Shown here: in pieces, positions 1-64,000 of the stretch | Layout: each line of letters opens with the position of its first letter | Position numbering within the stretch: the stretch's first letter is position 1 | From: Escherichia coli | GTDB lineage: Bacteria; Pseudomonadota; Gammaproteobacteria; Enterobacterales; Enterobacteriaceae | NCBI RefSeq assembly: GCF_009931435.1 | Contig: NZ_CP043414.1 | Length of the DNA stretch: 64,000 nt | Reading direction: 5' to 3' (one strand) | Made by a program: the position numbers and the translations under genes | The notes under the pieces: generated by a model | What the model was told of the DNA's origin: nothing | The model's database searches: none | Seen by the model: the letters and a program-made list of their open reading frames with translations, nothing else

Positions 1-228
1 AACATTGCTCGCAGGTACACTGACTTGCGCGTTAATCCCCTCATGCGCCAGATACACTCGCCCAAAAATATTCAGCGCGGTAAACAGCTGATATAAAGCG
101 TCACGGGTCGCTTTCGGATCGGCGATGTGGAAATACTTATAAAACGAAATGGTGGTGCGCGGTTCACGCTCAGCCAACATTTTGGCTTTCAGCGCGTCGT
201 TGGAAATGCGGTTGTGTAACACTGGCAT
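1..228 (-). CDS. trhO: tRNA uridine(34) hydroxylase TrhO/YceA (rhodanese family), N-terminal 76 codons; gene runs off the window start
   Basis: Reverse-strand reading from ATG at 226-228 gives [49 protein letters not shown]..., recognised as YceA N-terminus; divergent from lpxL. Not in ORF track because it is truncated. Confidence 0.85.
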
Positions 229-452
229 GGTGTACGGTTCCTGCGAGATGGGAAAGTAAAAATCCGCGGCATGATATAGCAATTATCGATAATTAACATC
301 CACACATTTTACGCTACATTTGCGCATTAAAAATTATTTATTATTTACAAGCGCGGTAATTTCGCCCAGTCTTCAGCCACAAATTTTGGTTGCGGGCGAA
401 AAAATGCGACAATACATACAATTGCCCGAATAGGTTGAAAAACAGGATTGAT

Positions 453-1373
453 ATGACGAATCTACCCAAGTTCTCCACCGCACTGCTTCATCCGCGTTAT
501 TGGTTAACCTGGTTGGGTATTGGCGTACTTTGGTTAGTCGTGCAATTGCCCTACCCGGTTATCTACCGCCTCGGTTGTGGATTAGGAAAACTGGCGTTAC
601 GTTTTATGAAACGACGCGCAAAAATTGTGCATCGCAACCTGGAACTGTGCTTCCCGGAAATGAGCGAACAAGAACGCCGTGAAATGGTGGTGAAGAATTT
701 CGAATCTGTTGGTATGGGGCTGATGGAAACCGGCATGGCGTGGTTCTGGCCAGACCGCCGGATCGCCCGCTGGACGGAAGTGATCGGCATGGAACACATT
801 CGTGACGTGCAGGCGCAACAACGCGGCATCCTGTTAGTTGGCATCCATTTTCTGACTCTGGAGCTGGGTGCGCGGCAATTTGGTATGCAGGAACCCGGGA
901 TTGGCGTTTACCGCCCGAACGATAACCCACTGATTGACTGGCTACAAACCTGGGGCCGTTTGCGCTCAAATAAATCGATGCTCGACCGCAAAGATTTAAA
1001 AGGCATGATTAAAGCCCTGAAAAAAGGCGAAGTGGTTTGGTACGCACCGGATCATGATTACGGCCCGCGCTCAAGCGTTTTCGTCCCGTTGTTTGCCGTT
1101 GAGCAGGCGGCGACCACCACCGGAACCTGGATGCTGGCGCGGATGTCCGGCGCATGTCTGGTGCCCTTCGTTCCACGCCGTAAGCCAGATGGCAAAGGGT
1201 ATCAGTTGATTATGCTACCGCCAGAGTGTTCTCCGCCGCTGGATGATGCCGAAACCACCGCCGCGTGGATGAACAAAGTGGTCGAAAAATGCATCATGAT
1301 GGCACCAGAGCAGTATATGTGGTTACACCGTCGCTTTAAAACACGTCCGGAAGGCGTTCCTTCACGCTATTAG
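453..1373 (+). CDS. lpxL: Lipid A biosynthesis lauroyl acyltransferase LpxL (HtrB)
   Basis: ORF 390..1373; start moved to internal ATG at 453 ([17 protein letters not shown]...) giving 306 aa; sequence recognised as LpxL. Confidence 0.95.
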
Positions 1374-1380
1374 ATCTCCC

Positions 1381-1411
1381 ATGCCGGATGCTTCAAAATG
1401 GCATCCGGCAT
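1381..1411 (+). terminator. 11-bp perfect inverted repeat just after the lpxL stop (atgccggatgc...gcatccggcat); possible terminator or REP-like hairpin
   Basis: Inverted repeat read directly; no strong T-run follows, so terminator function is uncertain. Confidence 0.35.
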
Positions 1412-1544
1412 TCCCACAGCAAATCCTCCTGATTTAGCGATAAAAGCTCTCTGGATTGCGCCCCCTGGAAGTCGGGCGCATAATTAGTGTGCTTATCTTT
1501 TCTTCTTATGTTCACCGCGCCTGGCGCACCAACAGCGGATTGCT

Positions 1545-2771
1545 ATGTCACCCTGTGAAAATGACACCCCTATAAACTGGAAACGAAACCTGATCGTCGC
1601 CTGGCTAGGCTGTTTTCTTACCGGTGCCGCCTTCAGCCTGGTAATGCCCTTCTTACCCCTCTACGTTGAGCAGCTTGGCGTTACCGGCCACTCCGCCCTG
1701 AATATGTGGTCCGGTATTGTCTTCAGCATTACATTTTTATTTTCGGCCATCGCCTCACCGTTTTGGGGTGGACTCGCCGACCGTAAAGGCCGAAAACTCA
1801 TGCTATTACGCTCTGCCCTCGGCATGGGCATCGTGATGGTGTTGATGGGGCTGGCACAAAATATCTGGCAGTTTTTGATCCTGCGGGCGCTTCTTGGTTT
1901 ACTTGGCGGATTTGTCCCCAACGCTAATGCTCTTATCGCCACACAAGTACCGCGTAATAAAAGCGGCTGGGCGCTGGGTACGCTCTCCACAGGCGGCGTT
2001 AGCGGTGCGTTGCTCGGCCCAATGGCTGGCGGTTTGCTTGCCGATAGCTACGGCTTACGTCCGGTATTCTTTATTACCGCCAGTGTGCTGATACTTTGCT
2101 TTTTCGTCACCCTGTTTTGCATCCGAGAAAAATTCCAGCCAGTCAGCAAAAAAGAGATGCTGCATATGCGGGAAGTGGTGACATCACTTAAAAACCCGAA
2201 ACTGGTACTCAGCCTGTTTGTCACCACGTTAATCATCCAGGTGGCGACGGGTTCAATTGCCCCTATTCTGACGCTGTATGTCCGCGAACTGGCGGGTAAC
2301 GTCAGTAATGTCGCCTTTATCAGCGGCATGATCGCCTCGGTGCCTGGCGTGGCTGCTCTGCTGAGTGCACCACGACTCGGCAAACTTGGCGATCGAATCG
2401 GACCCGAAAAGATCCTGATTACAGCGTTGATCTTTTCTGTACTGCTGTTGATCCCAATGTCTTACGTTCAGACACCGTTACAACTTGGGATCTTACGCTT
2501 TTTGCTCGGTGCTGCCGATGGTGCACTACTCCCCGCCGTACAGACACTGTTGGTTTACAACTCGAGCAACCAAATCGCCGGGCGTATCTTCAGCTATAAC
2601 CAATCGTTTCGTGATATTGGCAACGTTACCGGGCCATTGATGGGAGCGGCGATTTCGGCGAACTACGGTTTCAGAGCGGTATTCCTCGTCACCGCTGGCG
2701 TAGTGTTATTCAACGCCGTCTATTCATGGAACAGTCTGCGCCGTCGTCGGATACCCCAGGTATCAAACTGA
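1545..2771 (+). CDS. mdtG: MFS multidrug efflux transporter MdtG (YceE)
   Basis: 408-aa ORF with ATG at 1545; multi-pass membrane protein with MFS motif [10 protein letters not shown]; recognised as MdtG. Confidence 0.93.
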
Positions 2772-2853
2772 TTTTTCGCCTTTCATACTTGCAATAGCGG
2801 AGAATCAGCTATCCTTTTCCCTGAAACCTCATCAACTCAAAGGGAGAATCGTG

Positions 2854-3228
2854 ATGACCATGTACGCAACGCTTGAAGAAGCCATTGACGCTGCACGCGA
2901 AGAATTTCTTGCAGACAACCCCGGCATCGACGCCGAAGACGCGAATGTGCAACAGTTCAATGCCCAAAAATACGTTTTGCAGGACGGCGACATCATGTGG
3001 CAAGTTGAGTTTTTTGCCGACGAAGGGGAAGAAGGTGAATGTTTACCCATGCTTAGCGGTGAAGCCGCGCAAAGTGTCTTTGACGGCGACTATGATGAGA
3101 TAGAGATCCGCCAGGAGTGGCAGGAAGAGAATACATTACATGAATGGGACGAGGGGGAATTTCAGCTTGAGCCACCGCTGGATACGGAAGAAGGACGGGC
3201 AGCGGCTGATGAGTGGGATGAACGCTAA
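2854..3228 (+). CDS. msyB: Acidic protein MsyB
   Basis: ORF 2851..3228 begins with GTG; ATG at 2854 gives MTMYATLEEAIDAAREEF..., 124 aa, highly acidic (D/E rich); AGGGAGAA RBS upstream. Confidence 0.9.
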   Translation: MTMYATLEEAIDAAREEFLADNPGIDAEDANVQQFNAQKYVLQDGDIMWQVEFFADEGEEGECLPMLSGEAAQSVFDGDYDEIEIRQEWQEENTLHEWDEGEFQLEPPLDTEEGRAAADEWDER

Positions 3229-3456
3229 TTACTCATACGGGCCATGATGAATGTCGATCGGCAGCAGTAAAGTATCAAAAACCAGGGAGAATGGCAGATC
3301 AAGGATCGTGACATAACGCCAGGCGGAGTCACGCACATCCCATTGCACACCAGGATAATATTGGTTGCCATGCCCCTGCCCCGGTATAGTGCGACTAATA
3401 ATACTGCCGCAGCCACTCAACAAGGTCACCATAATACTGACCATGATGAAACGCAT
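3229..3456 (-). CDS. yceK: Lipoprotein YceK
   Basis: 75-aa ORF with lipobox (LLSGC) after signal peptide; convergent with msyB. Confidence 0.85.
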   Translation of the reverse strand: MRFIMVSIMVTLLSGCGSIISRTIPGQGHGNQYYPGVQWDVRDSAWRYVTILDLPFSLVFDTLLLPIDIHHGPYE

Positions 3457-3472
3457 TTGATACCTCTCCCGT

Positions 3473-3506
3473 AAAAAAATACCGGCATAACGCCGGTATT
3501 TTTATT
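3473..3506. terminator. Bidirectional rho-independent terminator hairpin (taccggc-ataac-gccggta) flanked by A-run and T-run
   Basis: 7-bp perfect stem, 5-nt loop, aaaaaaa upstream and tttttatt downstream; lies between opgH 3' end and yceK. Confidence 0.6.
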
Positions 3507-3520
3507 GGCTCGTTGATTTT

Positions 3521-3618
3521 GCCGGATGCAGCGTGACCGCCTTGTCCGACCTACAAAATATTGCAAAATCAATACATCGTAGAACGTTGTAGGCCTGATA
3601 AGCGTAGCGCATCAGGCC
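3521..3618. repeat. REP/BIME element pair (inverted REP copies)
   Basis: gccggatgcagcgtgaccgccttgtccgacctaca and inverted partner tgtaggcctgataagcgtagcgcatcaggcc; matches the canonical E. coli REP palindromic unit. Confidence 0.75.
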
Positions 3619-3626
3619 ACTACGTT

Positions 3627-7809
<4,183 letters not shown>

Positions 7810-8091
7810 TCAGCACGCTGGCTCATGGATTAAGCACCTGATTGCAACCGTTTTCACTTTCCGTGCTTCTCCTAAAGACAGAAGCATCGACTTCGTGTAG
7901 GGTTTGCCAGCAAATTTATTTATCAACCGTCTTACAGACGCTTCCATTCTGGTTAGTGGTAGCGATGATGCTATGCATAAAAACCTTGAAGCCTGCGTCT
8001 GGCGCGGTCAGGTCGGTGTCGCTATGGCAACAAGCCTAAAGGCATAACCCGACAGGGATAAGACGAAAAATCCGAGATTAGTTAACCATAT

Positions 8092-9249
8092 ATGAATCCA
8101 GTACCCGCGCAACGTGAATATTTCCTCGACTCCATCCGCGCCTGGCTGATGTTGTTAGGGATCCCTTTTCATATTTCTTTAATCTATTCGAGCCATACAT
8201 GGCATGTGAATAGCGCCGAACCGTCATTGTGGCTGACCCTTTTTAATGACTTCATCCACTCGTTCCGCATGCAGGTATTTTTCGTTATATCCGGGTACTT
8301 TTCTTACATGCTTTTTTTACGCTATCCCCTGAAAAAATGGTGGAAAGTACGTGTCGAACGTGTAGGGATCCCGATGTTAACAGCCATCCCCCTACTGACA
8401 TTGCCGCAATTTATTATGCTGCAATACGTCAAAGGGAAAGCGGAAAGTTGGCCTGGGCTGTCATTGTATGACAAATATAATACGTTGGCCTGGGAATTAA
8501 TATCACACCTGTGGTTTTTACTGGTGTTAGTGGTCATGACGACGCTGTGCGTATGGATATTTAAACGCATCAGAAATAATTTAGAAAATTCTGATAAAAC
8601 GAATAAAAAATTCTCGATGGTAAAATTATCGGTGATTTTTTTGTGCCTCGGCATCGGTTATGCGGTAATAAGAAGAACGATTTTTATTGTGTATCCACCC
8701 ATTCTGAGTAACGGCATGTTCAATTTTATTGTCATGCAAACGTTATTTTATTTGCCGTTCTTTATCCTCGGCGCACTGGCTTTCATTTTCCCTCATCTTA
8801 AAGCCTTGTTTACCACGCCGTCTCGTGGCTGTACCCTTGCAGCAGCATTGGCGTTTGTCGCTTATTTACTCAACCAGCGCTATGGCAGTGGCGATGCCTG
8901 GATGTACGAAACCGAGTCGGTGATCACCATGGTCCTCGGTCTGTGGATGGTGAATGTGGTCTTCTCCTTCGGCCACCGTTTGCTTAACTTCCAGTCAACG
9001 CGGGTAACTTACTTTGTTAACGCATCGCTATTTATCTATCTGGTTCACCACCCGTTAACGCTGTTTTTCGGCGCGTACATTACACCGCACATCACCTCCA
9101 ACTGGCTTGGTTTTCTCTGTGGCCTGATATTCGTAGTAGGGATTGCGATAATTCTGTATGAAATTCATTTACGCATCCCGTTACTGAAGTTTTTGTTCTC
9201 TGGTAAACCGGTTGTTAAGCGTGAGAACGATAAAGCACCAGCCCGTTAA
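8092..9249 (+). CDS. opgC: OPG succinyltransferase OpgC (MdoC), membrane acyltransferase family
   Basis: 385-aa ORF, ATG at 8092, multi-pass membrane protein; divergent from opgGH; recognised as OpgC. Confidence 0.9.
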
Positions 9250-9256
9250 GCCGCGT

Positions 9257-10687
9257 TTACAATAACCATTCCACAGGCAATATCGACGCCAGTCTGACCA
9301 TAACCCGCTTCCAGAAACTGGTAGCGGGTTCTTTTTTGAGAACAATTTCTTTCTTTGCATGACGATCAACCCAGTTGATCCGCCCCCACCTGTCCAGACG
9401 GAGCTGCCAGGCCGCATCATACTGGCTCTGAATAAAGCGTTTATCAATTAACTGTGCCAGCGTTTCGCTCTCTATCACGAACCCCATTTCAGTATTGAGC
9501 AATGTCGAACGTGGATCGAAATTGAAAGAGCCAATAAACACCGTTTTACCATCGATGCTAAAGGTTTTAGCATGCAGGCTGGCACCGGAATTACCGGTTA
9601 TGCCGCGATCGTGTAACGTACTACTTTGTTCACGCGTCGGCTTGAGTTCATATAACTCCACGCCGTAGCGGAGCAATTTTTTGCGCCAGCGCGCGTATCC
9701 GGCATGGACGACAGCAACATCGTTAGCGGCAAGAGAATTGGTTAGGATCGCAATCTTTACCCCTTTTCTCACCATCCGTAAGAGTTGCGCCACACCTGCG
9801 CGTGTCGGTACAAAATAGGAAGAGATAATATCGATGCGTTCACTGGGTGAGCCCATGATATCGAACAGGCGCTGCGGTAACAGTGAATGCCGTTTTGCCT
9901 TGCCTTCCCCTTTCGCCGGATCATCACTTAATAAACGTGTTTTCGCCCAGATAAGCGGCAACGTTCCATCAACCAGATGATTTATAAACGGGCTGGATTC
10001 CATTTTGCGTAAATAACGATGCGTCATGGCATCGTCATGCCAGGAGGCGGGTAACTCGATGCGATCCGCCATTTCACCTTCCGGGACATCCAGCACCTGC
10101 TGTAAGGGTGAAACCGATTTACAATACCAGTAGCGGGCGAAATCATCGGCAACGTCCTCTACAACTGGTCCTATTGCCATGACATCTAAATCCGAAAAAA
10201 GTGGCTCTTCCCCTGCACCAAAATAGGCATCACCAATATTTCGTCCCCCCACCAGAGTCACCACACCATCGACGGTGAAACTTTTATTGTGCATACGGCG
10301 ATTGAGACGGGAAAAGTCGGTGATATAACCAAGCGGACGTAGCAGTCGAAACGAAAAAGGATTAAAAAGCCGGACTTCAATGCGGGGATGACTGTCAAGC
10401 AAGCGTAAAATGTCGTCAAGTCCGGGTGTATTGTTGTCGTCCAGCAACAAACGGACGCGAACGCCACGCTTTGCTGCGGCTAACAGGGCGGAAAACAGTA
10501 ACCGACCCGACATATCGTCCTGCCAGATGTAATACTGAACATCCAGCGTATGCTCTGCCATTTCGGCCAGACGATACCGGGCGGCAAACGCATCCAGACT
10601 TTTCTCCAGAGGGAAAAGGCCACACTGACCGGGATGTTGCGAACACAGTGGCAGCACCGCGCTCGCCAGCCGGGGCAAATCATTCAT
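9257..10687 (-). CDS. clsC: Cardiolipin synthase C (phospholipase D family) ClsC/YmdC
   Basis: ORF 9257..10747; start placed at ATG giving [17 protein letters not shown]... (putative lipoprotein signal); two PLD-type HxK motifs (HNKSF, HAKTF). Exact start uncertain. Confidence 0.85.
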
Positions 10688-11213
10688 CTCCTTGTTGGGT
10701 AAGGAGTCTTTCGTAGAGGTGGGCGTTTTCTTCATCATAACAGACAAAGTATACCTGTTCGGGTAAAGCGTGACGGGTAATAAATTCTGAAACGGTTTTT
10801 ACTGCGATTTCAGCCGCTGCCGCACGAGGGTAACCATAAACCCCAGTACTAATTGCAGGAAAAGCCACTGACGTATAGCTGTTTGCCGCCACCAGTCGTA
10901 GGCTATTGAGATAGGCATCCTGCAAAAGCTGGTCTTCGTTTTGTTCACCACCACGCCAGACTGGCCCGACGGTGTGCACTACGGCTTTAGCGGGAAGATC
11001 GCCTGCAAGCGTAATAACGGCATGCCCCGTAGGGCAATCGCCCTGCTGTTGCCTGACTTTTAAACAGGCATCCAGAAGGGCCGGACCCGCTGCGCGATGA
11101 ATGGCTCCATCGACGCCGCCGCCTCCCATTAATGACGGATTAGCCGCATTCACAATCACATCAACGGCCAGTTTGGTAATATCACCCTGCACAACATGAA
11201 TACGCGTTTTCAT
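10680..11213 (-). CDS. ymdB: Macrodomain protein YmdB (O-acetyl-ADP-ribose deacetylase)
   Basis: 177-aa [28 protein letters not shown]...; macro-domain signature; stop overlaps clsC start (ATGAATGA), implying an operon. Confidence 0.92.
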
Positions 11214-11307
11214 AACGCCTCCTTACACCTTCTTGTTTCTTAAGTGTACAGCAGGCTTTTTGGTTAAATCGCATTTTTCTGCTCAGCAAGGTGAGTTGTT
11301 CAGAAAC

Positions 11308-11687
<380 letters not shown>

Positions 11688-11688
11688 C

Positions 11689-12072
<384 letters not shown>

Positions 12073-12130
12073 ATTCTTCTCCCGAAAAAAAACAGGGCTT
12101 GCGCCCTGTTTCTTTAATACAGAGGATGTA

Positions 12131-12586
12131 TTAGTACTGATGAGCGGTCGCGTTGTTACCAAAGCCAACCTGAGTGACGTTAACGCTGGAGTTAGATGCA
12201 GTCTGGTCAACAGCAGCACCGTTACCGCCACCGAACTGTTTAACAGTCATAGTAGAATCTTTACCATTCCACTGATCAAGAGTGGCGCTGTTACCGAAGC
12301 CACGCTGAGTCAGATCGATTGAGCTGTCATCTGAGCCCTGACCAACATCTGCACCGTTACCACCGCCATGCTGGGTAATAGTCAAGTCAGAGTTACGGGC
12401 ATCAGTTTGCAGAGCAAGTGCAGAGTTACCGCCACCGTACTGGTAAATGTTCAGCTCTGAATTTGGGCCGCTATTATTACCGCCACCACCGTGGTTACCG
12501 CCGCCGCCGTACTGAGGAACAACACCTGCCAGAGCGCTACCAGAGAATACGATTGCTGCAATTGCTGCTACTTTTAAAAGTTTCAT
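12131..12586 (-). CDS. csgA: Major curlin subunit CsgA
   Basis: 151-aa ORF with signal peptide and five imperfect S-x5-Q-x-G-x-G-N-x-A-x3-Q amyloid repeats. Confidence 0.97.
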   Translation of the reverse strand: MKLLKVAAIAAIVFSGSALAGVVPQYGGGGNHGGGGNNSGPNSELNIYQYGGGNSALALQTDARNSDLTITQHGGGNGADVGQGSDDSSIDLTQRGFGNSATLDQWNGKDSTMTVKQFGGGNGAAVDQTASNSSVNVTQVGFGNNATAHQY

Positions 12587-12626
12587 GTAAAACCCCCATC
12601 GGATTGATTTAAAAGTCGAATGGAAA

Positions 12627-13082
12627 TTAACGTTGTGTCACGCGAATAGCCATTTGCGACTGTCTCTGCACTACAATTGCCGTTTTTTGAGTACCATACT
12701 GTGTAATATTTGCTTTATTACCAGAACCTTTCTGGATAATCATCGCAGTATTACCATAAGCACCTTGCGAAATACTGGCATCGTTGGCATTGCCCGCCTG
12801 ATCAATATATGCAAGGTTATAATCTCCTGTCTGGTCAATCTTTGCCCGGTTGCTACTACCTTCTTGCGCAACAACCGCCAAAAGTTTTGAGCCTCCCTGC
12901 CGTAACTGAGCACTATTATTAGTCCCAGCTTGACCAATTATGGCTGCCTGATTAAATGAAGACTTACTCAATTCATTTACCGCGAAGTTATATTCTGAAT
13001 TAGCTAAATCATAACCTGCTGCGGCTGCAATCCCAGGCGCACCCAGTATTGTTAACATCATAAATAACAATTTGTTTTTCAT
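12627..13082 (-). CDS. csgB: Minor curlin/nucleator subunit CsgB
   Basis: ORF 12627..13109; start at MKNKLLFMMLTILGAPGIAAA gives 151 aa; curlin repeat architecture. Confidence 0.95.
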   Translation of the reverse strand: MKNKLLFMMLTILGAPGIAAAAGYDLANSEYNFAVNELSKSSFNQAAIIGQAGTNNSAQLRQGGSKLLAVVAQEGSSNRAKIDQTGDYNLAYIDQAGNANDASISQGAYGNTAMIIQKGSGNKANITQYGTQKTAIVVQRQSQMAIRVTQR

Positions 13083-13837
13083 GTTGTCACCCTGGACCTG
13101 GTCGTACATTTAAGAAATTAAATCATTTCAACTTAGTTGTTAACGCAACCTGTATTTTGTTAACGCCGCGTTACGATGGAAAGTATGTCTGCGGAAATAT
13201 TTTTAATAACTCACCCGCGCGTTGTATTTTTCTTTTTTTGTTCATACCAAAGTATTAAAACCCACGTAAATACGCTGTTATCTACGCAAAAAAAATATTT
13301 TGTTTTCTTTTAAATTTCGGTTTTCCGCAATCAAAAATCACCAGACAGTCATTCTTCTTGCCCGTCGCTGATTGCTGCGATATGTCTTGCGCACAAGCCG
13401 TGACAAACCTCGTCTTTTTGCAGTAAAAAATTGTCCACGGAGGTGTGGAGAAAAAACAAGAACGTTTTACATGACGAAAGGACTACACCGAAATATTTTT
13501 TATATGCATTATTAGCAAGTTAGCACCATTTGTATGATTTTTTAAAATTGTGCAAGAAAAACCAAATGTACAACTTTTCTATCATTTCTAAACTTAATAA
13601 AACCTTAAGATTAACATTTTAATATAACAAGTTACATTTAGTTACATGTTTAACACTTGATTTAAGATTTGTAATGGCTAGATTGAAATCAGATGTAATC
13701 CATTAGTTTTATATTTTACCCATTTAGGGCTGATTTATTACTACACACAGCAGTGCAACATCTGTCAGTACTTCTGGTGCTTCTATTTTAGAGGCAGCTG
13801 TCAGGTGTGCGATCAATAAAAAAAGCGGGGTTTCATC
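13083..13837. promoter_or_regulatory. csgBAC / csgDEFG divergent intergenic control region (about 755 bp, AT-rich)
   Basis: Unusually long AT-rich non-coding region between divergent csgB and csgD starts; known from the literature to carry the csgD and csgB promoters and a long csgD 5' UTR. Individual sites not mapped here. Confidence 0.7.
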
Positions 13838-14488
<651 letters not shown>

Positions 14489-14492
14489 AGCC

Positions 14493-14882
14493 ATGAAACG
14501 TTATTTACGCTGGATTGTGGCGGCAGAATTCCTGTTCGCCGCAGGGAATCTTCACGCCGTTGAGGTAGAAGTCCCGGGCTTGTTAACTGACCATACTGTT
14601 TCATCAATTGGCCATGATTTTTACCGAGCCTTTAGTGATAAATGGGAAAGTGACTATACGGGTAACTTAACGATTAATGAAAGGCCCAGTGCACGATGGG
14701 GAAGTTGGATCACAATAACGGTCAATCAGGACGTTATTTTCCAGACTTTTTTATTCCCGTTGAAAAGAGACTTCGAAAAAACTGTCGTCTTTGCACTGAT
14801 TCAAACTGAAGAAGCACTAAATCGTCGCCAGATAAATCAGGCGTTATTGAGTACGGGCGATTTGGCGCATGATGAATTCTAA
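14493..14882 (+). CDS. csgE: Curli secretion specificity factor CsgE
   Basis: 129-aa ORF with signal peptide; position and sequence match CsgE. Confidence 0.93.
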
Positions 14883-14906
14883 ATAAAAAATTGTTCGGAG
14901 GCTGCA

Positions 14907-15323
14907 ATGCGTGTCAAACATGCAGTAGTTCTACTCATGCTTATTTCGCCTTTAAGTTGGGCTGGAACCATGACTTTCCAGTTCCGTAATCCAAACTTTG
15001 GTGGTAACCCAAATAATGGCGCTTTTTTATTAAATAGCGCCCAGGCACAGAACTCGTATAAAGATCCGAGCTATAACGATGACTTTGGTATTGAAACGCC
15101 ATCAGCGTTAGATAACTTTACCCAGGCCATCCAGTCACAAATTTTAGGTGGGCTACTGTCGAATATTAATACCGGTAAACCGGGCCGCATGGTGACCAAC
15201 GATTATATTGTCGATATCGCTAACCGCGATGGTCAATTGCAGTTGAATGTGACGGATCGCAAAACCGGACAAACCTCGACCATCCAGGTTTCGGGTTTAC
15301 AAAATAACTCAACCGATTTTTAA
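14907..15323 (+). CDS. csgF: Curli assembly component CsgF
   Basis: 138-aa ORF with signal peptide ([19 protein letters not shown]); recognised as CsgF. Confidence 0.93.
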
Positions 15324-15349
15324 GCCCCAGCTTCATAAGGAAAATAATC

Positions 15350-16183
15350 ATGCAGCGCTTATTTCTTTTGGTTGCCGTCATGTTACTGAGCGGATGCTTA
15401 ACCGCCCCGCCTAAAGAAGCCGCCAGACCGACATTAATGCCTCGTGCTCAGAGCTACAAAGATTTGACCCATCTGCCAGCGCCGACGGGTAAGATCTTTG
15501 TTTCGGTATACAACATTCAGGACGAAACCGGGCAATTTAAACCCTACCCGGCAAGTAACTTCTCCACTGCTGTTCCGCAAAGCGCCACGGCAATGCTGGT
15601 CACGGCATTGAAAGATTCTCGCTGGTTTATACCGCTGGAGCGCCAGGGCTTACAAAACCTGCTTAACGAGCGCAAGATTATTCGTGCAGCACAAGAAAAC
15701 GGCACGGTTGCCATTAATAACCGAATCCCGCTGCAATCTTTAACGGCGGCAAATATCATGGTTGAAGGTTCGATTATCGGTTATGAAAGCAACGTTAAAT
15801 CGGGCGGTGTTGGGGCAAGATATTTTGGGATCGGTGCCGACACGCAATACCAGCTCGATCAGATTGCCGTGAACCTGCGTGTCGTCAATGTGAGTACCGG
15901 TGAGATCCTCTCCTCGGTGAACACCAGTAAGACGATACTTTCCTATGAAGTTCAGGCGGGGGTCTTCCGCTTTATTGACTACCAGCGCTTGCTGGAAGGG
16001 GAAGTAGGTTACACCTCGAACGAACCCGTTATGCTGTGCCTGATGTCGGCTATCGAAACAGGCGTCATTTTCCTGATTAATGATGGTATCGACCGCGGTC
16101 TTTGGGATTTGCAGAACAAAGCAGAACGGCAGAATGACATTCTGGTGAAATACCGCCATATGTCGGTTCCACCGGAATCCTGA
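15350..16183 (+). CDS. csgG: Curli secretion channel lipoprotein CsgG
   Basis: 277-aa ORF with lipobox (LLSGC); recognised as CsgG. Confidence 0.95.
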   Translation: MQRLFLLVAVMLLSGCLTAPPKEAARPTLMPRAQSYKDLTHLPAPTGKIFVSVYNIQDETGQFKPYPASNFSTAVPQSATAMLVTALKDSRWFIPLERQGLQNLLNERKIIRAAQENGTVAINNRIPLQSLTAANIMVEGSIIGYESNVKSGGVGARYFGIGADTQYQLDQIAVNLRVVNVSTGEILSSVNTSKTILSYEVQAGVFRFIDYQRLLEGEVGYTSNEPVMLCLMSAIETGVIFLINDGIDRGLWDLQNKAERQNDILVKYRHMSVPPES

Positions 16184-16189
16184 TAGATA

Positions 16190-16219
16190 AAAATGCCGGA
16201 ATTATCATCCGGCATTTTA
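16190..16219 (+). terminator. Intrinsic terminator hairpin after csgG (atgccgga...tccggcat + TTTT)
   Basis: 8-bp stem with following T-run directly after the csgG stop; a second hairpin (gcgtgag...ctcacgc + T-run) sits at about 16244-16270. Confidence 0.5.
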
Positions 16220-16246
16220 CTGTTCAAGCGAAAGCGTGAGTGCCCC

Positions 16247-16738
16247 TCACGCTTTATTTTTGATTTGCTGCTCACGGTGAGCCGTCTTTGCACTACGCGC
16301 CGCCAGCCACAAGCCGCTGTTTTTCATTGCGTAACCAAATACCAGTCCAAGCGCCAGCGAAGGTAACACCAGTTTCCAGTCACCCTGCCCGGCAAACGTC
16401 GCGCATGCGCCTATAAACGTCCCCGGAACAAATGAAAGCAGCAGCTGTTTCGCCTGAATACACATCAGAAACGCGACAATACCGGTTATGACATAACCGA
16501 GAATTTCCAGATGTGGTGCCAGTGCACTACCGTAAATAATGACCATCGCCCACACCACGCCACTAAGCAGGGTTGCAGCGGAGATCGCCAGCCCTTTCAG
16601 CCCACCTTGCGGGCAGGCAAAGTAGGCCGTACAGCCCAGGAAGCCCGCCCAGCTTAGTAAGCCCAGGGAAACAGCCACCCATCCCCAGATACCGGAGAGA
16701 ATGCCTGTTGTGATTGCAATAGAGAGAAGTATGTTCAT
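16247..16738 (-). CDS. ycdZ: Inner membrane protein YcdZ (DUF1097)
   Basis: ORF 16247..16786; start at MNILLSIAITTGILSGIWG gives 163 aa, multi-pass membrane protein. Confidence 0.85.
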   Translation of the reverse strand: MNILLSIAITTGILSGIWGWVAVSLGLLSWAGFLGCTAYFACPQGGLKGLAISAATLLSGVVWAMVIIYGSALAPHLEILGYVITGIVAFLMCIQAKQLLLSFVPGTFIGACATFAGQGDWKLVLPSLALGLVFGYAMKNSGLWLAARSAKTAHREQQIKNKA

Positions 16739-16839
16739 GCCGCGCATGATAGCAGAAAACGCGGCCATGAATGAGATCGAGCACACATTTTATGCAACAA
16801 CAAATTATCTGTTGCAGTTATGAGTGATGGAGATCACAT

Positions 16840-17394
16840 TTACTCTTCAGAATCTTCTTCCAGCTCGTCCCACATTGCACTAATAGCATCGCGGGTTAGC
16901 GGTGCCATGGTGCGCCAGAAAGGCGTAGTTGCATGGGCCTCCACTTTGCCAAGGAACGCACCACACCAGGGTAACAGATACTCACTGAACAGTGTTTCCA
17001 GTGCTTCGCTCTCATCTTCCGTTGACTGATCTTCCAGCCAGGAAGCCGCGAGCAGCAATGTACCGATGTGATCGGCTGGCGTATCCGCTAATGGCATCCC
17101 TCGTTCGGAAAGAAAAGCGCGCACTTCCGCTTCCGTCGCGCCCTCAACCCATGCGCTACGATATGGCGGCACAGCACATTCATCGCCGATAAACAACGCA
17201 TTGTATTCGGCAGAGACTTGCGCCATATCACAGCTTTTCTGTAAACGTGTCAGTAACTCATCCTGCTCCAGTGGCCAGTTCGCAGCCAGTTTCCCCTCAC
17301 GAATCAGGGTAAACAGCGGCACCAGTAAAGGATCTTGCGGTTGGCGGTAATAGAGCGAACCCAGCACACGACAGAGGATAGAAAACTCGTTCAT
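16840..17394 (-). CDS. ycdY: TorD-family redox enzyme maturation chaperone YcdY
   Basis: 184-aa ORF; sequence recognised as YcdY; upstream partner of ycdX. Confidence 0.9.
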   Translation of the reverse strand: MNEFSILCRVLGSLYYRQPQDPLLVPLFTLIREGKLAANWPLEQDELLTRLQKSCDMAQVSAEYNALFIGDECAVPPYRSAWVEGATEAEVRAFLSERGMPLADTPADHIGTLLLAASWLEDQSTEDESEALETLFSEYLLPWCGAFLGKVEAHATTPFWRTMAPLTRDAISAMWDELEEDSEE

Positions 17395-17417
17395 TAATAT
17401 ATTTCCATTACTAGTAA

Positions 17418-18155
17418 TTAAAGGTCTGCAAATTCCGCAATCGGTGCCATACCACGAGATTCAAGGAAGTTCAGTAAGCGGCGCGGAGAAACATTCAAAA
17501 TGCGCTCTGGCGGAAAATCTACCGCGTCGAGGATTTTAAGACACTCTTCAAATTCACCCATGGTAAACGCGGTGTGAGAATCCGAGCCTAATGCCACCCA
17601 ACCTCCAGCGTCACGTACCGCTGCGGCTACCGCACGACAGTTGTCTTCACTGCCCTTACGTGAGTGTAAAAATGAGGAATTATTGATTTCCAGCGCCACC
17701 TGATGTTTCGCAGCTGCTTCAGCAACGGCTTTAACATCTATTTCATATTTCGGATTTCCGGGATGGCTTATTATATGCACATTGCCGCTGGCGATAGTGG
17801 CGATCATCGCTTGCGTATTGGTCGCTTTGTCATGCGGCGCAAACACCGGCTCATGAAAACCGGCAATAATCAGATCCAGCGAATCAAACATTTTGCCACT
17901 GCAGTCAATTTCACCGTCAACATTTTTAATGTTAGCTTCGATCCCGCGCAGGATCCCAACCCCATCAACCACTCGCGGCCAGATACGCATGTTAATGAAG
18001 TGCCAGTGATGCGGCGCATCTTCCATATCCGGGCCATGATCGGTGATCGCAAAAAGTTTAATGCCCTTTTGTTTGGCCTGGGCAATGTAATCACTCAATG
18101 TGCTATATGCATGCGTGCTAGCAACGGTATGCATATGAAGGTCGACGGGATACAT
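17418..18155 (-). CDS. ycdX: PHP-domain metal-dependent phosphoesterase YcdX
   Basis: 245-aa ORF starting [14 protein letters not shown] (PHP-domain His motif). Confidence 0.9.
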
Positions 18156-18209
18156 AACTCTCTCCTGTATTCAATTCCCGCCAAGGATAGCAGGAAACCT
18201 GATGCTTTA

Positions 18210-19187
<978 letters not shown>

Positions 19188-19381
19188 TTATCGTTATGAT
19201 CTACAAAGGCCACCAGCATAACAAATCCGTGGTCGGTGGCAAAAAAAGCAGATTTCGCTTATTAAAACTGCATATTGATTGAAGTTTGAATAAACGCGCG
19301 ATTTTTTTAAAAAGTTTGTTGACCTCAGGTCATGATTTCCCTAAATTAGCGCCCGTTCCAGCAAGACAGGAACGACAATTT

Positions 19382-19469
19382 GGTGAGGTGTCCGAGTGGC
19401 TGAAGGAGCACGCCTGGAAAGTGTGTATACGGCAACGTATCGGGGGTTCGAATCCCCCCCTCACCGCCA
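19382..19469 (+). tRNA. serX: tRNA-Ser (anticodon GGA), serX-type
   Basis: 88-nt sequence GGTGAGGTGTCCGAGTGGCTGAAGG...CCTGGAAA...GGTTCGAATCCCCCCCTCACCGCCA with long variable arm and encoded CCA. Confidence 0.95.
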
Positions 19470-19935
19470 TCTTTAAAGAAGAGCTCGTACGAAAGTACGG
19501 GCTTTTTTTTCGTATATTGCACACACCGGGGGGATGAGAAGCCCCGACAGGGGTTCGACAACTGGCGACAGCCAGTTGGACAGACCGTGAACGCAGTGAG
19601 CGGGCTGCCCGCAGGGCGAGCGAAGCGAGTCAATCCCCCCCTCACCGCCATCTTTAAAGAAGAGCTCGTACGAAAGTACGGGCTTTTTTTTTGTATATTG
19701 CACACACCGGGGGGATGAGAAGCCCCGACAGGGGTTCGACAACTGGCGACAGCCAGTTGGACAGACCGTGAACGCAGTGAGCGGGCTGCCCGCAGGGCGA
19801 GCGAAGCGAGTCAATCCCCCCCTCACCGCCATCTTTAAAGAAGAGCTCGTACGAAGGTACGGGCTTTTTTTTCGTATATTGCACACACCGGGGGATGAAA
19901 AGCCCCGACCGGGGTTCGACAACTGGCGACAAACT
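19461..19935. repeat. About 2.6 tandem copies of a ~181-bp unit, each carrying the serX 3'-terminal ~20 nt plus the terminator hairpin
   Basis: The string tcaccgccatctttaaagaagagctcgtacgaaagtacgggc recurs at about 19461, 19642 and 19823; copies 1 and 2 are near-identical, copy 3 is truncated and diverged; each unit also has an 8-bp palindrome caactggc-gaca-gccagttg. Confidence 0.85.
19482..19510 (+). terminator. Rho-independent terminator of serX (gctcgtac-gaaa-gtacgggc + T8)
   Basis: Hairpin followed by 8 T residues immediately 3' of the tRNA; repeated in each downstream repeat unit. Confidence 0.75.
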
Positions 19936-21392
19936 CAATCATCATCCTTGCAGTTGATAAGAATTTCTGCCTCTTTTACAACTATCTTATTACGTCCGGT
20001 TTCTTTCGCTTCATATAGTGCATTATCAGCCATTCGATAGATTTCATTCGGATTTAACGCACTTCCCTGAGTCACCACAGCGCCAATGCTAATCGTCACT
20101 TTTTGCGGTATGGCGTATTCAGGATTATCGCCTGTCAAACGCTCTACATTTGCCCTTATCCTTTCGGCTAAAACTTTCGCGCTTTCAGTATCGGTCTCCG
20201 TCAGCAAGACGCCAAACTCTTCGCCGCCAACGCGTGCTAAAAGGTCATTTGGTCGTATGCTTTTCCCAATGATGCTCACCACTGTTTTTATCACCTGATC
20301 GCCAACCGGATGCCCCCACGTATCGTTAACTTTTTTAAAGTGATCGATATCCATAATCATGACACAATAAGACGTTTTTTGGGCTGATGCTGATTGAGCC
20401 TTCAGTTCATTGAAAAAATAATTCCTGTTAAATATATTAGTTAATGGATCGCGATGGGCAATGTTCTTTGTTACTCGTAGCGCACTGAAAATATGGCACA
20501 TAAATATTACCATAACGGTTAATTTACTGACTACTTCAATAGTGCGGCTAATATACCAAGTGGACACACTATACCTGCTCATAAATAACAGAGAGATATT
20601 ATACAGCACGGCACAGAAAGCAATCACTGATACTCCATTCCAGATATCACAGCGTAAACCATTAAAGTATAGATTAACCAAAAGCAAGATTAACCACATG
20701 AAAATTATTATGGTAACATATGAGGTTTTCCAGACTACCTGACCATTTTCATTTGTTAACTCGGCAATATGTAAACTGTAGTCATCATAATGACTACTTA
20801 GCATGTGAGCAACTGCCGCCCCCCCATAAATAAAAAATAGGCTTATACACAATGTCATTTTTTTGGAAAAAAAACAGCGTTTCTTATTGTTTTCACTAAC
20901 TTTATTCACCAGCGCTAGCAATATTAACATGCACAAACTCATCTGACGAAACAAATAATAAATTGCAATATCATTTTGTACAACGCTGCTTATCAAATGC
21001 CCCTCAATAAATTGCTGAATGATAATGACAGTTTTAACAAAGTAAATCAAACAACTCAGAAACGCTAAACTAAGTATACAGTTTGAAAATTGCACACGAT
21101 CATAAATGAAATACAATTGCATGAAAATAAATGCAACGGTATCGATAAAAAATAAAGCAATCATAACCATTAGATAGGTTGATCGTGGAACAACCTCCTC
21201 AACGGTTGGCTGATTAAACCAACTATTTACCAAAACGAATGCAAGCCCAAACAATAAGCTCACCAATACAGTACTACTAATTCCCAAATAGTCTTTTTCC
21301 ATAAAGCTACACCAATCTGTAGGTTGTAGATCCCTTTCTGTCACTAATAGATATAAGAACTGTACTGTTGTCAATATAAAAATCCACCACAA
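19935..21392 (-). CDS. dgcT: Membrane-anchored diguanylate cyclase DgcT (YcdT), GGDEF domain
   Basis: 485-aa ORF beginning at a TTG codon; first in-frame ATG (MEKDYLG...) would give 455 aa. N-terminal multi-TM region plus C-terminal GGDEF with intact GGEEF motif. AT-rich gene. Confidence 0.88.
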   Translation of the reverse strand: MWWIFILTTVQFLYLLVTERDLQPTDWCSFMEKDYLGISSTVLVSLLFGLAFVLVNSWFNQPTVEEVVPRSTYLMVMIALFFIDTVAFIFMQLYFIYDRVQFSNCILSLAFLSCLIYFVKTVIIIQQFIEGHLISSVVQNDIAIYYLFRQMSLCMLILLALVNKVSENNKKRCFFSKKMTLCISLFFIYGGAAVAHMLSSHYDDYSLHIAELTNENGQVVWKTSYVTIIIFMWLILLLVNLYFNGLRCDIWNGVSVIAFCAVLYNISLLFMSRYSVSTWYISRTIEVVSKLTVMVIFMCHIFSALRVTKNIAHRDPLTNIFNRNYFFNELKAQSASAQKTSYCVMIMDIDHFKKVNDTWGHPVGDQVIKTVVSIIGKSIRPNDLLARVGGEEFGVLLTETDTESAKVLAERIRANVERLTGDNPEYAIPQKVTISIGAVVTQGSALNPNEIYRMADNALYEAKETGRNKIVVKEAEILINCKDDD

Positions 21393-21657
21393 ACAATACC
21401 AATGATGATAGTTGCAGACCGCAATTATTATTACCTTAGTGCTTTATACATTCTTCGCGACAAGACAGGCTTGCAAATACATATAAATGGTTATAAGGAA
21501 ATCCTTATAAAACATTAATTCATAGATATATTAGGAATAACAATTGAATCCGTGAGTACAGTAACGCTGCATTTCATCAGGACTTTCGAAAAATCCGATA
21601 TCATGCATCGGAATTTACTGATTTAATTATTTTAATCCTAATTTATTTTGAAAAAGG

Positions 21658-21894
21658 CATTGGAATTTATGCCGTATTCCTGAAGTTCCTCATCATTGGA
21701 ATGGATTTTCGGGCGAGAAAAGGATTTTATATGGATACTCTACTCATCATTTCTTCTTCTCATCATCAACAATTCACGTCTCTCTTCCGCGTTTAATAAC
21801 GGATTATGATGTGCATAAAAAATATCTTTCGTTTCAGTTACCTGTAATTAGATACAGAGAGAGATTTTGGCAATACATGGAGTAATACAGGATG
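21658..21894 (+). promoter_or_regulatory. pgaA 5' leader with GGA motifs (candidate CsrA binding sites) including one over the start codon
   Basis: GGA-containing motifs at about 21801, 21877 and acaGGAtg overlapping the ATG at 21892; leader extent taken from published knowledge of pgaABCD regulation, not mapped here. Confidence 0.45.
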
Positions 21895-24315
21895 TATTCA
21901 AGTAGCAGAAAAAGGTGCCCGAAAACCAAATGGGCTTTGAAAATTCTTACTGCCGCATTTTTAGCAGCGAGTCCCGCGGCGAAGAGTGCTGTTAATAATG
22001 CCTATGATGCATTGATTATCGAAGCTCGCAAGGGAAATACTCAGCCAGCTTTGTTATGGTTTGCACAAAAATCAGCACTCAGTAATAACCAAATTGCTGA
22101 CTGGTTACAGATTGCCTTATGGGCCGGGCAAGATAAACAGGTTATTACCGTTTACAACCGCTACCGTCATCAGCAATTACCAGCGCGTGGTTATGCAGCT
22201 GTCGCCGTCGCTTATCGTAACCTGCAACAATGGCAAAACTCGCTTACACTGTGGCAAAAGGCACTCTCTCTGGAGTCGCAAAATAAGGATTATCAACGGG
22301 GACAAATTTTAACCCTGGCAGATGCGGGTCACTATGATTCTGCGCTGGTTAAACTTAAGCAGCTTAACTCTGGAGCACCGGACAAAGCTAATTTACTCGC
22401 AGAAGCCTATATCTATAAACTGGCGGGGCGGCATGAGGATGAATTACGGGCGATGACAGGGTCATTACCTGAAAATGCCTTAACGCAACAATATCCCACA
22501 GAATACGTGCAGGCATTACGGAATAATCAACTTGCTGCCGCGATTGACGATGCCAATTTAACGCCAGATATTCGCGCTGATATTCATGCCGAACTGGTCA
22601 GACTGTCGTTTATGCCTACGCGCAGTGAAAGTGAACGTTATGCCATTGCCGATCGCGCCCTCGCCCAATACGCTGCATTAGAAATTCTGTGGCATGATAA
22701 CCCTGACCGCACTGCCCAGTACCAGCGTATTCAGGTTGATCATCTTGGCGCGTTATTAACTCGCGATCGTTATAAAGACGTTATTTCTCACTATCAGCGT
22801 TTAAAAAAGACGGGGCAAATTATTCCGCCCTGGGCGCAATATTGGGTTGCGTCGGCTTATCTCAAAGAACATCAGCCAAAAAAAGCACAGTCAATAATGA
22901 CAGAGATCTTTTATCACAAGGAGACCATTGCCCCGGATTTATCCGATGAAGAACTTGCGGATCTCTTTTACAGCCACCTGGAGAGTGAAAATTATCCCGG
23001 CGCGCTAACTGTCACCCAACATACCATTAATACTTCGCCGCCTTTCCTTCGGTTAATGGGCACGCCTACGAGCATCCCGAATGATACCTGGTTACAGGGG
23101 CATTCGTTTCTCTCAACCGTAGCAAAATATAGTAATGATCTTCCTCAGGCTGAAATGACAGCCAGAGAGCTTGCTTATAACGCACCAGGAAATCAGGGAC
23201 TGCGCATTGATTACGCGAGTGTGTTACAAGCCCGCGGTTGGCCTCGTGCGGCAGAAAATGAATTAAAAAAAGCAGAAGTGATCGAGCCACGTAATATTAA
23301 TCTGGAGGTTGAACAAGCCTGGACAGCATTAACGTTACAAGAATGGCAGCAGGCAGCGGTCTTAACGCACGATGTTGTCGAACGTGAACCGCAAGATCCC
23401 GGCGTTGTACGTTTAAAACGTGCGGTTGATGTACATAATCTTGCAGAGCTTCGTATCGCTGGTTCAACAGGAATTGATGCCGAAGGTCCGGATAGTGGCA
23501 AACATGATGTCGACTTAACCACCATCGTTTATTCACCACCGCTGAATGATAACTGGCGCGGTTTTGCTGGATTCGGTTATGCCGATGGACAATTTAGCGA
23601 AGGAAAAGGGATTATTCGCGACTGGCTTGCGGGTGTTGAGTGGCGGTCACGTAATATCTGGCTTGAGGCGGAGTACACCGAACGCTTTTTCAATCATGAG
23701 CATAAACCCGGCGCGCGCCTGTCTGGCTGGTATGATTTTAATGATAACTGGCGTATTGGTTCGCAACTGGAACGCCTCTCTCACCGCGTTCCATTACGGG
23801 CAATGAAAAATGGTGTTACAGGCAACAGTGCACAGGCTTATGTTCGCTGGTATCAAAATGAGCGGCGTAAGTACGGTGTCTCTTGGGCTTTCACTGATTT
23901 TTCTGACAGTAATCAGCGTCATGAAGTCTCACTTGAGGGTCAGGAACGCATCTGGTCTTCACCATATTTGATTGTCGATTTCCTCCCCAATCTGTATTAC
24001 GAACAAAATACAGAACACGACACCCCATACTACAACCCTATAAAAATGTTCGATATTGTTCCGGCATTTGAGGCAAGTCATTTGTTATGGCGAAGCTATG
24101 AAAATAGCTGGGAGCAAATCTTCAGCGCAGGTGTTGGTGCCTCCTGGCAAAAACATTATGGCACGGATGTCGTCACCCAACTCGGCTACGGGCAACGCAT
24201 TAGCTGGAATGACGTGATTGATGCTGGCGCAACGCTACGCTGGGAAAAACGACCTTATGACGGTGACAGAGAACACAACTTATACGTTGAATTCGATATG
24301 ACATTCAGATTTTAA
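21892..24315 (+). CDS. pgaA: PGA (poly-beta-1,6-N-acetylglucosamine) outer-membrane export porin PgaA
   Basis: 807-aa ORF with signal peptide, TPR-like N-terminal half and beta-barrel C-terminus ending in F; recognised as PgaA. Confidence 0.95.
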   Translation: MYSSSRKRCPKTKWALKILTAAFLAASPAAKSAVNNAYDALIIEARKGNTQPALLWFAQKSALSNNQIADWLQIALWAGQDKQVITVYNRYRHQQLPARGYAAVAVAYRNLQQWQNSLTLWQKALSLESQNKDYQRGQILTLADAGHYDSALVKLKQLNSGAPDKANLLAEAYIYKLAGRHEDELRAMTGSLPENALTQQYPTEYVQALRNNQLAAAIDDANLTPDIRADIHAELVRLSFMPTRSESERYAIADRALAQYAALEILWHDNPDRTAQYQRIQVDHLGALLTRDRYKDVISHYQRLKKTGQIIPPWAQYWVASAYLKEHQPKKAQSIMTEIFYHKETIAPDLSDEELADLFYSHLESENYPGALTVTQHTINTSPPFLRLMGTPTSIPNDTWLQGHSFLSTVAKYSNDLPQAEMTARELAYNAPGNQGLRIDYASVLQARGWPRAAENELKKAEVIEPRNINLEVEQAWTALTLQEWQQAAVLTHDVVEREPQDPGVVRLKRAVDVHNLAELRIAGSTGIDAEGPDSGKHDVDLTTIVYSPPLNDNWRGFAGFGYADGQFSEGKGIIRDWLAGVEWRSRNIWLEAEYTERFFNHEHKPGARLSGWYDFNDNWRIGSQLERLSHRVPLRAMKNGVTGNSAQAYVRWYQNERRKYGVSWAFTDFSDSNQRHEVSLEGQERIWSSPYLIVDFLPNLYYEQNTEHDTPYYNPIKMFDIVPAFEASHLLWRSYENSWEQIFSAGVGASWQKHYGTDVVTQLGYGQRISWNDVIDAGATLRWEKRPYDGDREHNLYVEFDMTFRF

Positions 24316-24323
24316 GGATAAAT

Positions 24324-26342
24324 ATGTTACGTAATGGAAATAAATATCTCCTGATGCTGGTGAGTATAATTATGCTCACTGCGTGCATTAGCCAGTCAAG
24401 AACATCATTTATACCGCCACAGGATCGCGAATCTTTACTCGCCGAGCAACCGTGGCCGCATAATGGTTTTGTGGCGATTTCATGGCATAACGTTGAAGAC
24501 GAAGCTGCCGACCAGCGTTTTATGTCAGTGCGGACATCAGCACTGCGTGAACAATTTGCCTGGCTGCGCGAGAACGGTTATCAACCGGTCAGTATTGCTC
24601 AAATTCGTGAAGCACATCGAGGAGGAAAACCGCTACCGGAAAAAGCAGTAGTGCTGACTTTTGATGACGGCTACCAGAGTTTTTATACCCGCGTCTTCCC
24701 AATTCTTCAGGCCTTCCAGTGGCCTGCTGTATGGGCCCCCGTCGGCAGTTGGGTCGATACGCCAGCGGATGAACAAGTAAAATTTGGCGATGAGATGGTC
24801 GATCGAGAATATTTTGCCACGTGGCAACAAGTGCGAGAAGTTGCGCGTTCCCGGCTCGTTGAGGTCGCTTCTCATACATGGAATTCTCACTACGGTATTC
24901 AGGCTAATGCCACCGGCAGCTTATTGCCTGTATATGTAAATCGTGCATATTTTACTGACCACGCACGGTATGAAACCGCAGCAGAATACCGGGAAAGAAT
25001 GCGTCTGGATGCTGTAAAAATGACGGAATACCTGCGTACAAAGGCTAAGGTAAATCCACACGTTTTTGTTTGGCCTTATGGTGAAGCGAATGGCATAGCG
25101 ATAGAGGAATTAAAAAAACTCGGTTATGACATGTTCTTCACCCTTGAATCAGGTTTGGCAAATGCGTCACAATTGGATTCCATTCCGCGAGTATTAATCG
25201 CCAATAATCCCTCATTAAAAGAGTTTGCCCAGCAAATTATTACCGTACAGGAAAAATCATCACAACGGGTAATGCATATCGATCTTGATTACGTTTATGA
25301 CGAAAACCGCCAGCAAATGGATCGCAATATTGATGTGCTAATTCAGCGGGTGAAAGATATGCAAATATCAACCGTGTATTTGCAGGCATTTGCTGATCCC
25401 GATGGTGATGGGCTGGTCAAAGAGGTCTGGTTTCCAAATCGTTTGCTACCAATGAAAGCAGATATTTTTAGTCGGGTTGCCTGGCAATTACGTACCCGCT
25501 CAGGTGTAAACATCTATGCGTGGATGCCGGTATTAAGCTGGGATTTAGATCCCACATTAACGCGAGTAAAATATTTACCAACAGGGGAGAAAAAAGCACA
25601 AATTCATCCTGAACAATATCGCCGTCTATCTCCTTTTGATGACAGGGTCAGAGCACAAGTTGGCATGTTATATGAAGATCTTGCCGGACATGCTGCTTTT
25701 GATGGCATATTGTTCCACGATGATGCTTTGCTTTCAGATTATGAAGATGCCAGTGCACCGGCTATCACGGCTTATCAGCAAGCAGGCTTTAGCGGGAGTC
25801 TGAGCGAAATTCGACAAAACCCGGAGCAATTTAAACAGTGGACCCGCTTTAAAAGTCGTGCGTTAACTGACTTCACTTTAGAACTTAGTGCGCGCGTAAA
25901 AGCCATTCGCGGTCCACATGTTAAAACTGCACGAAATATTTTTGCACTTCCGGTAATACAACCTGAAAGTGAAGCCTGGTTTGCACAGAATTATGCTGAT
26001 TTCCTAAAAAGCTATGACTGGACCGCTATTATGGCTATGCCTTATATGGAAGGTGTCGCAGAAAAATCGGCTGACCAATGGTTAATACAATTGACCAATC
26101 AAATTAAAAACATCCCTCAGGCTAAAGACAAATCTATTTTAGAATTACAGGCACAAAACTGGCAGAAAAATGGTCAGCATCAGGCTATTTCTTCGCAACA
26201 ACTCGCTCACTGGATGAGCCTATTACAACTGAATGGAATGAAAAACTATGGTTATTATCCCGACAATTTTCTGCATAACCAACCTGAAATAGACGTTATT
26301 CGTCCTGAGTTTTCAACAGCCTGGTATCCGAAAAATGATTAA
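24324..26342 (+). CDS. pgaB: PGA N-deacetylase lipoprotein PgaB
   Basis: 672-aa ORF with lipobox (MLTAC) and polysaccharide deacetylase motif (TFDDGY). Confidence 0.95.
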
Positions 26343-27660
26343 TCGCATCGTATCGTTTTTTATATTATGTCTGGTGTTATGCATACCCCTATGCGTAGCG
26401 TACTTTCACTCTGGTGAACTGATGATGAGGTTCGTTTTCTTCTGGCCGTTTTTTATGTCCATTATGTGGATTGTTGGCGGCGTCTATTTCTGGGTATATC
26501 GTGAACGCCACTGGCCGTGGGGAGAAAACGCACCAGCTCCCCAGTTGAAAGATAATCCGTCTATCTCCATTATCATTCCCTGTTTTAATGAGGAGAAAAA
26601 CGTTGAGGAAACCATACACGCCGCTTTAGCACAGCGTTATGAGAACATTGAAGTTATTGCCGTAAATGACGGTTCAACAGACAAAACCCGTGCCATCCTG
26701 GATCGCATGGCTGCACAAATTCCCCACCTGCGGGTCATTCATCTGGCGCAAAACCAGGGGAAAGCCATTGCGCTTAAAACCGGAGCTGCCGCGGCGAAAA
26801 GTGAATATCTGGTGTGCATTGATGGCGATGCGTTATTAGACCGCGATGCGGCGGCATATATTGTGGAACCGATGTTGTACAACCCGCGTGTGGGTGCCGT
26901 AACCGGTAATCCTCGTATTCGAACACGTTCTACCCTGGTGGGTAAAATTCAGGTTGGCGAGTATTCCTCAATTATTGGTTTGATCAAGCGAACCCAGCGT
27001 ATCTATGGAAACGTATTTACCGTTTCTGGTGTTATTGCCGCATTTCGTCGCAGCGCCCTGGCAGAAGTGGGTTACTGGAGTGACGATATGATCACCGAAG
27101 ATATTGATATTAGCTGGAAGCTGCAGTTGAATCAGTGGACGATTTTTTACGAGCCACGGGCGCTGTGCTGGATATTAATGCCTGAAACGTTAAAAGGGCT
27201 GTGGAAACAGCGCCTGCGCTGGGCTCAGGGCGGTGCAGAAGTATTCCTCAAAAATATGACAAGGCTATGGCGCAAAGAAAACTTTCGAATGTGGCCACTG
27301 TTTTTTGAATACTGTCTGACGACAATATGGGCCTTTACCTGCCTGGTCGGTTTCATTATTTACGCAGTCCAACTTGCAGGTGTACCGTTAAATATTGAAT
27401 TGACACATATCGCTGCGACACATACTGCCGGAATATTATTGTGTACGTTATGTTTACTGCAATTTATTGTCAGCCTGATGATCGAGAATCGCTATGAGCA
27501 TAATCTGACTTCATCGCTTTTCTGGATTATTTGGTTCCCGGTTATTTTCTGGATGCTGAGCCTGGCAACGACATTGGTATCATTTACACGAGTCATGTTG
27601 ATGCCTAAAAAGCAACGCGCCCGTTGGGTAAGTCCCGATCGAGGGATTCTGAGAGGTTAA
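26335..27660 (+). CDS. pgaC: PGA synthase glycosyltransferase (GT2) PgaC
   Basis: 441-aa ORF with GT2 motifs (DGD, QRLRW); 8-nt overlap with pgaB. Confidence 0.95.
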
Positions 27661-27661
27661 T

Positions 27662-28075
27662 ATGAACAATTTAATTATTACGACCCGACAATCGCCAGTA
27701 CGTTTAATGGTTGATTATGTTGCCACAACCATCTTATGGACATTATTTGCTTTGTTCATATTCTTATTCACCATGGATCTGCTGACGGGTTATTACTGGC
27801 AAAGTGAGGCCAGAAGCCGACTTCAGTTCTATTTTTTGCTGGCAGTGGCGAATGCCGTCGTGTTAATTGTCTGGGCGCTGTACAATAAGCTGCGTTTTCA
27901 AAAACAGCAGCATCATGCAGCCTACCAATATACGCCGCAAGAATATGCAGAGAGCTTAGCAATACCTGATGAGCTCTATCAGCAACTACAAAAAAGCCAC
28001 AGGATGAGCGTACACTTCACCAGCCAGGGGCAAATAAAAATGGTTGTTTCAGAAAAAGCGCTAGTCCGGGCATAA
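27662..28075 (+). CDS. pgaD: PGA synthesis accessory membrane protein PgaD
   Basis: 137-aa ORF with two TM segments, immediately after pgaC. Confidence 0.92.
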
Positions 28076-28088
28076 ACACCCAAAACAA

Positions 28089-28107
28089 AGCCCGGTTCGC
28101 CCGGGCT
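28089..28107. terminator. Hairpin (gcccgg-ttcgc-ccgggc) between convergent pgaD and phoH
   Basis: 6-bp GC stem; on the minus strand it is followed by a T-rich run, so likely the phoH terminator and possibly bidirectional. Confidence 0.5.
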
Positions 28108-28124
28108 CTGCGCCGATAATACAC

Positions 28125-29189
28125 TTAACTGTATGCATGTAGCGTACGTTGGCAAAGTGCCGAACGTACGCAATCCTCTTTACCGAATCGGACGATCCCG
28201 ACCATTTCATCTTCTTCGAAACGTTCCAGCGCGTCACTTAATCCGGAGCGCACGCCGCGAGGCAAATCGCATTGCGTGATATCACCGTTGACGATAACCG
28301 TCACGTTCTCCCCGAGGCGGGTTAAAAACATTTTCATTTGCGCGGCAGTCACATTCTGCGCCTCGTCAAGAATGACGACTGCATTTTCAAAGGTACGTCC
28401 ACGCATATAGGCGAACGGCGCGATTTCCACCTTCCCTATTTCCGGTCGCAGGCAGTACTGCATAAAGGAAGCCCCTAAGCGCCGGACCAGCACGTCGTAG
28501 ACCGGACGAAAATAGGGAGCAAACTTTTCTGCGATATCTCCAGGTAAGAAGCCAAGATCTTCATCGGCTTGCAGAACTGGACGGGTGACGATAATCCTGT
28601 CGACATCCTTATGTATCAGGGCCTCTGCCGCTTTTGCTGCGCTGATCCAGGTTTTTCCGCACCCGGCTTCGCCGGTGGCGAATATCAGCTGCTTACTCTC
28701 AATAGCCTTCAGATAGTGCAATTGCGCTTCATTTCGCGCGAGGATGGGCGAGGTATCGCGACTGTCGCGGGCCATACCAATGGCTTCTACGCCGCTCATC
28801 TGCACAAGCGAGGTGACCGATTCTTCTTCACGCTGCTTATGGCTGCGCGAATCCCGTCTCAGCACACGTTTTGCCTCGCGACGAGCTTTGATCACTGCTT
28901 TTTGTCTTCCCATGGAGAGCACCTTGAGTTGTTTGTATTCATCACACGCGCCGTTGGCAGCGCGATTATGCGCACGAACATCAGAGGGTTGGCTTCCTTG
29001 TAAGCCATAGTTTGCTTTTGGATAAAATGCCGAAAAACGGCTACGCGCACCGTTTACGGCGTCGGTAACACATGAAAAGAAAGGTTGAGGTTGAAAATGC
29101 AAAGTGACGAGATGACTACCGGAGGAGAAATCTCCGCGAGTGGTGGAGCGTTGCTTAACAAAACATTGTCCAGTACAGGACGTTACCAT
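28125..29189 (-). CDS. phoH: Phosphate-starvation-inducible ATPase PhoH (PsiH)
   Basis: 354-aa ORF with Walker A (GEAGCGKT); recognised as PhoH. Confidence 0.95.
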   Translation of the reverse strand: MVTSCTGQCFVKQRSTTRGDFSSGSHLVTLHFQPQPFFSCVTDAVNGARSRFSAFYPKANYGLQGSQPSDVRAHNRAANGACDEYKQLKVLSMGRQKAVIKARREAKRVLRRDSRSHKQREEESVTSLVQMSGVEAIGMARDSRDTSPILARNEAQLHYLKAIESKQLIFATGEAGCGKTWISAAKAAEALIHKDVDRIIVTRPVLQADEDLGFLPGDIAEKFAPYFRPVYDVLVRRLGASFMQYCLRPEIGKVEIAPFAYMRGRTFENAVVILDEAQNVTAAQMKMFLTRLGENVTVIVNGDITQCDLPRGVRSGLSDALERFEEDEMVGIVRFGKEDCVRSALCQRTLHAYS

Positions 29190-29338
29190 CCGCGATCTCC
29201 ATAGTGACTGACTATCACTGCCGGGAACTTCCGCTGCTACTTAATAATTACAACAGATCTCGCATTCATTGCAACAATATATTCACTTATATTTAACTAT
29301 AAAACACCATTTCAGTGACATTAGTTTCTACTGGAAAG

Positions 29339-29356
29339 ATGACAGAGTGATGACAG
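29339..29356 (-). promoter_or_regulatory. Pho box (PhoB binding site) upstream of phoH
   Basis: Minus-strand sequence CTGTCATCACTCTGTCAT: two CTGTCAT direct repeats separated by 4 nt (11-nt periodicity), matching the Pho box consensus, about 150 bp upstream of phoH. Confidence 0.6.
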
Positions 29357-29387
29357 TGATGAAAAAAGCTGTGTGCTTTCAGCAGGA

Positions 29388-29552
29388 TTCGCATCAGGCA
29401 TCAACGCACGAACGCCGGATGCGGCGTGACCGCCTTATCCTGCCTACCAAACCCGCACCGATTGTAGGCATGATAAGACGCGCAAGCGTCGCATCAGGCA
29501 TCAGCGCACGAGCGCACGAACGCCTGGTACGGCGTAAACGCCTTATACGCCT
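29388..29552. repeat. REP/BIME cluster between phoH upstream region and efeB 3' end
   Basis: Several REP-like palindromic units (gccggatgcggcgtgaccgccttatcc, tgtaggcatgataagacgcg..., gcatcaggca). Confidence 0.6.
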
Positions 29553-29559
29553 AAAAACA

Positions 29560-30831
29560 TTAAACCCGCAATAATGCGCTTCCGAGATAATCGCTCGCGT
29601 CCTTCACCCCCGGCAGCGCAAAAAAATAACCGCCGCCGATGGGTTTAACGTATTCCTCCAGCGCTTCACCATTGAGCCTTTTTTGTACTGTCAGGAAGCC
29701 CTTTTCCAGATCGTGTTGGTAGCAGACAAACAGCAACCCCATATCCAGTTGCCCGGAATTGGTGACGCCCAACGAATAACTGTAGCCACGACGCAGCATC
29801 AGGCTGGACTCGCTCTCCGCCGTGCGGGGATTCGCCAGCCGGATATGGCTGTCCAGCGCGATCACCTTCCCTTCCGGATCACTGGCATAATCGGGAACAT
29901 CATGCTCATGCTGCATTCCCAGCGGCGCACCGGTTTGCTTATCGCGACCAAAAATTGTCTGCTGTTCTTTCAGCGGCGTTCTGTCCCAAAATTCCACTCG
30001 AAACTGAATCAAACGCACCGCCTGGTAGCTGCCACCGATTGTCCACGCAGGCTCCTGCTGATCTGCCGTTACCCACACCACTTTTTGCATCAACTTATCA
30101 TTCTGGCTATCGGGATTGGCAGTGCCGTCTTTGAAACCCAGCAAATTAATCGGCGTCTCTTTGCCTTTACTACGCGCTGCGTGATCGGAAATAAACCCTT
30201 CCCGCTTCCAGCGCACACTGAGCAAATCCGGCGTATGTTTGATGATATCGCGCAGCGCATGGATCACCGTGTCCTGGGTGTTGGCGCAAATTTGTAGCAA
30301 CACATCACCATGACATAACGCCGCATCCAGCGAGTCGTTGGGGAAACGCGTCATCTTCTGCAACTTTTTCGGCATCTGTGGCGCAAGACCAAACCGTTCA
30401 TCAAACAACGAGTGACCAACTGACAACGTGATGGTGAGATTGTCGGGCGCAATGTAGCCGCCAAGAATGCCGGAATCGAGTGGTGGCAGGCGCGGATTTG
30501 GCGTTTCTGGTGCTGCTCCGCCCTGAGTCAGAAAAGCAAAACGCTGAGTCAACAAGCGAAACAATCGCTCAAGATCAGCTTTATCGCTGGCAAGCACATC
30601 AAACGCCACCAGCATCATTGCCGCCTGCTGCGGCGTCAGAATACCCGCCTGATGTTCGCCATAAAACGGCTGCGCTTCACTGCGCGCATCCGGTGAAAGC
30701 GTCCCCGGCGCACTTTGCGTTTTTTGAGCATGCGCTACCGGACAACTTCCTGCCAGTGCCAGCGCGCCAATCCCTTTCAGTAAACGTCGGCGTGACGGTT
30801 CATTCACGCCGTTTTCATCTTCATACTGCAT
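29560..30831 (-). CDS. efeB: Dye-decolorizing (DyP) peroxidase / deferrochelatase EfeB, Tat-secreted
   Basis: 423-aa ORF with twin-arginine signal ([17 protein letters not shown]); recognised as EfeB/YcdB. Confidence 0.95.
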
Positions 30832-30836
30832 AACGC

Positions 30837-31964
30837 TTAATCCAGTCCCAGCACACCACGAAGTTGCGCCAGATCTTCCGCCAGCGCAGTAATCGGCCCT
30901 TTCAGCGCATTACGGTCGGCATCGGTCAGCTTGTCGTAAGTTTCATAACCGTCTTTGGTTCGGTATTTCGCCAGAATGGTATCTACCTTTTTGAAGTTGG
31001 CATCGACTTTTGCCAGCAGTTCCGGGTTGGCTTTTTGCAGTTGCGGACGCAGCAGATCGACAATTTTCTGCGAGCCTTCAACGTTAGCCTGGAAGTCCCA
31101 CAGATCGGTGTGGCTGTAGCGATCTTCTTCACCGCTGATTTTGCTGGCTGCCACTTCCTCAATCAGTCCGGCTGCGCCGCCGACCACTTTTGAAGGTGGG
31201 AAAGCCAGTTCACTGATCCGTTTTTGTAAATCGACCACATCGGTATAAAGCTGGTCAGCATACTGATCCATTCCTTTGGTGGTGTTGTCGCCAAACAATG
31301 CTTTTTCCAGACGGTGGAAACCGGTGAATTTCGGATCGCCGGCTTTTTGCTCGTAATCATCTTCACGGGCGTCAATGCTACCATCCAGATCAGAGAACAG
31401 CTCAGCAATCGGTTCAATGCGCTCATAGTGCTGGCGCGTCGGCGCATACAGTGCTTTCGCTTTTTCGATATCGCCTGCTTTAATAGCGTCGGTAAATGCT
31501 TTGGTGTCGGTCACCAGCTGCGTGGTTTCCGCCATGACATACGCTTTATATGCAGTAATTGCACCACCAAGACTTAACAGCGCATCACTTTGCGTCGCAT
31601 CCGCCGTTGCTTCACCTTTAACGATCAACTTCCCTTTCGGGTTAGTCAGCAGACCGCAGGTCATATCGTATTCGCCAGGCTGTAAATTCGCCGTCATTTT
31701 CTGGCTAAAACCAGGGGCGATATTTTCCCGCTCTTCCACCACCATCACGCCTTTGAGGATCTCCCACTCCAGCGCCTTCTGGCTGTGGTTCTGAATAATG
31801 AACTGTGTTTTCCCGGCGTTAACCGTAATGGTCATCGGTTCGCACTGTTTATCCGTCACGGTCACTTTGACCTGCGGAACATCAGCAGCGTTAGCCATAA
31901 AAGCAGAGGAGAACAGCGCAGCCACGCTTAATTGCAGTGCACTATGGCGGAAGTTAATGGTCAT
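30837..31964 (-). CDS. efeO: Periplasmic iron uptake protein EfeO (cupredoxin + M75 peptidase-like)
   Basis: 375-aa ORF with signal peptide; recognised as EfeO/YcdO. Confidence 0.95.
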
Positions 31965-32021
31965 GACGAGACTATCCCTTTAAAGTATGTTGTAACTAAG
32001 CAAGAGTTTGCGTCATTTTCG

Positions 32022-32852
32022 TTACGCGGAGCGAGACGCTGTCGCCCCTGCGCGCGGCGGCAGAGTAAATGCCACCAGCGCCGGGATGAGATAAATAAAC
32101 CAGACGGCGACTTCGCTGACGCTCGGCGCTTCCTGATAACCAAAGATACCTTCCATCAGCGTACCGAACAGCGAGTGAGTTGAGAGCACCGCGCTCATAT
32201 CGAAGGCGATTTCCTGAAAGTGGTTCCACAGCCCGGCTTCATGAAACGCGCGAATAGCACCAGCAGCCAGCCCTGCGGCGACGAAGAGAATAAACAGGCT
32301 GGTCCATTTAAAAAACGCGCCAAGATTGAGGCGAATACCGCCCCAGTAGAGCAGGAAGCCGAGCACCACGGCTGTAGCAAGACCGAGCATTGCACCCAGC
32401 GGAGGCCAGATCCCGACATCTTGTTGAAACGCCGCCAGCAGGAAAAAGACCGACTCCAGTCCTTCCCTTGCAACGGCAAAAAAGACCATCATCACCAGCG
32501 CCCAGCCATGATGATTCCCACGCTGCAATGCGCTATCGACTGCCTGTTCCAGTTGCACTTTGACGTTGCGCGACACTTTACGCATCCAGAAAACCATCCA
32601 GGTGAGGATCACCACGGCAATCACCGCCACGATACCTTCGAACAATTCCTGCTCTTTTTGCGGAAATTCGCCGGTGGTTTCATTAATGAAGATACCCAGC
32701 CCCAGGCACAACGCAGCGGCTAGCAACACGCCAATCCACATGACACCAATCCATCGACCTCGCTGGGTACGCTTAAGATAGCTGGCAATCAGGCTGACAA
32801 TCAGCGCGGCTTCAAGTCCTTCGCGCAACATAATGAGAAACGGAACAAACAT
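32022..32852 (-). CDS. efeU: Ferrous iron permease EfeU (FTR1 family), apparently intact
   Basis: ORF 32022..32861; start at MFVPFLIMLREGLEA gives 276 aa with both REGLE motifs (REGLEA, REGLES) and no frameshift. Confidence 0.93.
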   Translation of the reverse strand: MFVPFLIMLREGLEAALIVSLIASYLKRTQRGRWIGVMWIGVLLAAALCLGLGIFINETTGEFPQKEQELFEGIVAVIAVVILTWMVFWMRKVSRNVKVQLEQAVDSALQRGNHHGWALVMMVFFAVAREGLESVFFLLAAFQQDVGIWPPLGAMLGLATAVVLGFLLYWGGIRLNLGAFFKWTSLFILFVAAGLAAGAIRAFHEAGLWNHFQEIAFDMSAVLSTHSLFGTLMEGIFGYQEAPSVSEVAVWFIYLIPALVAFTLPPRAGATASRSA

Positions 32853-32908
32853 GCCACCCACCCTTAAACGTTTTTCTGAGTCAATCTATGCAAAGAAAAG
32901 TAAATCGC

Positions 32909-32970
32909 AGTGATAGCGATTATCATTACGGTGAAGAAAAACACAAGCGGAATGTAGTGATAATGATGAG
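32909..32970 (-). promoter_or_regulatory. Fur box-like sequences in the efeUOB promoter region
   Basis: Minus-strand TAATGATAATCGCTATCA (32911-32928) resembles Fur consensus GATAATGATAATCATTATC; second GTGATAATGATGAG at 32957-32970. Confidence 0.55.
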
Positions 32971-32998
32971 GAAATGTAAATTTTTTTTGAGAGAAAAT

Positions 32999-33027
32999 GC
33001 AGAGGGCAATCACTGATTGCCCTCTGC
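32999..33027 (-). terminator. Strong hairpin 3' of putP (13-bp stem gcagagggcaatc / gattgccctctgc)
   Basis: Near-perfect 13-bp inverted repeat about 45 nt downstream of the putP stop; T-run is weak. Confidence 0.5.
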
Positions 33028-33071
33028 CTGCTTCTGATTATGACGTGGGATTTTCGGTAAAACGCCTTCCC

Positions 33072-34580
<1,509 letters not shown>

Positions 34581-34768
34581 CTAAAGTCTCCAAAAAATTA
34601 TTATCGGCAATGTCGAAACTTGCCGTTATATCTGCCACCGGAACGGGGTAACAGAGTTTATGTTTTCCCAGGGCGACCGTATCCTGCCGGAAGCGCTGGT
34701 TATTCACAATCGATTTAACACACCATTTACATTAAATTTTAGTGCTCAGCGATACTATTTTTCATCAG

Positions 34769-34976
34769 GTTGCACTCCCTCACATTTTTTGCGGTTGCAC
34801 CTTTCAAAAATGTTAACTGCCGCAGAGAAAAAGTCTGAGTTATTTTTTTAATCCCTGTCATATCGATTTCTTTTATTAACATTTCATTCATTTTTAAGCT
34901 TGCTACGCAGGTCACATTTAACATGGTTGCACAAAGTTGCAACATCATGGATATTTCACGATAACGTTAAGTTGCA
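34769..34976. promoter_or_regulatory. put control region with five GTTGCA motifs (PutA operator half-sites) between divergent putP and putA
   Basis: GTTGCA at about 34769, 34794, 34926, 34936 (as palindromic GTTGCAAC) and 34971; PutA is known to bind GTTGCA in the put intergenic DNA. Confidence 0.7.
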
Positions 34977-35002
34977 CCTTTCAGAACAACAGGAGTAATG
35001 GC

Positions 35003-38000
35003 ATGGGAACCACCACCATGGGGGTTAAGCTGGACGACGCGACGCGTGAACGCATTAAGTCTGCCGCGACACGTATCGATCGCACACCGCACTGGTTAAT
35101 TAAGCAGGCGATTTTTTCTTATCTTGAACAACTGGAAAACAGCGATACTCTGCCGGAGCTACCTGCGCTGCTTTCTGGCGCGGCCAATGAGAGCGATGAA
35201 GTACCGAATCCGGCAGAGGAACCACACCAGCCATTCCTCGACTTTGCCGAGCAAATTTTGCCACAGTCGGTTTCCCGTGCGGCTATCACCGCCGCCTATC
35301 GCCGCCCGGAAACCGAAGCGGTTTCTATGCTGCTGGAACAAGCTCGCCTGCCGCAGCCGGTTGCTGAACAGGCGCATAAACTGGCGTATCAACTGGCCGA
35401 TAAACTGCGTAATCAAAAAAATGCCAGTGGTCGCGCAGGCATGGTTCAGGGATTATTGCAGGAGTTTTCGCTGTCATCGCAGGAAGGCGTGGCGCTGATG
35501 TGTCTGGCGGAAGCGCTATTGCGTATTCCCGACAAAGCCACCCGTGATGCGTTAATACGCGACAAAATCAGCAACGGTAACTGGCAGTCACATATTGGTC
35601 GTAGCCCGTCGCTGTTTGTTAATGCCGCCACCTGGGGGCTTCTCTTTACCGGCAAACTGGTTTCTACCCATAACGAAGCCAGCCTCTCGCGTTCGCTGAA
35701 TCGCATTATCGGTAAGAGTGGCGAACCGCTGATCCGCAAAGGTGTGGATATGGCGATGCGTCTGATGGGCGAGCAGTTCGTCACTGGTGAAACCATCGCG
35801 GAAGCGTTAGCCAATGCCCGCAAGCTGGAAGAGAAAGGTTTCCGTTACTCCTACGATATGCTGGGCGAAGCCGCACTGACCGCAGCGGACGCGCAGGCAT
35901 ATATGGTTTCCTACCAGCAGGCGATTCACGCTATTGGTAAAGCCTCCAATGGTCGTGGCATCTATGAAGGTCCAGGCATTTCAATCAAGCTGTCGGCGCT
36001 GCATCCGCGCTACAGCCGCGCCCAGTACGATCGGGTAATGGAAGAGCTTTACCCGCGTCTGAAATCACTCACCTTGCTGGCGCGTCAGTACGATATTGGT
36101 ATTAACATTGATGCCGAAGAGGCCGATCGTCTGGAGATCTCCCTCGATCTGTTGGAAAAGCTTTGTTTCGAGCCTGAACTGGCAGGCTGGAACGGCATCG
36201 GTTTTGTTATTCAGGCTTATCAAAAACGCTGCCCGCTGGTGATCGATTACCTGATTGATCTCGCCACCCGCAGCCGTCGTCGTCTGATGATTCGCCTGGT
36301 GAAAGGCGCGTACTGGGATAGTGAAATCAAACGTGCGCAAATGGACGGCCTTGAAGGTTATCCGGTTTATACCCGCAAGGTGTATACCGACGTTTCTTAT
36401 CTCGCCTGTGCGAAAAAGCTGCTGGCGGTGCCGAATCTAATCTACCCGCAGTTCGCAACGCACAACGCCCATACGCTGGCGGCAATTTATCAACTGGCGG
36501 GTCAAAACTACTATCCGGGTCAGTACGAGTTCCAGTGCCTGCATGGTATGGGCGAGCCACTGTATGAGCAGGTCACCGGGAAAGTTGCCGACGGTAAACT
36601 TAACCGACCGTGTCGTATTTATGCTCCGGTCGGTACCCATGAAACACTGCTGGCATATCTGGTGCGTCGCCTGCTGGAAAACGGTGCTAACACCTCGTTT
36701 GTTAACCGTATTGCCGACACCTCTTTGCCACTGGATGAACTGGTCGCCGATCCGGTCACTGCTGTAGAACAACTGGCACAACAGGAAGGGCAAACTGGAT
36801 TACCCCATCCGAAAATTCCCCTGCCGCGCGATCTTTACGGTCACGGGCGCGACAACTCGGCAGGGCTGGATCTCGCTAACGAACACCGGCTGGCATCCCT
36901 CTCTTCTGCCCTGCTCAATAGTGCACTGCAAAAATGGCAGGCCTTGCCAATGCTGGAACAACCGGTAGCGGCAGGTGAGATGTCGCCCGTTATTAACCCT
37001 GCGGAACCGAAAGATATTGTGGGCTTTGTGCGTGAAGCCACGCCGCGTGAAGTAGAACAGGCGCTGGAAAGTGCAGTTAATAACGCGCCAATCTGGTTTG
37101 CCACGCCTCCGGCCGAACGCGCGGCGATTTTGCATCGCGCTGCCGTACTGATGGAAAGCCAGATGCAGCAACTGATTGGTATTCTGGTGCGTGAAGCCGG
37201 AAAAACCTTCAGTAACGCCATTGCCGAAGTGCGCGAAGCGGTCGATTTTCTCCACTACTACGCCGGACAGGTGCGGGATGATTTCGCTAACGAAACCCAC
37301 CGTCCATTAGGGCCTGTGGTGTGTATCAGCCCGTGGAATTTCCCGCTGGCGATTTTCACCGGGCAAATCGCTGCCGCACTGGCGGCAGGTAACAGCGTAC
37401 TGGCAAAACCGGCAGAACAAACGCCGCTGATTGCCGCACAAGGGATTGCCATTTTGCTGGAAGCGGGCGTACCGCCAGGCGTGGTGCAGTTGTTGCCCGG
37501 TCAGGGTGAAACCGTAGGTGCACAACTGACGGGTGATGATCGCGTACGCGGGGTGATGTTTACCGGCTCAACCGAAGTCGCTACGTTACTGCAACGCAAT
37601 ATCGCCAGCCGCCTGGACGCTCAGGGCCGCCCAATTCCACTCATCGCAGAAACCGGCGGCATGAACGCGATGATTGTCGATTCCTCCGCCCTGACCGAAC
37701 AGGTCGTCGTGGATGTACTGGCCTCGGCCTTCGACAGTGCAGGTCAGCGTTGTTCGGCACTGCGCGTGCTGTGTCTGCAAGATGAAATTGCCGACCACAC
37801 GCTGAAAATGCTGCGCGGCGCAATGGCCGAATGCCGGATGGGTAATCCGGGTCGCCTGACCACCGATATCGGTCCGGTGATTGATGGCGAAGCGAAGACC
37901 AATATTGAGCGCCATATTCAGACCATGCGTAGCAAAGGCCGTCCGGTGTTCCAGGCGGTGCGGGAAAACAGCGAAGATGCCCGTGAATGGCAAAGCGGCA

Positions 38001-38965
38001 CCTTTGTCGCCCCGACGCTGATCGAACTGGATGACTTTGCCGAATTGCAAAAAGAGGTCTTTGGTCCGGTGCTGCATGTGGTGCGTTACAACCGTAACCA
38101 GCTCCCAGAGCTGATCGAGCAGATTAACGCTTCCGGTTATGGTCTGACGCTTGGCGTTCATACACGTATTGATGAAACCATTGCCCAGGTCACTGGCTCG
38201 GCCCATGTTGGTAACCTGTATGTTAACCGTAATATGGTGGGCGCAGTGGTGGGTGTGCAGCCGTTCGGCGGCGAAGGGTTGTCCGGTACCGGGCCGAAAG
38301 CAGGCGGTCCGCTCTATCTCTATCGTCTGCTGGCGAATCGCCCGGAAAGTGCGCTGGCGGTGACGCTCGCGCGTCAGGATGCAGAGTATCCGGTCGATGC
38401 GCAGTTGAAAGCCGCATTGACTCAGCCACTGAATGCACTGCGGGAATGGGCAGCAAATCGTCCAGAATTGCAGGCGTTATGTACGCAATATGGCGAGCTG
38501 GCGCAGGCAGGAACACAACGATTGCTGCCAGGGCCGACGGGTGAACGCAACACCTGGACGCTGCTGCCGCGTGAGCGCGTATTGTGTATCGCGGATGATG
38601 AACAGGATGCGCTGACACAGCTCGCCGCCGTGCTGGCGGTGGGCAGCCAGGTACTGTGGCCGGATGACACGCTGCATCGTCAGTTAGTGAAGGCATTGCC
38701 ATCGGCAGTCAGCGAACGTATTCAACTGGCGAAAGCGGAAAATATAACCGCTCAACCATTTGATGCGGTGATCTTCCACGGTGATTCGGATCAGCTTCGC
38801 GCATTGTGTGAAGCCGTTGCCGCGCGGGATGGTGCAATTGTTTCAGTGCAGGGTTTTGCCCGTGGCGAAAGCAATATCCTTCTGGAACGGCTGTATATCG
38901 AACGCTCGCTGAGCGTGAATACCGCTGCCGCTGGCGGTAACGCCAGTTTAATGACGATCGGTTAA
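35003..38965 (+). CDS. putA: Bifunctional proline dehydrogenase / P5C dehydrogenase and autorepressor PutA
   Basis: ORF 34937..38965; start at ATG 35003 (MGTTTMGVKLDDATRERIKSAA..., RHH DNA-binding N-terminus) with AGGAG RBS; 1320 aa. Confidence 0.96.
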   Translation: MGTTTMGVKLDDATRERIKSAATRIDRTPHWLIKQAIFSYLEQLENSDTLPELPALLSGAANESDEVPNPAEEPHQPFLDFAEQILPQSVSRAAITAAYRRPETEAVSMLLEQARLPQPVAEQAHKLAYQLADKLRNQKNASGRAGMVQGLLQEFSLSSQEGVALMCLAEALLRIPDKATRDALIRDKISNGNWQSHIGRSPSLFVNAATWGLLFTGKLVSTHNEASLSRSLNRIIGKSGEPLIRKGVDMAMRLMGEQFVTGETIAEALANARKLEEKGFRYSYDMLGEAALTAADAQAYMVSYQQAIHAIGKASNGRGIYEGPGISIKLSALHPRYSRAQYDRVMEELYPRLKSLTLLARQYDIGINIDAEEADRLEISLDLLEKLCFEPELAGWNGIGFVIQAYQKRCPLVIDYLIDLATRSRRRLMIRLVKGAYWDSEIKRAQMDGLEGYPVYTRKVYTDVSYLACAKKLLAVPNLIYPQFATHNAHTLAAIYQLAGQNYYPGQYEFQCLHGMGEPLYEQVTGKVADGKLNRPCRIYAPVGTHETLLAYLVRRLLENGANTSFVNRIADTSLPLDELVADPVTAVEQLAQQEGQTGLPHPKIPLPRDLYGHGRDNSAGLDLANEHRLASLSSALLNSALQKWQALPMLEQPVAAGEMSPVINPAEPKDIVGFVREATPREVEQALESAVNNAPIWFATPPAERAAILHRAAVLMESQMQQLIGILVREAGKTFSNAIAEVREAVDFLHYYAGQVRDDFANETHRPLGPVVCISPWNFPLAIFTGQIAAALAAGNSVLAKPAEQTPLIAAQGIAILLEAGVPPGVVQLLPGQGETVGAQLTGDDRVRGVMFTGSTEVATLLQRNIASRLDAQGRPIPLIAETGGMNAMIVDSSALTEQVVVDVLASAFDSAGQRCSALRVLCLQDEIADHTLKMLRGAMAECRMGNPGRLTTDIGPVIDGEAKTNIERHIQTMRSKGRPVFQAVRENSEDAREWQSGTFVAPTLIELDDFAELQKEVFGPVLHVVRYNRNQLPELIEQINASGYGLTLGVHTRIDETIAQVTGSAHVGNLYVNRNMVGAVVGVQPFGGEGLSGTGPKAGGPLYLYRLLANRPESALAVTLARQDAEYPVDAQLKAALTQPLNALREWAANRPELQALCTQYGELAQAGTQRLLPGPTGERNTWTLLPRERVLCIADDEQDALTQLAAVLAVGSQVLWPDDTLHRQLVKALPSAVSERIQLAKAENITAQPFDAVIFHGDSDQLRALCEAVAARDGAIVSVQGFARGESNILLERLYIERSLSVNTAAAGGNASLMTIG

Positions 38966-39004
38966 GCAGGTTGCCGGAGGATGCTATAACCTCCTCCGGC
39001 ATCA

Positions 39005-39643
39005 TTAACGTGGTCGAATCCCCTCAATAATAATCCGCTGCACGTTTTCAACCGTTTGATTGAAAAATACCTCATCGCGCAACGTCGCGCCTGTCACCGC
39101 CTCCACCTGAGGGGCGAAATCGGCGTAATGTTGAGTGGAAGCCCAAATCATAAAAATCAAATGCTGCGGGTCAATCGGCGCGAGTTTGCCGCTTTTTACC
39201 CAACCGGCAATCAGCGCCGATTTCTCATCAATTAATGCCTTCAAATCGCCCGTCAGTTCATCCATTAACAACGGCGCGCCTGCCAGCATCTCCATACAGA
39301 ACAGGCGCGAAGCCTGCGGATAATCGCGTGAGACTTCCAGCTTCAGACGGATGTACTCTTTGATCGCCGCCAGCGGGGCGAAATCTTCACGAAACGCTTT
39401 TAACGGTGCCAGCCAGATATCGAGAATCTGCCGCAGTACGGCAATATACAGCGCCTCTTTTGACGGAAAGTAATACAGCAGATTGGTTTTTGAAACGCCT
39501 GCCAACTCTGCGATCTGCTCCAGCCTTGTGCCGTGAAAACCGAATTGCGAAAAAGTGTCCAGTGCTGCGCTAAGAATCGCTTTTTTCTTCGCGCTCACTG
39601 CGCGCGAACGTTTACCCGTTGTTTTCACTGCGCCTTGCGTCAT
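39005..39643 (-). CDS. rutR: TetR-family repressor RutR (YcdC)
   Basis: ORF 39005..39670; start at MTQGAVKTTGKRSRAV gives 212 aa; TetR-type HTH. Confidence 0.93.
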   Translation of the reverse strand: MTQGAVKTTGKRSRAVSAKKKAILSAALDTFSQFGFHGTRLEQIAELAGVSKTNLLYYFPSKEALYIAVLRQILDIWLAPLKAFREDFAPLAAIKEYIRLKLEVSRDYPQASRLFCMEMLAGAPLLMDELTGDLKALIDEKSALIAGWVKSGKLAPIDPQHLIFMIWASTQHYADFAPQVEAVTGATLRDEVFFNQTVENVQRIIIEGIRPR

Positions 39644-39749
39644 GCGCTCTCCCCTCTTGTAGATTGGCAACAGGATAGCAAAACCCCTGCCCGGCCTCGA
39701 CCTTCTGCACTCTCATCGCGCACGGATGCATGTTTTATGTGCAACTGTT

Positions 39750-39765
39750 TTGACCGTTTAGTCCA
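39750..39765. promoter_or_regulatory. Candidate RutR operator (TTGACCGTTTAGTCCA)
   Basis: Partial match to the published RutR consensus TTGACCAnnTGGTCAA in the rutR-rutA intergenic region. Confidence 0.4.
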
Positions 39766-39829
39766 CTTTTTTCCAGATATTTTAGACAACTTAACATTAA
39801 CACATTAATAACATTCACTTTTTATAAAC

Positions 39830-39845
39830 TGGCATCCGCTTTGCA
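39830..39845 (+). promoter_or_regulatory. Sigma-54 (-24/-12) promoter of the rut operon
   Basis: TGGCAT-ccgct-TTGCA matches TGGCAC-N5-TTGCA about 30 nt upstream of the rutA ATG; rutA is known to be NtrC/sigma-54 dependent. Confidence 0.65.
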
Positions 39846-39873
39846 AACAAACCATTACGCGGCTGAAAAGGAT

Positions 39874-41714
<1,841 letters not shown>

Positions 41715-41725
41715 GGAGTTTAACG

Positions 41726-52083: not shown

Positions 52084-54626
52084 GATTTCACCTGCGACGC
52101 GGGAACATATTCGCACTGCGCCACCATCTCAACGGGGCCGTTAAACGCCGTCACTTGTTCCACTGTTCCGTTGTACTTCTCAATTTCCACCAGCGTGGTA
52201 TGTGCACTGGTCGCCTGCGCCAGCTGCGAAGTACCGATGTCGATGGTCAACACGTTGGGGTTACCGTATTTACACAGTGCACCAGGCTCGCCGCCTTTAT
52301 CTGGATCGTACCATGCCCCTTCGTGAATTCGTGCCACGCCGGGTGCATAGCGGTCAGAAACCACTGCTCCAGCCAAGACCTGACCACGAGCGTTAAAGAC
52401 GCGTACCACATCACCGTTACGAATACCGCGCGCACTGGCATCCTGCGGGCTAATAAATACTGGCTCTTTACCCGCGACCGTATATTGCTGACGCAGCGTT
52501 TCTGACTCACATAACTGCGAGTGAAGTCGGAAATCCGGATGCACAGATTGCAGATGCAACGGATACTTCTGCGAGCCGGGCCCGCCGTGGGAGCGTTCGA
52601 TTTTCTCAAACCACATCGGATGCCCCTGACAATCGTCGTAGTTCATATCAGCGATGGTTTTCGAGTAGATCTCAATCAGGCCACTCGGCGTGCCCAGCGG
52701 TTCGAGATCCGGATCTTCGCGGAATGCCTGGTGGCGAACAAACATCTGCGGATGGTCAAACTCGACGTACTCTTTCTTATTCCAGAAGTCATCAAACGCT
52801 GGCAGATGAACGCCGCGTCCTTTGCCCTGTTGTACACCTTCCTGCCAGATGCGTTTCAGCCAGCCCATTTCGTCCAGCCCTTCGGTAAAGGCTTCTTCAC
52901 GATTAAAGCGACGGCACAGCTCGCGGAAAATATCAAAGTCGTTGCGCGCCTCAAACTGCGGCGGCACCACCTGTTTCATGGCGATGATCCCACGGTTAGA
53001 GTGGTTACCGTACTGGTCGAGATCGTTACGCTCAAACTGCGTGGTCGCAGGCAGTACGATATCGGCAAAGCGGCAGGTTGAGGTCCACTGATTATCTATA
53101 GCGATAACCGTTTCCAGCTTGCGCCAGCCTTCGATAATGCGGTTAATCTGCTGATGACGATGTAACGGGTTAGTTCCGGCAAAAATACACATTTTCAGCG
53201 GTGGCAGTTTTACCGATTTACCATTCCAGTTGATCACTTTTCCCGGTTCGAGGATCGCATCGACAAAACGGGCAATCGGAATAGTGCTGCTATAGCCTTG
53301 GTAGTCGCTGTTGTCGTGAACAGGTGGAATCGACGTAGAGCCGGAGAAACCACTCAGAATAACGCCTTTACGCCCCGGCGTGCCTGCGCCGTTATAGTGC
53401 CAGCCAAAACCGAAGCCACCACCCGGCAGGCCAATTTGCCCCAGCATCGCCGCCAGAACCACAATCATCCACGCCCACTGTTCACCGTGCTGCATACGCT
53501 GTACGCACCAACCAGCAATAATCTGCGTTCTGTTCGCCGCTATCTGCCGCGCCAGTCCACGAATGGTTTCGGCATCAATGCCAGTCAGTTTTTCAGCCCA
53601 TGCGGCATCTTTCGGCTGACCGTCTTTCTCGCCCAGCAGATAGGGCAGAAACTGCTCAAAGCCCACGCAGTAGTTAGCGAGGAAGTTTTTGTCGTACAGG
53701 TTTTCGCTGTACAACGTATGCGCCAGCGCCAGTTGCAGCGGCACGTCAGTTTGCGGGTTAACCGCAATGTGCTTCACATGCTCGCGTCCCAGATACTCAT
53801 GAGTGGATGTAACAACCGGATCGATGCTGATGACCTGAATTTCACCGGCGGCGACTTTCGCTTTCAACTGCGCGTAATATTCATAAACATCGTGATCCGG
53901 GCACCACCAGTTCGCTTGCTGGTTTTTCAGCAAATCGGAGCCCCACAGCACAATGGTTTTGCTGTTCTGCAATACCAGCGGCCAGGAGGTTTGCTGTTCA
54001 TACACTTCCATAGAGCCAACTACACGCGGCAGGATCACCTGCGCAGCACCGGTCGAGTAATCCCCACCCGTACCAACGCTATTACCATGTAAGGCAATCG
54101 CTTTCGCCAACATCCCCGACGCGTTATGGAACATCCCCGTCGACTGCCAACCACTGGCGGTCAGTAAGGCACTCGGCCCGTGCGTTTTCTGCACACGTTC
54201 CAGCTCTTCATAGAACATGTCGAGGGCTTCATCCCAGCTCACGCGCACAAAACGGTTATCACCGCGCTGGGAGGTGTCGCTGAGATGGCGCTTACGTAGC
54301 CAGTCCACGCGTACCATCGGATAACGAATACGCGCCGCGTTGTGTACGTGGTCCGGCAATCCGGCGATCATTTTCGACGGATATTTATCCAGTTCGAACG
54401 GTTTTGCCGCCACAAAGCGACCATTCTTCACCGTCGCGCGGATAGCCCCCCAGTGCGACCCGGTCAGAATGCCCTCTTTCGAGGTGACAGCCTCAGTCGC
54501 CGCTTGCGCCGCAGTCGCACGGCGCGGCGTTAACAGTGACGGCCCCAGCATCCCGGCGACAGTTAAGCCGCCGAGTTGTGCCAGAAAACGTCGACGTGAT
54601 GCCTGAAAGAGATCGTTATTGTTCAT
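52080..54626 (-). CDS. torA: Trimethylamine-N-oxide reductase TorA (molybdoenzyme, Tat-exported)
   Basis: 848-aa ORF with twin-arginine signal ([18 protein letters not shown]); 4-nt overlap with torD. Confidence 0.97.
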
Positions 54627-55798
54627 TATTTTTCTTCCTTCTTATCGCCGTGAGCCTTACCTGCGGTATCAGACGCATTCATTTGCAGATATTTCAGCAA
54701 GGTGCGTTCTTCACGTTTATCGAGGCTGGTAAAGCCAATCATGCCGTTGAGCGTGCCAATCCAACCATTAGCGTCGAAGTGGGCGATTTCCGGTGCGCCG
54801 TGGCATTGATTACAGGTGCCGTTGTACAGCGAATCCGCATAAGCCCAGATCGGTTTGATATCGTTCACCATGTCGCCTTTCTTCATCCACGCGGTGGCCT
54901 GCAATTTGCTCCACTCGGTATTGGTGTCGGCAACGGTGGTTTTCTCCAGCGTTTTCACCTGCTGCTGAACATCGCCACGAATCGAAGCAACAAAGATGCG
55001 TTTGCCAGGGAACTGGGTGAGTACACGCTGACGTCCTGCGCTTTCCGTCCAGCCAGTGATTTCAATTTGCAGCCAGTCGCCGTCACGTTTAAGGACTTTC
55101 ACTTCCGAAGCAGGCAGCAGAGAACCAGACGCTTCTTTATCGCCTTTCGCCGCATAAATTGGCTTAATATCAATGGAGTACAGCGTGTCACCACTATCAT
55201 TAGCACTGGCACGCAGCTCATCGAACTGCTTACGGAAGCCACTACTCATATCAGGTAACTGGTGGGCAATACCTTTATGACAGTCGATGCAGGATTGATT
55301 ATCTTTCGCTGCCACCTTCATCTGACGCGCCGCTTCAGGATGCTGCTTCGCATGATCCATCGCGTCGTAGTTATGGCAGGAGCGGCAGGTTGCCGAGTTG
55401 TTTTCTTTCATTCGCGCCCATTCACGCTCGGCAAGTTCCGCGCGTTTGGCTTCGAATTTCTCAGGTGTATCAATGGAGTGGGCAATAAAGGTCTGGTAGA
55501 TGTCGTTGCTCGCTTCCAGTTTACGCTTCACCATGCCTGGAATATCCGGCGGGATATGGCAGTCATGGCATTCAGCTCGCACGCCGGAGGCGTTCTGGAA
55601 ATGCACCGACTGTTTATATTCTTCATACACCGGTTGCATACTGTGGCAACTGACACAAAATTCGGTTGTGCTGGTGACTTTGATCCCCACGTGAGGTAAC
55701 ACAATCAGCGCAATGCCAATCACAATCCCAATAGCGACCAGCGCCAGTACCGACCAACGAGCACTGGGTCGGCGTAACGCGTTCCAGAGTTTCCGCAT
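54626..55798 (-). CDS. torC: Pentahaem c-type cytochrome TorC (NapC/NirT family)
   Basis: ORF 54626..55846; start at MRKLWNALRRPSARW gives 390 aa; five CxxCH haem motifs (CVSCH, CHDCH, CRSCH, CIDCH, CNQCH). Confidence 0.95.
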   Translation of the reverse strand: MRKLWNALRRPSARWSVLALVAIGIVIGIALIVLPHVGIKVTSTTEFCVSCHSMQPVYEEYKQSVHFQNASGVRAECHDCHIPPDIPGMVKRKLEASNDIYQTFIAHSIDTPEKFEAKRAELAEREWARMKENNSATCRSCHNYDAMDHAKQHPEAARQMKVAAKDNQSCIDCHKGIAHQLPDMSSGFRKQFDELRASANDSGDTLYSIDIKPIYAAKGDKEASGSLLPASEVKVLKRDGDWLQIEITGWTESAGRQRVLTQFPGKRIFVASIRGDVQQQVKTLEKTTVADTNTEWSKLQATAWMKKGDMVNDIKPIWAYADSLYNGTCNQCHGAPEIAHFDANGWIGTLNGMIGFTSLDKREERTLLKYLQMNASDTAGKAHGDKKEEK

Positions 55799-55846
55799 AA
55801 TAGCCCCTGTAAAATTATGGTTTAGTGAAGCGATCTTAATGAGCAA

Positions 55847-55909
55847 ATATGAACAGCGGCACTGGTCAGGATGAACGGCTTACGGCAGAATATGAACAGA
55901 TATGAACAG
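55847..55909 (-). promoter_or_regulatory. tor boxes (TorR binding decamers CTGTTCATAT) upstream of torCAD
   Basis: Plus-strand atatgaacag at about 55847, 55890 and 55900 plus degenerate ggatgaacgg at about 55869, giving four direct repeats between torC and divergent torR. Confidence 0.8.
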
Positions 55910-55927
55910 AATGAGTAAAACTCTCTG

Positions 55928-56620
55928 ATGCCACATCACATTGTTATTGTTGAAGATGAGCCGGTTACCCAGGCGCGATTACAAACCTACTTCACTCAGG
56001 AGGGGTATACGGTTTCCGTTACGGCGAGCGGTGCCGGGCTGCGTGAAATTATGCAAAACCAGCCAGTGGATTTAATTCTGCTGGATATCAATTTGCCCGA
56101 TGAAAATGGCCTGATGTTAACCCGCGCCCTGCGGGAACGTTCGACGGTGGGTATTATTCTGGTTACCGGACGCAGCGATCGGATTGACCGTATTGTTGGG
56201 CTGGAAATGGGCGCAGACGATTACGTCACCAAACCGCTGGAACTGCGCGAACTGGTGGTACGGGTGAAAAATCTGCTCTGGCGAATCGACCTCGCGCGAC
56301 AAGCTCAACCGCTCACTCAGGACAACTGCTATCGCTTTGCCGGTTATTGCCTGAATGTGTCGCGCCATACGCTGGAGCTTGATGGCGAACCGATTAAACT
56401 AACCCGCGCAGAGTATGAAATGTTGGTGGCATTTGTGACCAATCCGGGCGAAATTCTCAGCCGTGAACGTCTGCTGCGTATGCTTTCTGCGCGCCGGGTG
56501 GAAAACCCCGACCTGCGCACCGTCGATGTGTTAATTCGTCGTTTACGTCATAAACTCAGCGCGGATTTACTGGTAACACAACATGGCGAAGGTTATTTCT
56601 TAGCCGCTGATGTGTGCTGA
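55928..56620 (+). CDS. torR: Response regulator TorR (OmpR family)
   Basis: 230-aa ORF, ATG at 55928; receiver domain plus winged-helix output. Confidence 0.95.
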   Translation: MPHHIVIVEDEPVTQARLQTYFTQEGYTVSVTASGAGLREIMQNQPVDLILLDINLPDENGLMLTRALRERSTVGIILVTGRSDRIDRIVGLEMGADDYVTKPLELRELVVRVKNLLWRIDLARQAQPLTQDNCYRFAGYCLNVSRHTLELDGEPIKLTRAEYEMLVAFVTNPGEILSRERLLRMLSARRVENPDLRTVDVLIRRLRHKLSADLLVTQHGEGYFLAADVC

Positions 56621-57621
56621 TAAAAATAGACCGGACGAAATCCCCCTGGTGACAGCGAGCGGCGGATATGTTCGCGGTCGGCATTTTTCGGCGTCAGGAC
56701 TAAAATCGGTGGGCTGACATTATCAGACACCGATAGTCCCTGTAATTGCCTGATCGCTTGCTCAACCGCCAGTTCCCCCTGCCAGACCATTTGATCGCTG
56801 GCAGCCATGATCACTCTTCCCCGCTTTAGTCCGCGATACACCTGATGTGAAAGATAAAATGACACCACGGTCAGCGGCGTTTTCAGGTTACGCCCTTCAC
56901 CCATTGCCGCCTCTGCCGCAATCGCCGTTCCGGCCACAACGTCGATTTCTGGATGGCGCTCCAACATCTCCTGCAACAGGTTACGCTGGATTTCAATATC
57001 GTTGTCGCCGAGCGCAATATCGACAATACGCACCGGGCTTCCGGCAATGGCGGCGCGGAAACCCTCTACCATCTCCTTACTGCCCCCGGCGTTATCGGGG
57101 CCGGGCATCAACAGCACGTTCAGTGGTTTTCCGTGACTCCATTGCACCAGATATCGCCCTGGTTGATAGCCCATCTGAAACCACGGCACACCAACGCGGC
57201 TTTTCACCTGGGGAGCATCAATAGCATTTACCAGTTCGATCACCGGAAGACTTGCTACCTGCTTTTGCAGGTCGGGAAATGACGTCGTGCTACTTCCGAG
57301 CAAGATGGCCTCTGCACCCCACTGTTTGCACTGGTCGATTTGTGCTTGCTGGGTAGCCAACTGGCTGTAGCCGCCTGCCTCCAGCACTTTTAAATCCACA
57401 CCGTAGCGGCGAGCAGCCTCCTGCATACCATAGTTCAACGATAACCAGTATGAATCTTTCAGGCTGGGATAAAGCGCGCACAGTTTCCATGCGCGTTTGG
57501 CTTTAAGCGGCATAGAGGCTTGCACCGTGAAATGCTGCGCATCATGCCAGCGCAACAAGTTATCAGCCGAAAAACCAGGCCACATGAAAAGGGAAAGAAG
57601 TAACAATAGCAGTACGCGCAT
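56593..57621 (-). CDS. torT: Periplasmic TMAO-binding protein TorT
   Basis: 342-aa ORF with signal peptide ([19 protein letters not shown]); 3' end overlaps torR 3' end by 28 nt (convergent). Confidence 0.94.
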
Positions 57622-57703
57622 GATAGCCTCATCAATAATAAGGCTTTATGCTAGATGCATTCCGCTTTGCGACTCAACCTTTTTCACCTTAAGTACACTG
57701 ACC

Positions 57704-60448
57704 GTGAATTTAACCCTGACCCGAAGACTCTGGATGGGCTTTGCCCTGATGGCGCTGTTAACCCTGACCAGTACCCTGGTGGGATGGTACAACCTGCGCT
57801 TTATCAGCCAGGTGGAAAAAGACAATACTCAGGCATTGATTCCTACCATGAATATGGCGCGCCAGTTGAGCGAAGCCAGCGCCTGGGAACTTTTCGCCGC
57901 CCAGAACCTGACCAGTGCCGATAACGAAAAGATGTGGCAGGCGCAGGGGCGAATGCTCACCGCACAAAGCCTGAAGATTAACGCATTGCTGCAAGCGTTA
58001 CGGGAACAAGGGTTTGACACTACCGCTATTGAACAACAGGAGCAGGAGATCTCCCGTTCGTTACGTCAACAAGGGGAACTGGTGGGGCAGCGTTTGCAAC
58101 TGCGCCAGCAACAACAGCAACTCAGCCAGCAGATAGTCGCTGCTGCCGATGAGATCGCACGCCTGGCACAAGGTCAGGCGAATAATGCGGCAACCTCTGC
58201 CGGAGCGACCCAGGCCGGGATTTACGATTTGATCGAACAACATCAGCGTCAGGCCGCAGAAAACGCACTTGATCGGCTGATTGATATCGATCTTGAGTAC
58301 GTTAACCAGATGAATGAACTGCGCCTTAGCGCCCTGCGGGTGCAGCAAATGGTGATGAATCTGGGGCTGGAACAGATCCAGAAAAATGCGCCAACGCTGG
58401 AAAAGCAACTCAATAATGCGGTTAAAATTCTGCAACGTCGGCAAATACGCATTGAAGATCCCGGTGTTCGTGCACAGGTCGCGACAACGTTAACTACCGT
58501 TAGCCAATATAGCGATTTGCTGGCGCTGTATCAGCAGGACAGTGAAATCAGCAATCACCTGCAAACTCTCGCCCAAAATAACATCGCCCAGTTCGCGCAG
58601 TTTAGTAGCGAAGTCAGTCAACTGGTCGACACCATTGAGCTGCGTAATCAGCATGGCCTGGCGCATCTGGAAAAAGCCAGTGCACGCGGGCAATACAGCC
58701 TGTTATTGCTGGGGATAGTTTCTCTTTGCGCACTGATTCTGATCCTCTGGCGCGTGGTTTATCGCTCAGTCACGCGTCCCCTTGCCGAACAAACGCAGGC
58801 GCTGCAACGACTGCTGGACGGTGATATCAACTCCCCTTTCCCGGAAACCGCTGGCGTGCGGGAGCTGGACACCATCGGGCGGCTGATGGATGCGTTTCGC
58901 AGCAGTGTTCATGCACTGAATCGCCACCGCGAACAGCTGGCGGCGCAGGTCAAAGCGCGTACAGCTGAATTGCAGGAGCTGGTGATAGAACACCGACAGG
59001 CACGGGCGGAAGCAGAAAAAGCCAGCCAGGCAAAATCGGCGTTTCTGGCGGCGATGAGCCATGAGATCCGCACACCGCTGTACGGTATTCTCGGCACCGC
59101 GCAACTGCTGGCAGATAACCCCGCACTTAATGCCCAGCGTGATGATTTGCGGGCAATTACTGACTCTGGTGAATCGTTGCTGACCATCCTCAACGATATT
59201 CTCGATTATTCGGCTATCGAAGCAGGCGGCAAGAATGTTTCGGTCAGCGATGAGCCCTTTGAACCGCGCCCGCTGCTGGAAAGTACCCTGCAATTAATGA
59301 GCGGACGGGTGAAAGGTCGTCCGCTTCGCCTGGTAACTGAAATTGCCGACGATGTACCGACTGCGTTAATGGGCGATCCGCGGCGTATTCGTCAGGTTAT
59401 AACCAACCTGTTGAGCAACGCCCTGCGTTTCACCGACGAAGGGCACATTATCCTGCGTAGTCGCACTGATGGCGAACAATGGCTGGTCGAAGTGGAAGAC
59501 AGCGGCTGCGGTATTGATCCCTCGAAACTGGCTGAAATCTTCCAGCCATTTGTTCAGGTTAGCGGCAAACGCGGCGGCACCGGGCTGGGGCTGACTATCA
59601 GTAGCCGTCTGGCCCAGGCGATGGGCGGCGAACTCAGCGCCACCAGCACGCCGGAGGTTGGAAGCTGTTTTTGTTTACGCTTGCCGTTACGTATTGCCAC
59701 GGCACCCGTGCCAAAAACAGTCAATCAGGCGGTGCATCTGGACGGTTTACGTTTGCTGTTAATTGAAGATAACCCGCTAACCCAGCGAATTACCGTTGAG
59801 ATGCTGAACAACAGTGGTGCGCAGGTCGTTGCTGTTGGCAATGCCGCGCACGCGATAGAGACGTTGCAAAATAGCGAACCGTTTGCTGGGGCACTGGTGG
59901 ATTTTGATCTGCCGGATATCGACGGTATTACCCTTGCCCGACAACTGGTACAGCAATATCCGTCGCTGGTTTTGATTGGCTTTAGCGCCCATGTCATCGA
60001 CGAAACGTTGCGCCAGCGTACCAGTTCGCTATTTCACGGGATTATCCCTAAACCGGTGCCGCGTGAAGTACTCGGTCAGTTACTGGCGCACTATCTTCAA
60101 CTGCAAGTCAATAACGATCAACCGCTGGATGTATCGCAACTCAATGAAGATGCTCAGTTGATGGGGACGGAGAAGATCCACGAATGGCTGACATTATTTA
60201 AACAACATGCCCTGCCGCTTCTCGATGACATCGACATTGCCCGCGCCAGTCAGGATAGCGAGAAAATAAAGCGTGCTGCGCATCAGCTAAAAAGCAGTTG
60301 TTCGAGTCTGGGAATGCGTAGCGCCAGCCAGCTATGCGCACAACTGGAGCAGCAGCCATTATCTGCCCCCCTTCCACACGAAGAAATTACACGCAGTGTT
60401 GCCGCTCTGGAAGCATGGTTGAATAAGAAAGACCTGAACGCGATTTGA
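57704..60448 (+). CDS. torS: Hybrid sensor kinase TorS (HAMP, HisKA/HATPase, receiver, HPt)
   Basis: ORF 57497..60448; start placed at in-frame GTG 57704 ([20 protein letters not shown]...) giving 914 aa; phospho-acceptor motif [13 protein letters not shown] start is inferred. Confidence 0.9.
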
Positions 60449-60519
60449 ATCAATATCAGCCAGTTAAGAACAACTAGAATAGTGGCATTTGGTATGCAAC
60501 TTAACGGACTGGCAAAATC

Positions 60520-61593
60520 ATGGCAGAGAAAAGAAGAACCCGCTGGCAGCGGCGGCCAGGTACGACGGGCGGCAAATTACCGTGGAATGACTGGCGCAAT
60601 GCCACGACCTGGCGTAAAGCGACGCAATTATTACTGTTGGCAATTAATATTTATATTGCCATCACGTTCTGGTATTGGGTGCGCTATTACGAAACGGCAG
60701 GTAGTACGACATTTGTCGCCAGGCCAGGAGGCATCGAAGGCTGGCTACCGATTGCCGGTCTGATGAATCTGAAATATAGCCTTGCAACAGGCCAGTTACC
60801 GTCCGTCCACGCCGCCGCGATGCTGTTATTGGTCGCTTTTATCGTCATCAGTCTATTACTAAAAAAGGCCTTTTGTTCATGGTTATGCCCGATTGGTACG
60901 CTTTCTGAATTCATCGGCGATCTCGGTAACAAACTGTTTGGTCGGCAATTTGTCCTTCCCCGCTGTCTGGATATTCCTCTGCGCGGCGTGAAGTATTTGC
61001 TGTTGAGTTTTTTTCTCTATATCGCGTTATTGATGCCCGCTCAGGCTATTCACTATTTTATGTTGTCGCCCTACAGCGTGGTGATGGACGTTAAAATGCT
61101 CGATTTCTTTCGTCATATGGGGACCGCGACATTAATCAGCGTGACCGTTTTGCTGATTGTCAGTCTGTTTATTCGCCATGCCTGGTGTCGTTATCTTTGC
61201 CCATATGGCGCGCTGATGGGCGTGGTTTCGCTATTGTCGCCGTTTAAGATTCGTCGCAATGCCGAAAGTTGTATCGACTGTGGCAAATGCGCAAAAAATT
61301 GCCCATCGCGGATCCCGGTCGATAAATTAATTCAGGTACGAACCGTGGAATGTACCGGTTGTATGACTTGCGTAGAGTCATGTCCGGTAGCCTCAACATT
61401 GACCTTTTCACTGCAAAAACCTGCGGCAAATAAAAAAGCCTTTGCGTTGTCTGGCTGGTTAATGACGCTACTGGTTCTGGGGATTATGTTTGCGGTGATT
61501 GGTTACGCAATGTATGCGGGAGTATGGCAAAGCCCGGTGCCGGAGGAATTGTACCGACGCTTAATTCCGCAAGCGCCAATGATTGGTCACTAA
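60520..61593 (+). CDS. yccM: Membrane 4Fe-4S ferredoxin-type protein YccM (NapH/MauN-like)
   Basis: 357-aa ORF with TM segments and Cys clusters CxxCxxCxxxCP (CIDCGKCAKNCP, CTGCMTCVESCP). Confidence 0.9.
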   Translation: MAEKRRTRWQRRPGTTGGKLPWNDWRNATTWRKATQLLLLAINIYIAITFWYWVRYYETAGSTTFVARPGGIEGWLPIAGLMNLKYSLATGQLPSVHAAAMLLLVAFIVISLLLKKAFCSWLCPIGTLSEFIGDLGNKLFGRQFVLPRCLDIPLRGVKYLLLSFFLYIALLMPAQAIHYFMLSPYSVVMDVKMLDFFRHMGTATLISVTVLLIVSLFIRHAWCRYLCPYGALMGVVSLLSPFKIRRNAESCIDCGKCAKNCPSRIPVDKLIQVRTVECTGCMTCVESCPVASTLTFSLQKPAANKKAFALSGWLMTLLVLGIMFAVIGYAMYAGVWQSPVPEELYRRLIPQAPMIGH

Positions 61594-61641
61594 ATTAGCA
61601 ACAAGCGGAACATCACCTCGCACGGGGTGATGTTCACAAAA

Positions 61642-61815
61642 TCACATTATTTTGATTTTGACATCATAGCTTTCAAGCCCGGTCATTTTTTCTCGTGCGG
61701 TGAAGCGAATTTCAGAGACTTCTTTCCCTGTATTCTTGTTCAGCTCGGCGATTTTTTGCGCGATAAAGTCAGCGATTTCCGTTTCGGCTTGTTTTTTTAA
61801 CTCTTCAATATTCAC
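61642..61815 (-). CDS. gnsA: GnsA (suppressor of secG null), 57 aa, GTG start
   Basis: Hand-translated minus-strand ORF from GTG at 61813-61815: VNIEELKKQAETEIADFIAQKIAELNKNTGKEVSEIRFTAREKMTGLESYDVKIKIM; absent from ORF track (under 60 aa). Confidence 0.8.
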   Translation of the reverse strand: MNIEELKKQAETEIADFIAQKIAELNKNTGKEVSEIRFTAREKMTGLESYDVKIKIM

Positions 61816-62035
61816 TGTTAACCTCTTCTGGTCTTAAAAGACAGCAACACGCCAGTAAGGTGTTGGTTCCCGGTACCCTGGTCAGGTAAGAAATGTTATA
61901 AGCTATCTCCCCTAAAGATTCAATAATCAACAGGTTATCGCTTACTATACATACAGCGTTGAAGAAAAATAAGGCAGATATAAAAAAGGCTCCACGAGGG
62001 AGCCTGATCTTATTTTGTGAAATCCAGCGGCGCAT
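61805..62035 (-). CDS. ymcE: Small protein YmcE (Sfa), 76 aa
   Basis: ORF 61805..62068; start at internal ATG (MRRWISQNKIRLPRGAFFISALFFFNAVCIV...) gives 76 aa; 3' end overlaps the gnsA start by 11 nt. Confidence 0.55.
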   Translation of the reverse strand: MRRWISQNKIRLPRGAFFISALFFFNAVCIVSDNLLIIESLGEIAYNISYLTRVPGTNTLLACCCLLRPEEVNSEY

Positions 62036-62208
62036 GGTCAGTGCGTATTTGCAGCGCGACGTTATCAAAGGTGATCATCGTCGATTTACAAAAAATACAC
62101 TTTGCCCCTAAAGGATTTCGCTCCGTCACATCGAATGCCGATGTGCGGTACTGTGAACCATGACAACATGGACAGCGGAAATGGAGATGTTGAGTAATAA
62201 CGGCAACC

Positions 62209-62421
62209 TTAGAGCGTAACAACGTTCGCTGCCGCGGGACCACGTTGCCCCTGCTCAATAGAAAATTCAACTTTCTGATTTTCGTTCAGCGTGCGGAATT
62301 CATTGCTCTGGATGGCGGTGAAATGGACGAAAACGTCTTTGCTGCCATCATCAGGAGTGATAAAGCCAAAACCTTTATCTGCGTTAAACCATTTTACTAA
62401 ACCAGTCATTTTATTAGACAT
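62209..62421 (-). CDS. cspG: Cold-shock protein CspG (CspA family)
   Basis: 70-aa [24 protein letters not shown] with RNP1/RNP2 motifs. Confidence 0.95.
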
Positions 62422-62706
62422 ATTTTACTTCCTTCATTTTGGGCCTTTCGGCAAACAGGGCTTTAATACAGAAACTACTTAGTGTTCAGGAGAGAGACTC
62501 AAAAGAAGGGGATAATGCCTGATAATGAGAACTACTTTAGTAAACTACTTTGTATGCTGTCTGTCTTTCAAACCGACGCAGCTATTAACGCATGATAATT
62601 GAGATTAAGCAATTTTTATTTTAGCCGTCCGGCGGTCTTAAATATCGCTGGCTTTATTTTATTAACCCCGTATAGTGCAGCGCAGTATTTTCAGTAAGGA
62701 ATTTGT

Positions 62707-62919
62707 TTGTCCCGTAAAATGACAGGAATTGTCAAAACCTTTGATCGCAAAAGCGGCAAAGGATTCATTATCCCCTCCGACGGTCGTAAAGAAGTCCAGG
62801 TCCATATTTCCGCATTCACTCCCCGCGACGCAGAAGTGCTTATACCAGGATTACGCGTGGAATTTTGCCGCGTAAATGGCCTACGCGGACCAACAGCGGC
62901 AAATGTTTATCTCTCTTAA
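62707..62919 (+). CDS. cspH: Cold-shock-like protein CspH (divergent CspA-family paralogue)
   Basis: 70-aa ORF (M)[21 protein letters not shown]; first codon is TTG, with an in-frame ATG 4 codons downstream; divergent from cspG. Confidence 0.88.
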
Positions 62920-63360
62920 GATGACGCAGCTTGTTTAAAGCTGGCTGTTTTTATTAAAAAAGCTCAATAGTCAACATCGCACATTATAACAAAAGTTACT
63001 TTCACCCCGGAAAACAAATCCATTTAGCCGAATATCTCTGCACCTAATAGTTATAAATGCTACTTAACAGTCAATCATAGTACCGCTTGAAACTATATCA
63101 CCAACAATAGTTAATAGCTTTCTTAACAATTTTCTTATCTTTAATTTGTATTTTTCTAAGATTTATCTTATGCTCACAAGTCGTATTTCCAGAGGGAAAT
63201 CGTTAACAATCTTATATTTCTCTCTGCGCGCCTTTCCCACTCGCGGTATATAGTACCGACGGTATGCGGAAAGGGAGATTTCACAAGGATGTTATACTCA
63301 AAGTAGACAATCCTGATCTCAAGCGTACGTATTGTCCATGCGATGAATAAAGGAAAAGTT

Positions 63361-64000: not shown

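Follow-up and report, generated by a model that had tools for sequence, protein, structure and literature searches.

Between the divergently transcribed curli operons of Escherichia coli lies a long non-coding interval, and the question raised by this locus is what the interval contains and whether the copy found here is intact. In the window, i.e. the whole stretch of 64,000 nucleotides that was analysed, the non-coding gap between csgB and csgD, delimited by means of the sequence and the ORF list, extends from position 13083 to position 13837. Its length of exactly 755 bp agrees with the figure of about 755 bp given in an earlier sequence-only reading of this DNA, since the ATG of csgB occupies positions 13080-13082 on the minus strand and the ATG of csgD begins at 13838 on the plus strand. 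The csgB gene (12627-13082, minus strand, start at 13082) is the first gene of csgBAC and specifies the curli nucleator, a protein of 151 aa with the N-terminus MKNKLLFMMLTILGAPGIAAAAGYD (ORF opening MKNKLLFMMLTILG); it differs from its K-12 counterpart in 1 of 456 nt. The csgD gene (13838-14488, plus strand), the first gene of csgDEFG, encodes a FixJ/LuxR-type biofilm master regulator of 216 aa and differs from K-12 in 5 of 651 nt. According to the ORFs and the RefSeq annotation of matching genomes, the flanks consist of csgB/A/C and csgD/E/F/G in the gene order of K-12 and CP074749, and transcription on the two sides of the gap is divergent. The identity of the flanking ORFs excludes that the gap is anything other than the csgB-csgD region. 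The interval is thus almost certainly the canonical csgBAC-csgDEFG intergenic regulatory region of E. coli, which should work as it does in K-12.

This region sets whether E. coli makes curli and, via CsgD, also cellulose and the biofilm lifestyle, and as few parts of the chromosome are regulated so densely, it is worth checking in any new strain. Its assignment to the divergent curli operons, already made in the sequence-only reading, is borne out by the flanking genes, by 98.3% identity to K-12, by an Rfam match to the csgD leader and by the literature. The same reading had called the region not novel and had described it as integrating many regulators and small RNAs that act on the csgD 5' UTR; the region is indeed known and well studied, and the regulatory statement is backed by published work (PMC5745457, PMC12713406, PMC6061853). 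In the following, the identity of the region, its coordinates, the intactness of the sites and their conservation were deduced from the sequences, while the binding proteins and their actions were taken from the literature.

The AT-richness and the A/T tracts that had been pointed out were confirmed by base composition. The whole control region has a GC content of 34.3%, compared with 0.497 as a fraction for the window, and only 2.9% of all 755-bp windows in it are equally AT-rich. Homopolymers of A or T with a length of at least 5 occur at 15.9 per kb in the gap and at 4.3 per kb in the window (3.7-fold denser), and the GC fraction drops to 0.235-0.31 across positions 13400-13800. The description as one of the longest intergenic regions turned out to be an understatement, as the csgB-csgD gap is the longest in the window. 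This ranking is based on the RefSeq annotation transferred from the nearest genome, CP074749, with which the window is collinear except for positions 19915-28082, where the ORFs of the pga segment (ycdT, pgaABCD) were read directly. The runner-up is the phoH-efeB gap of about 646 bp (370 bp with phoH taken as a long ORF of 354 aa), followed by ycdT-pgaA with 499 bp and serX-ycdT with about 465 bp. The phoH-efeB gap owes its length to about 90 bp that are extra relative to CP074749 (29435-29518). The gap up to ycdT is filled by a 181-bp tandem repeat (19451-19931; 2.7 copies, 98% identity) that starts inside the 3' end of tRNA-Ser(GGA) (19382-19469) and looks like a repeated tRNA-end or att-type sequence. 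Like K-12, the strain possesses ycdT (dgcT) and pgaABCD (19935-28075). CP074749, whose csg spacer resembles that of the window most closely, has about 1.2 kb with a DUF2726 gene in place of these 8 kb.

In K-12 MG1655 the counterpart of the interval comprises 754 bp (1,103,197-1,103,950) between csgD (b1040) and csgB (b1041). The alignment confirmed full-length homology, with 742 of 755 aligned positions being identical, 12 substitutions and one extra A at position 13288, where eight A residues are found here and seven in K-12, the latter being the derived state. All 13 differences are located in columns that vary between genera. The last 208 bp (13630-13837), into which the OmpR D1 box, the core promoter and the complete leader fall, are identical to K-12; no deviation from K-12 affects the transcriptional start site (TSS), either arm of the MlrA palindrome, the CsgD box or the GTTAACA repeats. 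Unlike K-12, the strain has an imperfect MqsA palindrome (13610), a private SNP at 13135 and a rare SNP at 13629. Accordingly, all mapped sites are intact except the MqsA palindrome.

Of 5426 complete E. coli genomes, 5371 gave a match to the region, and 5329 of the latter showed full coverage at 97-99.6% identity, corresponding to a variation of 0.4-3%. Full-length coverage was lacking in 43 matching records from 42 genomes, and 55 genomes gave no match; five to six of the matches are located on plasmids. Among the matches listed, two genomes carry IS1 insertions inside the spacer, and no other annotated feature overlapped it. The lineage of the strain is sparsely sampled, with the best 25-kb match at 99.3% identity and typical E. 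coli genomes at about 97.7%; the best match to the interval itself is 99.6% identical and shows three differences.

For a comparison beyond the species, a conserved CsgD peptide was searched for in one genome per species by means of a degenerate DNA pattern, which yielded 93 loci. Both the csgB and the csgD start could be placed in 60 of these, representing about 20 named groups with genus-level labels, and the respective gaps were aligned with MAFFT. The csgB-csgD distance was 742-802 bp (median 761) in the 60 species, a range kept by all genera from Escherichia to Buttiauxella and Franconibacter and still observed at CsgD identities as low as 77%. The alignment revealed a three-part structure that consists of a csgBA module of about 180 bp (13083-13262), a central stretch and a csgD module of about 350 bp (13490-13837). 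Within the csgD module, identity peaks at the right arm of the MlrA palindrome (0.98), at the OmpR site, the -35 and -10 regions and the TSS (0.86-0.96), at stem-loop II of the leader (0.91) and at the Shine-Dalgarno (SD) sequence (0.89). Since these peaks coincide with published sites, the functional map of the region was reproduced independently by the alignment.

Published sites were placed by setting the csgD TSS to position 13691 and converting their coordinates accordingly; all of the following lie on the plus strand. The core promoter (13657-13684; identity 0.93-0.96 across species) contains the -10 hexamer TAGATT (13679-13684) in its wild-type regulated form and, at a spacing of 16 nt, a candidate -35-like TTGATT (13657-13662) that we assign tentatively. 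The position of this -10 hexamer together with a TSS located 147 nt before the csgD ATG follows from the identity to K-12 and from the start of an Rfam model described below. The O157:H7 variants ATCC 43895 and FB38 possess the same promoter, except that a single base turns regulated into constitutive curli expression: they have TAGAAT at the -10 position (AATCT>ATTCT on the other strand; PMC7232329), and this curli-up variant is absent from the window. A scan with a sigma-70 pattern produced two promoter-like matches on the plus strand of the gap, fewer than in shuffled sequences, and missed the real csgD and csgB promoters; it is uninformative for activator-dependent promoters of this kind.

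Upstream of the core promoter, the activating OmpR site D1, GTTACATTTAGTTACATGTT, occupies positions 13631-13650 with its centre at -50.5 and is identical to that of K-12; D1 was published at -51 (PMC13304067), and E. coli has a single D1-homologous OmpR site (PMC10002515). The MlrA palindrome AAAATTGTGCA-N12-TGTACAACTTT is located at 13544-13577 (box sequence according to PMC9662190), its two arms, AAAATTGTACA and TGTACAATTTT, being those of K-12 and the N12 spacer carrying one substitution; the right arm shows, in the 60 species, the identity of 0.98 given above. The published footprints comprise those of H-NS from -201 to +28 (13490-13718; PMC12388358, PMC4894380), of IHF at the promoter-proximal site from -96 to -37 (13595-13654; PMC4894380) and of RcsB from -31 to +54 (13660-13744; PMC12388358), of which the last is identical to K-12. 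Two published CpxR boxes at -102 to -90 (13589-13601) and -80 to -68 (13611-13623) flank the MqsA palindrome (PMC4894380). From about position 13491 onwards A/T content is conserved across genera. According to the published roles of these proteins, a promoter read by RpoS or RpoD (TAGATT, TSS 13691) would be activated by OmpR at D1 and by MlrA at its palindrome, with IHF shaping the promoter DNA and with H-NS, CpxR and RcsB acting as repressors.

Five of the variants fall within published footprints, all of them in that of H-NS and two, 13610 and 13629, also in that of IHF. The variants 13516 (-175) and 13523 (-168) are situated in the H-NS zone, and 13556 (T>G, -135) is the N12 substitution noted above for the MlrA palindrome. 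The variant 13629 (-62), 2 nt upstream of D1, is shared with 15 of 4813 E. coli genomes; although rare in this species, A at 13629 is a common state of E. albertii and of other genera.

The variant 13610 (G>A, -81) affects the MqsA palindrome at 13601-13612 on the plus strand, which reads AACCTTAAGATT (AACCT-TA-AGATT) in the window and is therefore imperfect, compared with AACCTTAAGGTT (AACCT-TA-AGGTT, at about -78) in K-12. One may suppose that the alleles of this strain materially change curli regulation, with 13610 G>A removing repression by MqsA and the private SNP 13135 strengthening the csgBA promoter. In favour of the former part, the change from AGGTT to AGATT lies in an arm of the palindrome, and a five-base change of this arm drastically reduced MqsA binding (PMC4894380). 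The distribution of the allele speaks against it: the exact 49-mer with 13610A is present in 2184 of 4757 complete E. coli genomes (46%), so that the perfect site is missing from roughly half of the matched genomes, and outside Escherichia A or T is the majority state of this column. The perfect K-12 site is therefore a polymorphism that is neither fixed nor defining for the region. Moreover, a recent systematic survey found the expression of curli reporters unaltered by a deletion of mqsR (PMC12713406). That about every second matched E. coli genome has no perfect MqsA site may help to explain conflicting reports on MqsR/MqsA and curli.

The latter part concerns the csgB side of the gap, where all elements are given for the minus strand. 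The 19 nt abutting the csgB ATG (13083-13101; CCAGGTCCAGGGTGACAAC on the csgB strand) are conserved with a mean identity of 0.95 in 60 species and appear to form the 3' portion of the csgB leader, including the ribosome-binding region. They are followed by a poorly conserved, AT-rich segment (13102-13136), the length of which deviates in other genera by as much as about 45 nt in either direction and which probably holds the -10 region and the TSS of csgBA. The adjoining conserved upstream activating module (13139-13262) is composed of alignment blocks at 13158-13166, 13172-13178, 13182-13189, 13205-13218, 13225-13233 and 13251-13256. The conserved stretch as a whole (13137-13262) includes two exact copies of the repeat TTGTTAACGC (GCGTTAACAA on the csgB strand) at 13137-13146 and 13157-13166, 20 bp apart. 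Each copy includes a putative -35-like TTAACA, and the genera share GTTWAC.

Further upstream of csgB, the block at 13205-13218, GCGGGTGAGTTATT, has a mean identity of 0.92 in 60 species and constitutes a putative CsgD box. It fits the CsgD consensus, which reportedly reads CGGGKGAKNKA (Zakikhany 2010). CsgD produced from the opposite operon would bind this box and switch on the curli subunit genes.

The private SNP at 13135 (G>A on the plus strand, C>T on the csgB strand) lies in the probable core-promoter area of csgBA, at a distance of 53 nt upstream of the csgB ATG, and follows the second conserved GTTAACA element by 2 nt. None of 5350 complete E. coli genomes contained its exact 61-mer, and G occupies this position in all other Escherichia. 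Whether it touches the promoter depends on the register. With TTAACA as the -35 element, a candidate -10 hexamer TAATTT is found 17 nt further on (13116-13121), and in an alignment of 19 genera the arrangement TTAACA-17 nt-TAATTT/TAAATT/TAAAAT fits Escherichia, Citrobacter, Salmonella, Kosakonia and Phytobacter but fails in Leclercia, Huaxiibacter and Pseudenterobacter. In this register position 13135 is a mere spacer base. An alternative register is suggested by a match of 83% between C[T]AAGTTGAAAT on the csgB strand (13125-13136) and the -10 region of csgD, CTAGATTGAAAT; here the SNP would turn CAAGTT into TAAGTT, a better -10 that gains the conserved T of TAnnnT. Such an effect has a precedent in the single-base changes of the csgD -10 region that are known to switch curli on (PMC7232329). 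On the other hand, the column of 13135 is free to vary in other genera, and the divergence of 0.7-0.9% from the nearest genomes lets 3-7 private neutral changes per 755 bp be expected, i.e. several even at the value of about 0.7% for the nearest complete genomes, compared with the three differences seen from the best hit. On balance, it is unlikely that the two alleles materially alter the regulation of curli. The critical parts of the region appear to be wild-type, given that no base of the core promoter or the leader departs from K-12 and that the change known to cause constitutive expression is missing, and from the sequence we infer that curli regulation of the strain is essentially wild type, i.e. 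dependent on temperature and RpoS. The genes of the trans-acting factors, such as rpoS, mlrA and ompR, are situated outside the window.

Downstream of the csgD TSS, the 5' leader (13691-13837, plus strand) is 100% identical to that of K-12, in which the 5' UTR of the csgD mRNA has a length of 147 nt (PMC6061853). It comprises an A/U-rich region for RNase E and Hfq (13703-13718; PMC6061853), stem-loop I, CCCAUUUAGGG, directly after this stretch (13719-13729), stem-loop II (about 13754-13811) and stem-loop III with the SD sequence and the AUG (13828-13853), all on the plus strand. The predicted fold of the leader contains helices at about 13754-13811 and at 13828-13853 that agree with the published stem-loops II and III (PMC6061853), while the minimum free energy structure of the 5' part shows a longer alternative helix in place of the small published stem-loop I; the overall fold is only slightly more stable than that of shuffled sequences (z = -1.81). 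According to the literature, the leader would be a target of Hfq and of at least seven small RNAs, some of which would block initiation and others of which, together with Hfq, would trigger cleavage by RNase E in the A/U-rich stretch.

The first part of the leader also gave a match to the Rfam family RF02752, 'ES056 sRNA' (13691-13782, plus strand), with 119.7 bits compared with a gathering threshold of 43 and with coverage of model positions 1-92 of 92. ES056 was described as a 92-nt 'novel intergenic small RNA transcript' of K-12 (1102475-1102566, minus strand) that begins at an annotated TSS (PMC4676190). As 147 nt before position 13838 leads to 13691, these coordinates identify ES056 as the first 92 nt of the csgD leader, starting at the TSS at 13691. 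By its coordinates, RF02752 is the csgD leader rather than a separate intergenic gene, and a terminator-like site was not found at the 3' end of ES056.

This result bears on the central part of the gap, a spacer of about 230 bp (13263-13490, no strand assigned) with a low conservation of 0.15-0.5 bit per column and a near-constant length. An unannotated small protein or an independent small RNA gene hidden there might explain its retention, as its length is conserved, as two ORFs of 45 and 47 aa are found mechanically at 13176-13313 and 13372-13515, and as Rfam lists an 'sRNA' within the interval. The only Rfam match in the gap is, however, the csgD leader just described, and promoter-like and terminator-like matches are no commoner than in shuffled sequences. 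Furthermore, a stop-free frame is not shared between species, the longest open stretch differing in strand and, at the minimum, covering just 99 nt of the centre, and the central 260 bp are saturated between genera, with a global identity of 0.45-0.57 compared with 0.45-0.47 after shuffling. Even in E. albertii the identity of this part is just 0.71. A central ORF or RNA gene was consequently rejected as highly improbable, there being no conserved ORF, no Rfam match in 13263-13490 and only saturated sequence.

The sole conserved island of the central spacer (13399-13425, no strand assigned), located about 287 bp upstream of the csgD TSS, consists of GTSAC, about 9 nt and a T-run, with CTTAAG in many genera. 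It was considered as a CRP site and rejected by eye, because only the left half resembles TGTGA and the right half is unconserved. A periodicity of A/T at 10-11 bp gave a borderline peak in 13263-13404 (0.257 compared with a 95% permutation maximum of 0.238); helical A/T periodicity was found nowhere else in the spacer across the species.

The length of the spacer is far better conserved than its sequence. The central stretch measures 257-269 bp in 18 genera, and a motif-based count of the spacer gave 353-366 bp in 53 of 54 species. The distance from the CsgD box to the csgD TSS is 476-489 bp (SD 3.4) and that from position 13404 of the island to the block at 13535 is 129-133 bp (SD 0.77), each in the 60 species. 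For the same species, the distance from the csgB ATG to the CsgD box is 107-149 bp (SD 8.4) and the csgD leader length is 144-169 (SD 7.0). The variable segments of the two leaders contain far less unconserved sequence, and yet their lengths shift by up to about 25-40 bp. One tentative explanation, which we regard as possible though short of probable, is that the central 230-280 bp or so act as an architectural spacer selected for length and not for sequence, which would hold the csgBA module at a distance of about 480 bp from the csgD start and thereby allow the divergent promoters to share one nucleoprotein structure, formed by bending or bridging through H-NS, IHF, OmpR, MlrA and CsgD. Such a selection on spacing is in line with a recent proposal by which csgBA, like csgD, is a direct target of MlrA, OmpR and IHF (PMC12713406). 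The constant spacer length is an only mildly new point beyond the statements found in the literature, and the conservation of length but not of sequence across the Enterobacteriaceae provides a testable handle on the coupling of the two promoters.

The agfD-agfB region of Salmonella enterica shows the same architecture, with a length of 755 bp in the strains of a published study (PMC6611641) and of 760 bp in S. diarizonae. It shares the CsgD box, the GTTAACA repeats, the right arm of the MlrA palindrome, OmpR D1 with the -35 and -10 regions, and leader stem-loop II. Overall it is about 62% identical, the central 260 bp being near random (0.52 compared with 0.47 after shuffling) and the leader differing in its first 54 nt or so; additionally, H-NS, RcsB and cAMP-CRP have been reported to act with opposite sign in Salmonella (PMC12388358, PMC7409106). 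Most natural SNPs of the Salmonella region left promoter activity unchanged, whereas those at -47, -80 and -189 reduced it (PMC6611641).

These observations along with the number of neutral changes expected in this lineage indicate that the view of the sequence-only reading, by which any variation in the interval is likely to be phenotypically important, is too strong. The variation of 0.4-3% within E. coli and the position of all 13 differences from K-12 in unconserved columns point in the same direction, and what holds of that view is that particular SNPs did matter in Salmonella. The effect of the base changes in the present strain is probably small.

Apart from the csgD leader, three further Rfam matches were noted elsewhere in the window. 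ES036/CssrF at 45468-45510 (plus strand) was barely over the threshold with 38.5 bits, and the cspA thermoregulator was detected at 62155-62577 (minus strand) in the cspG/cspH area with 156.9 bits. A full-length match to Ysr251, a Yersinia antisense sRNA, was obtained at 28130-28323 (plus strand) with 192.8 bits, antisense to the 3' end of phoH.

Follow-up and report, generated by a model that had tools for sequence, protein, structure and literature searches.

The repeats that follow the tRNA-Ser(GGA) gene serX in Escherichia coli very likely represent a serine-type RtT element that has been tandemly amplified, with units made of a tRNA trailer and terminator followed by an RtT core, a copy number probably set by recombination or slippage and a candidate RNA that would be produced by read-through. 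We studied the array in a stretch of 64,000 nt of E. coli DNA, hereafter the window. The element itself is already known, in that RefSeq labels RtT at serX in many E. coli genomes, although literature on serX together with tyrT, ycdU or RtT yielded no description of the serX repeats. Our analysis adds that the copies in the window lie just below the annotation threshold, that the serine branch is clearly different from the tyrT type, that the serine core is consistently found behind a terminator and that the family is apparently restricted to Tyr and Ser tRNA genes.

Results

Architecture of the serX Array

Tandem Repeats Finder locates one single array directly at serX, with a period of 181, 2.7 copies, 98% matches, no indels and a score of 927 (Table 1). 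The tandem ~181-bp periodicity described in a first-pass annotation of this DNA is thus upheld, with the earlier estimate of about 2.6 copies corrected to 2.7. The array starts 19 nt inside serX (53.8 bits with the Rfam tRNA model), the last 19 nt of the tRNA being the first 19 nt of the array, and this tRNA end (AATCCCCCCCTCACCGCCA) is found at 19451-19469, 19632-19650 and 19813-19831. Each 181-bp unit comprises the serX trailer with its intrinsic terminator, followed by a multi-hairpin core of ~125 nt that closes with the last 19 nt of the tRNA. The copy at the 3' end of the core is exact and contains half of the T loop, the 3' strands of T stem and acceptor, and CCA. The terminator hairpin with its run of eight T residues folds with -20.4 kcal/mol (z -5.2). 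Units 1 and 2 both harbor a palindrome (CAACTGGC-GACA-GCCAGTTG) and a segment GGGGTTCGA...AATCCCCCC; all parts previously assigned to the unit, namely terminator hairpin and T-run, palindrome, T-arm-like segment and tRNA end, could therefore be located.

Pairwise comparison of the units reveals a single base difference between units 1 and 2, in agreement with their initial description as near-identical. Unit 3 had been called diverged and truncated. It is indeed truncated, breaking off after 100 nt, but with just 3 substitutions and 1 deletion relative to unit 1 it has diverged very little. The array ends with caactggcgaca, 3 nt from the stop codon of dgcT, which is encoded on the minus strand. 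A consensus scan of the window detected no promoter-like site inside the repeat units. A promoter-like match (TCGACA, 18 nt, CATCAT) at 19916-19945 on the plus strand spans the array end and points antisense into dgcT; it is a consensus match only.

Table 1. Features of the serX locus in the window
Feature	Position	Strand	Basis
Promoter-like site upstream of serX (TTGACC, 17 nt, TAAATT)	19319..19347	+	consensus scan only
serX, tRNA-Ser(GGA)	19382..19469	+	ARAGORN, Rfam tRNA
Tandem array, 181-bp unit, 2.7 copies	19451..19931	+	Tandem Repeats Finder, pairwise unit comparison
serX intrinsic terminator, unit 1: GCTCGTAC-GAAA-GTACGGGC + T8, hairpin extended by A/T pairing	19475..19510	+	fold; serW has the same trailer
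RtT core copy 1, closing with tRNA 3'-end copy 19632-19650	19514..19650	+	Rfam RF00391, fold, covariation
Terminator copy, unit 2	19656..19691	+	terminator scan
RtT core copy 2, closing with tRNA 3'-end copy 19813-19831	19695..19831	+	Rfam RF00391, 41.7 bits
Terminator copy, unit 3, loop GAAG in place of GAAA	19837..19872	+	sequence, array register
Truncated RtT core copy 3, break in palindrome loop (caactggcgaca/aac, slash at the junction)	19876..19931	+	sequence, alignment with tyrT units; junction phase common to EC958
dgcT (GGDEF protein), neighbor, not part of the element	19935..21302	-	ORF list; RefSeq at the corresponding locus of WL297 and EC958

The Repeat Units Belong to the RtT Family

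An Rfam scan matches both complete cores to the RtT family (RF00391) over the entire model (positions 1-130 of 130), each with 41.7 bits and an E-value of 2.9e-6. This family was initially recognized in the 178-bp repeats behind tyrT. These scores miss the gathering threshold of 45 bits, a cut-off that is an annotation convention rather than a biological feature. The units at the serX locus of the K-12 strain DH5a reach 46.3 bits and are thus above the cut-off, and RefSeq labels the four units after serX in DH5a 'RtT sRNA'. Two positions distinguish the DH5a units from those of the window, namely a trailer base close behind CCA (atattt/atcttt) and a base in the first-hairpin loop (GACC/GACA). 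A one-base change is accordingly enough to place genuine RtT copies below the Rfam cut-off, and because of this score the serX copies remain unlabeled in the standard annotation of genomes such as WL297. The RefSeq note attached to labeled serX copies (e.g. at 4215-4894 of the DH5a locus, L001) reads 'processed from tyrT transcript', which cannot be right for serX.

Like other RtT elements, the cores follow a tRNA gene in the same orientation, and they close with the 3' end of that very tRNA plus CCA. Alignment of serX and tyrT units outlines two shared blocks, G-ATGAGAA-..CGAC..-GGTTCGA and CCCG.AGGG.GAG...CGAGT.AATCC. Invariant in both are GATGAGAA (with one variant each way), CGAC, GGTTCG and AATCC, in addition to the tRNA end, whereas the serX and tyrT versions of the ~60-nt trailer are unrelated. 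The first-pass annotation had likened the array to the tyrT repeats, which also reiterate the tRNA 3' end. This proved correct but understated: the full-model Rfam match, the shared blocks and the RefSeq labels in K-12 together indicate, at the level of sequence, that the units are homologous to the tyrT repeats and do not just resemble them. Other, weak Rfam matches, to sX4, Thr leader and MicC, score far under the respective thresholds and coincide with the tRNA or the terminator. A short open reading frame (MRSPDRGSTTGDSQLDRP) is located at 19534-19590 and again at 19715-19771 on the plus strand. It starts at GGATGAGAA with the ATG that also begins the 29-codon tpr, and is similar to the latter in its first ~9 residues only.

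RtT Cores Follow Tyr and Ser tRNA Genes in Many Genera

We scanned one genome per species with a fixed core pattern, GRTGAGAANCNNCGACNNNGGTTCGA, and obtained at least 120 loci with at least 184 cores, numbers that are bound to this pattern. The matches listed come from many genera of Enterobacterales, including Citrobacter, Enterobacter, Salmonella, Klebsiella, Pectobacterium, Serratia and Pantoea, and from Pseudoalteromonas. In at least 105 loci, a distance of 59-72 nt (in one locus 96 nt) separates the tRNA from the start of the first core, with repeat copies following at steps of ~175-182 nt. Among the matches listed, all cores for which the retrieved DNA contains a tRNA are downstream of tRNA-Tyr(GTA), tRNA-Ser(GGA) or tRNA-Ser(GCT), the sole exception being an uncertain ARAGORN call (L120). 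The restriction to Tyr and Ser tRNA genes looks real for these pattern-bound matches, because the pattern would also admit many other tRNAs with a GGTTCGA T loop.

The cores differ according to the tRNA they follow. Those from Enterobacterales, among the matches listed, close with the 3' end of their own cognate tRNA, and the stems vary with the host tRNA: GAAGG/CCTTC after tRNA-Tyr, runs of G and C after tRNA-Ser(GGA), and AGGG/CCCT after tRNA-Ser(GCT). The spacer between tRNA and core differs as well. Among the same matches it contains a hairpin and T-run in 41 of 46 cases for Ser(GGA) and in all five for Ser(GCT), while Tyr spacers are unstructured, with a mean fold energy of -2.6 kcal/mol. 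In Pseudoalteromonas, which belongs to a different order of Gammaproteobacteria, the first two core hairpins are kept after tRNA-Ser(GCT) (L006, L040, L056, L080, L102 and L108). Most of these copies have no tRNA 3'-end copy, which is present in L102 only. It follows that the family is old and that the tRNA-end copy is not one of its universal features.

The second tRNA-Ser(GGA) gene of E. coli, serW, is identical to serX both in its tRNA and in the 43-nt trailer that contains the terminator (2508-2640 of locus L129, from an O157:H7 strain); no RtT core follows serW at the E. coli locus examined. Several other genera have RtT arrays at both of their Ser(GGA) loci (e.g. L043, L046 and L068).

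Predicted Fold and Covariation of the Core

Folding of one unit, proposed earlier as a check for a tRNA-like or other stable structure, predicts a core with multiple hairpins and a free energy of -59.9 kcal/mol (z -3.8). The predicted outer helix pairs GGGGGGAU with AUCCCCCC and encloses several hairpins; its 3' strand is the T-stem strand derived from the tRNA. In the predicted first hairpin, which contains the T-arm-like sequence GGGGUUCGA, GAAxCCCC pairs with GGGGUUC. The remainder of the predicted fold consists of the 8-bp palindrome, two to three further hairpins and ~10 unpaired nt with the terminal CCA. According to this model, the apparent "split T arm" is two half-arms, each with a different pairing partner.

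RNAalifold run on raw MAFFT alignments gave a poor consensus, owing to the G and C runs and the variable middle hairpins. We thus specified the structure by hand and compared pair counts in 30 distinct serine-type cores with those in shuffles and with slid pairing partners. The tested structure was drawn from the same sequences as used in the test, which weakens the following comparison: 93.8% of all cells are paired in the 30 cores, as opposed to 90.4% after shuffling and 32-51% with slid partners, and 12 pairs are changed on both sides, compared with 6.0 +/- 1.0 after shuffling (none of 500 shuffles reaches 12) and 1-4 with slid partners. The double changes map to three hairpins (the palindrome, the third and the small 3' one), none of which is tRNA-derived. 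Compensatory changes across genera are also seen in the terminator stem. Independently, a preprint on covariation-based folding has reported that RtT is supported by covariation, a tandem G-A motif included (10.1101/2020.02.04.933952).

Copy Number and Junctions Vary among E. coli Strains

Using one unit as query, we found part of it in 4,979 of 5,426 complete E. coli genomes and at least one full unit in 3,359. Matches occupy 1 to 13 places per genome with a median of 2, counts that slightly overstate unit number, as they probably include the serW trailer. The array is hence not invariant in E. coli but ranges from no full unit to about a dozen. We count 3.4 copies in MG1655, four full units in DH5a, 1.6 copies in WL297 and 0.55 in EC958, and find the same junction phases. 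In one type of junction (cacacaccggg/tgccc), the array is followed by ycdU; strains of this type contain no full unit (NADC1036 and O157:H7), three (MG1655) or four (DH5a). In the type represented by the window (...caactggcgaca/aac), the array abuts the dgcT stop codon, and full units number none in the B2 strain EC958, where the array is decayed, one in WL297 and two in the window. A close match to the window junction is present in 41 genomes. As the junctions are fixed and the number of units is variable, whole units were probably gained and lost, by unequal recombination or slippage. Whole lineages, such as O157:H7 and B2 strains like EC958, have no complete unit. Strains and lineages of this kind are common, and the array is thus dispensable. 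Owing to its variable length, the locus could serve to distinguish strains and may mislead short-read assembly.

The K-12 derivatives DH5a (4215-4894 in L001) and MG1655 (L005) are one whole unit apart, with four and three full units, respectively; either the laboratory lineage has changed recently or the assemblies differ. K-12 has ycdU, ymdE and an IS3 between serX and dgcT, and none of the three is found in the window, both as stated in the first-pass annotation. The IS3 is inserted 10 nt past the dgcT stop codon in K-12. The last ~14 codons of dgcT are of a type shared by the window (19935-19985, minus strand) and EC958, which is wholly unlike that of K-12 (2180-2245 in L005). The rearrangement between the locus types thus breaks inside the 3' end of dgcT, and not at its stop codon. 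Strain MB19 carries a P4-type integrase directly to the left of a 4.5-unit array (1616-5871 in L128). Downstream of this array, a DUF2726 gene and phoH replace dgcT-pga, so that the right end of this locus has been rearranged in another, more extensive way.

We also considered a mobile-element origin of the unit and rejected it. Apart from a tRNA-end match, the unit does not occur in any of 50,697 phage records, and the 31 plasmid matches are mostly to megabase-size or very large non-mobilizable records.

Discussion

Several other explanations for the array have to be weighed. The tRNA-end copies could be scars or spare attachment sites from repeated integration and excision of islands at serX, as the first-pass annotation had offered by way of an alternative. 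serX is a real integration site: a CP4-like island directly follows the tRNA end in one strain, and in other strains a residual 14-bp tRNA end, located next to a P4-type integrase, leads into the trailer or the array. A 14-bp direct repeat corresponding to the last 14 bp of serW and serX is reported to border O islands 43 and 48, and this core of the attachment sites used by P4-family integrases (these two islands and the SRL island; PMC3064760) is repeated in every serX unit. The 14-mer (CCCCCTCACCGCCA) occurs three times in the window, one copy being located at 19637-19650. The repeats are however not limited to the recombination core but extend over 181 bp, and site-specific recombination would not leave ~160 nt of conserved, structured sequence between the cores. 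The same interior recurs behind Ser and Tyr tRNA genes of many genera, and it shares homology with the tyrT repeats. The ORF list of the window contains neither integrase nor cargo, as had been noted before. A chimeric probe joining the end of the RtT core to the start of an island, made for one island type, detects an island behind an internal copy in none of the 5,426 genomes, and the probed island junctions all start at the true tRNA end. With a conserved interior across genera and no island at an internal copy, the repeats are not scars and, as regards the one island type probed, do not serve as attachment sites, and we regard their origin from integration events as highly improbable.

It is even harder to credit that the repeats encode a protein, be it from the long minus-strand ORFs or as a small peptide resembling Tpr that begins at the conserved GGATGAGAA. 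The minus strand does contain ORFs of 94-149 codons, the 18-codon ORF (MRSPDRGSTTGDSQLDRP) shares its start ATG with tpr of the tyrT unit, and a hypothetical protein is called here in a few RefSeq records. Minus-strand stop codons, however, fall in one frame per unit, and because 181 = 3 x 60 + 1 the stop frame rotates from unit to unit, such that each frame stays open over two to three units. The openness is thus a result of the repeat period, and no NCBIfam family matches these ORFs, which we consider artefacts, as the first-pass annotation had suspected from the same arithmetic. The residues that the short ORF has in common with tpr are just those fixed by the conserved RNA hairpin, and species differ by changes that preserve base pairing, not by codon-wise ones. 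K-12 also does not support a coding role: the array interval of MG1655 holds no annotated feature, and the locus tags b1030 and b1031 are missing there, having probably been ORF calls inside the repeats that were since withdrawn. We judge it unlikely, though far less so than a coding function, that the serX array is a neutral by-product drifting in number by recombination, even if family members elsewhere may be structured RNAs. In favor of this reading, all cores lie behind a strong terminator, the units contain no promoter-like site, copy number varies from none to about a dozen with large lineages devoid of a full unit, and overexpression of the tyrT RttR RNA gave no phenotype in one screen for biofilm formation, motility and fimbriae (PMC4606813). 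On the other hand, the order of tRNA, terminator and RtT is kept across many genera, and both the core and the terminator stem display compensatory changes. The near identity of units within one array could stem from recent amplification or from selection.

We thus favor a tandemly amplified serine-type RtT element. The array would have arisen and changed in length by unequal homologous recombination or replication slippage, initially between the 19-nt tRNA end and its copy, and later between whole 181-bp units. The candidate RNA would be made solely by read-through of the serX terminator, since the units contain no promoter-like site, and little of it may be made, judging from the position of the copies behind a strong terminator. 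By analogy to the RtT RNA from tyrT, the read-through RNA would be trimmed back to each CCA by the enzymes of tRNA 3' maturation. It might then partly mimic the 3' half of a tRNA and bind a tRNA-recognizing factor, a step that we put forward as speculation. As summarized in PMC3318445, the release of RtT as a stable RNA from a tRNA primary transcript is reported for tyrT only (Bosl and Kersten, 1991). The summaries of the 1991 tyrT work in PMC7542023 and 10.1101/2024.07.17.603846 mention a suggested influence on the starvation response.

The tyrT-tyrV RtT or rttR repeats of 178 bp (RF00391; Bosl and Kersten, 1991, via PMC3318445) are the closest known system, with a core homologous to that of the serX units. 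In both cases the core starts ~60 nt after the tRNA and closes with the last 19 nt of the cognate tRNA plus CCA, the unit is tandemly amplified with a period of ~180 bp, and the predicted multi-hairpin fold has a closing helix whose 3' strand derives from the tRNA. In contrast to the tyrT repeats, the serX stems are built on the T stem of tRNA-Ser with its G/C runs instead of that of tRNA-Tyr, the middle hairpins are different in number and sequence, and every unit contains an intrinsic terminator, which the tyrT spacer does not have. The two types also differ in their RF00391 scores, 41.7-46.3 bits for serX and 133-138 bits for tyrT units.

RNAs from tRNA spacers and trailers, such as 3'ETS-leuZ, are non-tRNA parts of a tRNA transcript that are released by tRNA processing. 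RtT differs from 3'ETS-leuZ in that it lies beyond the terminator of the tRNA itself, is far more structured and mimics the tRNA 3' end. RtT is not known to have a base-pairing target or a link to Hfq. The T-arm-like sequence and the acceptor-type 3' end with CCA are reminiscent of tRNA-like domains of the tmRNA type. Unlike in tmRNA, the halves of the T arm are split in RtT and have other pairing partners, and a full acceptor stem is missing, as the predicted fold leaves ~10 nt at the 3' end unpaired; nor is RtT known to be charged.

For genome annotation, the assignment to RtT accounts for a repeat that generates false ORFs. For the biology of RtT little changes, as the element has long been known. 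Its placement after Tyr and Ser tRNA genes only (among the matches listed), the position of the serine type behind the tRNA terminator and stems that track the host tRNA are modest leads to its role. They allow for a more far-reaching proposal, which we offer tentatively and hold to be less probable than not by some distance: serine-type RtT may form a distinct and largely unrecognized branch of an old family, with stems re-tuned to each host tRNA, which would imply selection on an RNA resembling the 3' half of the tRNA. In that case, serine RtT could be a regulated read-through product that binds a tRNA 3'-end factor, for example in tRNA processing or in a starvation response. tRNA-Tyr and tRNA-Ser share a long variable arm, and its link to RtT may be a coincidence.

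Many hairpins in the core (19560-19640 in the window) and in related cores have three-base G-N-A loops between C and G, as in CGCAG, CGAAG and the heptamer GCGAAGC. G-N-A loops closed by C and G are unusually stable in single-stranded DNA.

Follow-up and report, generated by a model that had tools for sequence, protein, structure and literature searches.

The E. coli genes for synthesis and export of the exopolysaccharide PGA, poly-beta-1,6-GlcNAc (pgaABCD), lie beside dgcT, a gene for a membrane GGDEF protein that is read in the opposite direction. Are dgcT and pgaABCD a single unit, acquired, moved and used together, or is the cyclase a mere neighbour of the operon? We examined this arrangement in a 64,000-nucleotide stretch of E. 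coli DNA (hereafter the window, meaning the whole stretch that was analysed). By sequence comparison, the region matched the E. coli csg-ycdZYX-ghrA-serX-dgcT/pgaABCD-phoH-efeB locus, with dgcT on the minus strand divergent from pgaABCD on the plus strand, serX and ghrA on one side and phoH on the other. A preliminary description of this DNA had named the dgcT-pgaABCD genes and placed them on the sequence; the open reading frames were found at those positions, and the Pfam and locus matches agree with the assignments. The features that define the locus are as follows:

19382–19469, plus strand: serX, tRNA-Ser(GGA), with its 3' end towards the module (ARAGORN; Rfam tRNA, 53.8 bits; annotated in E200086 and K-12)
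19451–19931, plus strand: RtT-like tandem repeat of 181 bp, 2.7 copies, left border of the island (TRF score 927, 98% matches)
19935–21302, minus strand: dgcT (ycdT), 455 aa with the ATG start at 21302 (open reading frame; Pfam MASE4 and GGDEF)
21892–24315, plus strand: pgaA, outer-membrane PGA export porin, 807 aa (PgaA_barrel, 2e-137; K-12 length)
24324–26342, plus strand: pgaB, PGA N-deacetylase/hydrolase lipoprotein, 672 aa (GHL13, 1e-144; Polysacc_deac_1, 2e-23)
26335–27660, plus strand: pgaC, GT2 PGA synthase, 441 aa (Glycos_transf_2, 2e-39)
27662–28075, plus strand: pgaD, small membrane partner of PgaC, 137 aa (PgaD Pfam, 1e-15)
28076–28081, no strand: right border of the island (BLAST; homology to AR_0077 (L032) restarts at 28082, inside the phoH terminator hairpin)

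A probable dgcT-pgaABCD islet between serX and phoH

The pgaABCD operon is intact: its four genes are co-oriented, tightly packed and of K-12 length, with an 8-nt overlap between pgaB and pgaC and a 1-nt gap between pgaC and pgaD. BLAST comparison with the module-less strain AR_0077 gave an island extent of about 19932–28081, and the ends of the module are fixed by an alternative occupant of the same site, a DUF2726 gene. On the left side, 466 bp separate the dgcT stop codon from serX, and repeats of the tRNA 3' end fill the space between them. Each repeat unit opens with the final 19 nt of serX, behind which come a hairpin and a T-run; the last copy breaks off 3 nt short of the dgcT stop. The sequence AATCCCCCCCTCACCGCCA is present in three exact copies in the array, versus none expected. 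Two copies matched the Rfam RtT family over its full length (E 1.8e-5) with 41.7 bits, just below the gathering score of 45, and RefSeq annotates the same locus of another genome (H92) as 'RtT sRNA (x4)'; the K-12 array comprises about 3.4 copies. The array resembles the tyrT distal 178-bp repeats and RtT RNA (RF00391) in being built of ~180-bp tandem repeats behind a tRNA gene, each opening with the tRNA 3' end, and differs from them in its sub-gathering score, in its position behind serX and in forming the border of an island. That the module adjoins the serX tRNA and RtT-like repeats had been overlooked in the preliminary description.

Within 19932–28081, neither the open reading frames nor the Pfam matches included an integrase or mobility gene. 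Flanking direct repeats were not found either: the 19-nt tRNA 3' end, searched for at the right border, is present on the left side only. A direct repeat/dgcT junction is common to the window and CFT073; in the latter, a copy of the tRNA-derived core of the repeat array is found where the island abutting dgcT has its integrase end, and the integrase adjoining dgcT in CFT073 is part of that separate island. Taking the explanation as a whole, we consider it highly probable that 19932–28081 is an 8.15-kb low-GC E. coli dgcT-pgaABCD islet set between the serX RtT-like repeats and the phoH terminator. The low-GC island reading of the module is already published (PMC4951805), as is the rest of the dgcT-pgaABCD biology met here, namely joint repression by CsrA and c-di-GMP binding by PgaC/PgaD.

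The K-12 ycdT(dgcT)-pgaABCD locus (b1021–b1025) shares with the window its genes, their order and orientation, the lengths of pgaA to pgaD, the phoH-adjacent site, the pgaA leader with all of its GGA motifs and the dgcT start codon. The two loci differ in that IS3D, ymdE' and ycdU separate dgcT from the serX repeats in K-12, and in the DgcT protein itself, which is just 90% identical and whose C-terminal tail of 8 residues in K-12 is not that of the window (452 aa versus 455 aa).

DgcT is a predicted diguanylate cyclase starting at an ATG codon

The dgcT product matches the MASE4 (PF17158; E 6.3e-64, profile positions 5–238 of 239) and GGDEF (PF00990; E 3.7e-50) Pfam families. Its membrane domain has eight hydrophobic segments on a Kyte-Doolittle plot, and eight helices are reported for the MASE4-type domain (PMC4287979). 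The A-site motif GGEEF is intact at residues 359–363, as had been noted before, and so is the I-site (RxxD), RPND at residues 350–353, five residues upstream of the A-site. Cyclase activity of K-12 DgcT/YcdT is reported to have been verified (PMC3484386); from its identity to this enzyme, the window protein is a predicted diguanylate cyclase. E. coli DgcX and CdgI (YeaI) have the same MASE4-GGDEF architecture (PMC4287979, PMC5635695) and match DgcT at 37–47% identity; unlike dgcT, they are not beside pga, a Citrobacter homologue being found at the yeaG-yeaH-yeaI-yeaJ position.

The start of dgcT had been described as ambiguous between a TTG (485 aa) and an ATG (455 aa), a choice said to affect the N-terminal membrane topology. 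Two features are concerned:

21303–21392, minus strand: rejected 30-codon TTG extension, corresponding to the dgcT leader/promoter region (allele comparison)
21303–21891, no strand: divergent regulatory region, 589 bp, GC 0.333 (ATG-based dgcT start)

The TTG at 21392 (open reading frame 19935–21392, 485 aa) is placed out of frame by a 1-nt indel in K-12, CFT073 and O157, and E. fergusonii and a cryptic lineage of Escherichia (L005) both have in-frame stops 5' of the ATG. A second in-frame TTG, 24 codons before the ATG, is open in the E. coli alleles, but stop codons close it in L005 and E. fergusonii; a further reason for rejecting it was its overlap with a conserved TTGACA at 21369–21374 in the leader/promoter region. 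Between this second TTG and the ATG, all substitutions seen among the alleles would alter an amino acid. The start Met at 21302 is kept in every allele lineage examined, and this ATG is also the choice of RefSeq in the nearest genomes. The indel, the upstream stops and the conserved Met all favour the ATG: the predicted start of dgcT is this codon, giving 455 aa, and the 485-aa TTG model is, on allele comparison, an ORF-extension artefact. The question of N-terminal topology therefore falls away, and the 485-aa model is unsuitable for topology or annotation of DgcT.

The regulatory region between the two transcription units had been given as ~500 bp including the pgaA leader. The leader is indeed there; the length was TTG-based (499 bp) and becomes 589 bp with the ATG. 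The pgaA-proximal ~240 nt, which form the leader, retain all eight K-12 GGA motifs, and a single conserved GGA motif (AAGGGAUC) lies about 31 nt before the dgcT ATG, all nine at K-12-equivalent positions. A single CsrA consensus site is reported for ycdT (PMC6028588), and the literature describes repression of both the pgaA and dgcT mRNAs by CsrA. Both leaders carry candidate CsrA sites in the form of these GGA motifs, one of them near the ribosome-binding site. A simple promoter scan returned 3 sites versus 3.2 expected, and our literature search found no transcription start data for dgcT.

dgcT and pgaABCD are found and mobilised together

Among 5426 complete E. coli genomes, pgaC is present in 4381 and dgcT in 4166; about 215 genomes, or about 5% of the pgaC carriers, have pgaC with no dgcT match. 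Wherever a DgcT orthologue (at least 62% identity) was found, dgcT and pgaABCD are together: the order is efeB-phoH-pgaDCBA-dgcT-cadC in E. fergusonii, and the linkage is kept, adjacent to phoH, in L005. The MASE4-GGDEF proteins of Enterobacter and Citrobacter (42–44% identity) are not encoded adjacent to pga. The low GC and the presence or absence among strains support the reading as an acquired island, and the same site in E. fergusonii and the cryptic lineage fits an old acquisition, in line with the earlier suggestion of an anciently acquired module.

A block equal to window positions 19863–28274 was found on Salmonella plasmid-like contigs, which carry IncFII RepA, TraI, TraX or Rep3/CcdAB, and a fec-associated island of E. 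coli has the same block ends as this mobilised Salmonella copy. An 8.4-kb copy of the module, apparently derived from a chromosome, seems now to reside on plasmids and also in a second island of E. coli; as judged from sequence, dgcT and pgaABCD are mobilised jointly as one block. The plasmid context rests on the Salmonella contigs: the 'plasmid' matches in PLSDB at 95–98% identity come for the most part from very large records that are probably chromosomes, and were excluded as evidence. The exact borders and the co-mobilisation provide comparative support for dgcT and pgaABCD as one unit, a point on which K-12 genetics is unconvincing.

Does DgcT serve PGA synthesis?

That PgaC/PgaD respond to c-di-GMP, as the preliminary description stated, is already published: c-di-GMP binds PgaC/PgaD and activates PGA synthesis. 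R222 of PgaC, listed as a c-di-GMP contact (PMC10333796), is kept as Arg at residue 222 of the window protein. In the mechanism that we propose, DgcT would give c-di-GMP to the adjacent PgaCD once CsrA repression is lifted and a membrane signal is received at MASE4, and would act as an accessory source, the main source in K-12 being DgcZ. We give about an even chance that DgcT supplies PgaCD when so derepressed and signalled. To call DgcT a dedicated cyclase for PGA, as had been done, is overstated. In K-12, DgcT is under the detection limit, and the c-di-GMP pool of a pdeH mutant owes nothing to it (PMC5635695); ycdT, according to work cited in PMC4951805, is co-regulated with pga without a link between its function and pga expression.

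These K-12 data favour an alternative that we regard as somewhat less probable than supply by DgcT: dgcT would be a passenger, linked to pgaABCD by adjacency only and acting on other outputs such as motility, while DgcZ and others control PGA. The pgaC-bearing genomes that are devoid of dgcT are consistent with such a passenger, as is the increased motility of a K-12 ycdT deletion mentioned in the discussion of PMC3484386. In the same study, deletion of ycdT in CFT073 decreased biofilm in one medium, an effect that the study did not tie to PGA. However, a passenger does not readily explain why the linkage has been retained in four independent genomic contexts, one of them a mobilised block, whereas the DgcT paralogues are not pga-linked; moreover, the pgaA and dgcT mRNAs are both CsrA targets, and the dN/dS of 0.16 for dgcT points to a gene that is maintained.

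Supply of c-di-GMP by DgcT would have a parallel in Yersinia pestis, in which hmsHFRS and HmsT likewise combine a PGA-type operon with a membrane GGDEF cyclase on which its output depends. The requirement of HmsT for Y. pestis biofilm has been demonstrated, and hmsT is not known to adjoin hmsHFRS; in contrast, what the window shows is the adjacency of dgcT and pga. ycdT has been described as an hmsT homologue (PMC4951805).

The low GC content is most marked in dgcT, pgaA and pgaB

The module has a GC content of 0.434, versus 0.501 for the left flank and 0.519 for the right flank. As the preliminary description had observed, dgcT (0.373) and pgaA to pgaD (0.43–0.47) are more AT-rich than ghrA (0.515) and phoH (0.520); the GC content of the dgcT-pgaA intergenic region is 0.333. 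The lowest-GC gene of the module is dgcT (GC3 0.379), with z scores of −2.9 for GC and −2.1 for GC3 relative to the 45 other open reading frames of the window, only one of which is lower in GC. The proposed GC and codon-usage check came out in part as expected: GC3 is distinct for dgcT, pgaA (0.42) and pgaB (0.38), whereas pgaC (0.49) and pgaD (0.48) are inside the spread of the window. The compositional island signal is therefore strong for dgcT, pgaA and pgaB and weak for pgaC and pgaD.

The values for pgaC and pgaD, together with the likewise low GC1 (0.419) and GC2 (0.320) of dgcT, would agree with a low GC that stems from gene content, i.e., membrane proteins rich in Ile, Phe, Leu, Lys and Asn and an AT-rich control region, rather than from foreign origin. 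We consider this improbable: protein composition cannot account for the GC3 of dgcT, pgaA and pgaB (0.38–0.42), far under the window median of 0.57, and some strains carry the module while others lack it, its borders being sharp and its site having an alternative occupant. Deviant base composition and GC3, strain-dependent presence with defined ends and adjacency to a tRNA gene are the features of a genomic island that we found for the dgcT-pgaABCD islet.

A rare and divergent dgcT allele

Sequence comparison delimited one further feature:

19932–21600, no strand: hyperdivergent block, comprising dgcT together with the half of the intergenic region that adjoins it

This block is 84–93% identical to K-12, CFT073 and O157, versus 97–100% for its flanks. 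The window dgcT allele is rare, being found at 99% identity or more in 16 of the 5426 complete genomes, with 4147 genomes at 80–95%; by contrast, pgaC is matched at 99% or more in 2286 genomes. Compared to the common alleles, the window dgcT has a dS of 0.37 and a dN/dS of 0.16, whereas dS is 0.02–0.08 for the neighbouring pgaA to pgaD, phoH and ghrA and 0.01–0.09 among the common dgcT alleles themselves. The high dS combined with a low dN/dS indicates that the window dgcT and its promoter side are a rare deep-branching allele, probably imported by homologous recombination and under purifying selection. The putative donor lineage would be roughly as far removed as a different Escherichia species is. 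Positive selection was considered as the source of the divergence and ruled out by the dN/dS of 0.16. It is quite unlikely that the allele evolved in place through local hypermutation or through selection that was relaxed or positive, as might be supposed from dgcT varying more than any other gene of the locus in each comparison and from its dN/dS of 0.42 between K-12 and CFT073, because the excess divergence is synonymous, the right edge of the block is sharp near 21600, and a mosaic mobilised copy (L038) has a dgcT 3' half 98.8% identical to the window next to pgaA and pgaB at 68–87%.

DgcT falls into at least six deep allele classes (62–94% protein identity), of which the window has a rare one, and every pair tested is under purifying selection. 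We tentatively suggest, as a possibility that we hold to be rather doubtful, that the dgcT-pgaA-pgaB end is an allele-replacement hotspot in Escherichia; the 8.4-kb mobile copy of the module could shuttle these alleles. If selection maintains this diversity, a difference between alleles in what is sensed or exposed by the cell would be expected: the MASE4 domains might read different signals, or PgaA, being exposed at the surface, might be under pressure from phages or immunity, with dgcT carried along by hitch-hiking. dgcT is unusually polymorphic, so that what is found with the K-12 allele may not hold in strains of this kind. The rarity and deep divergence of the dgcT allele of this strain had previously gone unnoticed. 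A scan of the genome contigs with the DgcT peptide returned one full-length relative, the other 26 loci being matched through the GGDEF domain only.

Composition of the dgcT-pgaABCD module

The window matches the E. coli chromosome order csg-ycdZYX-ghrA-serX-dgcT/pgaABCD-phoH-efeB (megablast). The open reading frames of dgcT (ycdT, minus strand) and of the divergent pgaABCD operon (plus strand) were found where the preliminary description had placed them, and their products belong to the expected Pfam families. The intact GGEEF motif that it had reported lies at residues 359-363 of the translated DgcT, with an RxxD I-site (RPND) five residues before it. GC and GC3 analyses likewise bore out that the module is AT-rich relative to its flanks.

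Base composition and Pfam families
Module, 19935-28075: GC 0.434
Left flank: GC 0.501
Right flank: GC 0.519
dgcT: GC 0.373, GC3 0.379; MASE4 (6e-64) and GGDEF (4e-50)
dgcT-pgaA intergenic region: GC 0.333
pgaA: GC 0.469, GC3 0.421; PgaA_barrel (2e-137)
pgaB: GC 0.443, GC3 0.380; Polysacc_deac_1 and GHL13
pgaC: GC 0.465, GC3 0.491; GT2 family
pgaD: GC 0.432, GC3 0.478; PgaD

In composition, dgcT (GC z -2.9 against the 45 other window ORFs), pgaA and pgaB stand out strongly; pgaC and pgaD do so weakly, their GC3 falling inside the spread of window ORFs. Low GC is not confined to the pga module, as a cluster of small ORFs at 11300-15300, upstream of a csgG-like ORF (15350-16183, curli region), is AT-rich too (0.42-0.45). 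The lowest-GC ORF of the window, of 417 aa (48596-49849, minus strand; GC 0.344, GC3 0.294), is a further candidate for acquired DNA.

The module is a variable unit adjoining serX

On its left, the module adjoins a tRNA gene and a repeat array, the latter forming the border:

19382-19469: serX, tRNA-Ser (GGA)
19451-19931: 181-bp tandem repeat, 2.7 copies, after serX

The last 19 nt of serX open every repeat copy (three exact copies, none expected), and each copy carries a hairpin and a T-run. Rfam RtT aligns with the repeat from end to end, scoring 41.7 bits, slightly below the gathering score of 45, and RefSeq annotates "RtT sRNA (x4)" at the equivalent site in another genome. Strains differ in copy number, with ~3.4 copies in K-12 and one fewer than the window in strain E200086. 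The final copy is truncated, ending at 19931 and so 3 nt short of the dgcT stop codon. A 119-aa mechanical ORF within the array (19473-19832, minus strand) is probably not a gene.

In E. coli AR_0077, a DUF2726 gene replaces the module. Homology to the window stops within the repeats at ~19913-19931 and restarts at 28082, in the phoH terminator; these break points define a variable unit of ~19932-28081, nearly equal to the span first proposed (19935-28075). No integrase gene is encoded within this unit, and no tRNA-end repeat was found on its right side. In CFT073, a separate large island has its tyrosine integrase at the end facing dgcT, with 278 bp between the integrase and the stop codon of dgcT. 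Part of the tRNA-derived core (CCCCCTCACCGCCA) is duplicated beside this integrase (CFT073 stretch L003 5860-6000, equivalent to window ~19813-19935), so that the repeats may serve as attachment sites. Other strains differ at this position: K-12 carries IS3D, ymdE' and ycdU between dgcT and the repeats, and O157 an EAL-domain gene. The serX side is an already known variable spot; pgaABCD-ycdT-ymdE-ycdU has previously been called "what appears to be a genome island" between efeB/phoH and ghrA/ycdXYZ (PMC4951805).

dgcT is linked to pgaABCD and moves with it

Among 5426 complete E. coli genomes, 4381 carry pgaC and 4166 dgcT. For DgcT orthologues of at least 62% identity, pgaABCD was adjacent in every case found; it is not adjacent to the Enterobacter and Citrobacter MASE4-GGDEF proteins (42-44% identity).

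Module arrangements outside the E. coli locus
E. fergusonii: efeB-phoH-pgaDCBA-dgcT-cadCBA
L005 (E. coli-labelled cryptic Escherichia lineage): matches the E. fergusonii module
Salmonella, two contigs with plasmid genes (IncFII RepA, TraI, TraX; or Rep3, CcdAB): dgcT-pgaABCD
E. coli island by fecCDE and IS fragments (L038): dgcT-pgaABCD

In the Salmonella and fec-island copies, the block has common ends (window 19863/19865 and 28266/28274). Remnants of the flanks persist in each: 69 bp from the serX repeat and some 140-150 bp from the 3' end of phoH. These scraps indicate that the whole module, dgcT included, was captured from a chromosome. The conserved linkage supports, short of proof, a dgcT-pgaABCD functional unit. 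PgaD is 152 aa long in L005 and in the Salmonella plasmid copy versus 137 aa in the window, with a different C-terminal tail.

The window carries a divergent dgcT allele

Window DgcT is only 90% identical to that of K-12. Nucleotide identity to K-12, CFT073 and O157 is 84-93% over ~19.9-21.6 kb, whereas the flanks and pgaA-D reach 97-100%.

Synonymous divergence
dgcT, window versus K-12, CFT073 or O157: dS 0.36-0.37, dN/dS 0.15-0.17
dgcT, common alleles versus each other: dS 0.01-0.09
pgaA-D, phoH and ghrA, window versus K-12: dS 0.02-0.08
ghrA and pgaC, E. coli versus L005 lineage: dS 0.35-0.37

At dS 0.37, the window dgcT is thus as distant as E. coli is from the L005 lineage at ghrA and pgaC. 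Only 16 of the 5426 genomes hold a dgcT at least 99% identical to it (80-95% in 4147), in contrast to pgaC (at least 99% in 2286). The simplest reading of these comparisons is that of an old allele, imported by recombination and still under purifying selection. Sequence searches yielded no donor; protein searches returned a ladder of E. coli-labelled DgcT alleles, the Salmonella plasmid type (85%) and E. fergusonii (64%). In L005, dS is 0.84-1.3 for dgcT, pgaA and pgaB and 0.12-0.37 for pgaC, pgaD, ghrA and phoH, and the fec-island copy is mosaic: the 3' half of its dgcT is 98.8% identical to the window, but its pgaA and pgaB 68-87%. This contrast and this mosaic make it likely that segments have been exchanged repeatedly at the dgcT-pgaAB end.

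The dgcT start codon

The dgcT start had been described as ambiguous. Both TTG 21392 (485 aa) and ATG 21302 (455 aa) are indeed open in the window; allele comparison settles the choice, predicting a start at the ATG. The TTG is simply the first start-type codon past a stop, and four lines of evidence oppose it: (i) in K-12, CFT073 and O157, the interval from TTG to ATG is one base longer, which puts the TTG out of frame; (ii) in L005 and E. fergusonii, the ATG is preceded by in-frame stops (13-14 codons away in L005); (iii) every allele lineage compared keeps this Met and the residues that follow it; and (iv) over the 72 nt that separate a second in-frame TTG from the ATG, window and K-12 differ at only 3 positions, compared with some 10% for the coding sequence, and all changes seen among alleles would alter amino acids. 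This stretch fits a conserved leader rather than coding sequence. It contains TTGACA, conserved out to E. fergusonii, and a single GGA motif, as expected for a CsrA site (PMC6028588); the literature yielded no published dgcT transcription start. DgcT starting at the ATG has eight hydrophobic segments, and eight helices are reported for the MASE4-type domain (PMC4287979). With eight segments, the N-terminus and the GGDEF domain would lie on the same, cytoplasmic, side.

DgcT and the control of PGA synthesis

In K-12, PGA synthesis reportedly depends mainly on the cyclase DgcZ/YdeH, a finding attributed to Boehm et al. in 2009 that weighs against a dedicated role for DgcT. That PgaC/PgaD respond to c-di-GMP agrees with the literature: c-di-GMP binds PgaC/PgaD, with PgaC R222 as a contact, and PNAG synthesis is thereby controlled (PMC10333796); R222 is present in the window PgaC. 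The proposal of a dedicated cyclase fared less well, since K-12 DgcT is below detection and, in a pdeH mutant, contributes nothing to the c-di-GMP pool (PMC5635695), and since ycdT, co-regulated with pga, is not linked to pga expression according to work cited in PMC4951805. These observations leave room for dgcT as a passenger of the module. Conversely, a PGA role was proposed for ycdT on grounds of position (PMC4287979), and ycdT, ydeH and pgaA are all CsrA-repressed (PMC3971182, PMC8323549, PMC6028588). Deletion of ycdT in CFT073 reduces biofilm in no-salt LB, a defect rescued by WspR (PMC3484386). On the account favoured here, DgcT would be an accessory, local c-di-GMP source for PgaCD, CsrA-gated and signal-dependent; we hold this role and the passenger model to be about equally probable. 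The module itself is real, its biology is already known and its earlier interpretation is partly right; the co-mobilised block and the rare, apparently imported dgcT allele are modest additions.

The phoH neighbourhood

A second patch of raised divergence covers efeB/efeO (29500-31000), 86-95% identical to K-12 and 93-96% to E200086, although the latter is 99-100% identical across the module; it is probably another recombination tract. A strong Rfam Ysr251 match (192.8 bits; 28130-28323, plus strand), antisense to the phoH 3' end, may reflect mere conservation of the phoH coding sequence. In the phoH-efeB spacer (29397-29500, minus strand), naRNA4 (REP-like elements) matches weakly, below threshold. 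The phoH ORF (28125-29189, minus strand) encodes 354 aa; newer RefSeq records give 262 aa. Window and K-12 do not agree in the opening 12 residues of the long form (MVTSCTGQCFVK and MVTSCTGHVLDN, respectively), which suggests that the long N-terminus is untranslated.

Follow-up and report, generated by a model that had tools for sequence, protein, structure and literature searches.

A Pho box upstream of phoH and a Fur box upstream of efeU, both carried on one 64-kb stretch of Escherichia coli DNA (hereafter the window), raise the question of whether this chromosome retains the phosphate and iron control described for these loci in K-12. An earlier note on the same DNA had held that both boxes are intact and good matches to their consensus sequences, and that control by phosphate and iron is preserved. 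We examined these claims with motif scans, alignment to K-12, comparison within E. coli and across species, and published binding and expression data. Very probably, the two motifs are the two known operators of the phoH and efeUOB neighbourhood, as in K-12. The comparison also delineates a conserved, structured phoH leader RNA, which the 354-aa PhoH annotation of K-12 probably covers in error.

Organization of the phoH-efeUOB locus

Relative to the K-12 map, the window is in reverse orientation, as judged from its ORFs and their best E. coli matches, which also confirmed the identities of phoH and efeUOB. The gene order is pgaBCD (+), phoH (-), a REP/BIME array, efeB, efeO, efeU and putP (all -) and putA (+), then the rut genes, agp and the tor genes. 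On the minus strand, phoH can be read as a 354-codon ORF (28125-29189) or, from the start that RefSeq uses in other strains, as a coding sequence for 262 aa (28125-28913). It is accompanied on that strand by efeB (29560-30831), efeO (30837-31964), an intact efeU of 276 aa (32022-32852) and putP (33072-34580), the terminator hairpin of which (32999-33027, minus strand) lies just 5' of the efeU promoter. Neither phoBR nor fur is encoded within the 64-kb window.

The REP/BIME array (29380-29555, minus strand) separates efeB from the Pho box; it was recognized by K-12 alignment and weak naRNA4 matches, and its copy number varies among strains. On the minus strand of the efeB-phoH spacer (29357-29559), only REP/BIME units and no convincing intrinsic terminator were found between efeB and the Pho box, and published data show a 26-fold increase of phoH upon fur deletion in W3110 that is not seen in MG1655. 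Together, these two observations suggest that efeUOB transcripts read through into phoH in some backgrounds.

The putP-efeU spacer (32853-33071) measures 220 nt in this strain, as in the genomes nearest to it, whereas that of K-12 measures 543 nt, diverging upstream of about -100 of efeU and containing an extra ~320 nt of unrelated, GC-rich, hairpin- and REP-like sequence. The closest of 5426 complete E. coli genomes reach ~97.7-98.6% identity to the window in the parts compared, and K-12 reaches only 95.4% across 26000-39000. This distance reflects either a poorly represented source lineage or an unusually polymorphic locus.

The Pho box of phoH P1 is a strong PhoB match

At 29339-29356, the window reads ATGACAGAGTGATGACAG on the plus strand and CTGTCATCACTCTGTCAT on the minus strand, which is the phoH coding strand; the string is present as the earlier note gave it, with the strand, left unstated there, now assigned. 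The box, a PhoB dimer site of the phoH promoter P1, consists of two direct CTGTCAT repeats, both perfect, separated by the 4-nt spacer CACT to give an 11-nt period. The pattern CTGTCATNNNNCTGTCAT has one zero-mismatch match in the window, the phoH Pho box. For a quantitative score we built a PhoB PWM from 57 ChIP-seq sites in Table 1 of Fitzgerald et al. 2023 (PMC10294691), omitting the phoH and agp sites. On this matrix the phoH box scored 18.7 bits, second in the window after the agp site, against 0.005 hits of at least 18.7 bits expected per 64 kb in 200 dinucleotide-preserving shuffles. By leave-one-out scoring it would rank 6th of the 59 MEME-assigned sites among 65 ChIP-seq-bound regions. 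To call it a good match to the PhoB consensus was therefore fully right. The box lies 149 nt before the 354-codon phoH ORF and 425 nt before the start used by RefSeq and seen by Ribo-RET.

The best PhoB match of the window is TGTCATATTTCTGTCACA (48337-48354, minus strand; 21.1 bits), 37 nt upstream of agp (47059-48300). This site is stronger in the present strain than in K-12, where the agp ChIP-seq site reads AGTCAT... and where agp RNA rose in a phoB deletion.

Alignment showed the phoH Pho box to be letter-for-letter that of K-12 (1084825-1084842), with three substitutions in the ~130 nt around it, all downstream of the box. In K-12 it lies under a PhoB ChIP-seq peak centred at 1084845 (score 11; MEME site TGTCATCACTCTGTCATC), phoH RNA falls significantly from 37,076 in the wild type to 13,375 in a phoB deletion, and sigma-70 occupancy at phoH is more than 2-fold lower without PhoB (PMC10294691). 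Binding by itself is no proof of regulation, since the majority of the sites that PhoB occupies by ChIP-seq in E. coli have no effect on transcription; phoH is among the exceptions. The size of the effect is limited, with a 2.8-fold drop for phoH against 200- to 900-fold for pstS and phoA (PMC10294691).

Downstream of the box, the hexamer GAAACT (29323-29328, minus strand) is the likely -10 element of the PhoB-dependent P1, 10 nt after the 18-mer, or 9 nt after it in the ChIP-seq register. A GA(N)ACT motif keeps a constant offset from the Pho box across genera in the alignment, and the spacing from Pho box to -10 is that of phoA and pstS. With this hexamer assignment, the Pho box, on the phoH coding strand, would replace the -35 element of P1.

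A second, PhoB-independent phoH promoter, P2, was reportedly described by Kim et al. in 1993. Two pairs of near-consensus hexamers on the minus strand could make it up: TTGCAA (29269-29274) and TGTAAT (29247-29252) with 16 nt between them, or TTTATA-16-TATATT (29276-29303). Both fall in an AT-rich stretch (29247-29303, minus strand) that also holds the ArcA direct repeats, where a 60-bp ArcA-P footprint overlapping P2 has been reported (Park et al. 2013; PMC3798270). PhoB is one modest input at phoH (~3-fold), alongside the PhoB-independent P2, ArcA and the long leader described below.

The Fur box upstream of efeU is significant by position

The Fur box (32911-32928) reads TGATAGCGATTATCATTA on the plus strand and TAATGATAATCGCTATCA on the minus strand, again the coding strand of the downstream gene, here efeU; the earlier note had the correct string and gave no strand. 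The best 19-mer on our PWM is 32912-32930, the box is centred 69 nt before the efeU ATG, and the published K-12 Fur model centres at about 32918 (PMC2189734). Against the classic 19-mer consensus GATAATGATAATCATTATC the box agrees at 15 of 19 positions, and its 4 mismatches explain why a scan of the window for that consensus at up to 3 mismatches returned no match. Against the 7-1-7 form TGATAATNATTATCA it agrees at 12 of 14, and it is the sole match in the window at up to 2 mismatches.

A symmetric 19-nt Fur PWM, for which 17 promoter regions under Fur control in K-12 each supplied their best site, gave the box (32912-32930) 14.1 bits, within the 10.8-22.6 bits that the 17 training sites received by leave-one-out. 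This places it third in the window, and since a shuffled 64 kb would yield 0.65 hits of at least 14.1 bits, the score by itself falls short of significance across the window. Within the 250 nt that precede the efeU start it is the top Fur hit, with ~0.0025 expected there. It is thus position near the efeU start, not matrix score, that makes the site significant. As a description, 'good match' to the Fur consensus is fair, if generous.

We rejected the PWM score alone as proof of a Fur site, as two unrelated AT-rich places in the window outscore the efeU box: 49609-49627 in a yccE-like ORF and 62521-62539 in the cspG/cspH spacer (16.0 and 16.2 bits), both probably AT-rich chance matches. A further Fur-like 19-mer stands at the 5' end of pgaB (24330-24348; 12.4 bits), and published ChIP-exo data hold intragenic Fur peaks in pgaB of K-12, W3110 and W. 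A weak second Fur-like element near efeU, CATCATTATCAC (32953-32971, minus strand; 4.5 bits), is present here and degenerate in K-12.

Neither the Fur box nor any base between it and the efeU ATG differs from K-12. For the identical K-12 site, a whole-genome scan with a 24-site footprint-based model gave 20.1 bits, which ranked ycdN with the strongest of the Fur clusters that it predicted (Chen et al. 2007; PMC2189734). Under iron-replete conditions, Fur ChIP-exo peak P28, labelled 'efeU_1, intergenic', falls a few bases from the Chen et al. coordinate (Gao et al. 2023; PMC10164565 supplements). The core Fur regulon of 36 genes includes both efeO and efeB, which are derepressed in the fur deletions of 9/9 strains (log2 1.06-7.67), with efeO up only ~3-fold in MG1655 (log2 1.55; PMC10164565). 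The operon is also repressed by CpxR (PMC3852070; PMC9600279), so Fur shares control of efeU with CpxR. At both loci, the K-12-identical, bound sites support the claim of preserved phosphate and iron control as far as the operators go; such control also needs phoBR and fur, which lie outside the window.

Across 18 taxa, the footprint upstream of efeU comprises, in order, TTTACA, xACATT, CTTG, the Fur core, TTTACyTTTCTTTGCA and TTGAC. Read on the other strand, TTTACyTTTCTTTGCA gives GCAAA-N5-GTAAA, a CpxR-like box. In the window this putative box is GCAAAGAAAAGTAAA (32890-32904, plus strand), directly downstream of the Fur box, with one mismatch to GTAAA-N5-GTAAA and conserved in the 18 taxa. 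A scan of the whole window with the CpxR consensus was not above chance (6 found, 4.6 expected).

Two candidate efeU promoters can be proposed on the minus strand. One pairs TTGTGT (32941-32946) with GATAAT (32919-32924) across 16 nt (32919-32946), with CTTG and GATAAT conserved, and would place the -10 inside the Fur box. The alternative, TTTACA-18-TACATT (32951-32980), with TTTACA and xACATT conserved, would put the Fur box at about +16 to +33. The box would be repressive in position under either candidate.

Both boxes are kept within E. coli and diverge in detail across species

Of 5426 E. coli genomes, 5381 contain a 36-nt segment around the Pho box and 5417 the corresponding segment around the Fur box. 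Many of these copies differ by 1-3 bases from the window sequence. In the variants sampled as examples of each difference class, all changes lay immediately 5' of the box and both boxes were unaltered; for the Pho box, three variants were sampled, covering each lower-identity class and the single partial-coverage match.

For the wider comparison, an EfeU search yielded loci with flanking sequence from 80 species, all Enterobacteriaceae or their relatives. In 80/80, the efeU ATG is preceded at 66-72 nt by the best Fur site. The core of this site, TAATGATAATC, does not vary among 18 diverse taxa, while its flanks do. In most genera the box reads ATCACTATC and scores 18.8-19.7 bits. Relative to this sequence, the E. 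coli box has G in place of A (ATCGCTATC; window 32915-32916), which costs 4.7 bits on our PWM. This ATCGCT allele occurs in E. coli, E. albertii, Escherichia sp. E1V33 and Trabulsiella odontotermitis, while E. whittamii retains the A. Judged by these alignments and scores, E. coli carries a version of the enterobacterial Fur consensus that is slightly weakened.

In 76 species phoH follows efeUOB, and in nearly all of them a PhoB-like direct repeat stands 430-446 nt before the phoH start, strongest in Escherichia and scoring 8-17 bits elsewhere. The type strain of E. albertii, NBRC 107761, has lost one 11-nt repeat unit (CTCGCCACTGTCATC), so that its Pho box is reduced to one half-site ~440 nt from the phoH start, and nothing upstream of phoH scores above 4.5 bits for PhoB. 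That a repeat unit has been lost in E. albertii makes 'intact' a meaningful description of the Pho box within the genus.

A structured leader RNA precedes phoH

A transcript from the Pho-box promoter covers ~400 nt before the real phoH start, and the last ~330 nt of this form a leader (28914-29240, minus strand) that is conserved across Enterobacteriaceae and partly in Erwinia. The 262-aa PhoH that RefSeq gives in other strains begins at an internal start that Ribo-RET detected in K-12, and the same study noted 'locally enhanced synonymous site conservation' in phoH, for which its authors offered no explanation (bioRxiv 10.1101/520783). Citrobacter, E. albertii, E. whittamii and Kluyvera all have interruptions in the 92 codons by which the 354-aa ORF of K-12 is longer; despite these interruptions, the leader nucleotides are highly conserved at every codon position. 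The 354-aa K-12 PhoH is probably a mis-annotation covering a structured leader RNA.

Folding of 44 non-redundant leader sequences with RNAalifold predicted nine helices. In this structure 95.3% of cells were paired, compared with 33-47% when the partner was slid by 1-3 columns; under the same comparison, pairs with compensatory change numbered 20 versus 7-12, and compensatory cells 117 versus 12-39. None of 500 shuffles matched the observed values of pairing and covariation. Compensatory changes fell in four helices within three hairpin domains (alignment columns 74-95, 159-196 with 170-184 nested, and 263-283), and five hairpins of the leader are supported in all. Folded as a single sequence, the leader is not unusually stable (z = -0.65), and therefore only comparative evidence counts for its structure. 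On that evidence, the reality of the leader structure is well supported.

Several leader features are fixed across the alignment. The hairpin UGGCUU-ACAAGG-AAGCCA is invariant, and its ACAAGGA loop resembles a CsrA site. The model predicts that GGAGAUCGC, at the 5' side, pairs over a long range with the ribosome-binding region of phoH; this predicted pairing, too, is invariant. All 44 sequences keep the upstream AUG (29189) together with its Shine-Dalgarno sequence. In K-12, Term-seq places an RNA 3' end 80 nt after this AUG (at ~29109), in the supplements of eLife 62438 and undiscussed in the paper's text. This 3' end falls just past the first covarying leader hairpin.

In an Rfam 15 search of 28000-33300, the phoH leader and both promoters matched no family. 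The sole strong match in that interval, beside weak matches to the REP-derived naRNA4, was to Ysr251, an 'antisense sRNA' family, opposite the 3' coding part of phoH (28130-28323, plus strand; 192.8 bits); this family may merely mirror phoH conservation. We found no description of the phoH leader in the literature on phoH leaders or riboswitches, CsrA and UTRs. Somewhat short of an even chance, in our estimate, is the reading that the leader is an undescribed cis-regulatory RNA, whether attenuator, protein-binding leader or upstream-ORF switch, that would gate PhoH synthesis after PhoB.

Weighing the explanations

That the motifs are the known PhoB and Fur operators is the reading we hold with high confidence, and it implies the following course of events. 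In low phosphate, phosphorylated PhoB would bind the two CTGTCAT repeats and raise phoH transcription ~3-fold, as shown for the identical K-12 sequence; with the repeats at the -35 position, PhoB would probably recruit sigma-70 RNA polymerase to the weak GAAACT -10 of P1. Fe2+-Fur would bind the efeU promoter region and repress efeUOB, as shown in K-12 and eight other strains, and loss of iron or of fur would derepress the operon. Fur, acting as a dimer, would either occlude the GATAAT -10 or block elongation, depending on the promoter used.

The operators might instead bind their regulators and matter little, with phoH set mainly by its PhoB-independent promoter, ArcA and the leader, and efeUOB mainly by CpxAR and pH, in which case 'preserved control' would be an overstatement. 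The 2.8-fold drop of phoH RNA in the phoB deletion against 200- to 900-fold for pstS and phoA (PMC10294691), the P2 promoter with its ArcA footprint (PMC3798270), the conserved leader with its internal RNA 3' end, repression of efeU by CpxR (PMC3852070; PMC9600279) and the mere ~3-fold rise of efeO in the MG1655 fur deletion (PMC10164565) all speak for such a subordinate role. We nevertheless judge it unlikely, as activation of phoH by PhoB is significant (PMC10294691), loss of fur changes efeO and efeB expression in 9/9 strains, by up to log2 7.7 (PMC10164565), and purifying selection is visible on both boxes.

Much less probable still is that the Fur-like sequence is kept as the efeU -10 region or as part of a CpxR operator, not for Fur. 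The box does contain GATAAT, a near-consensus -10 placed 16 nt after TTGTGT, a CpxR-like box adjoins it and its Fur PWM score is moderate; however, the invariant TAATGATAATC exceeds a -10 hexamer and matches a Fur half-site, an iron-replete ChIP-exo peak sits on the box and fur deletion derepresses the operon (PMC10164565). Chance matches, or inert binding sites with no transcriptional effect, would account for one or both motifs with the lowest probability of all. Such an account could draw on the inertness of most PhoB ChIP-seq sites and on the random Fur-like hits in AT-rich DNA, but it is opposed by position, orientation and cross-species conservation and by the published binding and expression for identical sequences. 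Decay of a site is exemplified by E. albertii, with its lost repeat unit and PhoB score of 4.5 bits.

Discussion

Both operator sites were already known, and nothing about them is new. The phoH P1 pho box of K-12, reportedly described by Kim et al. 1993 (J Bacteriol 175:1316), is an identical 18-mer in equal orientation and at equal distance to phoH; the site itself shows no difference, and around it the REP/BIME copy number upstream and a few substitutions further downstream differ. With the pho boxes of pstS and phoA, the phoH box shares the two 7-nt direct repeats, the 11-nt period and, probably, the replaced -35 element. It differs in its CACT spacer, which is not A/T-rich, in being a single box where pstS has two, in a much smaller PhoB effect and in the second, PhoB-independent promoter.

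The efeU (ycdN) operator, said to have been characterized in K-12 and O157:H7 by Cao et al. 2007 (Mol Microbiol 65:857), is identical in K-12 from the box to the ATG. The K-12 locus differs upstream of about -100, in its spacer of 543 rather than 220 nt and in its degenerate second Fur-like element, and K-12 efeU (b4490) is frameshifted after RGRWI, whereas efeU is intact here and in O157:H7. In this chromosome the Fur operator therefore controls a working transporter, as in O157:H7.

The window thus adds another Escherichia chromosome to those in which the textbook PhoB operator of phoH and the core-regulon Fur operator of efeU are free of mutations. To this the comparative data add small points: the weakened E. 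coli Fur allele, the half-lost Pho box of E. albertii and the probable mis-annotation of PhoH. The finding is of use mainly as annotation, and as a sign that the intact efeUOB represents a regulated, working Fe2+ uptake system.

Follow-up and report, generated by a model that had tools for sequence, protein, structure and literature searches.

Introduction

The EfeUOB system of Escherichia coli, whose composition (EfeU, EfeO and EfeB) is outlined in PMC9174327 and PMC4746246, has been characterised as a ferrous-iron transporter (Cao et al. 2007; Grosse et al. 2006; both as cited in PMC4746246, PMC7549933 and PMC9174327), and EfeU is described as a seven-TM protein of 276 aa (PMC9174327). The title of Cao et al. 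2007, as cited in PMC7549933, PMC9174327 and PMC4746246, reports the system to be functional in O157:H7, and the passage of PMC7549933 that cites the same work gives both the frameshift in K-12 efeU and its rescue by an in-frame operon. The K-12 frameshift and a working intact allele are already published (Grosse et al. 2006; Cao et al. 2007). A role of EfeB as a haem deferrochelatase has also been proposed and is still debated (PMC3577903).

Here we describe efeUOB in a stretch of 64,000 nucleotides of E. coli DNA (contig NZ_CP043414.1 of assembly GCF_009931435.1; hereafter the window), for which an original prediction, made from the letters alone, had claimed an intact efeU. With a probability that we put at roughly 90%, the efeUOB operon of the window is the wild-type one of an E. 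coli outside K-12. A working, Fur-regulated EfeUOB system in the source strain is the best inference, with expression, regulation and Fe2+ transport all predicted.

Results

efeU encodes a complete FTR1-family permease

The efeU CDS lies on the minus strand, a detail absent from the original prediction, and runs from an ATG at 32852-32850 to a TAA at 32024-32022. The predicted span of 32022-32852 proved exact, and its 831 nt encode 276 aa and a stop, with no internal stop or frameshift, as had been proposed. In the ORF listing the same frame is three codons longer, reaching a GTG at 32861 (279 aa); the start in all RefSeq orthologues inspected is the ATG (831 nt), and AAGGGTGG is found 8 nt upstream of the ATG at 32852.

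The product is a putative inner-membrane iron permease of the FTR1/OFeT family. Residues 1-275 of 276 align to positions 1-283 of 284 of the Pfam FTR1 profile (PF03239; E 3.9e-89, 299.1 bits, cut-off 25.3), and the protein scores 331.5 bits against the NCBIfam equivalog NF041756 (cut-off 255) and 350.8 bits against TIGR00145 (cut-off 303.8), family matches that are far beyond chance. No relative with a solved structure was recovered when EfeU was searched against the PDB sequences. Both of the REGLE iron-binding motifs that had been predicted are present. The first (REXXE) motif occupies residues 10-14 (32811-32825, minus strand; plus-strand sequence TTCAAGTCCTTCGCG) in the first hydrophobic segment, inside a Kyte-Doolittle hydropathy peak that covers residues 1-23. 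The second occupies residues 129-133 (32454-32468, minus strand), with the canonical E at 130, in a hydrophobic stretch at about 117-140 that is kept below the Kyte-Doolittle threshold by its charges. This crude scan yields six distinct peaks of at least 1.6 which, together with the REGLE-bearing segment at about 117-140, are consistent with seven segments.

The K-12 frameshift is absent from the window

The K-12 frameshift, which the original prediction had cited, is real: efeU (b4490) is annotated as an 830-bp pseudogene in NC_000913.3 (MG1655), and the gene is flagged 'frameshifted' in another K-12-type record. Alignment of the window to MG1655 efeU gives one gap, in K-12 only, and the reading frame of the window is sound. 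The gap corresponds to one G missing at ORF position 106/107 in codon 36, which the window retains: the GG of codon 36 (GGT) stands at 32746-32747 on the minus strand, where K-12 has a single G (context ATGGATTGGTGTCAT in the window, ATGGATTGTGTGAT in K-12). The K-12 frame meets a stop after residue 36, with the remaining protein in frame +3. A test of the window for the cryptic K-12 allele was likewise negative, the junction reading GATGGATTGTGTGATG in K-12 and GATGGATTGGTGTCATG in the window, from which the junction 40-mer is absent.

When compared with the O157 allele, the window EfeU is identical at 275 of 276 residues to WP_000497942.1, with A263T as the only change. At the DNA level efeU differs from the O157-type and K-12 alleles at 36-39 positions, of which nearly all leave the protein unchanged. 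The WP_000497942.1 gene of strain ERL04-3476 is part of a 3.4-kb segment shared at 100% identity with the O157:H7 strain Z887. Codon 263 of the window is ACT (Thr; 32064-32066, minus strand) and lies in the last hydrophobic segment or C-terminal tail; both the O157:H7-type and the restored K-12 proteins have Ala here, and among the alleles compared T263 occurs only in the window and in a near-identical relative, GCA_031233815.1. Residue 263 appears to tolerate change, since the B2 strain ABU 83972 has Val at this position.

The efeO and efeB genes are intact

Both partner genes follow efeU on the minus strand, separated by gaps of 57 nt (efeU-efeO) and 5 nt (efeO-efeB). The intact efeO (30837-31964, minus strand) encodes 375 aa of a predicted periplasmic protein with a Sec-type signal peptide and cupredoxin and imelysin (M75) domains, matching Pfam Cupredoxin_1 and Peptidase_M75 as well as NCBIfam PRK10378 over residues 1-375 of 375 (768.8 bits). 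Likewise intact, efeB (29560-30831, minus strand) encodes 423 aa of a putative Tat-exported DyP-type haem peroxidase/deferrochelatase, with matches to Pfam Dyp_perox_N and Dyp_perox_C and to TIGR01412 (616.7 bits, cut-off 428) and a twin-arginine motif, SRRRLLK, at residues 13-19. EfeO and EfeB are both full-length relative to their NCBIfam models. Upstream of the operon are putP and putA and downstream of it is phoH, an arrangement common to all E. coli records inspected.

Against K-12 the window differs by 35 synonymous codons and one non-synonymous codon in efeU (with the K-12 frame restored), by 40 and six in efeO and by 55 and six in efeB, ratios that indicate purifying selection on all three genes. 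We found no sequence evidence against the reading of an intact operon.

The spacer between efeB and phoH contains an element of about 127 bp (29389-29515), of which GCA_029095505.1 has a tandem second copy that is about 95% identical; this element is probably an intergenic repeat of the REP/BIME type.

The region upstream of efeU

The window shares the approximately 135 bp that precede the efeU ATG, without a single difference, with K-12 MG1655, with MFDS1022581 and with ERL04-3476, a strain of the O157 type. Within this region a Fur-box-like 19-mer, CGTAATGATAATCGCTATC (32912-32930, minus strand), lies 60-78 nt upstream of the ATG, matches GATAATGATAATCATTATC at 15 of 19 positions and does not vary between the window and these three strains. 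A search with the consensus GATAATGATAATCATTATC at three or fewer mismatches returned no site in the window, and as the 19-mer has four mismatches and is missed at that threshold, we regard it as a candidate only. A sigma-70-like candidate promoter, TTTACA-18-TACATT (32951-32980, minus strand), matches at 9 of 12 positions, with a conserved -35 element and a spacer and -10 element that vary among strains; the scan of the region gave this one site against 2.7 expected by chance, and it carries no weight on its own. For CpxR, the pattern GTAAA-N5-GTAAA with one mismatch gave six matches against 4.6 expected, placing the half-site pair at 32890-32904 at chance level. Because the promoter, Fur and CpxR scans did not rise above chance, the regulation of efeUOB proposed below is taken from the literature and not from these sites.

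Further upstream the spacer between putP and efeU is a variable spot. It measures 219 bp in the window (32853-33071) and in MFDS1022581; the K-12 spacer (3815-4356 of the K-12 record L002) is 542 bp long and unrelated in sequence, the divergence beginning upstream of about -135, and the O157:H7-type spacer (328-3000 of the record L005) holds an inserted hypothetical gene of 1,344 bp (WP_001247490.1). A 3.4-kb query spanning the latter gene and efeU is covered to at least 80% by 644 genomes. A hairpin with a 13-bp GC-rich stem followed by a T run (32999-33027, minus strand), shared by the window and MFDS1022581 and absent from the K-12 and O157-type spacers, is likely the putP terminator, which would isolate the efe promoter from putP read-through.

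Distribution of intact efeU and placement of the source strain

At a coverage of at least 80%, efeU was found in 5,417 of 5,426 complete E. coli genomes. To detect the K-12 deletion we used a 40-mer with the junction at its centre, which forces each 28-base megablast seed to span the junction; 367 of the 5,426 genomes matched, all at 100%, which leaves about 93% of complete E. coli genomes without the deletion. Of these matches 60 were sampled, and the great majority of them are K-12 substrains, cloning hosts, laboratory-evolved lines or conjugation recipients, and the lesion is restricted to K-12-type genomes in nearly all of those sampled. In an evenly spaced sample of 40 rows of the efeU matches, a span of 830 for 831 was seen in two K-12-type rows only, and one more row, H40, had a span 15 bases shorter. 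In E. coli the intact gene is both ancestral and common, and not a marker; as the deletion is present in only 367 of 5,426 genomes, an intact gene signals merely 'not K-12'. The suggested use of efeU for strain placement thus holds as far as the exclusion of K-12 and is of little value beyond it, given the roughly 93% of genomes that lack the deletion.

The window as a whole places the strain more firmly. It is collinear, at 95.3-97.7% identity, with K-12 1,049,105-1,117,034 in the reverse orientation, apart from lacking IS1D (K-12 1,049,778-1,050,545) and the IS3D-ymdE-ycdU segment (K-12 1,094,200-1,097,102); the IS sites in the window are at 19931-19978 and 63328-63336. Judged from these comparisons, the 95-98% identity and the missing IS1D and IS3D exclude K-12 far more decisively than efeU does. 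The best complete genomes reach only 98.2-99.2% identity to the window, and the exact window EfeB protein occurs in public draft assemblies, of which the nearest are GCA_031233815.1, GCA_029095505.1 and GCA_025259195.1. The source would accordingly be placed in a distant, uncommon E. coli lineage, as is evident without efeU. The idea that efeU, at about 95.5% identity to most E. coli, is a locally imported allele was rejected, the whole 64 kb being collinear with K-12 at 95-98%.

Several other features of the window were recorded. The 2-kb blocks most divergent from K-12 are 48001-50000 (85.5%) and 20001-22000 (91.7%), which by collinearity fall roughly in the yccE region and the dgcT (ycdT) region, respectively, and look like local hypervariable genes in a window that is otherwise 94-99% identical. 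Rfam searches gave a strong match to Ysr251 (Yersinia sRNA 251, antisense type) at 28130-28323 on the plus strand, with 192.8 bits for a gathering score of 100; its position puts it opposite the 3' part of phoH, near pgaD. Matches at the gathering score were a cspA-type thermoregulator 5' UTR at 62155-62577 on the minus strand, in the cspG/cspH region, the ES056 sRNA at 13691-13782 on the plus strand and a tRNA at 19382-19466 on the plus strand, at the position of serX in K-12; the ES036 (CssrF) sRNA at 45468-45510 on the plus strand was marginally above threshold.

A near-identical relative with an altered REGLE motif

Over the 7,272 bases of putP-efeUOB-phoH-pgaDC, the assembly GCA_031233815.1 (L007, DAPHKK010000014.1) agrees with the window at 7,271. 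The sole difference is a G to A change at nt 388 of efeU (980-1810 in L007; window position 32465), which produces E130K and turns the second REGLE into RKGLE. The change may have knocked out EfeU naturally and very recently, or it may be an error of sequencing or assembly, and it has no bearing on the window allele. We consider it unlikely that efeU has been lost repeatedly and independently in E. coli lineages, and not in K-12 alone; if this were so, the window would show the gene as it stood before a natural inactivation of very recent date, and selection on EfeUOB would be relaxed or fluctuating in some niches.

Discussion

We propose that the source strain retains a working EfeUOB system, as the K-12 lesion is absent, the EfeU is one residue from that of O157:H7-type strains, and efeO, efeB and the proximal promoter are intact. 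EfeO, as a Sec-exported periplasmic protein with cupredoxin and M75 domains, and EfeB, as a Tat-exported haem DyP peroxidase, would handle periplasmic Fe2+ by oxidation and hand-over, and EfeU, as a seven-helix permease of the oxidase-dependent Fe transporter (Ftr1p-like) family, would then move the iron into the cell, with the REGLE motifs of helices 1 and 4 forming the iron path. From the literature the operon would be expected to be repressed by Fur-Fe2+, induced at low pH and repressed by CpxAR at higher pH, and uptake of ferrous iron would be favoured at low pH. K-12 lost this route when a single G was deleted from codon 36 of efeU; the window keeps the ancestral frame.

An intact efeU ORF could nevertheless belong to a system that is inactive in the source strain, whether through A263T, through one of the five or six substitutions in EfeO and EfeB or through a regulatory difference in the shortened putP-efeU spacer. 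The rarity of T263, which of the alleles compared only those of the window and L007 have, and the spacer of 219 bp against 542 bp in K-12, different upstream of about -135, would fit such a defect, and E130K in the second REGLE of L007 indicates that the lineage is not immune to damaging changes. However, residue 263, which is remote from both REGLE motifs, varies among intact alleles (Ala, Val or Thr), the 135 promoter-proximal bp are identical to those of strains with a functional O157-type operon, and MFDS1022581 has the same short spacer beside an annotated intact operon. As the ratios of 35:1, 40:6 and 55:6 also indicate continued purifying selection, we regard an inactive system as very improbable.

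It is similarly hard to credit that the operon is functional with haem iron, and not free Fe2+, as its substrate, EfeB acting as a periplasmic deferrochelatase and EfeU importing the released iron. PMC3577903 does report that E. coli EfeB supports the extraction of iron from haem with the tetrapyrrole left intact, and the RefSeq name of EfeB is 'deferrochelatase/peroxidase subunit'; this extraction requires no EfeU, since it was seen in K-12, where efeU is broken. The same paper, however, treats the deferrochelatase activity of the YfeX paralogue as controversial and the preferred iron source of EfeUOB as undecided, and Cao et al. 2007 and Grosse et al. 2006, as cited, describe a ferrous-iron transporter. 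The sequence of the window is compatible with either role, and the two are not mutually exclusive.

The source strain is not a K-12 derivative and probably has an acid-favoured EfeUOB route for ferrous iron, which is missing from K-12. Models of iron uptake that are based on K-12 should include EfeUOB when they are moved to this strain. The significance is low, as intact efeU is common to roughly 93% of complete E. coli genomes and will not surprise specialists.

Comparison with known systems

The cryptic efeU of K-12 MG1655 (b4490, formerly ycdN) shares its locus, synteny and promoter-proximal region with the window and, once its frame is restored, is 95.7% identical in nucleotides and differs in protein at residue 263 only; it departs from the window in the G missing from codon 36 and in the longer putP-efeU spacer (542 bp vs 219 bp). 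EfeU of O157:H7 (YcdN, WP_000497942.1) has the same 276 aa, both REGLE motifs, the efeU-efeO-efeB order beside putP and phoH and the same 135 bp upstream of the start codon. In contrast, its gene has 39 nucleotide differences from that of the window (95.3% identity), which fall in 38 synonymous codons and one non-synonymous codon, and in O157-type strains putP and efeU are separated by the additional 1,344-bp hypothetical gene, which is not found in the window.

For Nissle 1917, the strain whose EfeU Grosse and colleagues studied in 2006, the comparison stands on a presumably close relative, the B2 strain ABU 83972. The EfeU of ABU 83972 (WP_000497929.1) is also an intact 276-aa protein in the same operon and synteny, with 50 nucleotide and three amino-acid differences (M8I, T263V and A276V) relative to the window. 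The one Nissle-named genome sampled, EcN_Sk (NZ_CP172017.1; 5.06 Mb), was rejected as the reference and replaced by ABU 83972, as its locus is 99.4-99.9% identical to MG1655 and has the K-12 frameshift. The putA-putP-efeUOB region of EcN_Sk (9536-18940) is of the K-12 type, with an efeU pseudogene identical to that of K-12 and PutA and EfeO accessions that are those of K-12, unlike B2 strains, a pattern that points to engineering or recombination of the segment or to mislabelling of the strain.

Finally, yeast Ftr1p/OFeT and the bacterial FTR1 relatives (Bordetella FtrC, Campylobacter cFtr1, FetM and B. subtilis EfeU) share with the window protein the full-length Pfam FTR1 domain, paired REXXE motifs and, probably, seven membrane segments. 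It is in the partners that these systems differ, Ftr1p working with the multicopper oxidase Fet3p and EfeU with the cupredoxin-M75 protein EfeO and the DyP peroxidase EfeB.

Follow-up and report, generated by a model that had tools for sequence, protein, structure and literature searches.

Five GTTGCA hexamers between putP and putA of Escherichia coli are very probably the known PutA operators

The DNA analysed here, referred to as the window, is a stretch of 64,000 nucleotides from Escherichia coli in which two divergent genes enclose a non-coding spacer of 422 bp (34581-35002). On the minus strand lies putP (33072-34580), the divergent target gene, which encodes the sodium/proline symporter of 502 amino acids and matches the NCBIfam equivalog NF011948 with 1141.6 bits. 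On the plus strand lies putA (35003-38965), which encodes a trifunctional repressor, proline dehydrogenase and P5C dehydrogenase of 1320 amino acids and matches the equivalog NF008772 over its full length with 2656.1 bits. The longest open reading frame in the putA frame reaches back to a TTG at 34937; the protein itself, beginning with MGTTTMGVKLDD, starts at the ATG at 35003. RefSeq names the flanking genes putP and putA in K-12 too, so that both equivalog HMM matches and the RefSeq annotation agree with the original prediction, which had placed its motifs between these two genes. In K-12 BW2952, according to the RefSeq annotation, the gene pair is flanked by efeUOB and, at its other end, by rutR. 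The first 52 codons of putA (35003-35158, plus strand) encode a DNA-binding domain of the ribbon-helix-helix (RHH) type that is identical at 52/52 residues to the chains of PDB entries 2GPE and 2RBF. Trifunctional PutA with its N-terminal RHH domain represses both putA and putP, and upon reduction of its flavin by proline PutA switches from DNA to the membrane (PMC5293562, PMC5879082).

Of 5426 complete E. coli genomes, 5420 carry this spacer, at 95-100% identity. Among the E. coli matches to positions 34581-35003, seven fall on records classed as plasmids, and the match in EC22 (NZ_CM169479.1) is limited to the putA-proximal 36% of the spacer; rearrangements or misassemblies are possible explanations of these cases.

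All five GTTGCA copies of the region lie within this spacer. An exact-match search of the window places them on the plus strand at 34769, 34794, 34926, 34936 and 34971, all oriented in the same way as putA and with a total extent of 208 bp (34769-34976), which bears out the predicted five copies over about 210 bp. Operator 1 (O1, 34769-34774) is the putP-proximal copy and has the conserved extended form AGGTTGCACT, which coincides with the conserved run around it (34767-34776) in an alignment of 22 genera. Operator 2 (O2, 34794-34799) follows at 25 bp from O1 within a conserved GGTTGCACC (34793-34801); the start codon of putP is 189-214 bp away from this pair. Operator 3 (O3, 34926-34931) is contained in GGTTGCAC, with TTGCAC at 34927-34932. 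At 10 bp from O3, operator 4 (O4, 34936-34943) is the one copy foreseen as palindromic; it reads GTTGCAAC and therefore also matches the minus strand, at 34938. Operator 5 (O5, 34971-34976), 32 bp before the putA ATG, lies in GTTGCACCTTTCA and is specific to E. coli. O5 with its flank is identical to O2 with its flank at 15 of 16 positions (GTTGCACCTTTCAGAA versus GTTGCACCTTTCAAAA), so the two form a 16-nt direct repeat.

Could such a cluster arise from chance, from base composition or from a coding constraint? Across the window as a whole GTTGCA is not enriched, with 54 matches against 55.0 +/- 8.8 in dinucleotide shuffles, and this equality with expectation is what speaks for chance. The local picture is different: counting both strands, the 208 bp hold six hits (five sites), where the rest of the window predicts 0.157, an excess of about 40-fold, which answers the proposed comparison of the motif count with random expectation. 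The corresponding Poisson probability is 1.8e-8 for the six hits and 7e-7 for the five sites, and five or more hits arose in none of the 20,000 sequences made by mononucleotide shuffling of the spacer. The runner-up among 208-bp stretches of the 64 kb has three hits. It corresponds to 16793-16933, with three hits in 141 bp (16793 on the minus strand, 16811 and 16928 on the plus strand), appears to be coding sequence and, given the number of windows scanned, is compatible with chance. The cluster in the put spacer, by contrast, is far beyond chance even when about 300 independent 208-bp windows are allowed for.

In favor of a coding constraint, RefSeq annotates a minus-strand open reading frame for a 69-aa 'hypothetical protein' (34739-34948; WP_000979516.1 in K-12) that spans O1-O4. 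Its frame is broken in E. albertii, with no open stretch longer than 38 codons, and other genera do not conserve it either, so coding constraint was rejected as the source of the cluster. Since even E. albertii does not keep the frame, the annotation is probably a spurious gene call.

A wider comparison covered 80 put loci from species-representative genomes, scanned with PutA residues 1-400 and ranging from Escherichia to Yersinia, Serratia, Erwinia and Pantoea; these loci plus K-12 make up a set of 81, in which three E. coli loci are designated L001-L003. In all 80 scanned loci putP is divergent from putA, and the spacers measure 269-684 bp. The 81 loci together contain 415 copies of GTTGCA in 36 kb of spacer (11.5/kb) and 261 in 540 kb of flanking sequence (0.48/kb). 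Likewise, no enriched hexamer was more abundant in a scan of all hexamers in the 81 spacers, where GTTGCA reached 415 copies with 17.3 expected and occurred in every locus (81/81). With a 24-fold spacer enrichment across 81 independent loci added to the local Poisson probability of about 2e-8, an origin of the cluster in chance, composition or coding retains an almost negligible probability.

Conservation extends from the motif itself to the arrangement of its copies. The O3/O4 pair with its 10-bp spacing, GTTGCAC-AAA-GTTGCAAC, is present in 81/81 loci, and a pair of the O1/O2 type, with a spacing of 22-26 bp, in 58/81, the spacing being 25 bp in 50 of these. In 47 of the 58 loci with both pairs the O2-O3 distance is 130-136 bp, while the intervening sequence is mostly poorly conserved, which suggests a constraint on spacing or phasing. 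In the 22-genus alignment, conservation is 100% in every column of O1, O3 and O4 and 95-100% in those of O2, against a mean identity to the window of 62% in the remaining spacer columns. In the block GGTTGCACAAAGTTGCAACAT (34925-34945) no column falls below 90% identity to the window, and the twelve motif columns of O3 and O4 are 100% identical. The DNA-reading beta-strand of PutA, TTMGVKLD, is identical in 81/81 loci, an invariance that matches that of the hexamer. The put regions of Salmonella, Citrobacter, Klebsiella, Enterobacter, Serratia, Yersinia, Erwinia and Pantoea thus all have O3/O4 and mostly O1/O2; the other Enterobacterales share the divergent putP-putA arrangement and the RHH beta-strand with E. 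coli and differ from it in having no site at -32. The expectation that the motif positions would be conserved therefore holds across Enterobacterales for O1-O4 and fails for O5, which is conserved in E. coli only.

Some loci depart from this layout on the putA side. In the Klebsiella oxytoca locus (L006), the stretch from the O3/O4 pair to the putA ribosome-binding site is longer by about 135 bp, with O4 at 200 bp from the ATG instead of 67 bp, and long O4-putA leaders are likewise found in some Serratia, Cedecea and Yersinia loci.

Within the species, the K-12 put region has the same 422-bp spacer, motif distances and RHH domain as the window. The spacer of K-12 BW2952 differs at five of 422 positions (34667, 34753, 34778, 34910 and 34983), all of them SNPs outside the hexamers. 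Measured to the putA ATG, the five GTTGCA copies stand at -234, -209, -77, -67 and -32 in both sequences, so that the suggested alignment to the K-12 control region recovers every motif at an identical distance. These five sites we take to be the PutA operators mapped by Zhou et al. 2008 (J Mol Biol 381:174), who reportedly defined five operators by gel shift, each with GTTGCA and each bound by PutA, with three critical for the repression of putA and two for that of putP. The same study is said to include a crystal structure of PutA52 on operator 2 (PDB 2RBF), in which the contacts comprise the hexamer and three flanking bases (9 bp), and to report that affinity is tuned by the bases flanking the hexamer. 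By genomic SELEX, PutA has a single target in the genome of E. coli, the putA/putP spacer (PMC8249747), and for its binding to put control DNA of 420 bp the Kd is about 45-58 nM (PMC5293562). The reading of the motifs as PutA operators, offered at the outset, is thus upheld by the K-12 positions, the 52/52 match of the RHH domain and the PutA gSELEX peak at the spacer (PMC8249747).

The sites also stand in a suggestive relation to a putative putA promoter. The hexamer GATATT (34950-34955, plus strand) lies 17 bp downstream of the TTGCAC in O3 and is a candidate -10 element; of the 78 loci matching the pattern, 77 have GATATT or GATAGT (GATAkT) at one constant distance from O4, and the alignment columns of the hexamer are conserved. 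Because the 17-bp spacing to GATAkT is conserved, TTGCAC in O3 would be the putA -35 element. A simple promoter scan missed this promoter because its -35 matches the consensus at only 3/6 positions. In the arrangement we infer, O3 overlaps the -35, O4 lies in the promoter spacer and transcription would start near 34962, which would put O5 about 10 bp downstream of the start, in the 5' leader. On the putP strand there is a single sigma-70-like match (34765-34736), which adjoins O1/O2 and lies in a poorly conserved stretch. As to the other sites, a sigma-70 -35 reading of O1, O2 and O5 was tried and dropped, as no -10-like hexamer lies 16-18 bp downstream of them on the plus strand and the promoter scan called none there.

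Several further elements accompany the operators. TTAACA/TGTTAA occurs four times in the spacer, at 34715, 34876 and 34918 on the plus strand and at 34811 on the minus strand, each time in a conserved block. TTAACA is the second most abundant enriched hexamer of the 81 loci (280 against 11.8 expected, about 24-fold, in 81/81), and by eye none of the four copies has a -10 partner at 16-18 bp. A 21-nt direct repeat, TCACATTT-N6-GGTTGCAC, at 34780-34800 and 34912-34932 puts a conserved TCACA at equal offset upstream of O2 and O3. In addition, TGCTACGCAGGTCACA (34901-34916) resembles a CRP site by eye, with 8/10 of the core, at a non-canonical distance from the putative putA start.

Such neighbors, together with the position of the O3 TTGCAC 17 bp upstream of a conserved GATAkT, lend some color to the idea that the hexamers are weak -35-like elements (TTGCAc resembling TTGACA) or sites of another factor such as CRP, the conserved TCACA and TTAACA motifs lying nearby. 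On that account, however, it is odd that all five copies point toward putA although two of them should serve putP, and the conserved unit GGTTGCAC is wider than a -35 hexamer. Furthermore, gSELEX places PutA itself on the spacer (PMC8249747), and we regard the promoter or foreign-factor account as very improbable. With high confidence, the five GTTGCA hexamers are PutA's operators in the E. coli region that controls the divergent genes putP and putA. This conclusion is favored because the motifs, their local enrichment, the gene identities and the K-12 positions all agree, because O1-O4 are conserved with the O3/O4 pair in 81/81 loci, because the RHH domain is the crystallised one and the single gSELEX peak is at the spacer (PMC8249747), and because the promoter-like TTGCAC-17 bp-GATAkT overlaps O3/O4. 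The array is the known five-operator array of the E. coli put control region.

How would these operators act? Where proline is scarce, PutA would be cytoplasmic, and both putA and putP would be repressed. At each GTTGCA, an RHH dimer of PutA would insert its two-stranded beta-sheet into the major groove and read the hexamer plus a few flanking bases. O3, O4 and O5 would act on the putA promoter, and the distal sites O1 and O2, located toward putP, on putP. Once proline reduces the FAD, PutA would move to the membrane, the operators would be emptied, and putA and putP would be transcribed.

RHH repressors read the major groove by means of a beta-sheet, and a comparison with other members of this group shows both kinship and difference. 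The PutA RHH of Pseudomonas putida (PDB 2JXG/2JXH/2JXI) comes from a different genus, has a homologous domain of 45 residues (E = 2.3e-20) and also recognises GTTGCA. Arc, MetJ, CopG and NikR have the same RHH fold, and CopG-family chains appear as distant PDB matches (E about 2e-4). In these repressors, dimers of dimers usually occupy tandem or palindromic subsites in a cooperative manner, whereas PutA places one dimer on a single asymmetric site of about 9 bp, with several such sites scattered over 208 bp.

The status of O5 deserves separate consideration. Exact O5 is limited to the three E. coli loci; the 78 others, E. albertii and Salmonella included, lack it. Its columns are 9-41% conserved in the 22-genus alignment, and E. 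albertii reads GCTATACCTTT at the position. This distribution would fit a reading in which only O1-O4 are selected operators and O5 is a recent, near-neutral gain of E. coli with little regulatory role. Within E. coli, however, O5 is nearly fixed: at least 5403 of 5426 genomes retain an intact core, 4286 and 1117 of them with the two common 34-mers centered on O5. In this count a megablast match to the 34-nt query needs an exact 28-mer, which always contains the hexamer. The resemblance of O5 to O2 also continues beyond the hexamer, over 15 of 16 bases with the flank. Finally, all five sites reportedly bind PutA and three are needed for putA repression (Zhou et al. 2008), and a dispensable O5 seems unlikely to us next to the reading of all five copies as operators.

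The origin of the fifth copy can be considered as well. In E. coli, TGCTAC (34901-34906), about 25 bp upstream of O3, has one mismatch to an inverted GTTGCA, and an exact inverted GTTGCA (TGCAAC) occupies the same position in E. albertii, S. enterica arizonae, Kluyvera, Mangrovibacter and some Pantoea. TGCTAC at 34901 and an O5 confined to E. coli together suggest turnover of an extra operator. E. coli may have gained O5 as a direct-repeat copy of O2, and TGCTAC, at -102, may be a decayed inverted site.

A single strain offers a further rearrangement of the same region. E. coli 2013C-3492 (L082, NZ_CP027445.1, 2288-2532) carries a clean deletion of 177 bp, corresponding to 34810-34986 of the window, exactly between the O2 and O5 direct repeats GTTGCACCTTTCA. 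The spacer measures 245 bp there instead of 422, and one hybrid operator is left before the putA ribosome-binding site, with O3, O4 and the putative putA promoter gone.

A bolder interpretation would see a core of four sites plus a labile extra one, assembled with a second factor into a nucleoprotein complex of fixed geometry, possibly looped, and subject to operator turnover. It is prompted by the constrained geometry of the O1/O2 and O3/O4 pairs, the co-conserved TCACAyTTT-N6-GGTTGCAC units and the four TTAACA motifs, and we hold it only tentatively, as rather doubtful. To our knowledge, neither a fixed-geometry put complex nor this operator turnover has been described previously.

The putP side of the spacer contains RNA-level features of its own. 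A conserved hairpin in the putP 5' leader (34631-34655, minus strand), about 65 nt upstream of the putP AUG, has a stem of 8-9 bp and a 7-nt loop with an invariant CGUUCCGG; on the plus strand the loop reads CCGGAACG (34638-34645). Across 21 genera, 6/8 stem pairs show compensatory double changes, and the motif is present in 64/81 Enterobacterales loci. An Rfam search of 34400-35200 returned no family at E <= 1. A published 3'-end map contains an RNA 3' end 45 nt upstream of putP with a uORF-associated tag (ymdG-putP) (PMC7815308, supplementary file 3); by coordinate conversion this end falls at about 34625 of the window, 6 nt past the hairpin. A less regular inverted repeat CGGCAA...TTGCCG (about 34600-34625, minus strand) separates this hairpin from the putP ribosome-binding site and is followed by AATAATTTTTT on the putP strand. 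By inspection of the alignment this repeat seems to covary, for example as CGACA/TGTCG in Klebsiella, and might represent an attenuator-like element.

In the put control region, a long-studied case, a 'trigger enzyme' represses the operon to which it belongs; the identification of its operators here is a correct but ordinary finding. Its value lies in confirmation, as a real regulatory array was recognised from sequence alone. For the Enterobacterales, comparison of the loci refines the picture of this array into four ancient, position-fixed operators and what appears to be one innovation of E. coli.

Follow-up and report, generated by a model that had tools for sequence, protein, structure and literature searches.

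Introduction

The closest described counterpart of the locus analyzed here is the tor operator of Escherichia coli K-12, in which decameric tor boxes bound by the response regulator TorR lie between the divergently transcribed torR gene and torCAD operon (Simon et al. 1994/1995; Ansaldi et al. 2000). The published sequence of boxes 1, 2 and 4 is 5′-CTGTTCATAT-3′, and that of box3, a low-affinity element matching at 7 of 10 positions, is 5′-CCGTTCATCC-3′ (PMC9239176). In gel shifts with TorR, boxes 1, 2 and 4 gave positive results and isolated box3 a negative one, and binding of TorR has also been demonstrated for Salmonella Cerro 87 (PMC9239176). Published work on K-12 and on Salmonella documents TorR binding to the boxes and, through them, TMAO induction of torCAD (PMC9239176, PMC10845959, PMC5294996). 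A passage of PMC5294996 that cites Ansaldi 2000 describes the high-affinity site as bound by TorR in both its unphosphorylated and its phosphorylated state. Another informative comparison is with the pho boxes of PhoB. In both systems a winged-helix response regulator binds head-to-tail along direct repeats, the proximal one of which abuts the −35 element or takes its place, and the half-sites are similar (CTGTCAT versus CTGTTCAT). The geometry differs: the period of pho boxes is 11 bp, with a 7+4 structure, whereas the tor operator consists of four units split between high and low affinity.

The window, by which we mean the whole 64,000-nucleotide stretch of E. coli DNA that was analyzed, contains at 55847–55909 a sequence that is almost certainly the canonical TorR operator, with its four tor boxes, of the divergent torR/torCAD control region. 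In comparison with the K-12 tor operator (Simon et al. 1994/1995; Ansaldi et al. 2000) it has the same decamers in the same order and orientation, the same spacing of 10/21/22 bp, the same distances to the torR and torC start codons and identical bases at all 63 positions, and it differs from the K-12 region solely in three flanking intergenic bases. The element is thus an already known, textbook and well-characterized one, and the window carries its canonical four-box allele.

Results

The four boxes are direct repeats on the minus strand, which is the coding strand of torC, and all of them point toward that gene. They occupy part of a 129-bp intergenic region (55799–55927) bounded by the torC ATG (55798, minus strand) and the torR ATG (55928, plus strand); on the plus strand, window positions 55840–55910 read ...aaATATGAACAGcggcactggtcaGGATGAACGGcttacggcagaATATGAACAGATATGAACAGaatg. 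Box1 (55900–55909) and box2 (55890–55899) are contiguous exact copies of CTGTTCATAT, the same as in K-12, and box1 starts 19 nt from the torR ATG. Box4 (55847–55856), also an exact copy, is the promoter-proximal box and starts 58 nt from the torC ATG. Between them lies box3 (55869–55878, likewise on the minus strand), which reads CCGTTCATCC and is degenerate, with 7 of 10 positions equal to the consensus; in a script scan of the torC–torR intergenic region it shows three mismatches to CTGTTCATAT and retains the core GTTCAT. Box1 is predicted to form the distal half of the high-affinity site for TorR, and box3 is the predicted low-affinity box.

Followed in the direction of torC, the boxes start at 55909, 55899, 55878 and 55856, with steps of 10, 21 and 22 bp from one start to the next. 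The starts of boxes 3 and 4 are therefore 21 and 43 bp downstream of box2, and the two boxes sit about two and four helical turns downstream of the contiguous box1–box2 pair, on the same face of the helix. A scan of both strands of the 64 kb recovers exactly three exact copies of CTGTTCATAT, all on the minus strand, against a chance expectation of 0.07 per 64-kb window, and three or more copies appeared in 0 of 100 shuffles. The segment 55849–55907 is also the sole region of the window with four same-strand GTTCAT hexamers inside 63 bp. Box3 is not significant by itself, given that about 0.8 decamers with three or fewer mismatches are expected in 129 bp over two strands; its significance comes from its orientation, its exact core, its spacing and the retention of the GTTCA core across genera. 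When up to two mismatches are allowed, the whole window holds 60 matches to CTGTTCATAT compared with 51 expected, a background level, and the signal is therefore a local cluster of boxes and not a dispersed motif. Lone near-matches at 53994 and 55610 and a pair at 27660/27752 were not taken as sites.

A preliminary description of this DNA had placed three exact decamers and one degenerate decamer between torC and torR, and both their number and their strand are reproduced by the programmatic scan; the interval it gave, 55847–55909, reaches exactly from box4 to box1. It had also likened the arrangement to the known TorR operator architecture, and this likeness holds to the base: in an alignment with K-12 MG1655 every position from box1 through box4, spacers included, is identical, and the box sequences are those in PMC9239176. 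The same 63-bp stretch is found unchanged in 5100 of 5415 complete E. coli genomes. Across the full 129-bp intergenic region only three bases differ from K-12 (55922, 55812 and 55803), none of them in a box or an inter-box spacer. Position 55922, which is 6 nt before the torR ATG, is T in the window and C in K-12, whereas at 55803 and 55812, in the torC 5′UTR, E. albertii and E. whittamii have the same bases as the window, and it is K-12 that stands apart.

The distal tandem of tor boxes is polymorphic within E. coli, with one, two or three units that yield three-, four- and five-box alleles. The three-box allele, with a single CTGTTCATAT unit and an intergenic region of 119 bp, has at least 14 carriers among the complete genomes, 12 of them exact and 2 with one mismatch. 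They include RMDEC465 (L027, 5799–5919), the complete genome nearest to the window across the 12-kb tor stretch (50000–62000), which has the one-unit allele as against the two units in the window; JNEC-KY204 (L026) is another of the loci compared with 55890–55909. The five-box allele, with three units and 139 bp, was counted in at least 65 genomes, O121 RM8352 (L028) and ECCHD184 (L029) among them; the figure counts exact junctions and is a lower bound. An estimate of about 360 five-box genomes from identity bands was set aside as unreliable, because four-box genomes that align in two pieces share the band. The variation in copy number looks like the outcome of replication slippage on the perfect 10-bp tandem.

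Conservation beyond E. coli was examined by scanning the collection for the 20-nt box1–box2 tandem CTGTTCATATCTGTTCATAT, which gave 20 loci. Fifteen of these adjoin torC, and in 13 of the 15 the boxes are flanked by both torR and torC; for P. vermicola and G. celer, whose loci are short, the DNA covers the torC-side genes only. The 13 doubly flanked loci come from Escherichia (E. coli, E. albertii and E. whittamii), Salmonella enterica (arizonae and diarizonae), Edwardsiella (four species), Providencia (two species) and Grimontia marina. Spacing of 10/21/22 is constant in all 15 aligned sequences from five genera, as is the GTTCA core of box3, and the TTCATAT of box4 is likewise unchanged in 15 of 15 sequences; box1 is invariant in 14 of the 15, again across five genera. 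This constancy accompanies TorS proteins that, in the other genera, are only 60–70% identical to the TorS of the window.

Individual genera depart from the E. coli arrangement in detail. Salmonella, Edwardsiella and Providencia have the same four-box layout between torR and torC with an exact box1–box2 tandem, although box3 and the flanks of box4 vary in Edwardsiella, which has GCGTTCATGC, and in Providencia, which has GCTGTTCATC and in which box4 is CCATTCATAT. One extra upstream box is present in P. vermicola. Grimontia has the same four-box layout and spacing upstream of torC, also with an exact box1–box2 tandem, but is without the CTGACCAGTG spacer that is conserved elsewhere, and the distance between torR and box1 is about 220 bp in G. 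marina as compared with 19 in the window. The other five tandem loci of the collection (L006, L008, L012, L014 and L020) are on gut MAG contigs assigned to Bacteroidales, Lachnospiraceae, Clostridia and Synergistaceae, and one of them, L008, has 2.8 tandem units. A search for tor genes near the tandem in these five loci found none, and the tandem there is probably a chance occurrence or an unrelated repeat.

The boxes can be related to the torC promoter through a probable −10 element, TAAGAT (55833–55838, minus strand), which we placed from PMC10845959 and whose sequence is identical to that of K-12, the strain in which the promoter sites of torC and torR were mapped. In that study the −10 falls inside TTGCT(nnnn)AAGAT, and the 5′UTR would measure about 28 nt (PMC10845959). 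Transcription of torC would then begin near 55826 with a 5′UTR of this length, and relative to such a start box4 would span about −30 to −21, box3 −52 to −43, box2 −73 to −64 and box1 −83 to −74. The −10 region, ATAAGATC, is kept in all enterobacterial sequences aligned. On the opposite strand, a candidate torR promoter can be drawn at 55863–55891 (plus strand) from sequence considerations, with TGGTCA (55863–55868) and CAGAAT (55886–55891) separated by 17 nt. Its hexamers match at 8 of 12 positions, below the threshold of the scanner, and it would put the torR start inside box2/box1. Ansaldi 2000 is said to have found the torR start site covered by box1–box2, with which the candidate is consistent. 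The TGGTCA hexamer lies in the spacer between box3 and box4: CTGACCAGTG (55859–55868, minus strand), which is not a tor box, is invariant in all aligned Escherichia, Salmonella, Edwardsiella and Providencia sequences and is the complement of the candidate torR −35. A sigma-70 consensus scan of both strands over 55700–56000 returned no site above threshold, and the torC and torR promoters appear to be weak consensus matches, as would be expected for an activator-dependent promoter, so that this result speaks neither for nor against the model.

Two other features touch the torR–torC interval. Directly upstream of box1, at 55911–55917 on the minus strand, stands a TACTCAT that fits the NarL consensus TACYYMT; chance alone would give about 0.13 such heptamers in the intergenic region, so the match is weak evidence. 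Repression of torCAD by NarL has been reported (PMC10845959). The same study proposed a bis-MGD-responsive element or riboswitch in the torC 5′UTR (PMC10845959). In the window an Rfam scan gave no match in the torC 5′UTR and the folded segment from +1 to +57 has unremarkable stability (z = −0.54), so a structured RNA of this kind is unsupported by either approach, although one may be present.

Genes flanking the operator were placed from the open reading frame listing and by tblastn with the K-12 proteins. The first gene of the regulated operon is torC (54626–55798, minus strand), whose product, a 390-aa pentaheme c-type cytochrome with five CxxCH motifs and the Pfam domain Cytochrom_NNT, is 100% identical to that of K-12. 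It is followed by torA (52080–54626, minus strand), which encodes the 848-aa TMAO reductase with an SRRRFL Tat signal (full length, 98.7% identity), and by torD (51484–52083, minus strand), which encodes the 199-aa TorA-specific chaperone (full length, 95.0% amino acid identity, 10 substitutions). Transcribed divergently from torC, torR (55928–56620, plus strand) specifies a 230-aa response regulator of the OmpR/PhoB type with D53 in place (98.3% identity; Pfam Response_reg and Trans_reg_C). The sensory components are encoded by torT (56593–57621, minus strand), for a periplasmic TMAO-binding protein of 342 aa (98.2% identity; Pfam Peripla_BP_1), and by torS (57704–60448, plus strand), for a full-length hybrid sensor kinase of 914 aa with a GTG start (96.6% identity, 31 substitutions). 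TorS has the Pfam domains TorS_sensor, HAMP, HisKA, HATPase_c, Response_reg and Hpt, and H453, D733 and H860 are present.

All six tor genes align without gaps to K-12 over their full length, and a comparison of torS, torT, torR, torC, torA and torD with K-12 revealed no internal stops or frameshifts; the Pfam architectures of TorR, TorS, TorT and TorC are complete. These results bear on the further statement in the preliminary description that the boxes confirm an intact circuit. That reasoning does not hold, because an operator is silent on the state of the genes that it controls, but the statement finds its footing in the genes themselves, which are six in number and full length, with phosphorelay residues, heme motifs and Tat signal kept. 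From the full-length genes, kept residues and complete domains it follows that the TorS/TorT/TorR–torCAD circuit is probably intact at the level of sequence. The factors for Moco synthesis, cytochrome c maturation and Tat export that the pathway also needs are encoded outside the window.

Discussion

The identity of the operator and the state of its genes suggest that regulation follows the established K-12 mechanism, and we infer binding, cooperativity, autoregulation and inducibility in this strain from that correspondence. Periplasmic TorT together with TMAO would activate the hybrid kinase TorS, and a four-step phosphorelay would then pass from H453 to D733 to H860 of TorS and on to D53 of TorR. 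The adjacent box1 and box2 would form a high-affinity site occupied by TorR regardless of its phosphorylation and, by overlying the torR transcription start, would allow TorR to repress its own gene. The details of torR autoregulation, as well as experiments on the spacing between box2 and box3, reportedly go back to Ansaldi et al. 2000. Phosphorylated TorR would then cooperatively occupy boxes 3 and 4, which are of low affinity and lie on the same helical face, and with box4 predicted to abut the torC −35 region, TorR positioned there would recruit RNA polymerase and turn on torCAD, whose products are the cytochrome TorC, the TMAO reductase TorA and the chaperone TorD. The window carries a standard TMAO-respiration module with an unaltered operator and full-length genes, from which TMAO-inducible anaerobic respiration would be expected, and the operator finding itself carries little weight beyond annotation.

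Alternative explanations of the repeats have to be set against this reading. Box1 and box2 form a perfect tandem duplication, slippage appears to act at this locus, to judge from the one, two or three units found among E. coli genomes, and one could imagine that the decamers are chance or slippage-generated repeats with no regulatory role. Such an origin is exceedingly improbable in view of three exact copies within 63 bp where 0.07 are expected per 64 kb, of a layout and invariant cores shared by five genera whose TorS proteins have diverged to 60–70% identity, and of published TorR binding (PMC9239176, PMC10845959). A regulatory role could also belong to a different protein, either another member of the OmpR/PhoB family or a global regulator such as PhoB, ArcA or FNR, and there are resemblances in this direction: CTGTTCATAT is similar to the pho-box half-site CTGTCAT, ArcA-like motifs overlap the TorR sites, and a weak FNR-like TTGCT-N4-AAGAT is present (PMC10845959). 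The resemblance to pho boxes does not extend to the full element, however, because, with up to three mismatches allowed, the 18-bp consensus CTGTCATAWAWCTGTCAY goes unmatched in 55799–55927, while recovering the phoH-adjacent site at 29339, and because the period is 10 bp and not 11. Binding of ArcA and FNR was ruled out experimentally in K-12 (PMC10845959), and we give an assignment to any regulator other than TorR almost no credence.

A different objection accepts the canonical operator and supposes that the circuit it serves is dead through amino acid changes (such as those in TorS, 31 in number, or in TorD, 10), leaving the boxes as a relic. TorS (96.6%) and TorD (95.0%) are indeed the most diverged of the six proteins relative to K-12, and no complete E. 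coli genome exceeds 98.9% identity across the 12 kb of the tor stretch. Divergence of this order is nevertheless ordinary among E. coli lineages, TorC is at 100% and TorR at 98.3% to K-12, and a sequence without stops or frameshifts, with complete phosphorelay residues and domain architecture, makes loss of function very unlikely. The reading that we retain is that of the canonical four-box TorR operator with full-length genes and a circuit that is probably intact.

The natural alleles of other strains may offer more of interest than the operator of this window. The distal high-affinity site is said to be critical, from mutagenesis in K-12, both for autoregulation and for induction. It is conceivable, if rather doubtful, that the number of copies in the box1–box2 tandem could tune torR autorepression and torCAD inducibility; separately, and with the same reservation, CTGACCAGTG may be the torR −35 element, in which case TorR on boxes 3 and 4 would be tied to the transcription of torR. 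The three- and five-box alleles of other strains are perhaps worth a short population-genetic or reporter study.

The surroundings of the tor locus show several features in their own right. The window is collinear with K-12 in reverse orientation from 1,049,105 to beyond 1,114,000 at an identity of only 95.4–97.8%, and relative to K-12 it is without IS1D and without the IS3D/ymdE/ycdU segment. Over the 12-kb tor stretch, identity to complete E. coli genomes reaches at most 98.9%, and the 301-bp torC–torR segment is matched at 100% in 11 genomes among the matches listed; these values suggest that the window may represent an under-sampled lineage or a mosaic region. The efeU gene (32022–32861, minus strand), annotated as a pseudogene in K-12, is an uninterrupted 279-aa open reading frame here. 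A tandem repeat of 181 bp in 2.7 copies with 98% identity (19451–19931), an array also present in K-12, starts within the 3′ end of serX and adjoins the tRNA-Ser(GGA) at 19382–19469.

There are three pho-box matches in the window, all outside 55799–55927. Two mismatches each to the consensus are found at 29339–29356 and 48338–48355, both on the minus strand, as compared with 0.15 such matches expected per window; by collinearity with K-12 one adjoins phoH, whose promoter belongs to the Pho regulon, and the other lies just upstream of agp, a gene that is not known to be under PhoB control. Rfam matches above the gathering score comprise the ES056 sRNA (13691–13782, plus strand), Ysr251 (28130–28323, plus strand), the ES036 (CssrF) sRNA (45468–45510, plus strand) and a cspA-type thermoregulator (62155–62577, minus strand) that corresponds, by K-12 collinearity, to the cspG leader.

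Follow-up and report, generated by a model that had tools for sequence, protein, structure and literature searches.

A 28-nucleotide tail-to-tail overlap of torR and torT in Escherichia coli, probably an old and passive arrangement of two genuine genes

Pairs of real genes that lie on opposite strands and overlap at their 3' ends are a described class in E. coli, where 58 convergent overlaps have been counted (Lillo and Krakauer 2007, PMC2174442). In such pairs any terminator must sit inside the coding sequence of the partner. The common members are 4-nt overlaps (CTAA, TTAA, CTAG or TTAG), which lie in the phase denoted 123:213; this phase accounts for only 18% of convergent overlaps of at least 5 nt, and a model based on mutation of a stop codon fits convergent overlaps generally (PMC2174442). 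At the level of RNA, convergent excludons are neighbors with overlapping transcripts, as catalogued with ExcludonFinder (PMC12288877). The mscL-arfA antisense pair is an example with a reported antisense RNA effect (PMC10070815). Rho is known to terminate untranslated and antisense RNA in E. coli (PMC7815308).

The torR and torT genes share features with each of these systems. Their overlap is an ordinary member of the known class, would be one of the 58 pairs counted, and is part of the standard annotation; as a convergent transcript overlap it has been catalogued too, torT-torR being itself on the excludon list. It lies in the 123:213 phase of the 4-nt overlaps; unlike them, the torR stop TGA reads as Gln on the torT strand and torT runs eight codons further. 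Unlike typical convergent pairs, it has an exact length that is conserved unusually deeply. It differs from the convergent-excludon model in that the coding sequences of torT and torR themselves overlap, which makes transcript overlap unavoidable and hence no sign of regulation. As at sites of Rho termination on untranslated RNA, the RNA past the torR stop is C-rich and G-poor, and a bicyclomycin-sensitive termination region has been reported there.

The torR and torT genes and the anatomy of their overlap

We analysed a 64,000-nt stretch of E. coli DNA (contig NZ_CP043414.1 of assembly GCF_009931435.1), referred to in full as the window. It carries the tor locus in the order torD, torA, torC (all on the - strand), torR (+), torT (-), torS (+) and yccM (+), with torS divergent from and upstream of torT according to the annotation and the alignment to MG1655. 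The features of the junction are as follows.

55928-56620, + strand: torR, response regulator coding sequence, 230 residues; stop TGA at 56618-56620
56593-57621, - strand: torT, periplasmic TMAO-binding protein coding sequence, 342 residues; stop TAA is the reverse complement of 56593-56595
56593-56620, both strands: tail-to-tail torR/torT overlap, 28 nt, read directly from the sequence
56591-56596, + strand: TorR Gly222-Tyr223 codons GGT TAT, whose antisense is the torT stop (TAA; TAG if Gly is GGC)
56617-56622, - strand: torT Tyr334-Gln335 codons TAT CAG, whose antisense contains the torR stop TGA

The original prediction placed a convergent overlap of 28 nt between torR and torT at this position, and the open reading frames, their translations and the RefSeq annotation agree with it to the base. 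The open reading frame list and translations place an in-frame TAA after the TGA stop of torR. In torR, the overlap comprises the third base of Gly222, the codons of Tyr223-Phe-Leu-Ala-Ala-Asp-Val-Cys230 and the stop. In torT, the shared bases are the third base of Tyr334, the codons of Gln335-His-Thr-Ser-Ala-Ala-Lys-Lys342 and the stop. Position 1 of one gene lies opposite position 2 of the other, and third positions lie opposite third positions, as at 56596 and 56599. With TAA as the torR stop, torT would have TAG in place of its Gln335 codon.

Both torR and torT are genuine protein-coding genes, and the names assigned to them from sequence are borne out by equivalog models and RefSeq. TorR has a receiver domain and a C-terminal winged-helix domain and matches NCBIfam NF008034 at full length (423.8 bits, cutoff 275; residues 1-230 to model positions 1-231 of 231), and its receiver domain (residues 1-121) is nearly identical to the chain in PDB 1zgz. 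TorT has a periplasmic-binding-protein fold, is encoded beside torS, and matches the TorT equivalog models NF008185 (489.1 bits, cutoff 200) and TIGR02955 (435 bits); it aligns with the TorT of PDB 3o1h at E = 4.6e-69, and its structure model has a mean pLDDT of 90.4. The pair thus consists of two real frames, with both stops in the shared DNA, and is reproducible in orthologous loci.

Within E. coli the junction is close to universal among complete genomes. RefSeq annotates the same 28-nt overlap in strains 24A16CRGN010 (the closest complete genome, 99.3% identical), Ecol_AZ162 (chosen as a typical strain) and MG1655, where torT occupies 1056261-1057289 and torR 1057262-1057954. Positions 55701-57800 of the window align to MG1655 at 95.95% identity, with 85 mismatches and zero gaps, so the stop positions are upheld by alignment, and no earlier in-frame stop or sequence difference abolishes the overlap. 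A 141-nt junction query matched 5415 of 5426 complete E. coli genomes, each match covering at least 80% of the query, and among the matches listed all had annotated torT and torR. TorT is 342 residues long in 119 of the 120 best clusters, which are near-identical E. coli proteins, and 352 residues in the other. An annotation or sequencing artefact, in which one of the genes would end earlier and leave no overlap, is ruled out by the full-length equivalog matches of both frames, the ungapped alignment, the identical ends in the RefSeq records checked and the recurrence of the same ends in distant genera (see below); nothing was found in its favor, and we regard it as vanishingly improbable.

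The window itself is unusually divergent for E. coli: identity of at least 99% across torR-torT was found in only 2 of 5417 matching genomes, and the best match to the efeUOB region, checked at 30000-33000, was 98.0%. These values suggest that the complete E. coli genomes include few members of the lineage to which the window belongs. In strain 24A16CRGN010 an NAD(P)-dependent oxidoreductase gene is split by an IS4-like ISVsa5 element (17568-18898 of its retrieved locus, L084), and this insertion is absent from the window (site at ~18626-18634). In the clinical strain Ecol_AZ162, torS is a frameshifted pseudogene (locus L002, 2905 onwards), with torT and torR intact.

By our reading of the annotation, torR/torT is the sole overlapping pair among roughly ten convergent pairs in the window. 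Others end close together: msyB/yceK at 3228/3229 (gap 0 nt), opgC (mdoC)/clsC at 9249/9257 (gap 7 nt) and pgaD/phoH at ~28075/28125 (gap ~49 nt), and all three are on the same MG1655 list of convergent transcript overlaps as torT-torR (PMC12288877). RefSeq annotates a same-strand overlap longer than that of torR/torT where ymdB ends and clsC begins (~59 nt, ~10680-10738); the longest clsC open reading frame in the window extends to 10747.

Junctions in other lineages and the length of the overlap

To place the overlap in its wider context we took a TorT alignment from a representative search, scanned one genome per species, and located the torT and torR ends at each locus, with 80 loci listed. 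The same 28 nt were found in 13 further lineages, covering seven genera and one metagenomic lineage. The junctions found were as follows.

28-nt overlap: Escherichia
28-nt overlap: Citrobacter werkmanii, C. braakii, Citrobacter sp. On2M and Citrobacter sp. MGH106
28-nt overlap: Salmonella enterica subsp. arizonae and subsp. diarizonae
28-nt overlap: Providencia burhodogranariea and P. vermicola
28-nt overlap: Pragia fontium
28-nt overlap: Budvicia diplopodorum and B. aquatica; TorT 47-54% identical
28-nt overlap: Parendozoicomonas callyspongiae (L063), non-enterobacterial; TorT 42% and TorR 55% identical
28-nt overlap: one metagenomic lineage (P0123; contigs L085 and L086); TorT 61% identical
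21-nt overlap in another phase: Serratia sp. H1w; unrelated TorT tail
8-nt overlap: Cognaticolwellia
Gap of 18-60 nt: Colwellia, Amphritea and Psychromonas
Gap of ~500-640 nt: Aeromonas and one MAG
torR not adjoining torT: all Vibrio and Photobacterium loci among the matches listed

Consideration of the reading phase gives a mechanical account of the constant length. In this phase an antisense stop requires a Tyr codon preceded by a TorR codon with T or C in its third position, or a His or Gln codon preceded by one with T there, and in most 28-nt lineages the last seven residues of TorR are encoded by no such pair of codons. In Citrobacter, Providencia and Salmonella the last TorR residue is Tyr, and these lineages escape an antisense stop because the preceding Val codon ends in a purine. 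Once a torT frame has passed the torR stop, the first place where it can end is thus at the Gly-Tyr codons, and the overlap measures 1 + 3 + 21 + 3 = 28 nt. In taxa without the overlap, torR ends in TAA or TAG preceded by a pyrimidine; an antisense frame would meet a stop there that caps torT at a 4-nt overlap; in the overlap taxa it is TGA, or TAA after a purine, and the antisense frame is open as far as the Gly-Tyr codons.

[quoted passage not shown] The deep conservation of 28 nt can be explained in this way, because the torT stop sits in the antisense of the invariant Gly-Tyr codons of TorR. Once formed, the overlap should also resist insertions and deletions, because any indel within it would frameshift both genes and its length would thus be locked. 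Among the surveyed junctions no indels were found inside the overlap; two-codon deletions lie just upstream of it in Citrobacter On2M and Providencia.

The ancestral junction may have been a short spacer or a 4-nt overlap, and replacement of the torR stop TAA by TGA, a single change, would have turned a torT TAG into CAG (Gln335), extending torT to the next antisense stop. This scenario is argued by parsimony rather than by tree reconstruction; it is consistent with the stop-codon-mutation model, and the 28-nt overlap may have originated repeatedly and independently, for example in Parendozoicomonas. In that genus the overlap could have been inherited from a common ancestor, acquired when both genes were transferred together, or formed independently by the same extension of the frame to the Gly-Tyr codons. 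In Providencia (loci L006 and L008), TorT is 72% and TorR 85-90% identical to the window, and the tails are of the Citrobacter type, with TorT ending in QYTSAAKK and TorR in DVY; the tor regulatory genes seem closer than expected for Morganellaceae, and this similarity suggests horizontal transfer.

No reversion to a 4-nt overlap was seen in the 28-nt lineages among the 80 loci listed. The absence of this change, although a single torR-silent TGA-to-TAA substitution would suffice, may hint at weak selection keeping the TorT tail. A related argument, that torR always ends in TGA where TAA would truncate TorT, was discarded as evidence of selection, as it is circular once the sample is conditioned on the 28-nt overlap.

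The two C-termini

The original prediction also held that the overlap implies constraint on both C-termini, and this did not survive comparison. The C-terminus of TorR, HGEGY followed by seven residues, is kept in all surveyed taxa with or without the overlap, and the TorR alignment shows no variation at H219, E221, G222 or Y223. In the TorR model, beta strands at residues 215-218 and 222-225 form the terminal hairpin of the winged helix, and full-length OmpR-family structures align as far as residues 224-230. By the alignments and the structure model, TorR is the sole visibly constrained partner, and for reasons of its own: the last strand of this hairpin and a short tail are encoded within the overlap.

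Comparison of eight torR sequences from Escherichia, Citrobacter and Salmonella points the same way. At third positions, diversity is 0.460 within the overlap against 0.471 in the rest of the gene (37th percentile of 9-codon windows), and diversity at positions 1 and 2 is 0.067 and 0.083, respectively. No extra purifying constraint in the overlap was detected in these eight sequences, a comparison of low power that covers only nine codons. Little added mutual constraint is expected in this phase, because wobble position faces wobble position and synonymous change is free in both genes.

The end of TorT behaves differently. Similarity to distant homologues ends at residues 332-335, and the chain of Vibrio TorT in PDB 3o1h (304 residues) aligns up to its residue 303, opposite residue 332 of our query. 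The confidence of the TorT model is 83 at residues 331-340 and 41 at residues 341-342. In taxa without the overlap TorT ends 4-8 residues past the domain, in unrelated tails; in the overlap taxa the TorT tail is the antisense translation of the TorR tail and changes in step with it, as where TorR Cys230Tyr is paired with TorT His336Tyr. In Serratia H1w the same DNA is read in another frame, which replaces the TorT tail with an unrelated one. Taken together, the alignments and the model indicate that the last eight residues of TorT are a passenger extension past the folded binding domain.

A function of the tail itself bears directly on this reading. The tail, QHTSAAKK, might serve stability, export or contact with TorS, and selection on it might then maintain the 28-nt overlap. 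Such a function would fit the persistence of 28 nt in lineages whose TorT is only 42-54% identical, the absence from all sampled lineages of the torR-silent change that would truncate TorT, and the recurrence of a TS(A/S) core in the tail of most 28-nt lineages. The recurring motif, however, is simply the antisense translation of conserved TorR residues, and the different ends of TorT in taxa without the overlap, the wholly different tail of Serratia H1w, the position of the tail beyond the crystallised domain and the falling model confidence all argue against it. We therefore regard a function of the tail as unlikely, and favor the passive arrangement set out above.

Termination and the overlapping transcripts

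The overlap was further predicted to leave no room for separate terminators between the genes, and this stands: there is zero intergenic space, and a terminator scan of the junction and its surroundings detected no intrinsic terminator. The torT stop and the Gly-Tyr codons of TorR lie at the centre of an imperfect palindrome, which is listed below with the other features relevant to transcription.

55898, + strand: torR transcription start, homologue of MG1655 1057984 (PMC6131387 supplementary file 4)
56572-56619, both strands: imperfect palindrome, -15.8 kcal/mol (+) and -12.1 kcal/mol (-), z about -2.4 each
56700-57000, + strand: C-rich, G-poor stretch (C 0.29-0.41, G 0.17-0.23), resembling a Rho loading (rut) region
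57052, + strand: homologue of MG1655 1056830 (-), 432 nt past the torR stop

The palindrome at 56572-56619 folds better than shuffled sequences on both strands, and has a U-tract on neither. An RNAalifold consensus of 14 orthologous junctions contained no pairs; the covariation score of the palindrome (0.146) was equalled in 49 of 500 shuffles, and the number of pairs changed on both sides in 283 of 500. It is probably a by-product of the coding sequence, and it may yet act locally on pausing or on the stability of the RNA. As a bidirectional intrinsic terminator it was rejected, as it has no U-tract hairpin and no conservation or covariation. A second candidate, a long imperfect hairpin with a T5 run at ~56629-56690, folds no better than shuffles (z = -0.23) and was likewise rejected, as was an ancestral bidirectional terminator in the spacers of marine relatives, where one Colwellia MAG has a clean 9-bp hairpin and the others are weak. 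No Rfam match at E <=1 was found in 55000-58500.

Each transcript would be expected to continue into the partner gene as untranslated RNA. In MG1655, torR is transcribed alone from a start at 1057984, as a monocistronic unit (PMC6131387), and the RNA of its strand at 56700-57000 is untranslated and antisense to the 3' half of torT. From 80 to 380 nt past the torR stop the ratio of C to G reaches 2.3; the torT strand is weaker, with a ratio of up to 2.1 at 380 to 460 nt. The torR strand thus has the composition and setting of a Rho loading region, being untranslated, C-rich, G-poor and downstream of a stop. In MG1655 a bicyclomycin-sensitive (Rho) termination region antisense to torT peaks at 1056830 (-) (Rho score 4.34, p = 2.2e-5; PMC7815308 supplementary file 2). 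Reads upstream and downstream of it number 39 and 14 without bicyclomycin and 52 and 81 with it (PMC7815308), in direct RNA-seq analysed in 800-nt windows, with low counts and in one growth condition. Unlike the general mapping of Rho termination, the evidence at torR/torT covers a single strand and is coarsely resolved, from few reads; supplementary file 2 of PMC7815308 has no entry for the torT strand. The torR transcript at least is probably ended by Rho a few hundred nucleotides downstream of its stop, and we infer Rho termination on the torT strand as well.

The original prediction also raised transcriptional interference between torR and torT, and it is plausible; in the literature we found no evidence of mutual repression, of RNase III-dependent processing or of an effect on the expression of either gene. 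In its stronger form the two genes would be a functional convergent excludon with mutual repression by their overlapping transcripts, whether by colliding polymerases or by RNase III cutting the RNA duplex. Such an architecture would have been selected because it adjusts TorT relative to TorR and TorS and, through this, how strongly and how noisily torCAD is induced. The published MG1655 catalogue of 165 convergent excludons includes torT-torR, which means that the overlap was seen in no fewer than half of the 58 RNA-seq samples (PMC12288877). The entry of torR-strand RNA into antisense torT, where it is Rho-terminated, would suit such a function, as would the widespread convergent arrangement of the two genes; TorT and TorS are very scarce, and their ratio controls the output of the Tor system (PMC6814406). 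Against this, the listing carries no functional information for a pair whose transcripts must overlap, the torR-strand read counts are low, and no reciprocal expression data were found. In the Vibrio and Photobacterium loci torR lies apart from torT, which indicates that the regulators are not obligatorily paired, and the lock-in of the overlap already explains its conservation. We consider mutual repression of this kind quite improbable, and the passive arrangement of two genuine genes remains our preferred reading.

torR is reportedly subject to negative autoregulation by TorR (Ansaldi et al. 2000). A selected coupling device, in which the deeply conserved overlap and a torR read-through that Rho limits within antisense torT would let torR transcription set the abundance of TorT, seems very unlikely to us. 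If it did exist, the TorT:TorS ratio, which governs the noisy, bet-hedging expression of torCAD, would be affected.

What our analysis adds to the existing annotation is that the exact length of the overlap is kept from Escherichia to Budviciaceae and a relative of Endozoicomonas, with a mechanical cause, and that TorR alone is visibly constrained. In practical terms, any edit at the 3' end of either gene, be it a deletion, a tag or a fusion, alters the other gene, and a single G-to-A change at 56619 would truncate TorT and leave TorR unchanged.

Follow-up and report, generated by a model that had tools for sequence, protein, structure and literature searches.

Two start codons have been proposed for the Escherichia coli gene torS. 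In K-12 the gene (b0993, 1053434-1056178) is annotated with a GTG start codon and a 914-aa product, whilst in 1996 the start had first been assigned, according to Carey et al. (2019, eLife; PMC6814406), to an ATG codon 30 nt downstream. Carey et al. reported that a PtorS-(GTG)lacZ translational fusion produced no beta-galactosidase whereas the (ATG) fusion was active. They term the ATG 'experimentally confirmed', whilst discussing both the GTG/ATG ambiguity and the missing Shine-Dalgarno sequence. The GTG-lacZ fusion would have exchanged the native downstream codons for those of lacZ. According to the same paper, the spacer between torT and torS contains the promoters of the two genes, an IscR site that they share and the attachment site of phage HK022, and two torS transcription start sites (TSS1 and TSS2) have been mapped there. 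Going by the text of that paper rather than its figure, the core of attB would lie at ~57672-57695 of the DNA analyzed here, and TSS2 would be at G/A 57700/57701, 3-4 nt before the GTG.

For clsC (ymdC), the tetracycline ribosome profiling (TetRP) data of Nakahigashi et al. (2016; PMC4909307) contain a '-57 ATG' signal that corresponds to ATG 10735 in our coordinates. The level of ClsC is reportedly higher when clones carry the adjacent ymdB gene, for which a 2021 review invoked 'an unknown mechanism'. The title of a more recent paper (Sawasato & Bogdanov 2024, BBA) describes the ymdB product as unnecessary for ClsC specificity.

The DNA studied here, a 64,000-nt stretch of an E. coli genome that we refer to as the window, matches 1.05–1.11 Mb of the K-12 chromosome at 95–98% identity and in reversed orientation. 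A sequence-only reading of the window had drawn attention to the starts of torS, dgcT, cspH and clsC. From ORF geometry, annotation, conservation in the population and across genera, and Shine-Dalgarno energies, all of which are observed or computed, we infer the codon actually used by the ribosome at each gene. The start questions that arise are already present in the literature or in public annotation, and the sequence itself adds no novelty to them. The matter is one of routine gene-start bookkeeping in a well-known region, narrowed to a choice between two nearby torS starts and between two clsC starts.

Results

The features relevant to the four genes are collected in Table 1.

Table 1 Genes, candidate starts and related features in the window
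Feature	Position	Strand	Description
torT	56593..57621	-	Periplasmic TMAO-binding protein; ATG at 57621
torS	57704..60448	+	GTG start in annotation; 914-aa hybrid sensor kinase
torS alternative start ATG	57734..57736	+	904-aa product; lacZ-active in PMC6814406
torS ORF upstream extension, non-coding	57497..57703	+	69 codons in frame
torT-torS divergent spacer	57622..57703	.	82 nt
TTA codon holding the long torS ORF open	57689..57691	+	TAA in K-12
dgcT	19935..21302	-	Annotated ATG 21302; 455 aa in the window
dgcT ORF extension	21303..21392	-	30 codons; TTG 21392, TTG 21374
cspH	62707..62919	+	TTG 62707; 70 aa
clsC, K-12 start	9257..10678	-	TTG 10678; 473 aa
clsC candidate N-terminal extension	10679..10738	-	20 codons within the ymdB 3' end
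ymdB	10680..11213	-	Macro-domain protein; final 20 codons overlap the candidate clsC extension

The ORF listing bears out the statement of the sequence-only reading that other starts are available to dgcT, cspH and clsC, and these are in frame. Pfam domain boundaries separate none of the candidate starts in the four genes, and public annotations truly disagree only on clsC, by 20 codons. Scoring of ribosome-binding sites had been suggested as a check. Clear Shine-Dalgarno sequences precede cspH TTG 62707 (TAAGGAA, 5-6 nt upstream, -6.1 kcal/mol) and clsC TTG 10678 (AAGGAG, -10.6 kcal/mol), but no usable sequence is present at any torS candidate start (-0.9 kcal/mol for the GTG). Calculated mRNA accessibility likewise does not separate the torS candidates (0.42 vs 0.45), and scanning 57300-57900 for promoter and terminator consensus sequences returned no sites and was uninformative. 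torS has no entry in the TetRP or TRAINSPOTTER supplements; all four genes are absent from TRAINSPOTTER, and the TetRP tables include only ymdC.

The GTG codon at 57704, which had been proposed as the torS start, is the start in both the nearest PGAP-annotated genome and K-12, and is invariant among 11 Escherichia, Citrobacter and Providencia sequences. Comparative support for this codon is strong, but the proposal missed a real competitor in the ATG at 57734. The gene is divergent from torT and close to torR and torCAD, as it is in Salmonella-like, Edwardsiella-like (P0020) and Serratia-like (P0027) loci. Across 16 sequences representing at least eight lineages, TorS residues 4-10 conform to (T/S)L(T/A)(R/K)RLW whilst the codons differ, and the nine codons leading from the GTG to the ATG are conserved at the protein level (xxSLTRRLW) through many synonymous changes. 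The alignment uses four synonymous codons for Leu5, five for Arg7, four for Arg8 and six for Leu9. At the position of the ATG, 5 of the 16 sequences have a different codon (ATA in C. braakii; CTG in the Salmonella-like, P0020 and Plesiomonas sequences; TTG in P0027), residue 11 being Leu or Ile in these five lineages. All but C. braakii among them start at an ATG that precedes the GTG position by one codon, and in the Salmonella-like gene this ATG is directly preceded by TAA. In K-12 a TAA lies in frame five codons before the GTG, with no further start codon between it and the conserved segment. Since codons 2-10 are conserved as protein and five lineages have Leu or Ile in place of Met11, these alignments favor the GTG over the ATG as the torS start. 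The conserved codons could in principle have a function in RNA or DNA, but the synonymous pattern argues for protein coding.

The choice of start also affects the predicted topology of TorS. Numbered from the GTG, the protein has its hydropathy peak over residues 9-27, and R7 and R8 lie to the cytoplasmic side of this segment. This basic cytoplasmic tail ahead of the first helix is present only if translation begins at GTG 57704; from ATG 57734 the membrane helix would begin at residue 1 and would have no cytoplasmic positive charges. The periplasmic sensor domain of this TMAO-responsive hybrid histidine kinase matches Pfam PF21689 over positions 1-274 of a 275-position profile (E = 8.4e-91) and occupies residues 115-385 of the long ORF, or 46-316 counted from the GTG. 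The topology, the protein-type conservation of codons 4-10 and the replacement of the ATG in lineages that mostly start at an upstream ATG all stand against the proposal that torS is translated solely from ATG 57734, with the GTG and the nine codons following it forming a 5' untranslated leader. That proposal draws on the lacZ fusion result, the mapping of TSS2 and, through the same paper (PMC6814406), the 1996 assignment; ATG is also a stronger start codon than GTG, and a Shine-Dalgarno sequence is missing at both. The active ATG fusion, however, keeps the GTG in frame, and because of this its activity would be compatible with GTG initiation. On balance, we regard exclusive use of the ATG as rather unlikely.

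A GUG codon close to the 5' end of an mRNA is a poor leaderless start, which counts against the GTG. The two codons might instead each serve their own transcript, with the TSS1 transcript yielding the 914-aa protein from the GTG and the TSS2 transcript the 904-aa protein from the ATG. The two start sites flank the HK022 attB and TSS2 is within 3 bp of the GTG (PMC6814406), both codons are conserved within Escherichia, and tetracycline ribosome profiling detected dual initiation signals in many E. coli genes (PMC4909307). Against this, the transcription start sites were mapped only in vitro, and lineages with Leu at position 11 allow no second isoform, so that a 904-aa isoform, if made, would not be ancestral. 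We give a pair of isoforms a low probability.

The longest frame containing torS (57497..60448, + strand; 983 aa) opens with a TTG codon 207 nt before the GTG. The sequence-only reading set this start aside on the grounds that it would overlap the torT promoter region, and in rejecting it was right. The overlap, though, was only partly described: 57622-57703 is indeed intergenic, but 57497-57621 also covers torT coding sequence, as the antisense of codons 1-42. The extension is open in this strain because a single T/A SNP at 57690 removes the stop codon found in K-12, leaving TTA. Among 5426 complete E. coli genomes, the TAA allele is present in 3185 (59%) and the TTA allele in 1592 (29%). Upstream in-frame stops also occur in Citrobacter MGH106, three Providencia loci, and the Salmonella-like, Plesiomonas and P0059 loci. 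Variable sites within the extension are distributed equally over the three codon positions (10/10/10). In two prophage-occupied loci (L007 and L010) phage DNA lies beyond ~21 nt 5' of the GTG, and the ORF there begins at the GTG. The extension is non-coding and its openness is no greater than chance.

A conserved, extended TorS isoform was rejected on this population and cross-genus evidence. Initiation at TTG 57497, or at the upstream GTG 57527, ATG 57584 or ATG 57620, to give an N-terminally extended TorS is already effectively refuted and scarcely conceivable: the frame is open in the window and in the TTA-allele genomes, and the best Shine-Dalgarno-like match of the region belongs to GTG 57527 (AGAGGC, -5.8 kcal/mol), but TAA closes the frame in K-12 and in the majority of complete E. 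coli genomes, the frame is kept in no other genus examined, a transcript would have to run antisense across the start of torT, PGAP annotates nothing there in three listed TTA-allele genomes, and the Cys-/Arg-rich extension peptide resembles no TorS homolog found. GTG 57527 itself falls within antisense torT and is not conserved.

The case for an ambiguous clsC start, for which no detail had been offered, proved well founded. The longest ORF (9257..10747, - strand; 496 aa) has TTG as its first codon. PGAP places the start at ATG 10738 (493 aa), whilst in K-12 it is TTG 10678. This TTG lies 1 nt after the stop codon of ymdB, the gene immediately upstream, and a start codon at exactly this spacing is retained in four lineages. 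In Salmonella junction loci there is no ATG, GTG or TTG downstream of the upstream ATG pair. ClsC, a PLD-type cardiolipin synthase encoded in a ymdB-clsC operon, has a PLD-like domain. A profile of distant ClsC homologs was used to see whether the 20-residue extension corresponds to their 'LPSLExR' linker; the E. coli alignment begins at residue 23 of the longest ORF, one codon before the TTG (residue 24), and other enterics align, weakly, from 2-10 residues upstream of a conserved TRL motif. Two starts are credible, one at TTG 10678, where it is coupled to the stop codon of ymdB, and the other at ATG 10738/10735, within ymdB. It is possible, though we hold the view only tentatively, that E. 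coli ClsC is made mainly from ATG 10738/10735 as a protein of 492-493 aa and that the curated 473-aa K-12 protein is truncated at its N-terminus.

The remaining two genes had been listed as having ambiguous TTG starts, and for neither is this description precise. At dgcT the TTG is merely the mechanical start of the longest ORF (19935..21392, - strand; 485 aa), and the annotated and conserved start is the ATG to which the K-12 annotation maps. This ATG is present in K-12, in E. fergusonii L022 and in L023, and in L023 it is preceded by an in-frame TAA at a distance of 12 codons. Some gene callers choose TTG 21374 as the start, and two gene calls (P0211 and P0217) use another frame upstream of dgcT. 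The MASE4 domain (PF17158; E = 2.1e-64, long-ORF residues 71-304) has a boundary that fits every candidate start. DgcT is a MASE4-GGDEF diguanylate cyclase. Starting at TTG 21392 or 21374 would give it an additional hydrophobic segment; this was rejected, the upstream frame being broken in L023 and replaced by another frame in the gene calls of other strains. The annotated ATG is supported as the dgcT start, and the 30-codon extension is probably a 5' untranslated region.

For cspH the TTG is both the longest-ORF start and the annotated start, the sole alternative being an internal ATG at 62719. CspH has a cold-shock domain preceded by an MSxK N-terminus, and its first codons (TTG-TCC-CGT-AAA-ATG) align codon for codon with those of cspG in the same window (ATG-TCT-AAT-AAA-ATG), both encoding MS(R/N)KMTG, with TTG in cspH where cspG has ATG. 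The TTG is well supported as the cspH start.

Discussion

The reading that we consider probable, if some way from certain, is that torS starts at GTG 57704 and the extension upstream is not part of the gene, that dgcT starts at ATG 21302 and cspH at TTG 62707, and that clsC has two credible starts. Translation of torS from the GTG would produce the 914-aa form of the protein, in which a short cytoplasmic tail containing two arginines precedes a first membrane helix at approximately residues 9-27. Initiation would be independent of a Shine-Dalgarno sequence and probably inefficient, which fits the very low level of TorS described in the literature. ATG 57734 may be used as well, particularly on the short TSS2 transcript.

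The comparative data give reason to re-test the 'experimentally confirmed' ATG, a matter that bears on TorS topology and on quantitative models of the very low expression of TorS and TorT. If the two promoters do make 914- and 904-aa forms, the difference between them would lie in the cytoplasmic tail that bears the arginines. In strains with the TTA allele, automated calling of the longest ORF would give TorS a spurious 69-residue N-terminus.

The discrepancy over clsC can be seen both in public annotation and in the 2016 ribosome-profiling table. It calls for caution in cloning the gene, as a possible start, together with 20 codons, is located within ymdB. Should the upstream ATG be the true start, the rise in ClsC reported for ymdB-containing clones would arise, at least in part, in cis, because those clones carry the true clsC start and the first 20 codons. 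Judging by the title of the 2024 paper, the possibility of a cis effect may have been looked into already.

The torS locus of the window closely resembles that of K-12 (NP_415513.2; RefSeq, EcoCyc and UniProt), with shared synteny of torR, torT, torS and yccM, the same GTG start and protein length, and identity over the first 31 codons of torS. It differs in that the longest K-12 torS ORF already begins at the GTG, owing to the TAA, whilst the TTA of the window yields the misleading 983-aa ORF. Carey et al. (PMC6814406), working on the same locus, concluded in favor of the ATG without comparative data, whereas the cross-genus codons considered here favor the GTG. The TorS orthologs of the Salmonella-like, Edwardsiella-like, Serratia-like and Plesiomonas loci have the same ~10-residue tail (xxPSLTRRLW) leading into a membrane helix, but start at their ATG one codon before the E. 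coli GTG position and have Leu where E. coli has Met11. At clsC, the window carries both published candidates, the K-12 TTG at 10678 and the PGAP and TetRP ATG codons at 10738/10735.

Upstream limit of torS

The torS reading frame can be opened at TTG 57497, 69 codons ahead of the annotated start, but this extension is not coding. GTG 57704 lies in frame and gives a 914-aa product, and torS is annotated from the equivalent GTG in K-12 (b0993) as well as in the nearest PGAP-annotated genome. The upstream frame contains stops in Citrobacter MGH106, in three Providencia-labelled loci, in a Salmonella-like locus, in Plesiomonas and in the protein-match locus P0059. Five codons ahead of the GTG, at 57689–57691, the window has TTA where K-12 has TAA. 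Exact 30-mer searches of 5,426 complete E. coli genomes found the TAA allele in 3,185 and the TTA allele in 1,592, and no annotated feature lies over the TTA-allele 30-mer in the three TTA-allele genomes listed. Variation across the ten codons ahead of the start is equal by codon position (10/10/10 variable sites). The sequence-only reading had thought the start most plausible at GTG 57704 rather than at the beginning of the open reading frame, as the annotations and the stops in other genomes bear out. Its added point, that the extension overlaps the torT promoter region, holds for the intergenic spacer, but the beginning of the torT coding sequence is overlapped too. The observation is real but ordinary, and the GTG call matches existing annotation.

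Features around the start of torS (window positions)
Feature	Coordinates	Strand	Description
torR	55928–56620	+	Gene order around torS
torT	56593–57621	−	Divergent neighbor of torS
torS, longest ORF	57497–60448	+	983 aa from TTG
torS ORF extension, part 1	57497–57621		Antisense of torT codons 1–42; first 42 of 69 extra codons
torT–torS spacer	57622–57703		82 nt; covered whole by the remainder of the 69-codon extension

The order of genes here is torR, torT, torS, yccM, and the 3' ends of the convergent torR and torT share 28 nt (56593–56620), as in K-12. The window as a whole aligns in reverse orientation with E. coli K-12 MG1655 at ~1.050–1.114 Mb (95–98% identity). The best match to it in the 5,426 complete E. 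coli genomes has 99.3% identity, indicating a non-K-12 strain. E. coli RMDEC465 (loci L003/L004), the closest genome around torS, has neither pgaABCD nor dgcT between phoH and serX and has IS4 adjoining yceK, so collinearity is lost between the window and its nearest relative in the collection.

Choice between GTG and ATG in torS

The literature start is the ATG at 57734, the original 1996 assignment, which gives a product of 904 aa. We compared the 5' end of torS in 16 sequences: the window and five E. coli/Escherichia loci, two from Citrobacter, three Providencia-labelled and five distant loci found via protein matches. None of the 11 sequences from Escherichia, Citrobacter and Providencia departs from the GTG. 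Residues 4–10 read (T/S)L(T/A)(R/K)RLW in 16 of 16, and their codons vary freely (four for Leu5, five for Arg7, including one Lys, four for Arg8 and six for Leu9, with Trp10 fixed), a pattern that marks selection acting on this segment as translated protein. Opposite ATG 57734 in the alignment, C. braakii has ATA, three lineages have CTG and one has TTG. The Salmonella-like, P0020, P0027 and Plesiomonas genes start at an ATG that lies one codon before the GTG position and, in the Salmonella-like locus, directly follows a TAA; K-12 has no further start codon between the upstream TAA and the conserved TorS segment. By hydropathy, the first membrane helix spans roughly residues 9–27 and R7 and R8 face the cytoplasm, and a start at ATG 57734 would delete the cytoplasmic tail ahead of this helix. 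Taken together, the conserved peptide, the non-ATG codons at position 11 and the topology of the tail favor GTG 57704, on balance, as the ancestral and probably the principal torS start.

Translation from ATG 57734 only, which we consider unlikely, draws on lacZ fusions in which PtorS-(ATG)lacZ was active and PtorS-(GTG)lacZ inactive, and on which Carey et al. 2019 called the ATG the confirmed start (PMC6814406). According to the construct descriptions, however, the GTG is still present and in frame in the ATG fusion, 30 nt ahead of the ATG, which leaves the codon behind the activity ambiguous, and in the GTG fusion every native downstream codon is replaced by lacZ; for both reasons we infer that the test is not decisive. 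Retention of residues 4–10 as a peptide, and a position 11 that is not ATG in five lineages, also argue against this reading. Neither codon has a canonical Shine-Dalgarno sequence (PMC6814406), in agreement with our scores of −0.9 and −1.0 kcal/mol at the GTG and ATG. Dual starts tied to the two torS promoters are somewhat less probable still than the ATG by itself.

Start of clsC

Annotations of clsC conflict: K-12 has TTG 10678 (473 aa) and PGAP has ATG 10738 (493 aa), which creates a 59-nt overlap with ymdB. Alternative clsC starts, as noted from the sequence, do exist in frame, with roughly even odds as to which of the two is used.

In favor of the TTG, an AAGGAG Shine-Dalgarno sequence precedes it (−10.6 kcal/mol) and it lies 1 nt after the ymdB stop. 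The same stop-N-start arrangement occurs at locus L048 (TTG), in the L024 type (ATG) and in Enterobacter sp. R1 (ATG), where the ATG tracks a shifted ymdB stop. Four lineages have a start at exactly this spacing (TGA-A-TTG, TGA-T-ATG or TAA-T-ATG; 10678–10682, L024 797–803, L027, L048). Persistence of the spacing even where the stop has moved suggests that clsC is translationally coupled to ymdB. The arrangement is absent in the Salmonella junction loci, which have no ATG, GTG or TTG between the upstream ATG and the conserved clsC domain, and in Pluralibacter, where the TTG is replaced by a CTG alone; both cases speak for the upstream ATG.

Also in its favor, the upstream ATG is present in 7 of 7 lineages examined, though partly forced by conserved ymdB residues. 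In the ymdB segment LLTQQG the first Leu is encoded by either CTC or TTA, and for the second every ymdB–clsC junction seen, across five lineages, has CTT or CTC (10700–10705; L024–L026, L033–L065); the other four Leu codons there would place a stop in the overlapping clsC frame. ClsC homologues that do not overlap ymdB have N-terminal tails of 16–22 residues ahead of the conserved TRL motif; the distant-homologue profile does not reach into the E. coli extension. In tetracycline ribosome profiling, an entry 'ymdC ATG −57' (window 10735) has signal 0/30.1/16.1, against 0/0/5.7 at the annotated start, but ymdB is strongly translated across this position and the authors judged the signal inconclusive (PMC4909307).

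According to a 2021 review (PMC8027125), ClsC is more abundant when clones carry ymdB, 'by an unknown mechanism'; initiation within ymdB, or translational coupling to it, would explain this simply in cis. By the title of a 2024 paper, ClsC specificity does not require the ymdB product. The interest of these ambiguities lies in the clsC start and in the conflict between the torS GTG and the published ATG, both already in the literature.

Starts of dgcT and cspH

The longest dgcT frame opens at TTG 21392 (485 aa), and the annotated K-12 start is ATG 21302. The in-frame TTG proposed as an alternative does exist, and gene callers sometimes choose another at 21374 ('MTTVQF…'). Extension would add a hydrophobic segment and change the predicted topology. 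We reject it: the ATG is kept in K-12, E. fergusonii (L022) and a divergent Escherichia locus (L023), the last has an in-frame TAA 12 codons upstream, and the upstream peptide falls in differing frames in different strains (P0211, P0217). The C-terminal end of DgcT is unlike that of K-12 (455 aa in the window, 452 aa in K-12), and the K-12 alignment stops 34 nt ahead of the K-12 stop, beside the K-12 IS3. A tRNA-Ser(GGA) gene (19382–19469) is followed by ~300-nt direct repeats (19451–19931) reaching the dgcT stop, and K-12 IS3D, ymdE and ycdU are missing near 19382–19935.

The suspected ambiguity in cspH dissolves. TTG 62707 is the first start past an in-frame TAA, is annotated by both K-12 and PGAP, follows a TAAGGAA Shine-Dalgarno sequence by 5–6 nt (−6.1 kcal/mol), and pairs with the ATG start of its paralogue cspG, also in the window, in a codon-by-codon alignment (MS(R/N)KMTG).

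The torT–torS spacer

Spacer blocks ATAAGGCTTTAT and GACTCAACCTTTTT (57640–57685) are nearly constant in Escherichia, Citrobacter, Providencia and Salmonella-like sequences, with diverging flanks, and probably correspond to the shared IscR site and the promoter elements described in published work. The blocks are also similar in the Providencia-labelled loci L013–L015, whose TorS N-terminal region is 71–72% identical to that of E. coli (64–65% for the more distant Salmonella-like sequences); this similarity hints that the tor regulatory genes were transferred horizontally.

In vitro, torS transcription begins at two sites, with TSS1 on the far side of attB (PMC6814406). The T/A polymorphism at 57690, by which the long torS frame is opened or closed, also alters the hexamer 57689–57694 (TTAAGT in the window, TAAAGT in K-12), where the −10 box of the short transcript would sit (TSS2, putatively at 57700/57701), so the two alleles could differ in torS promoter strength.

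The interval between torS and torT is where phage HK022 inserts (Carey et al. 2019, eLife, PMC6814406). The attachment site, 10–30 nt upstream of the GTG with an attB core at approximately 57672–57695, is empty in the window. The spacer is occupied by a prophage in E. coli E69 (L007, 1333–2500) and E. whittamii (L010). In both, a 357-aa lambda-type integrase stops 94 nt short of the torS GTG, homology to the window restarts ~21 nt before it and the torS frame begins at the GTG. This placement of a prophage near torS is the arrangement described in PMC6814406.
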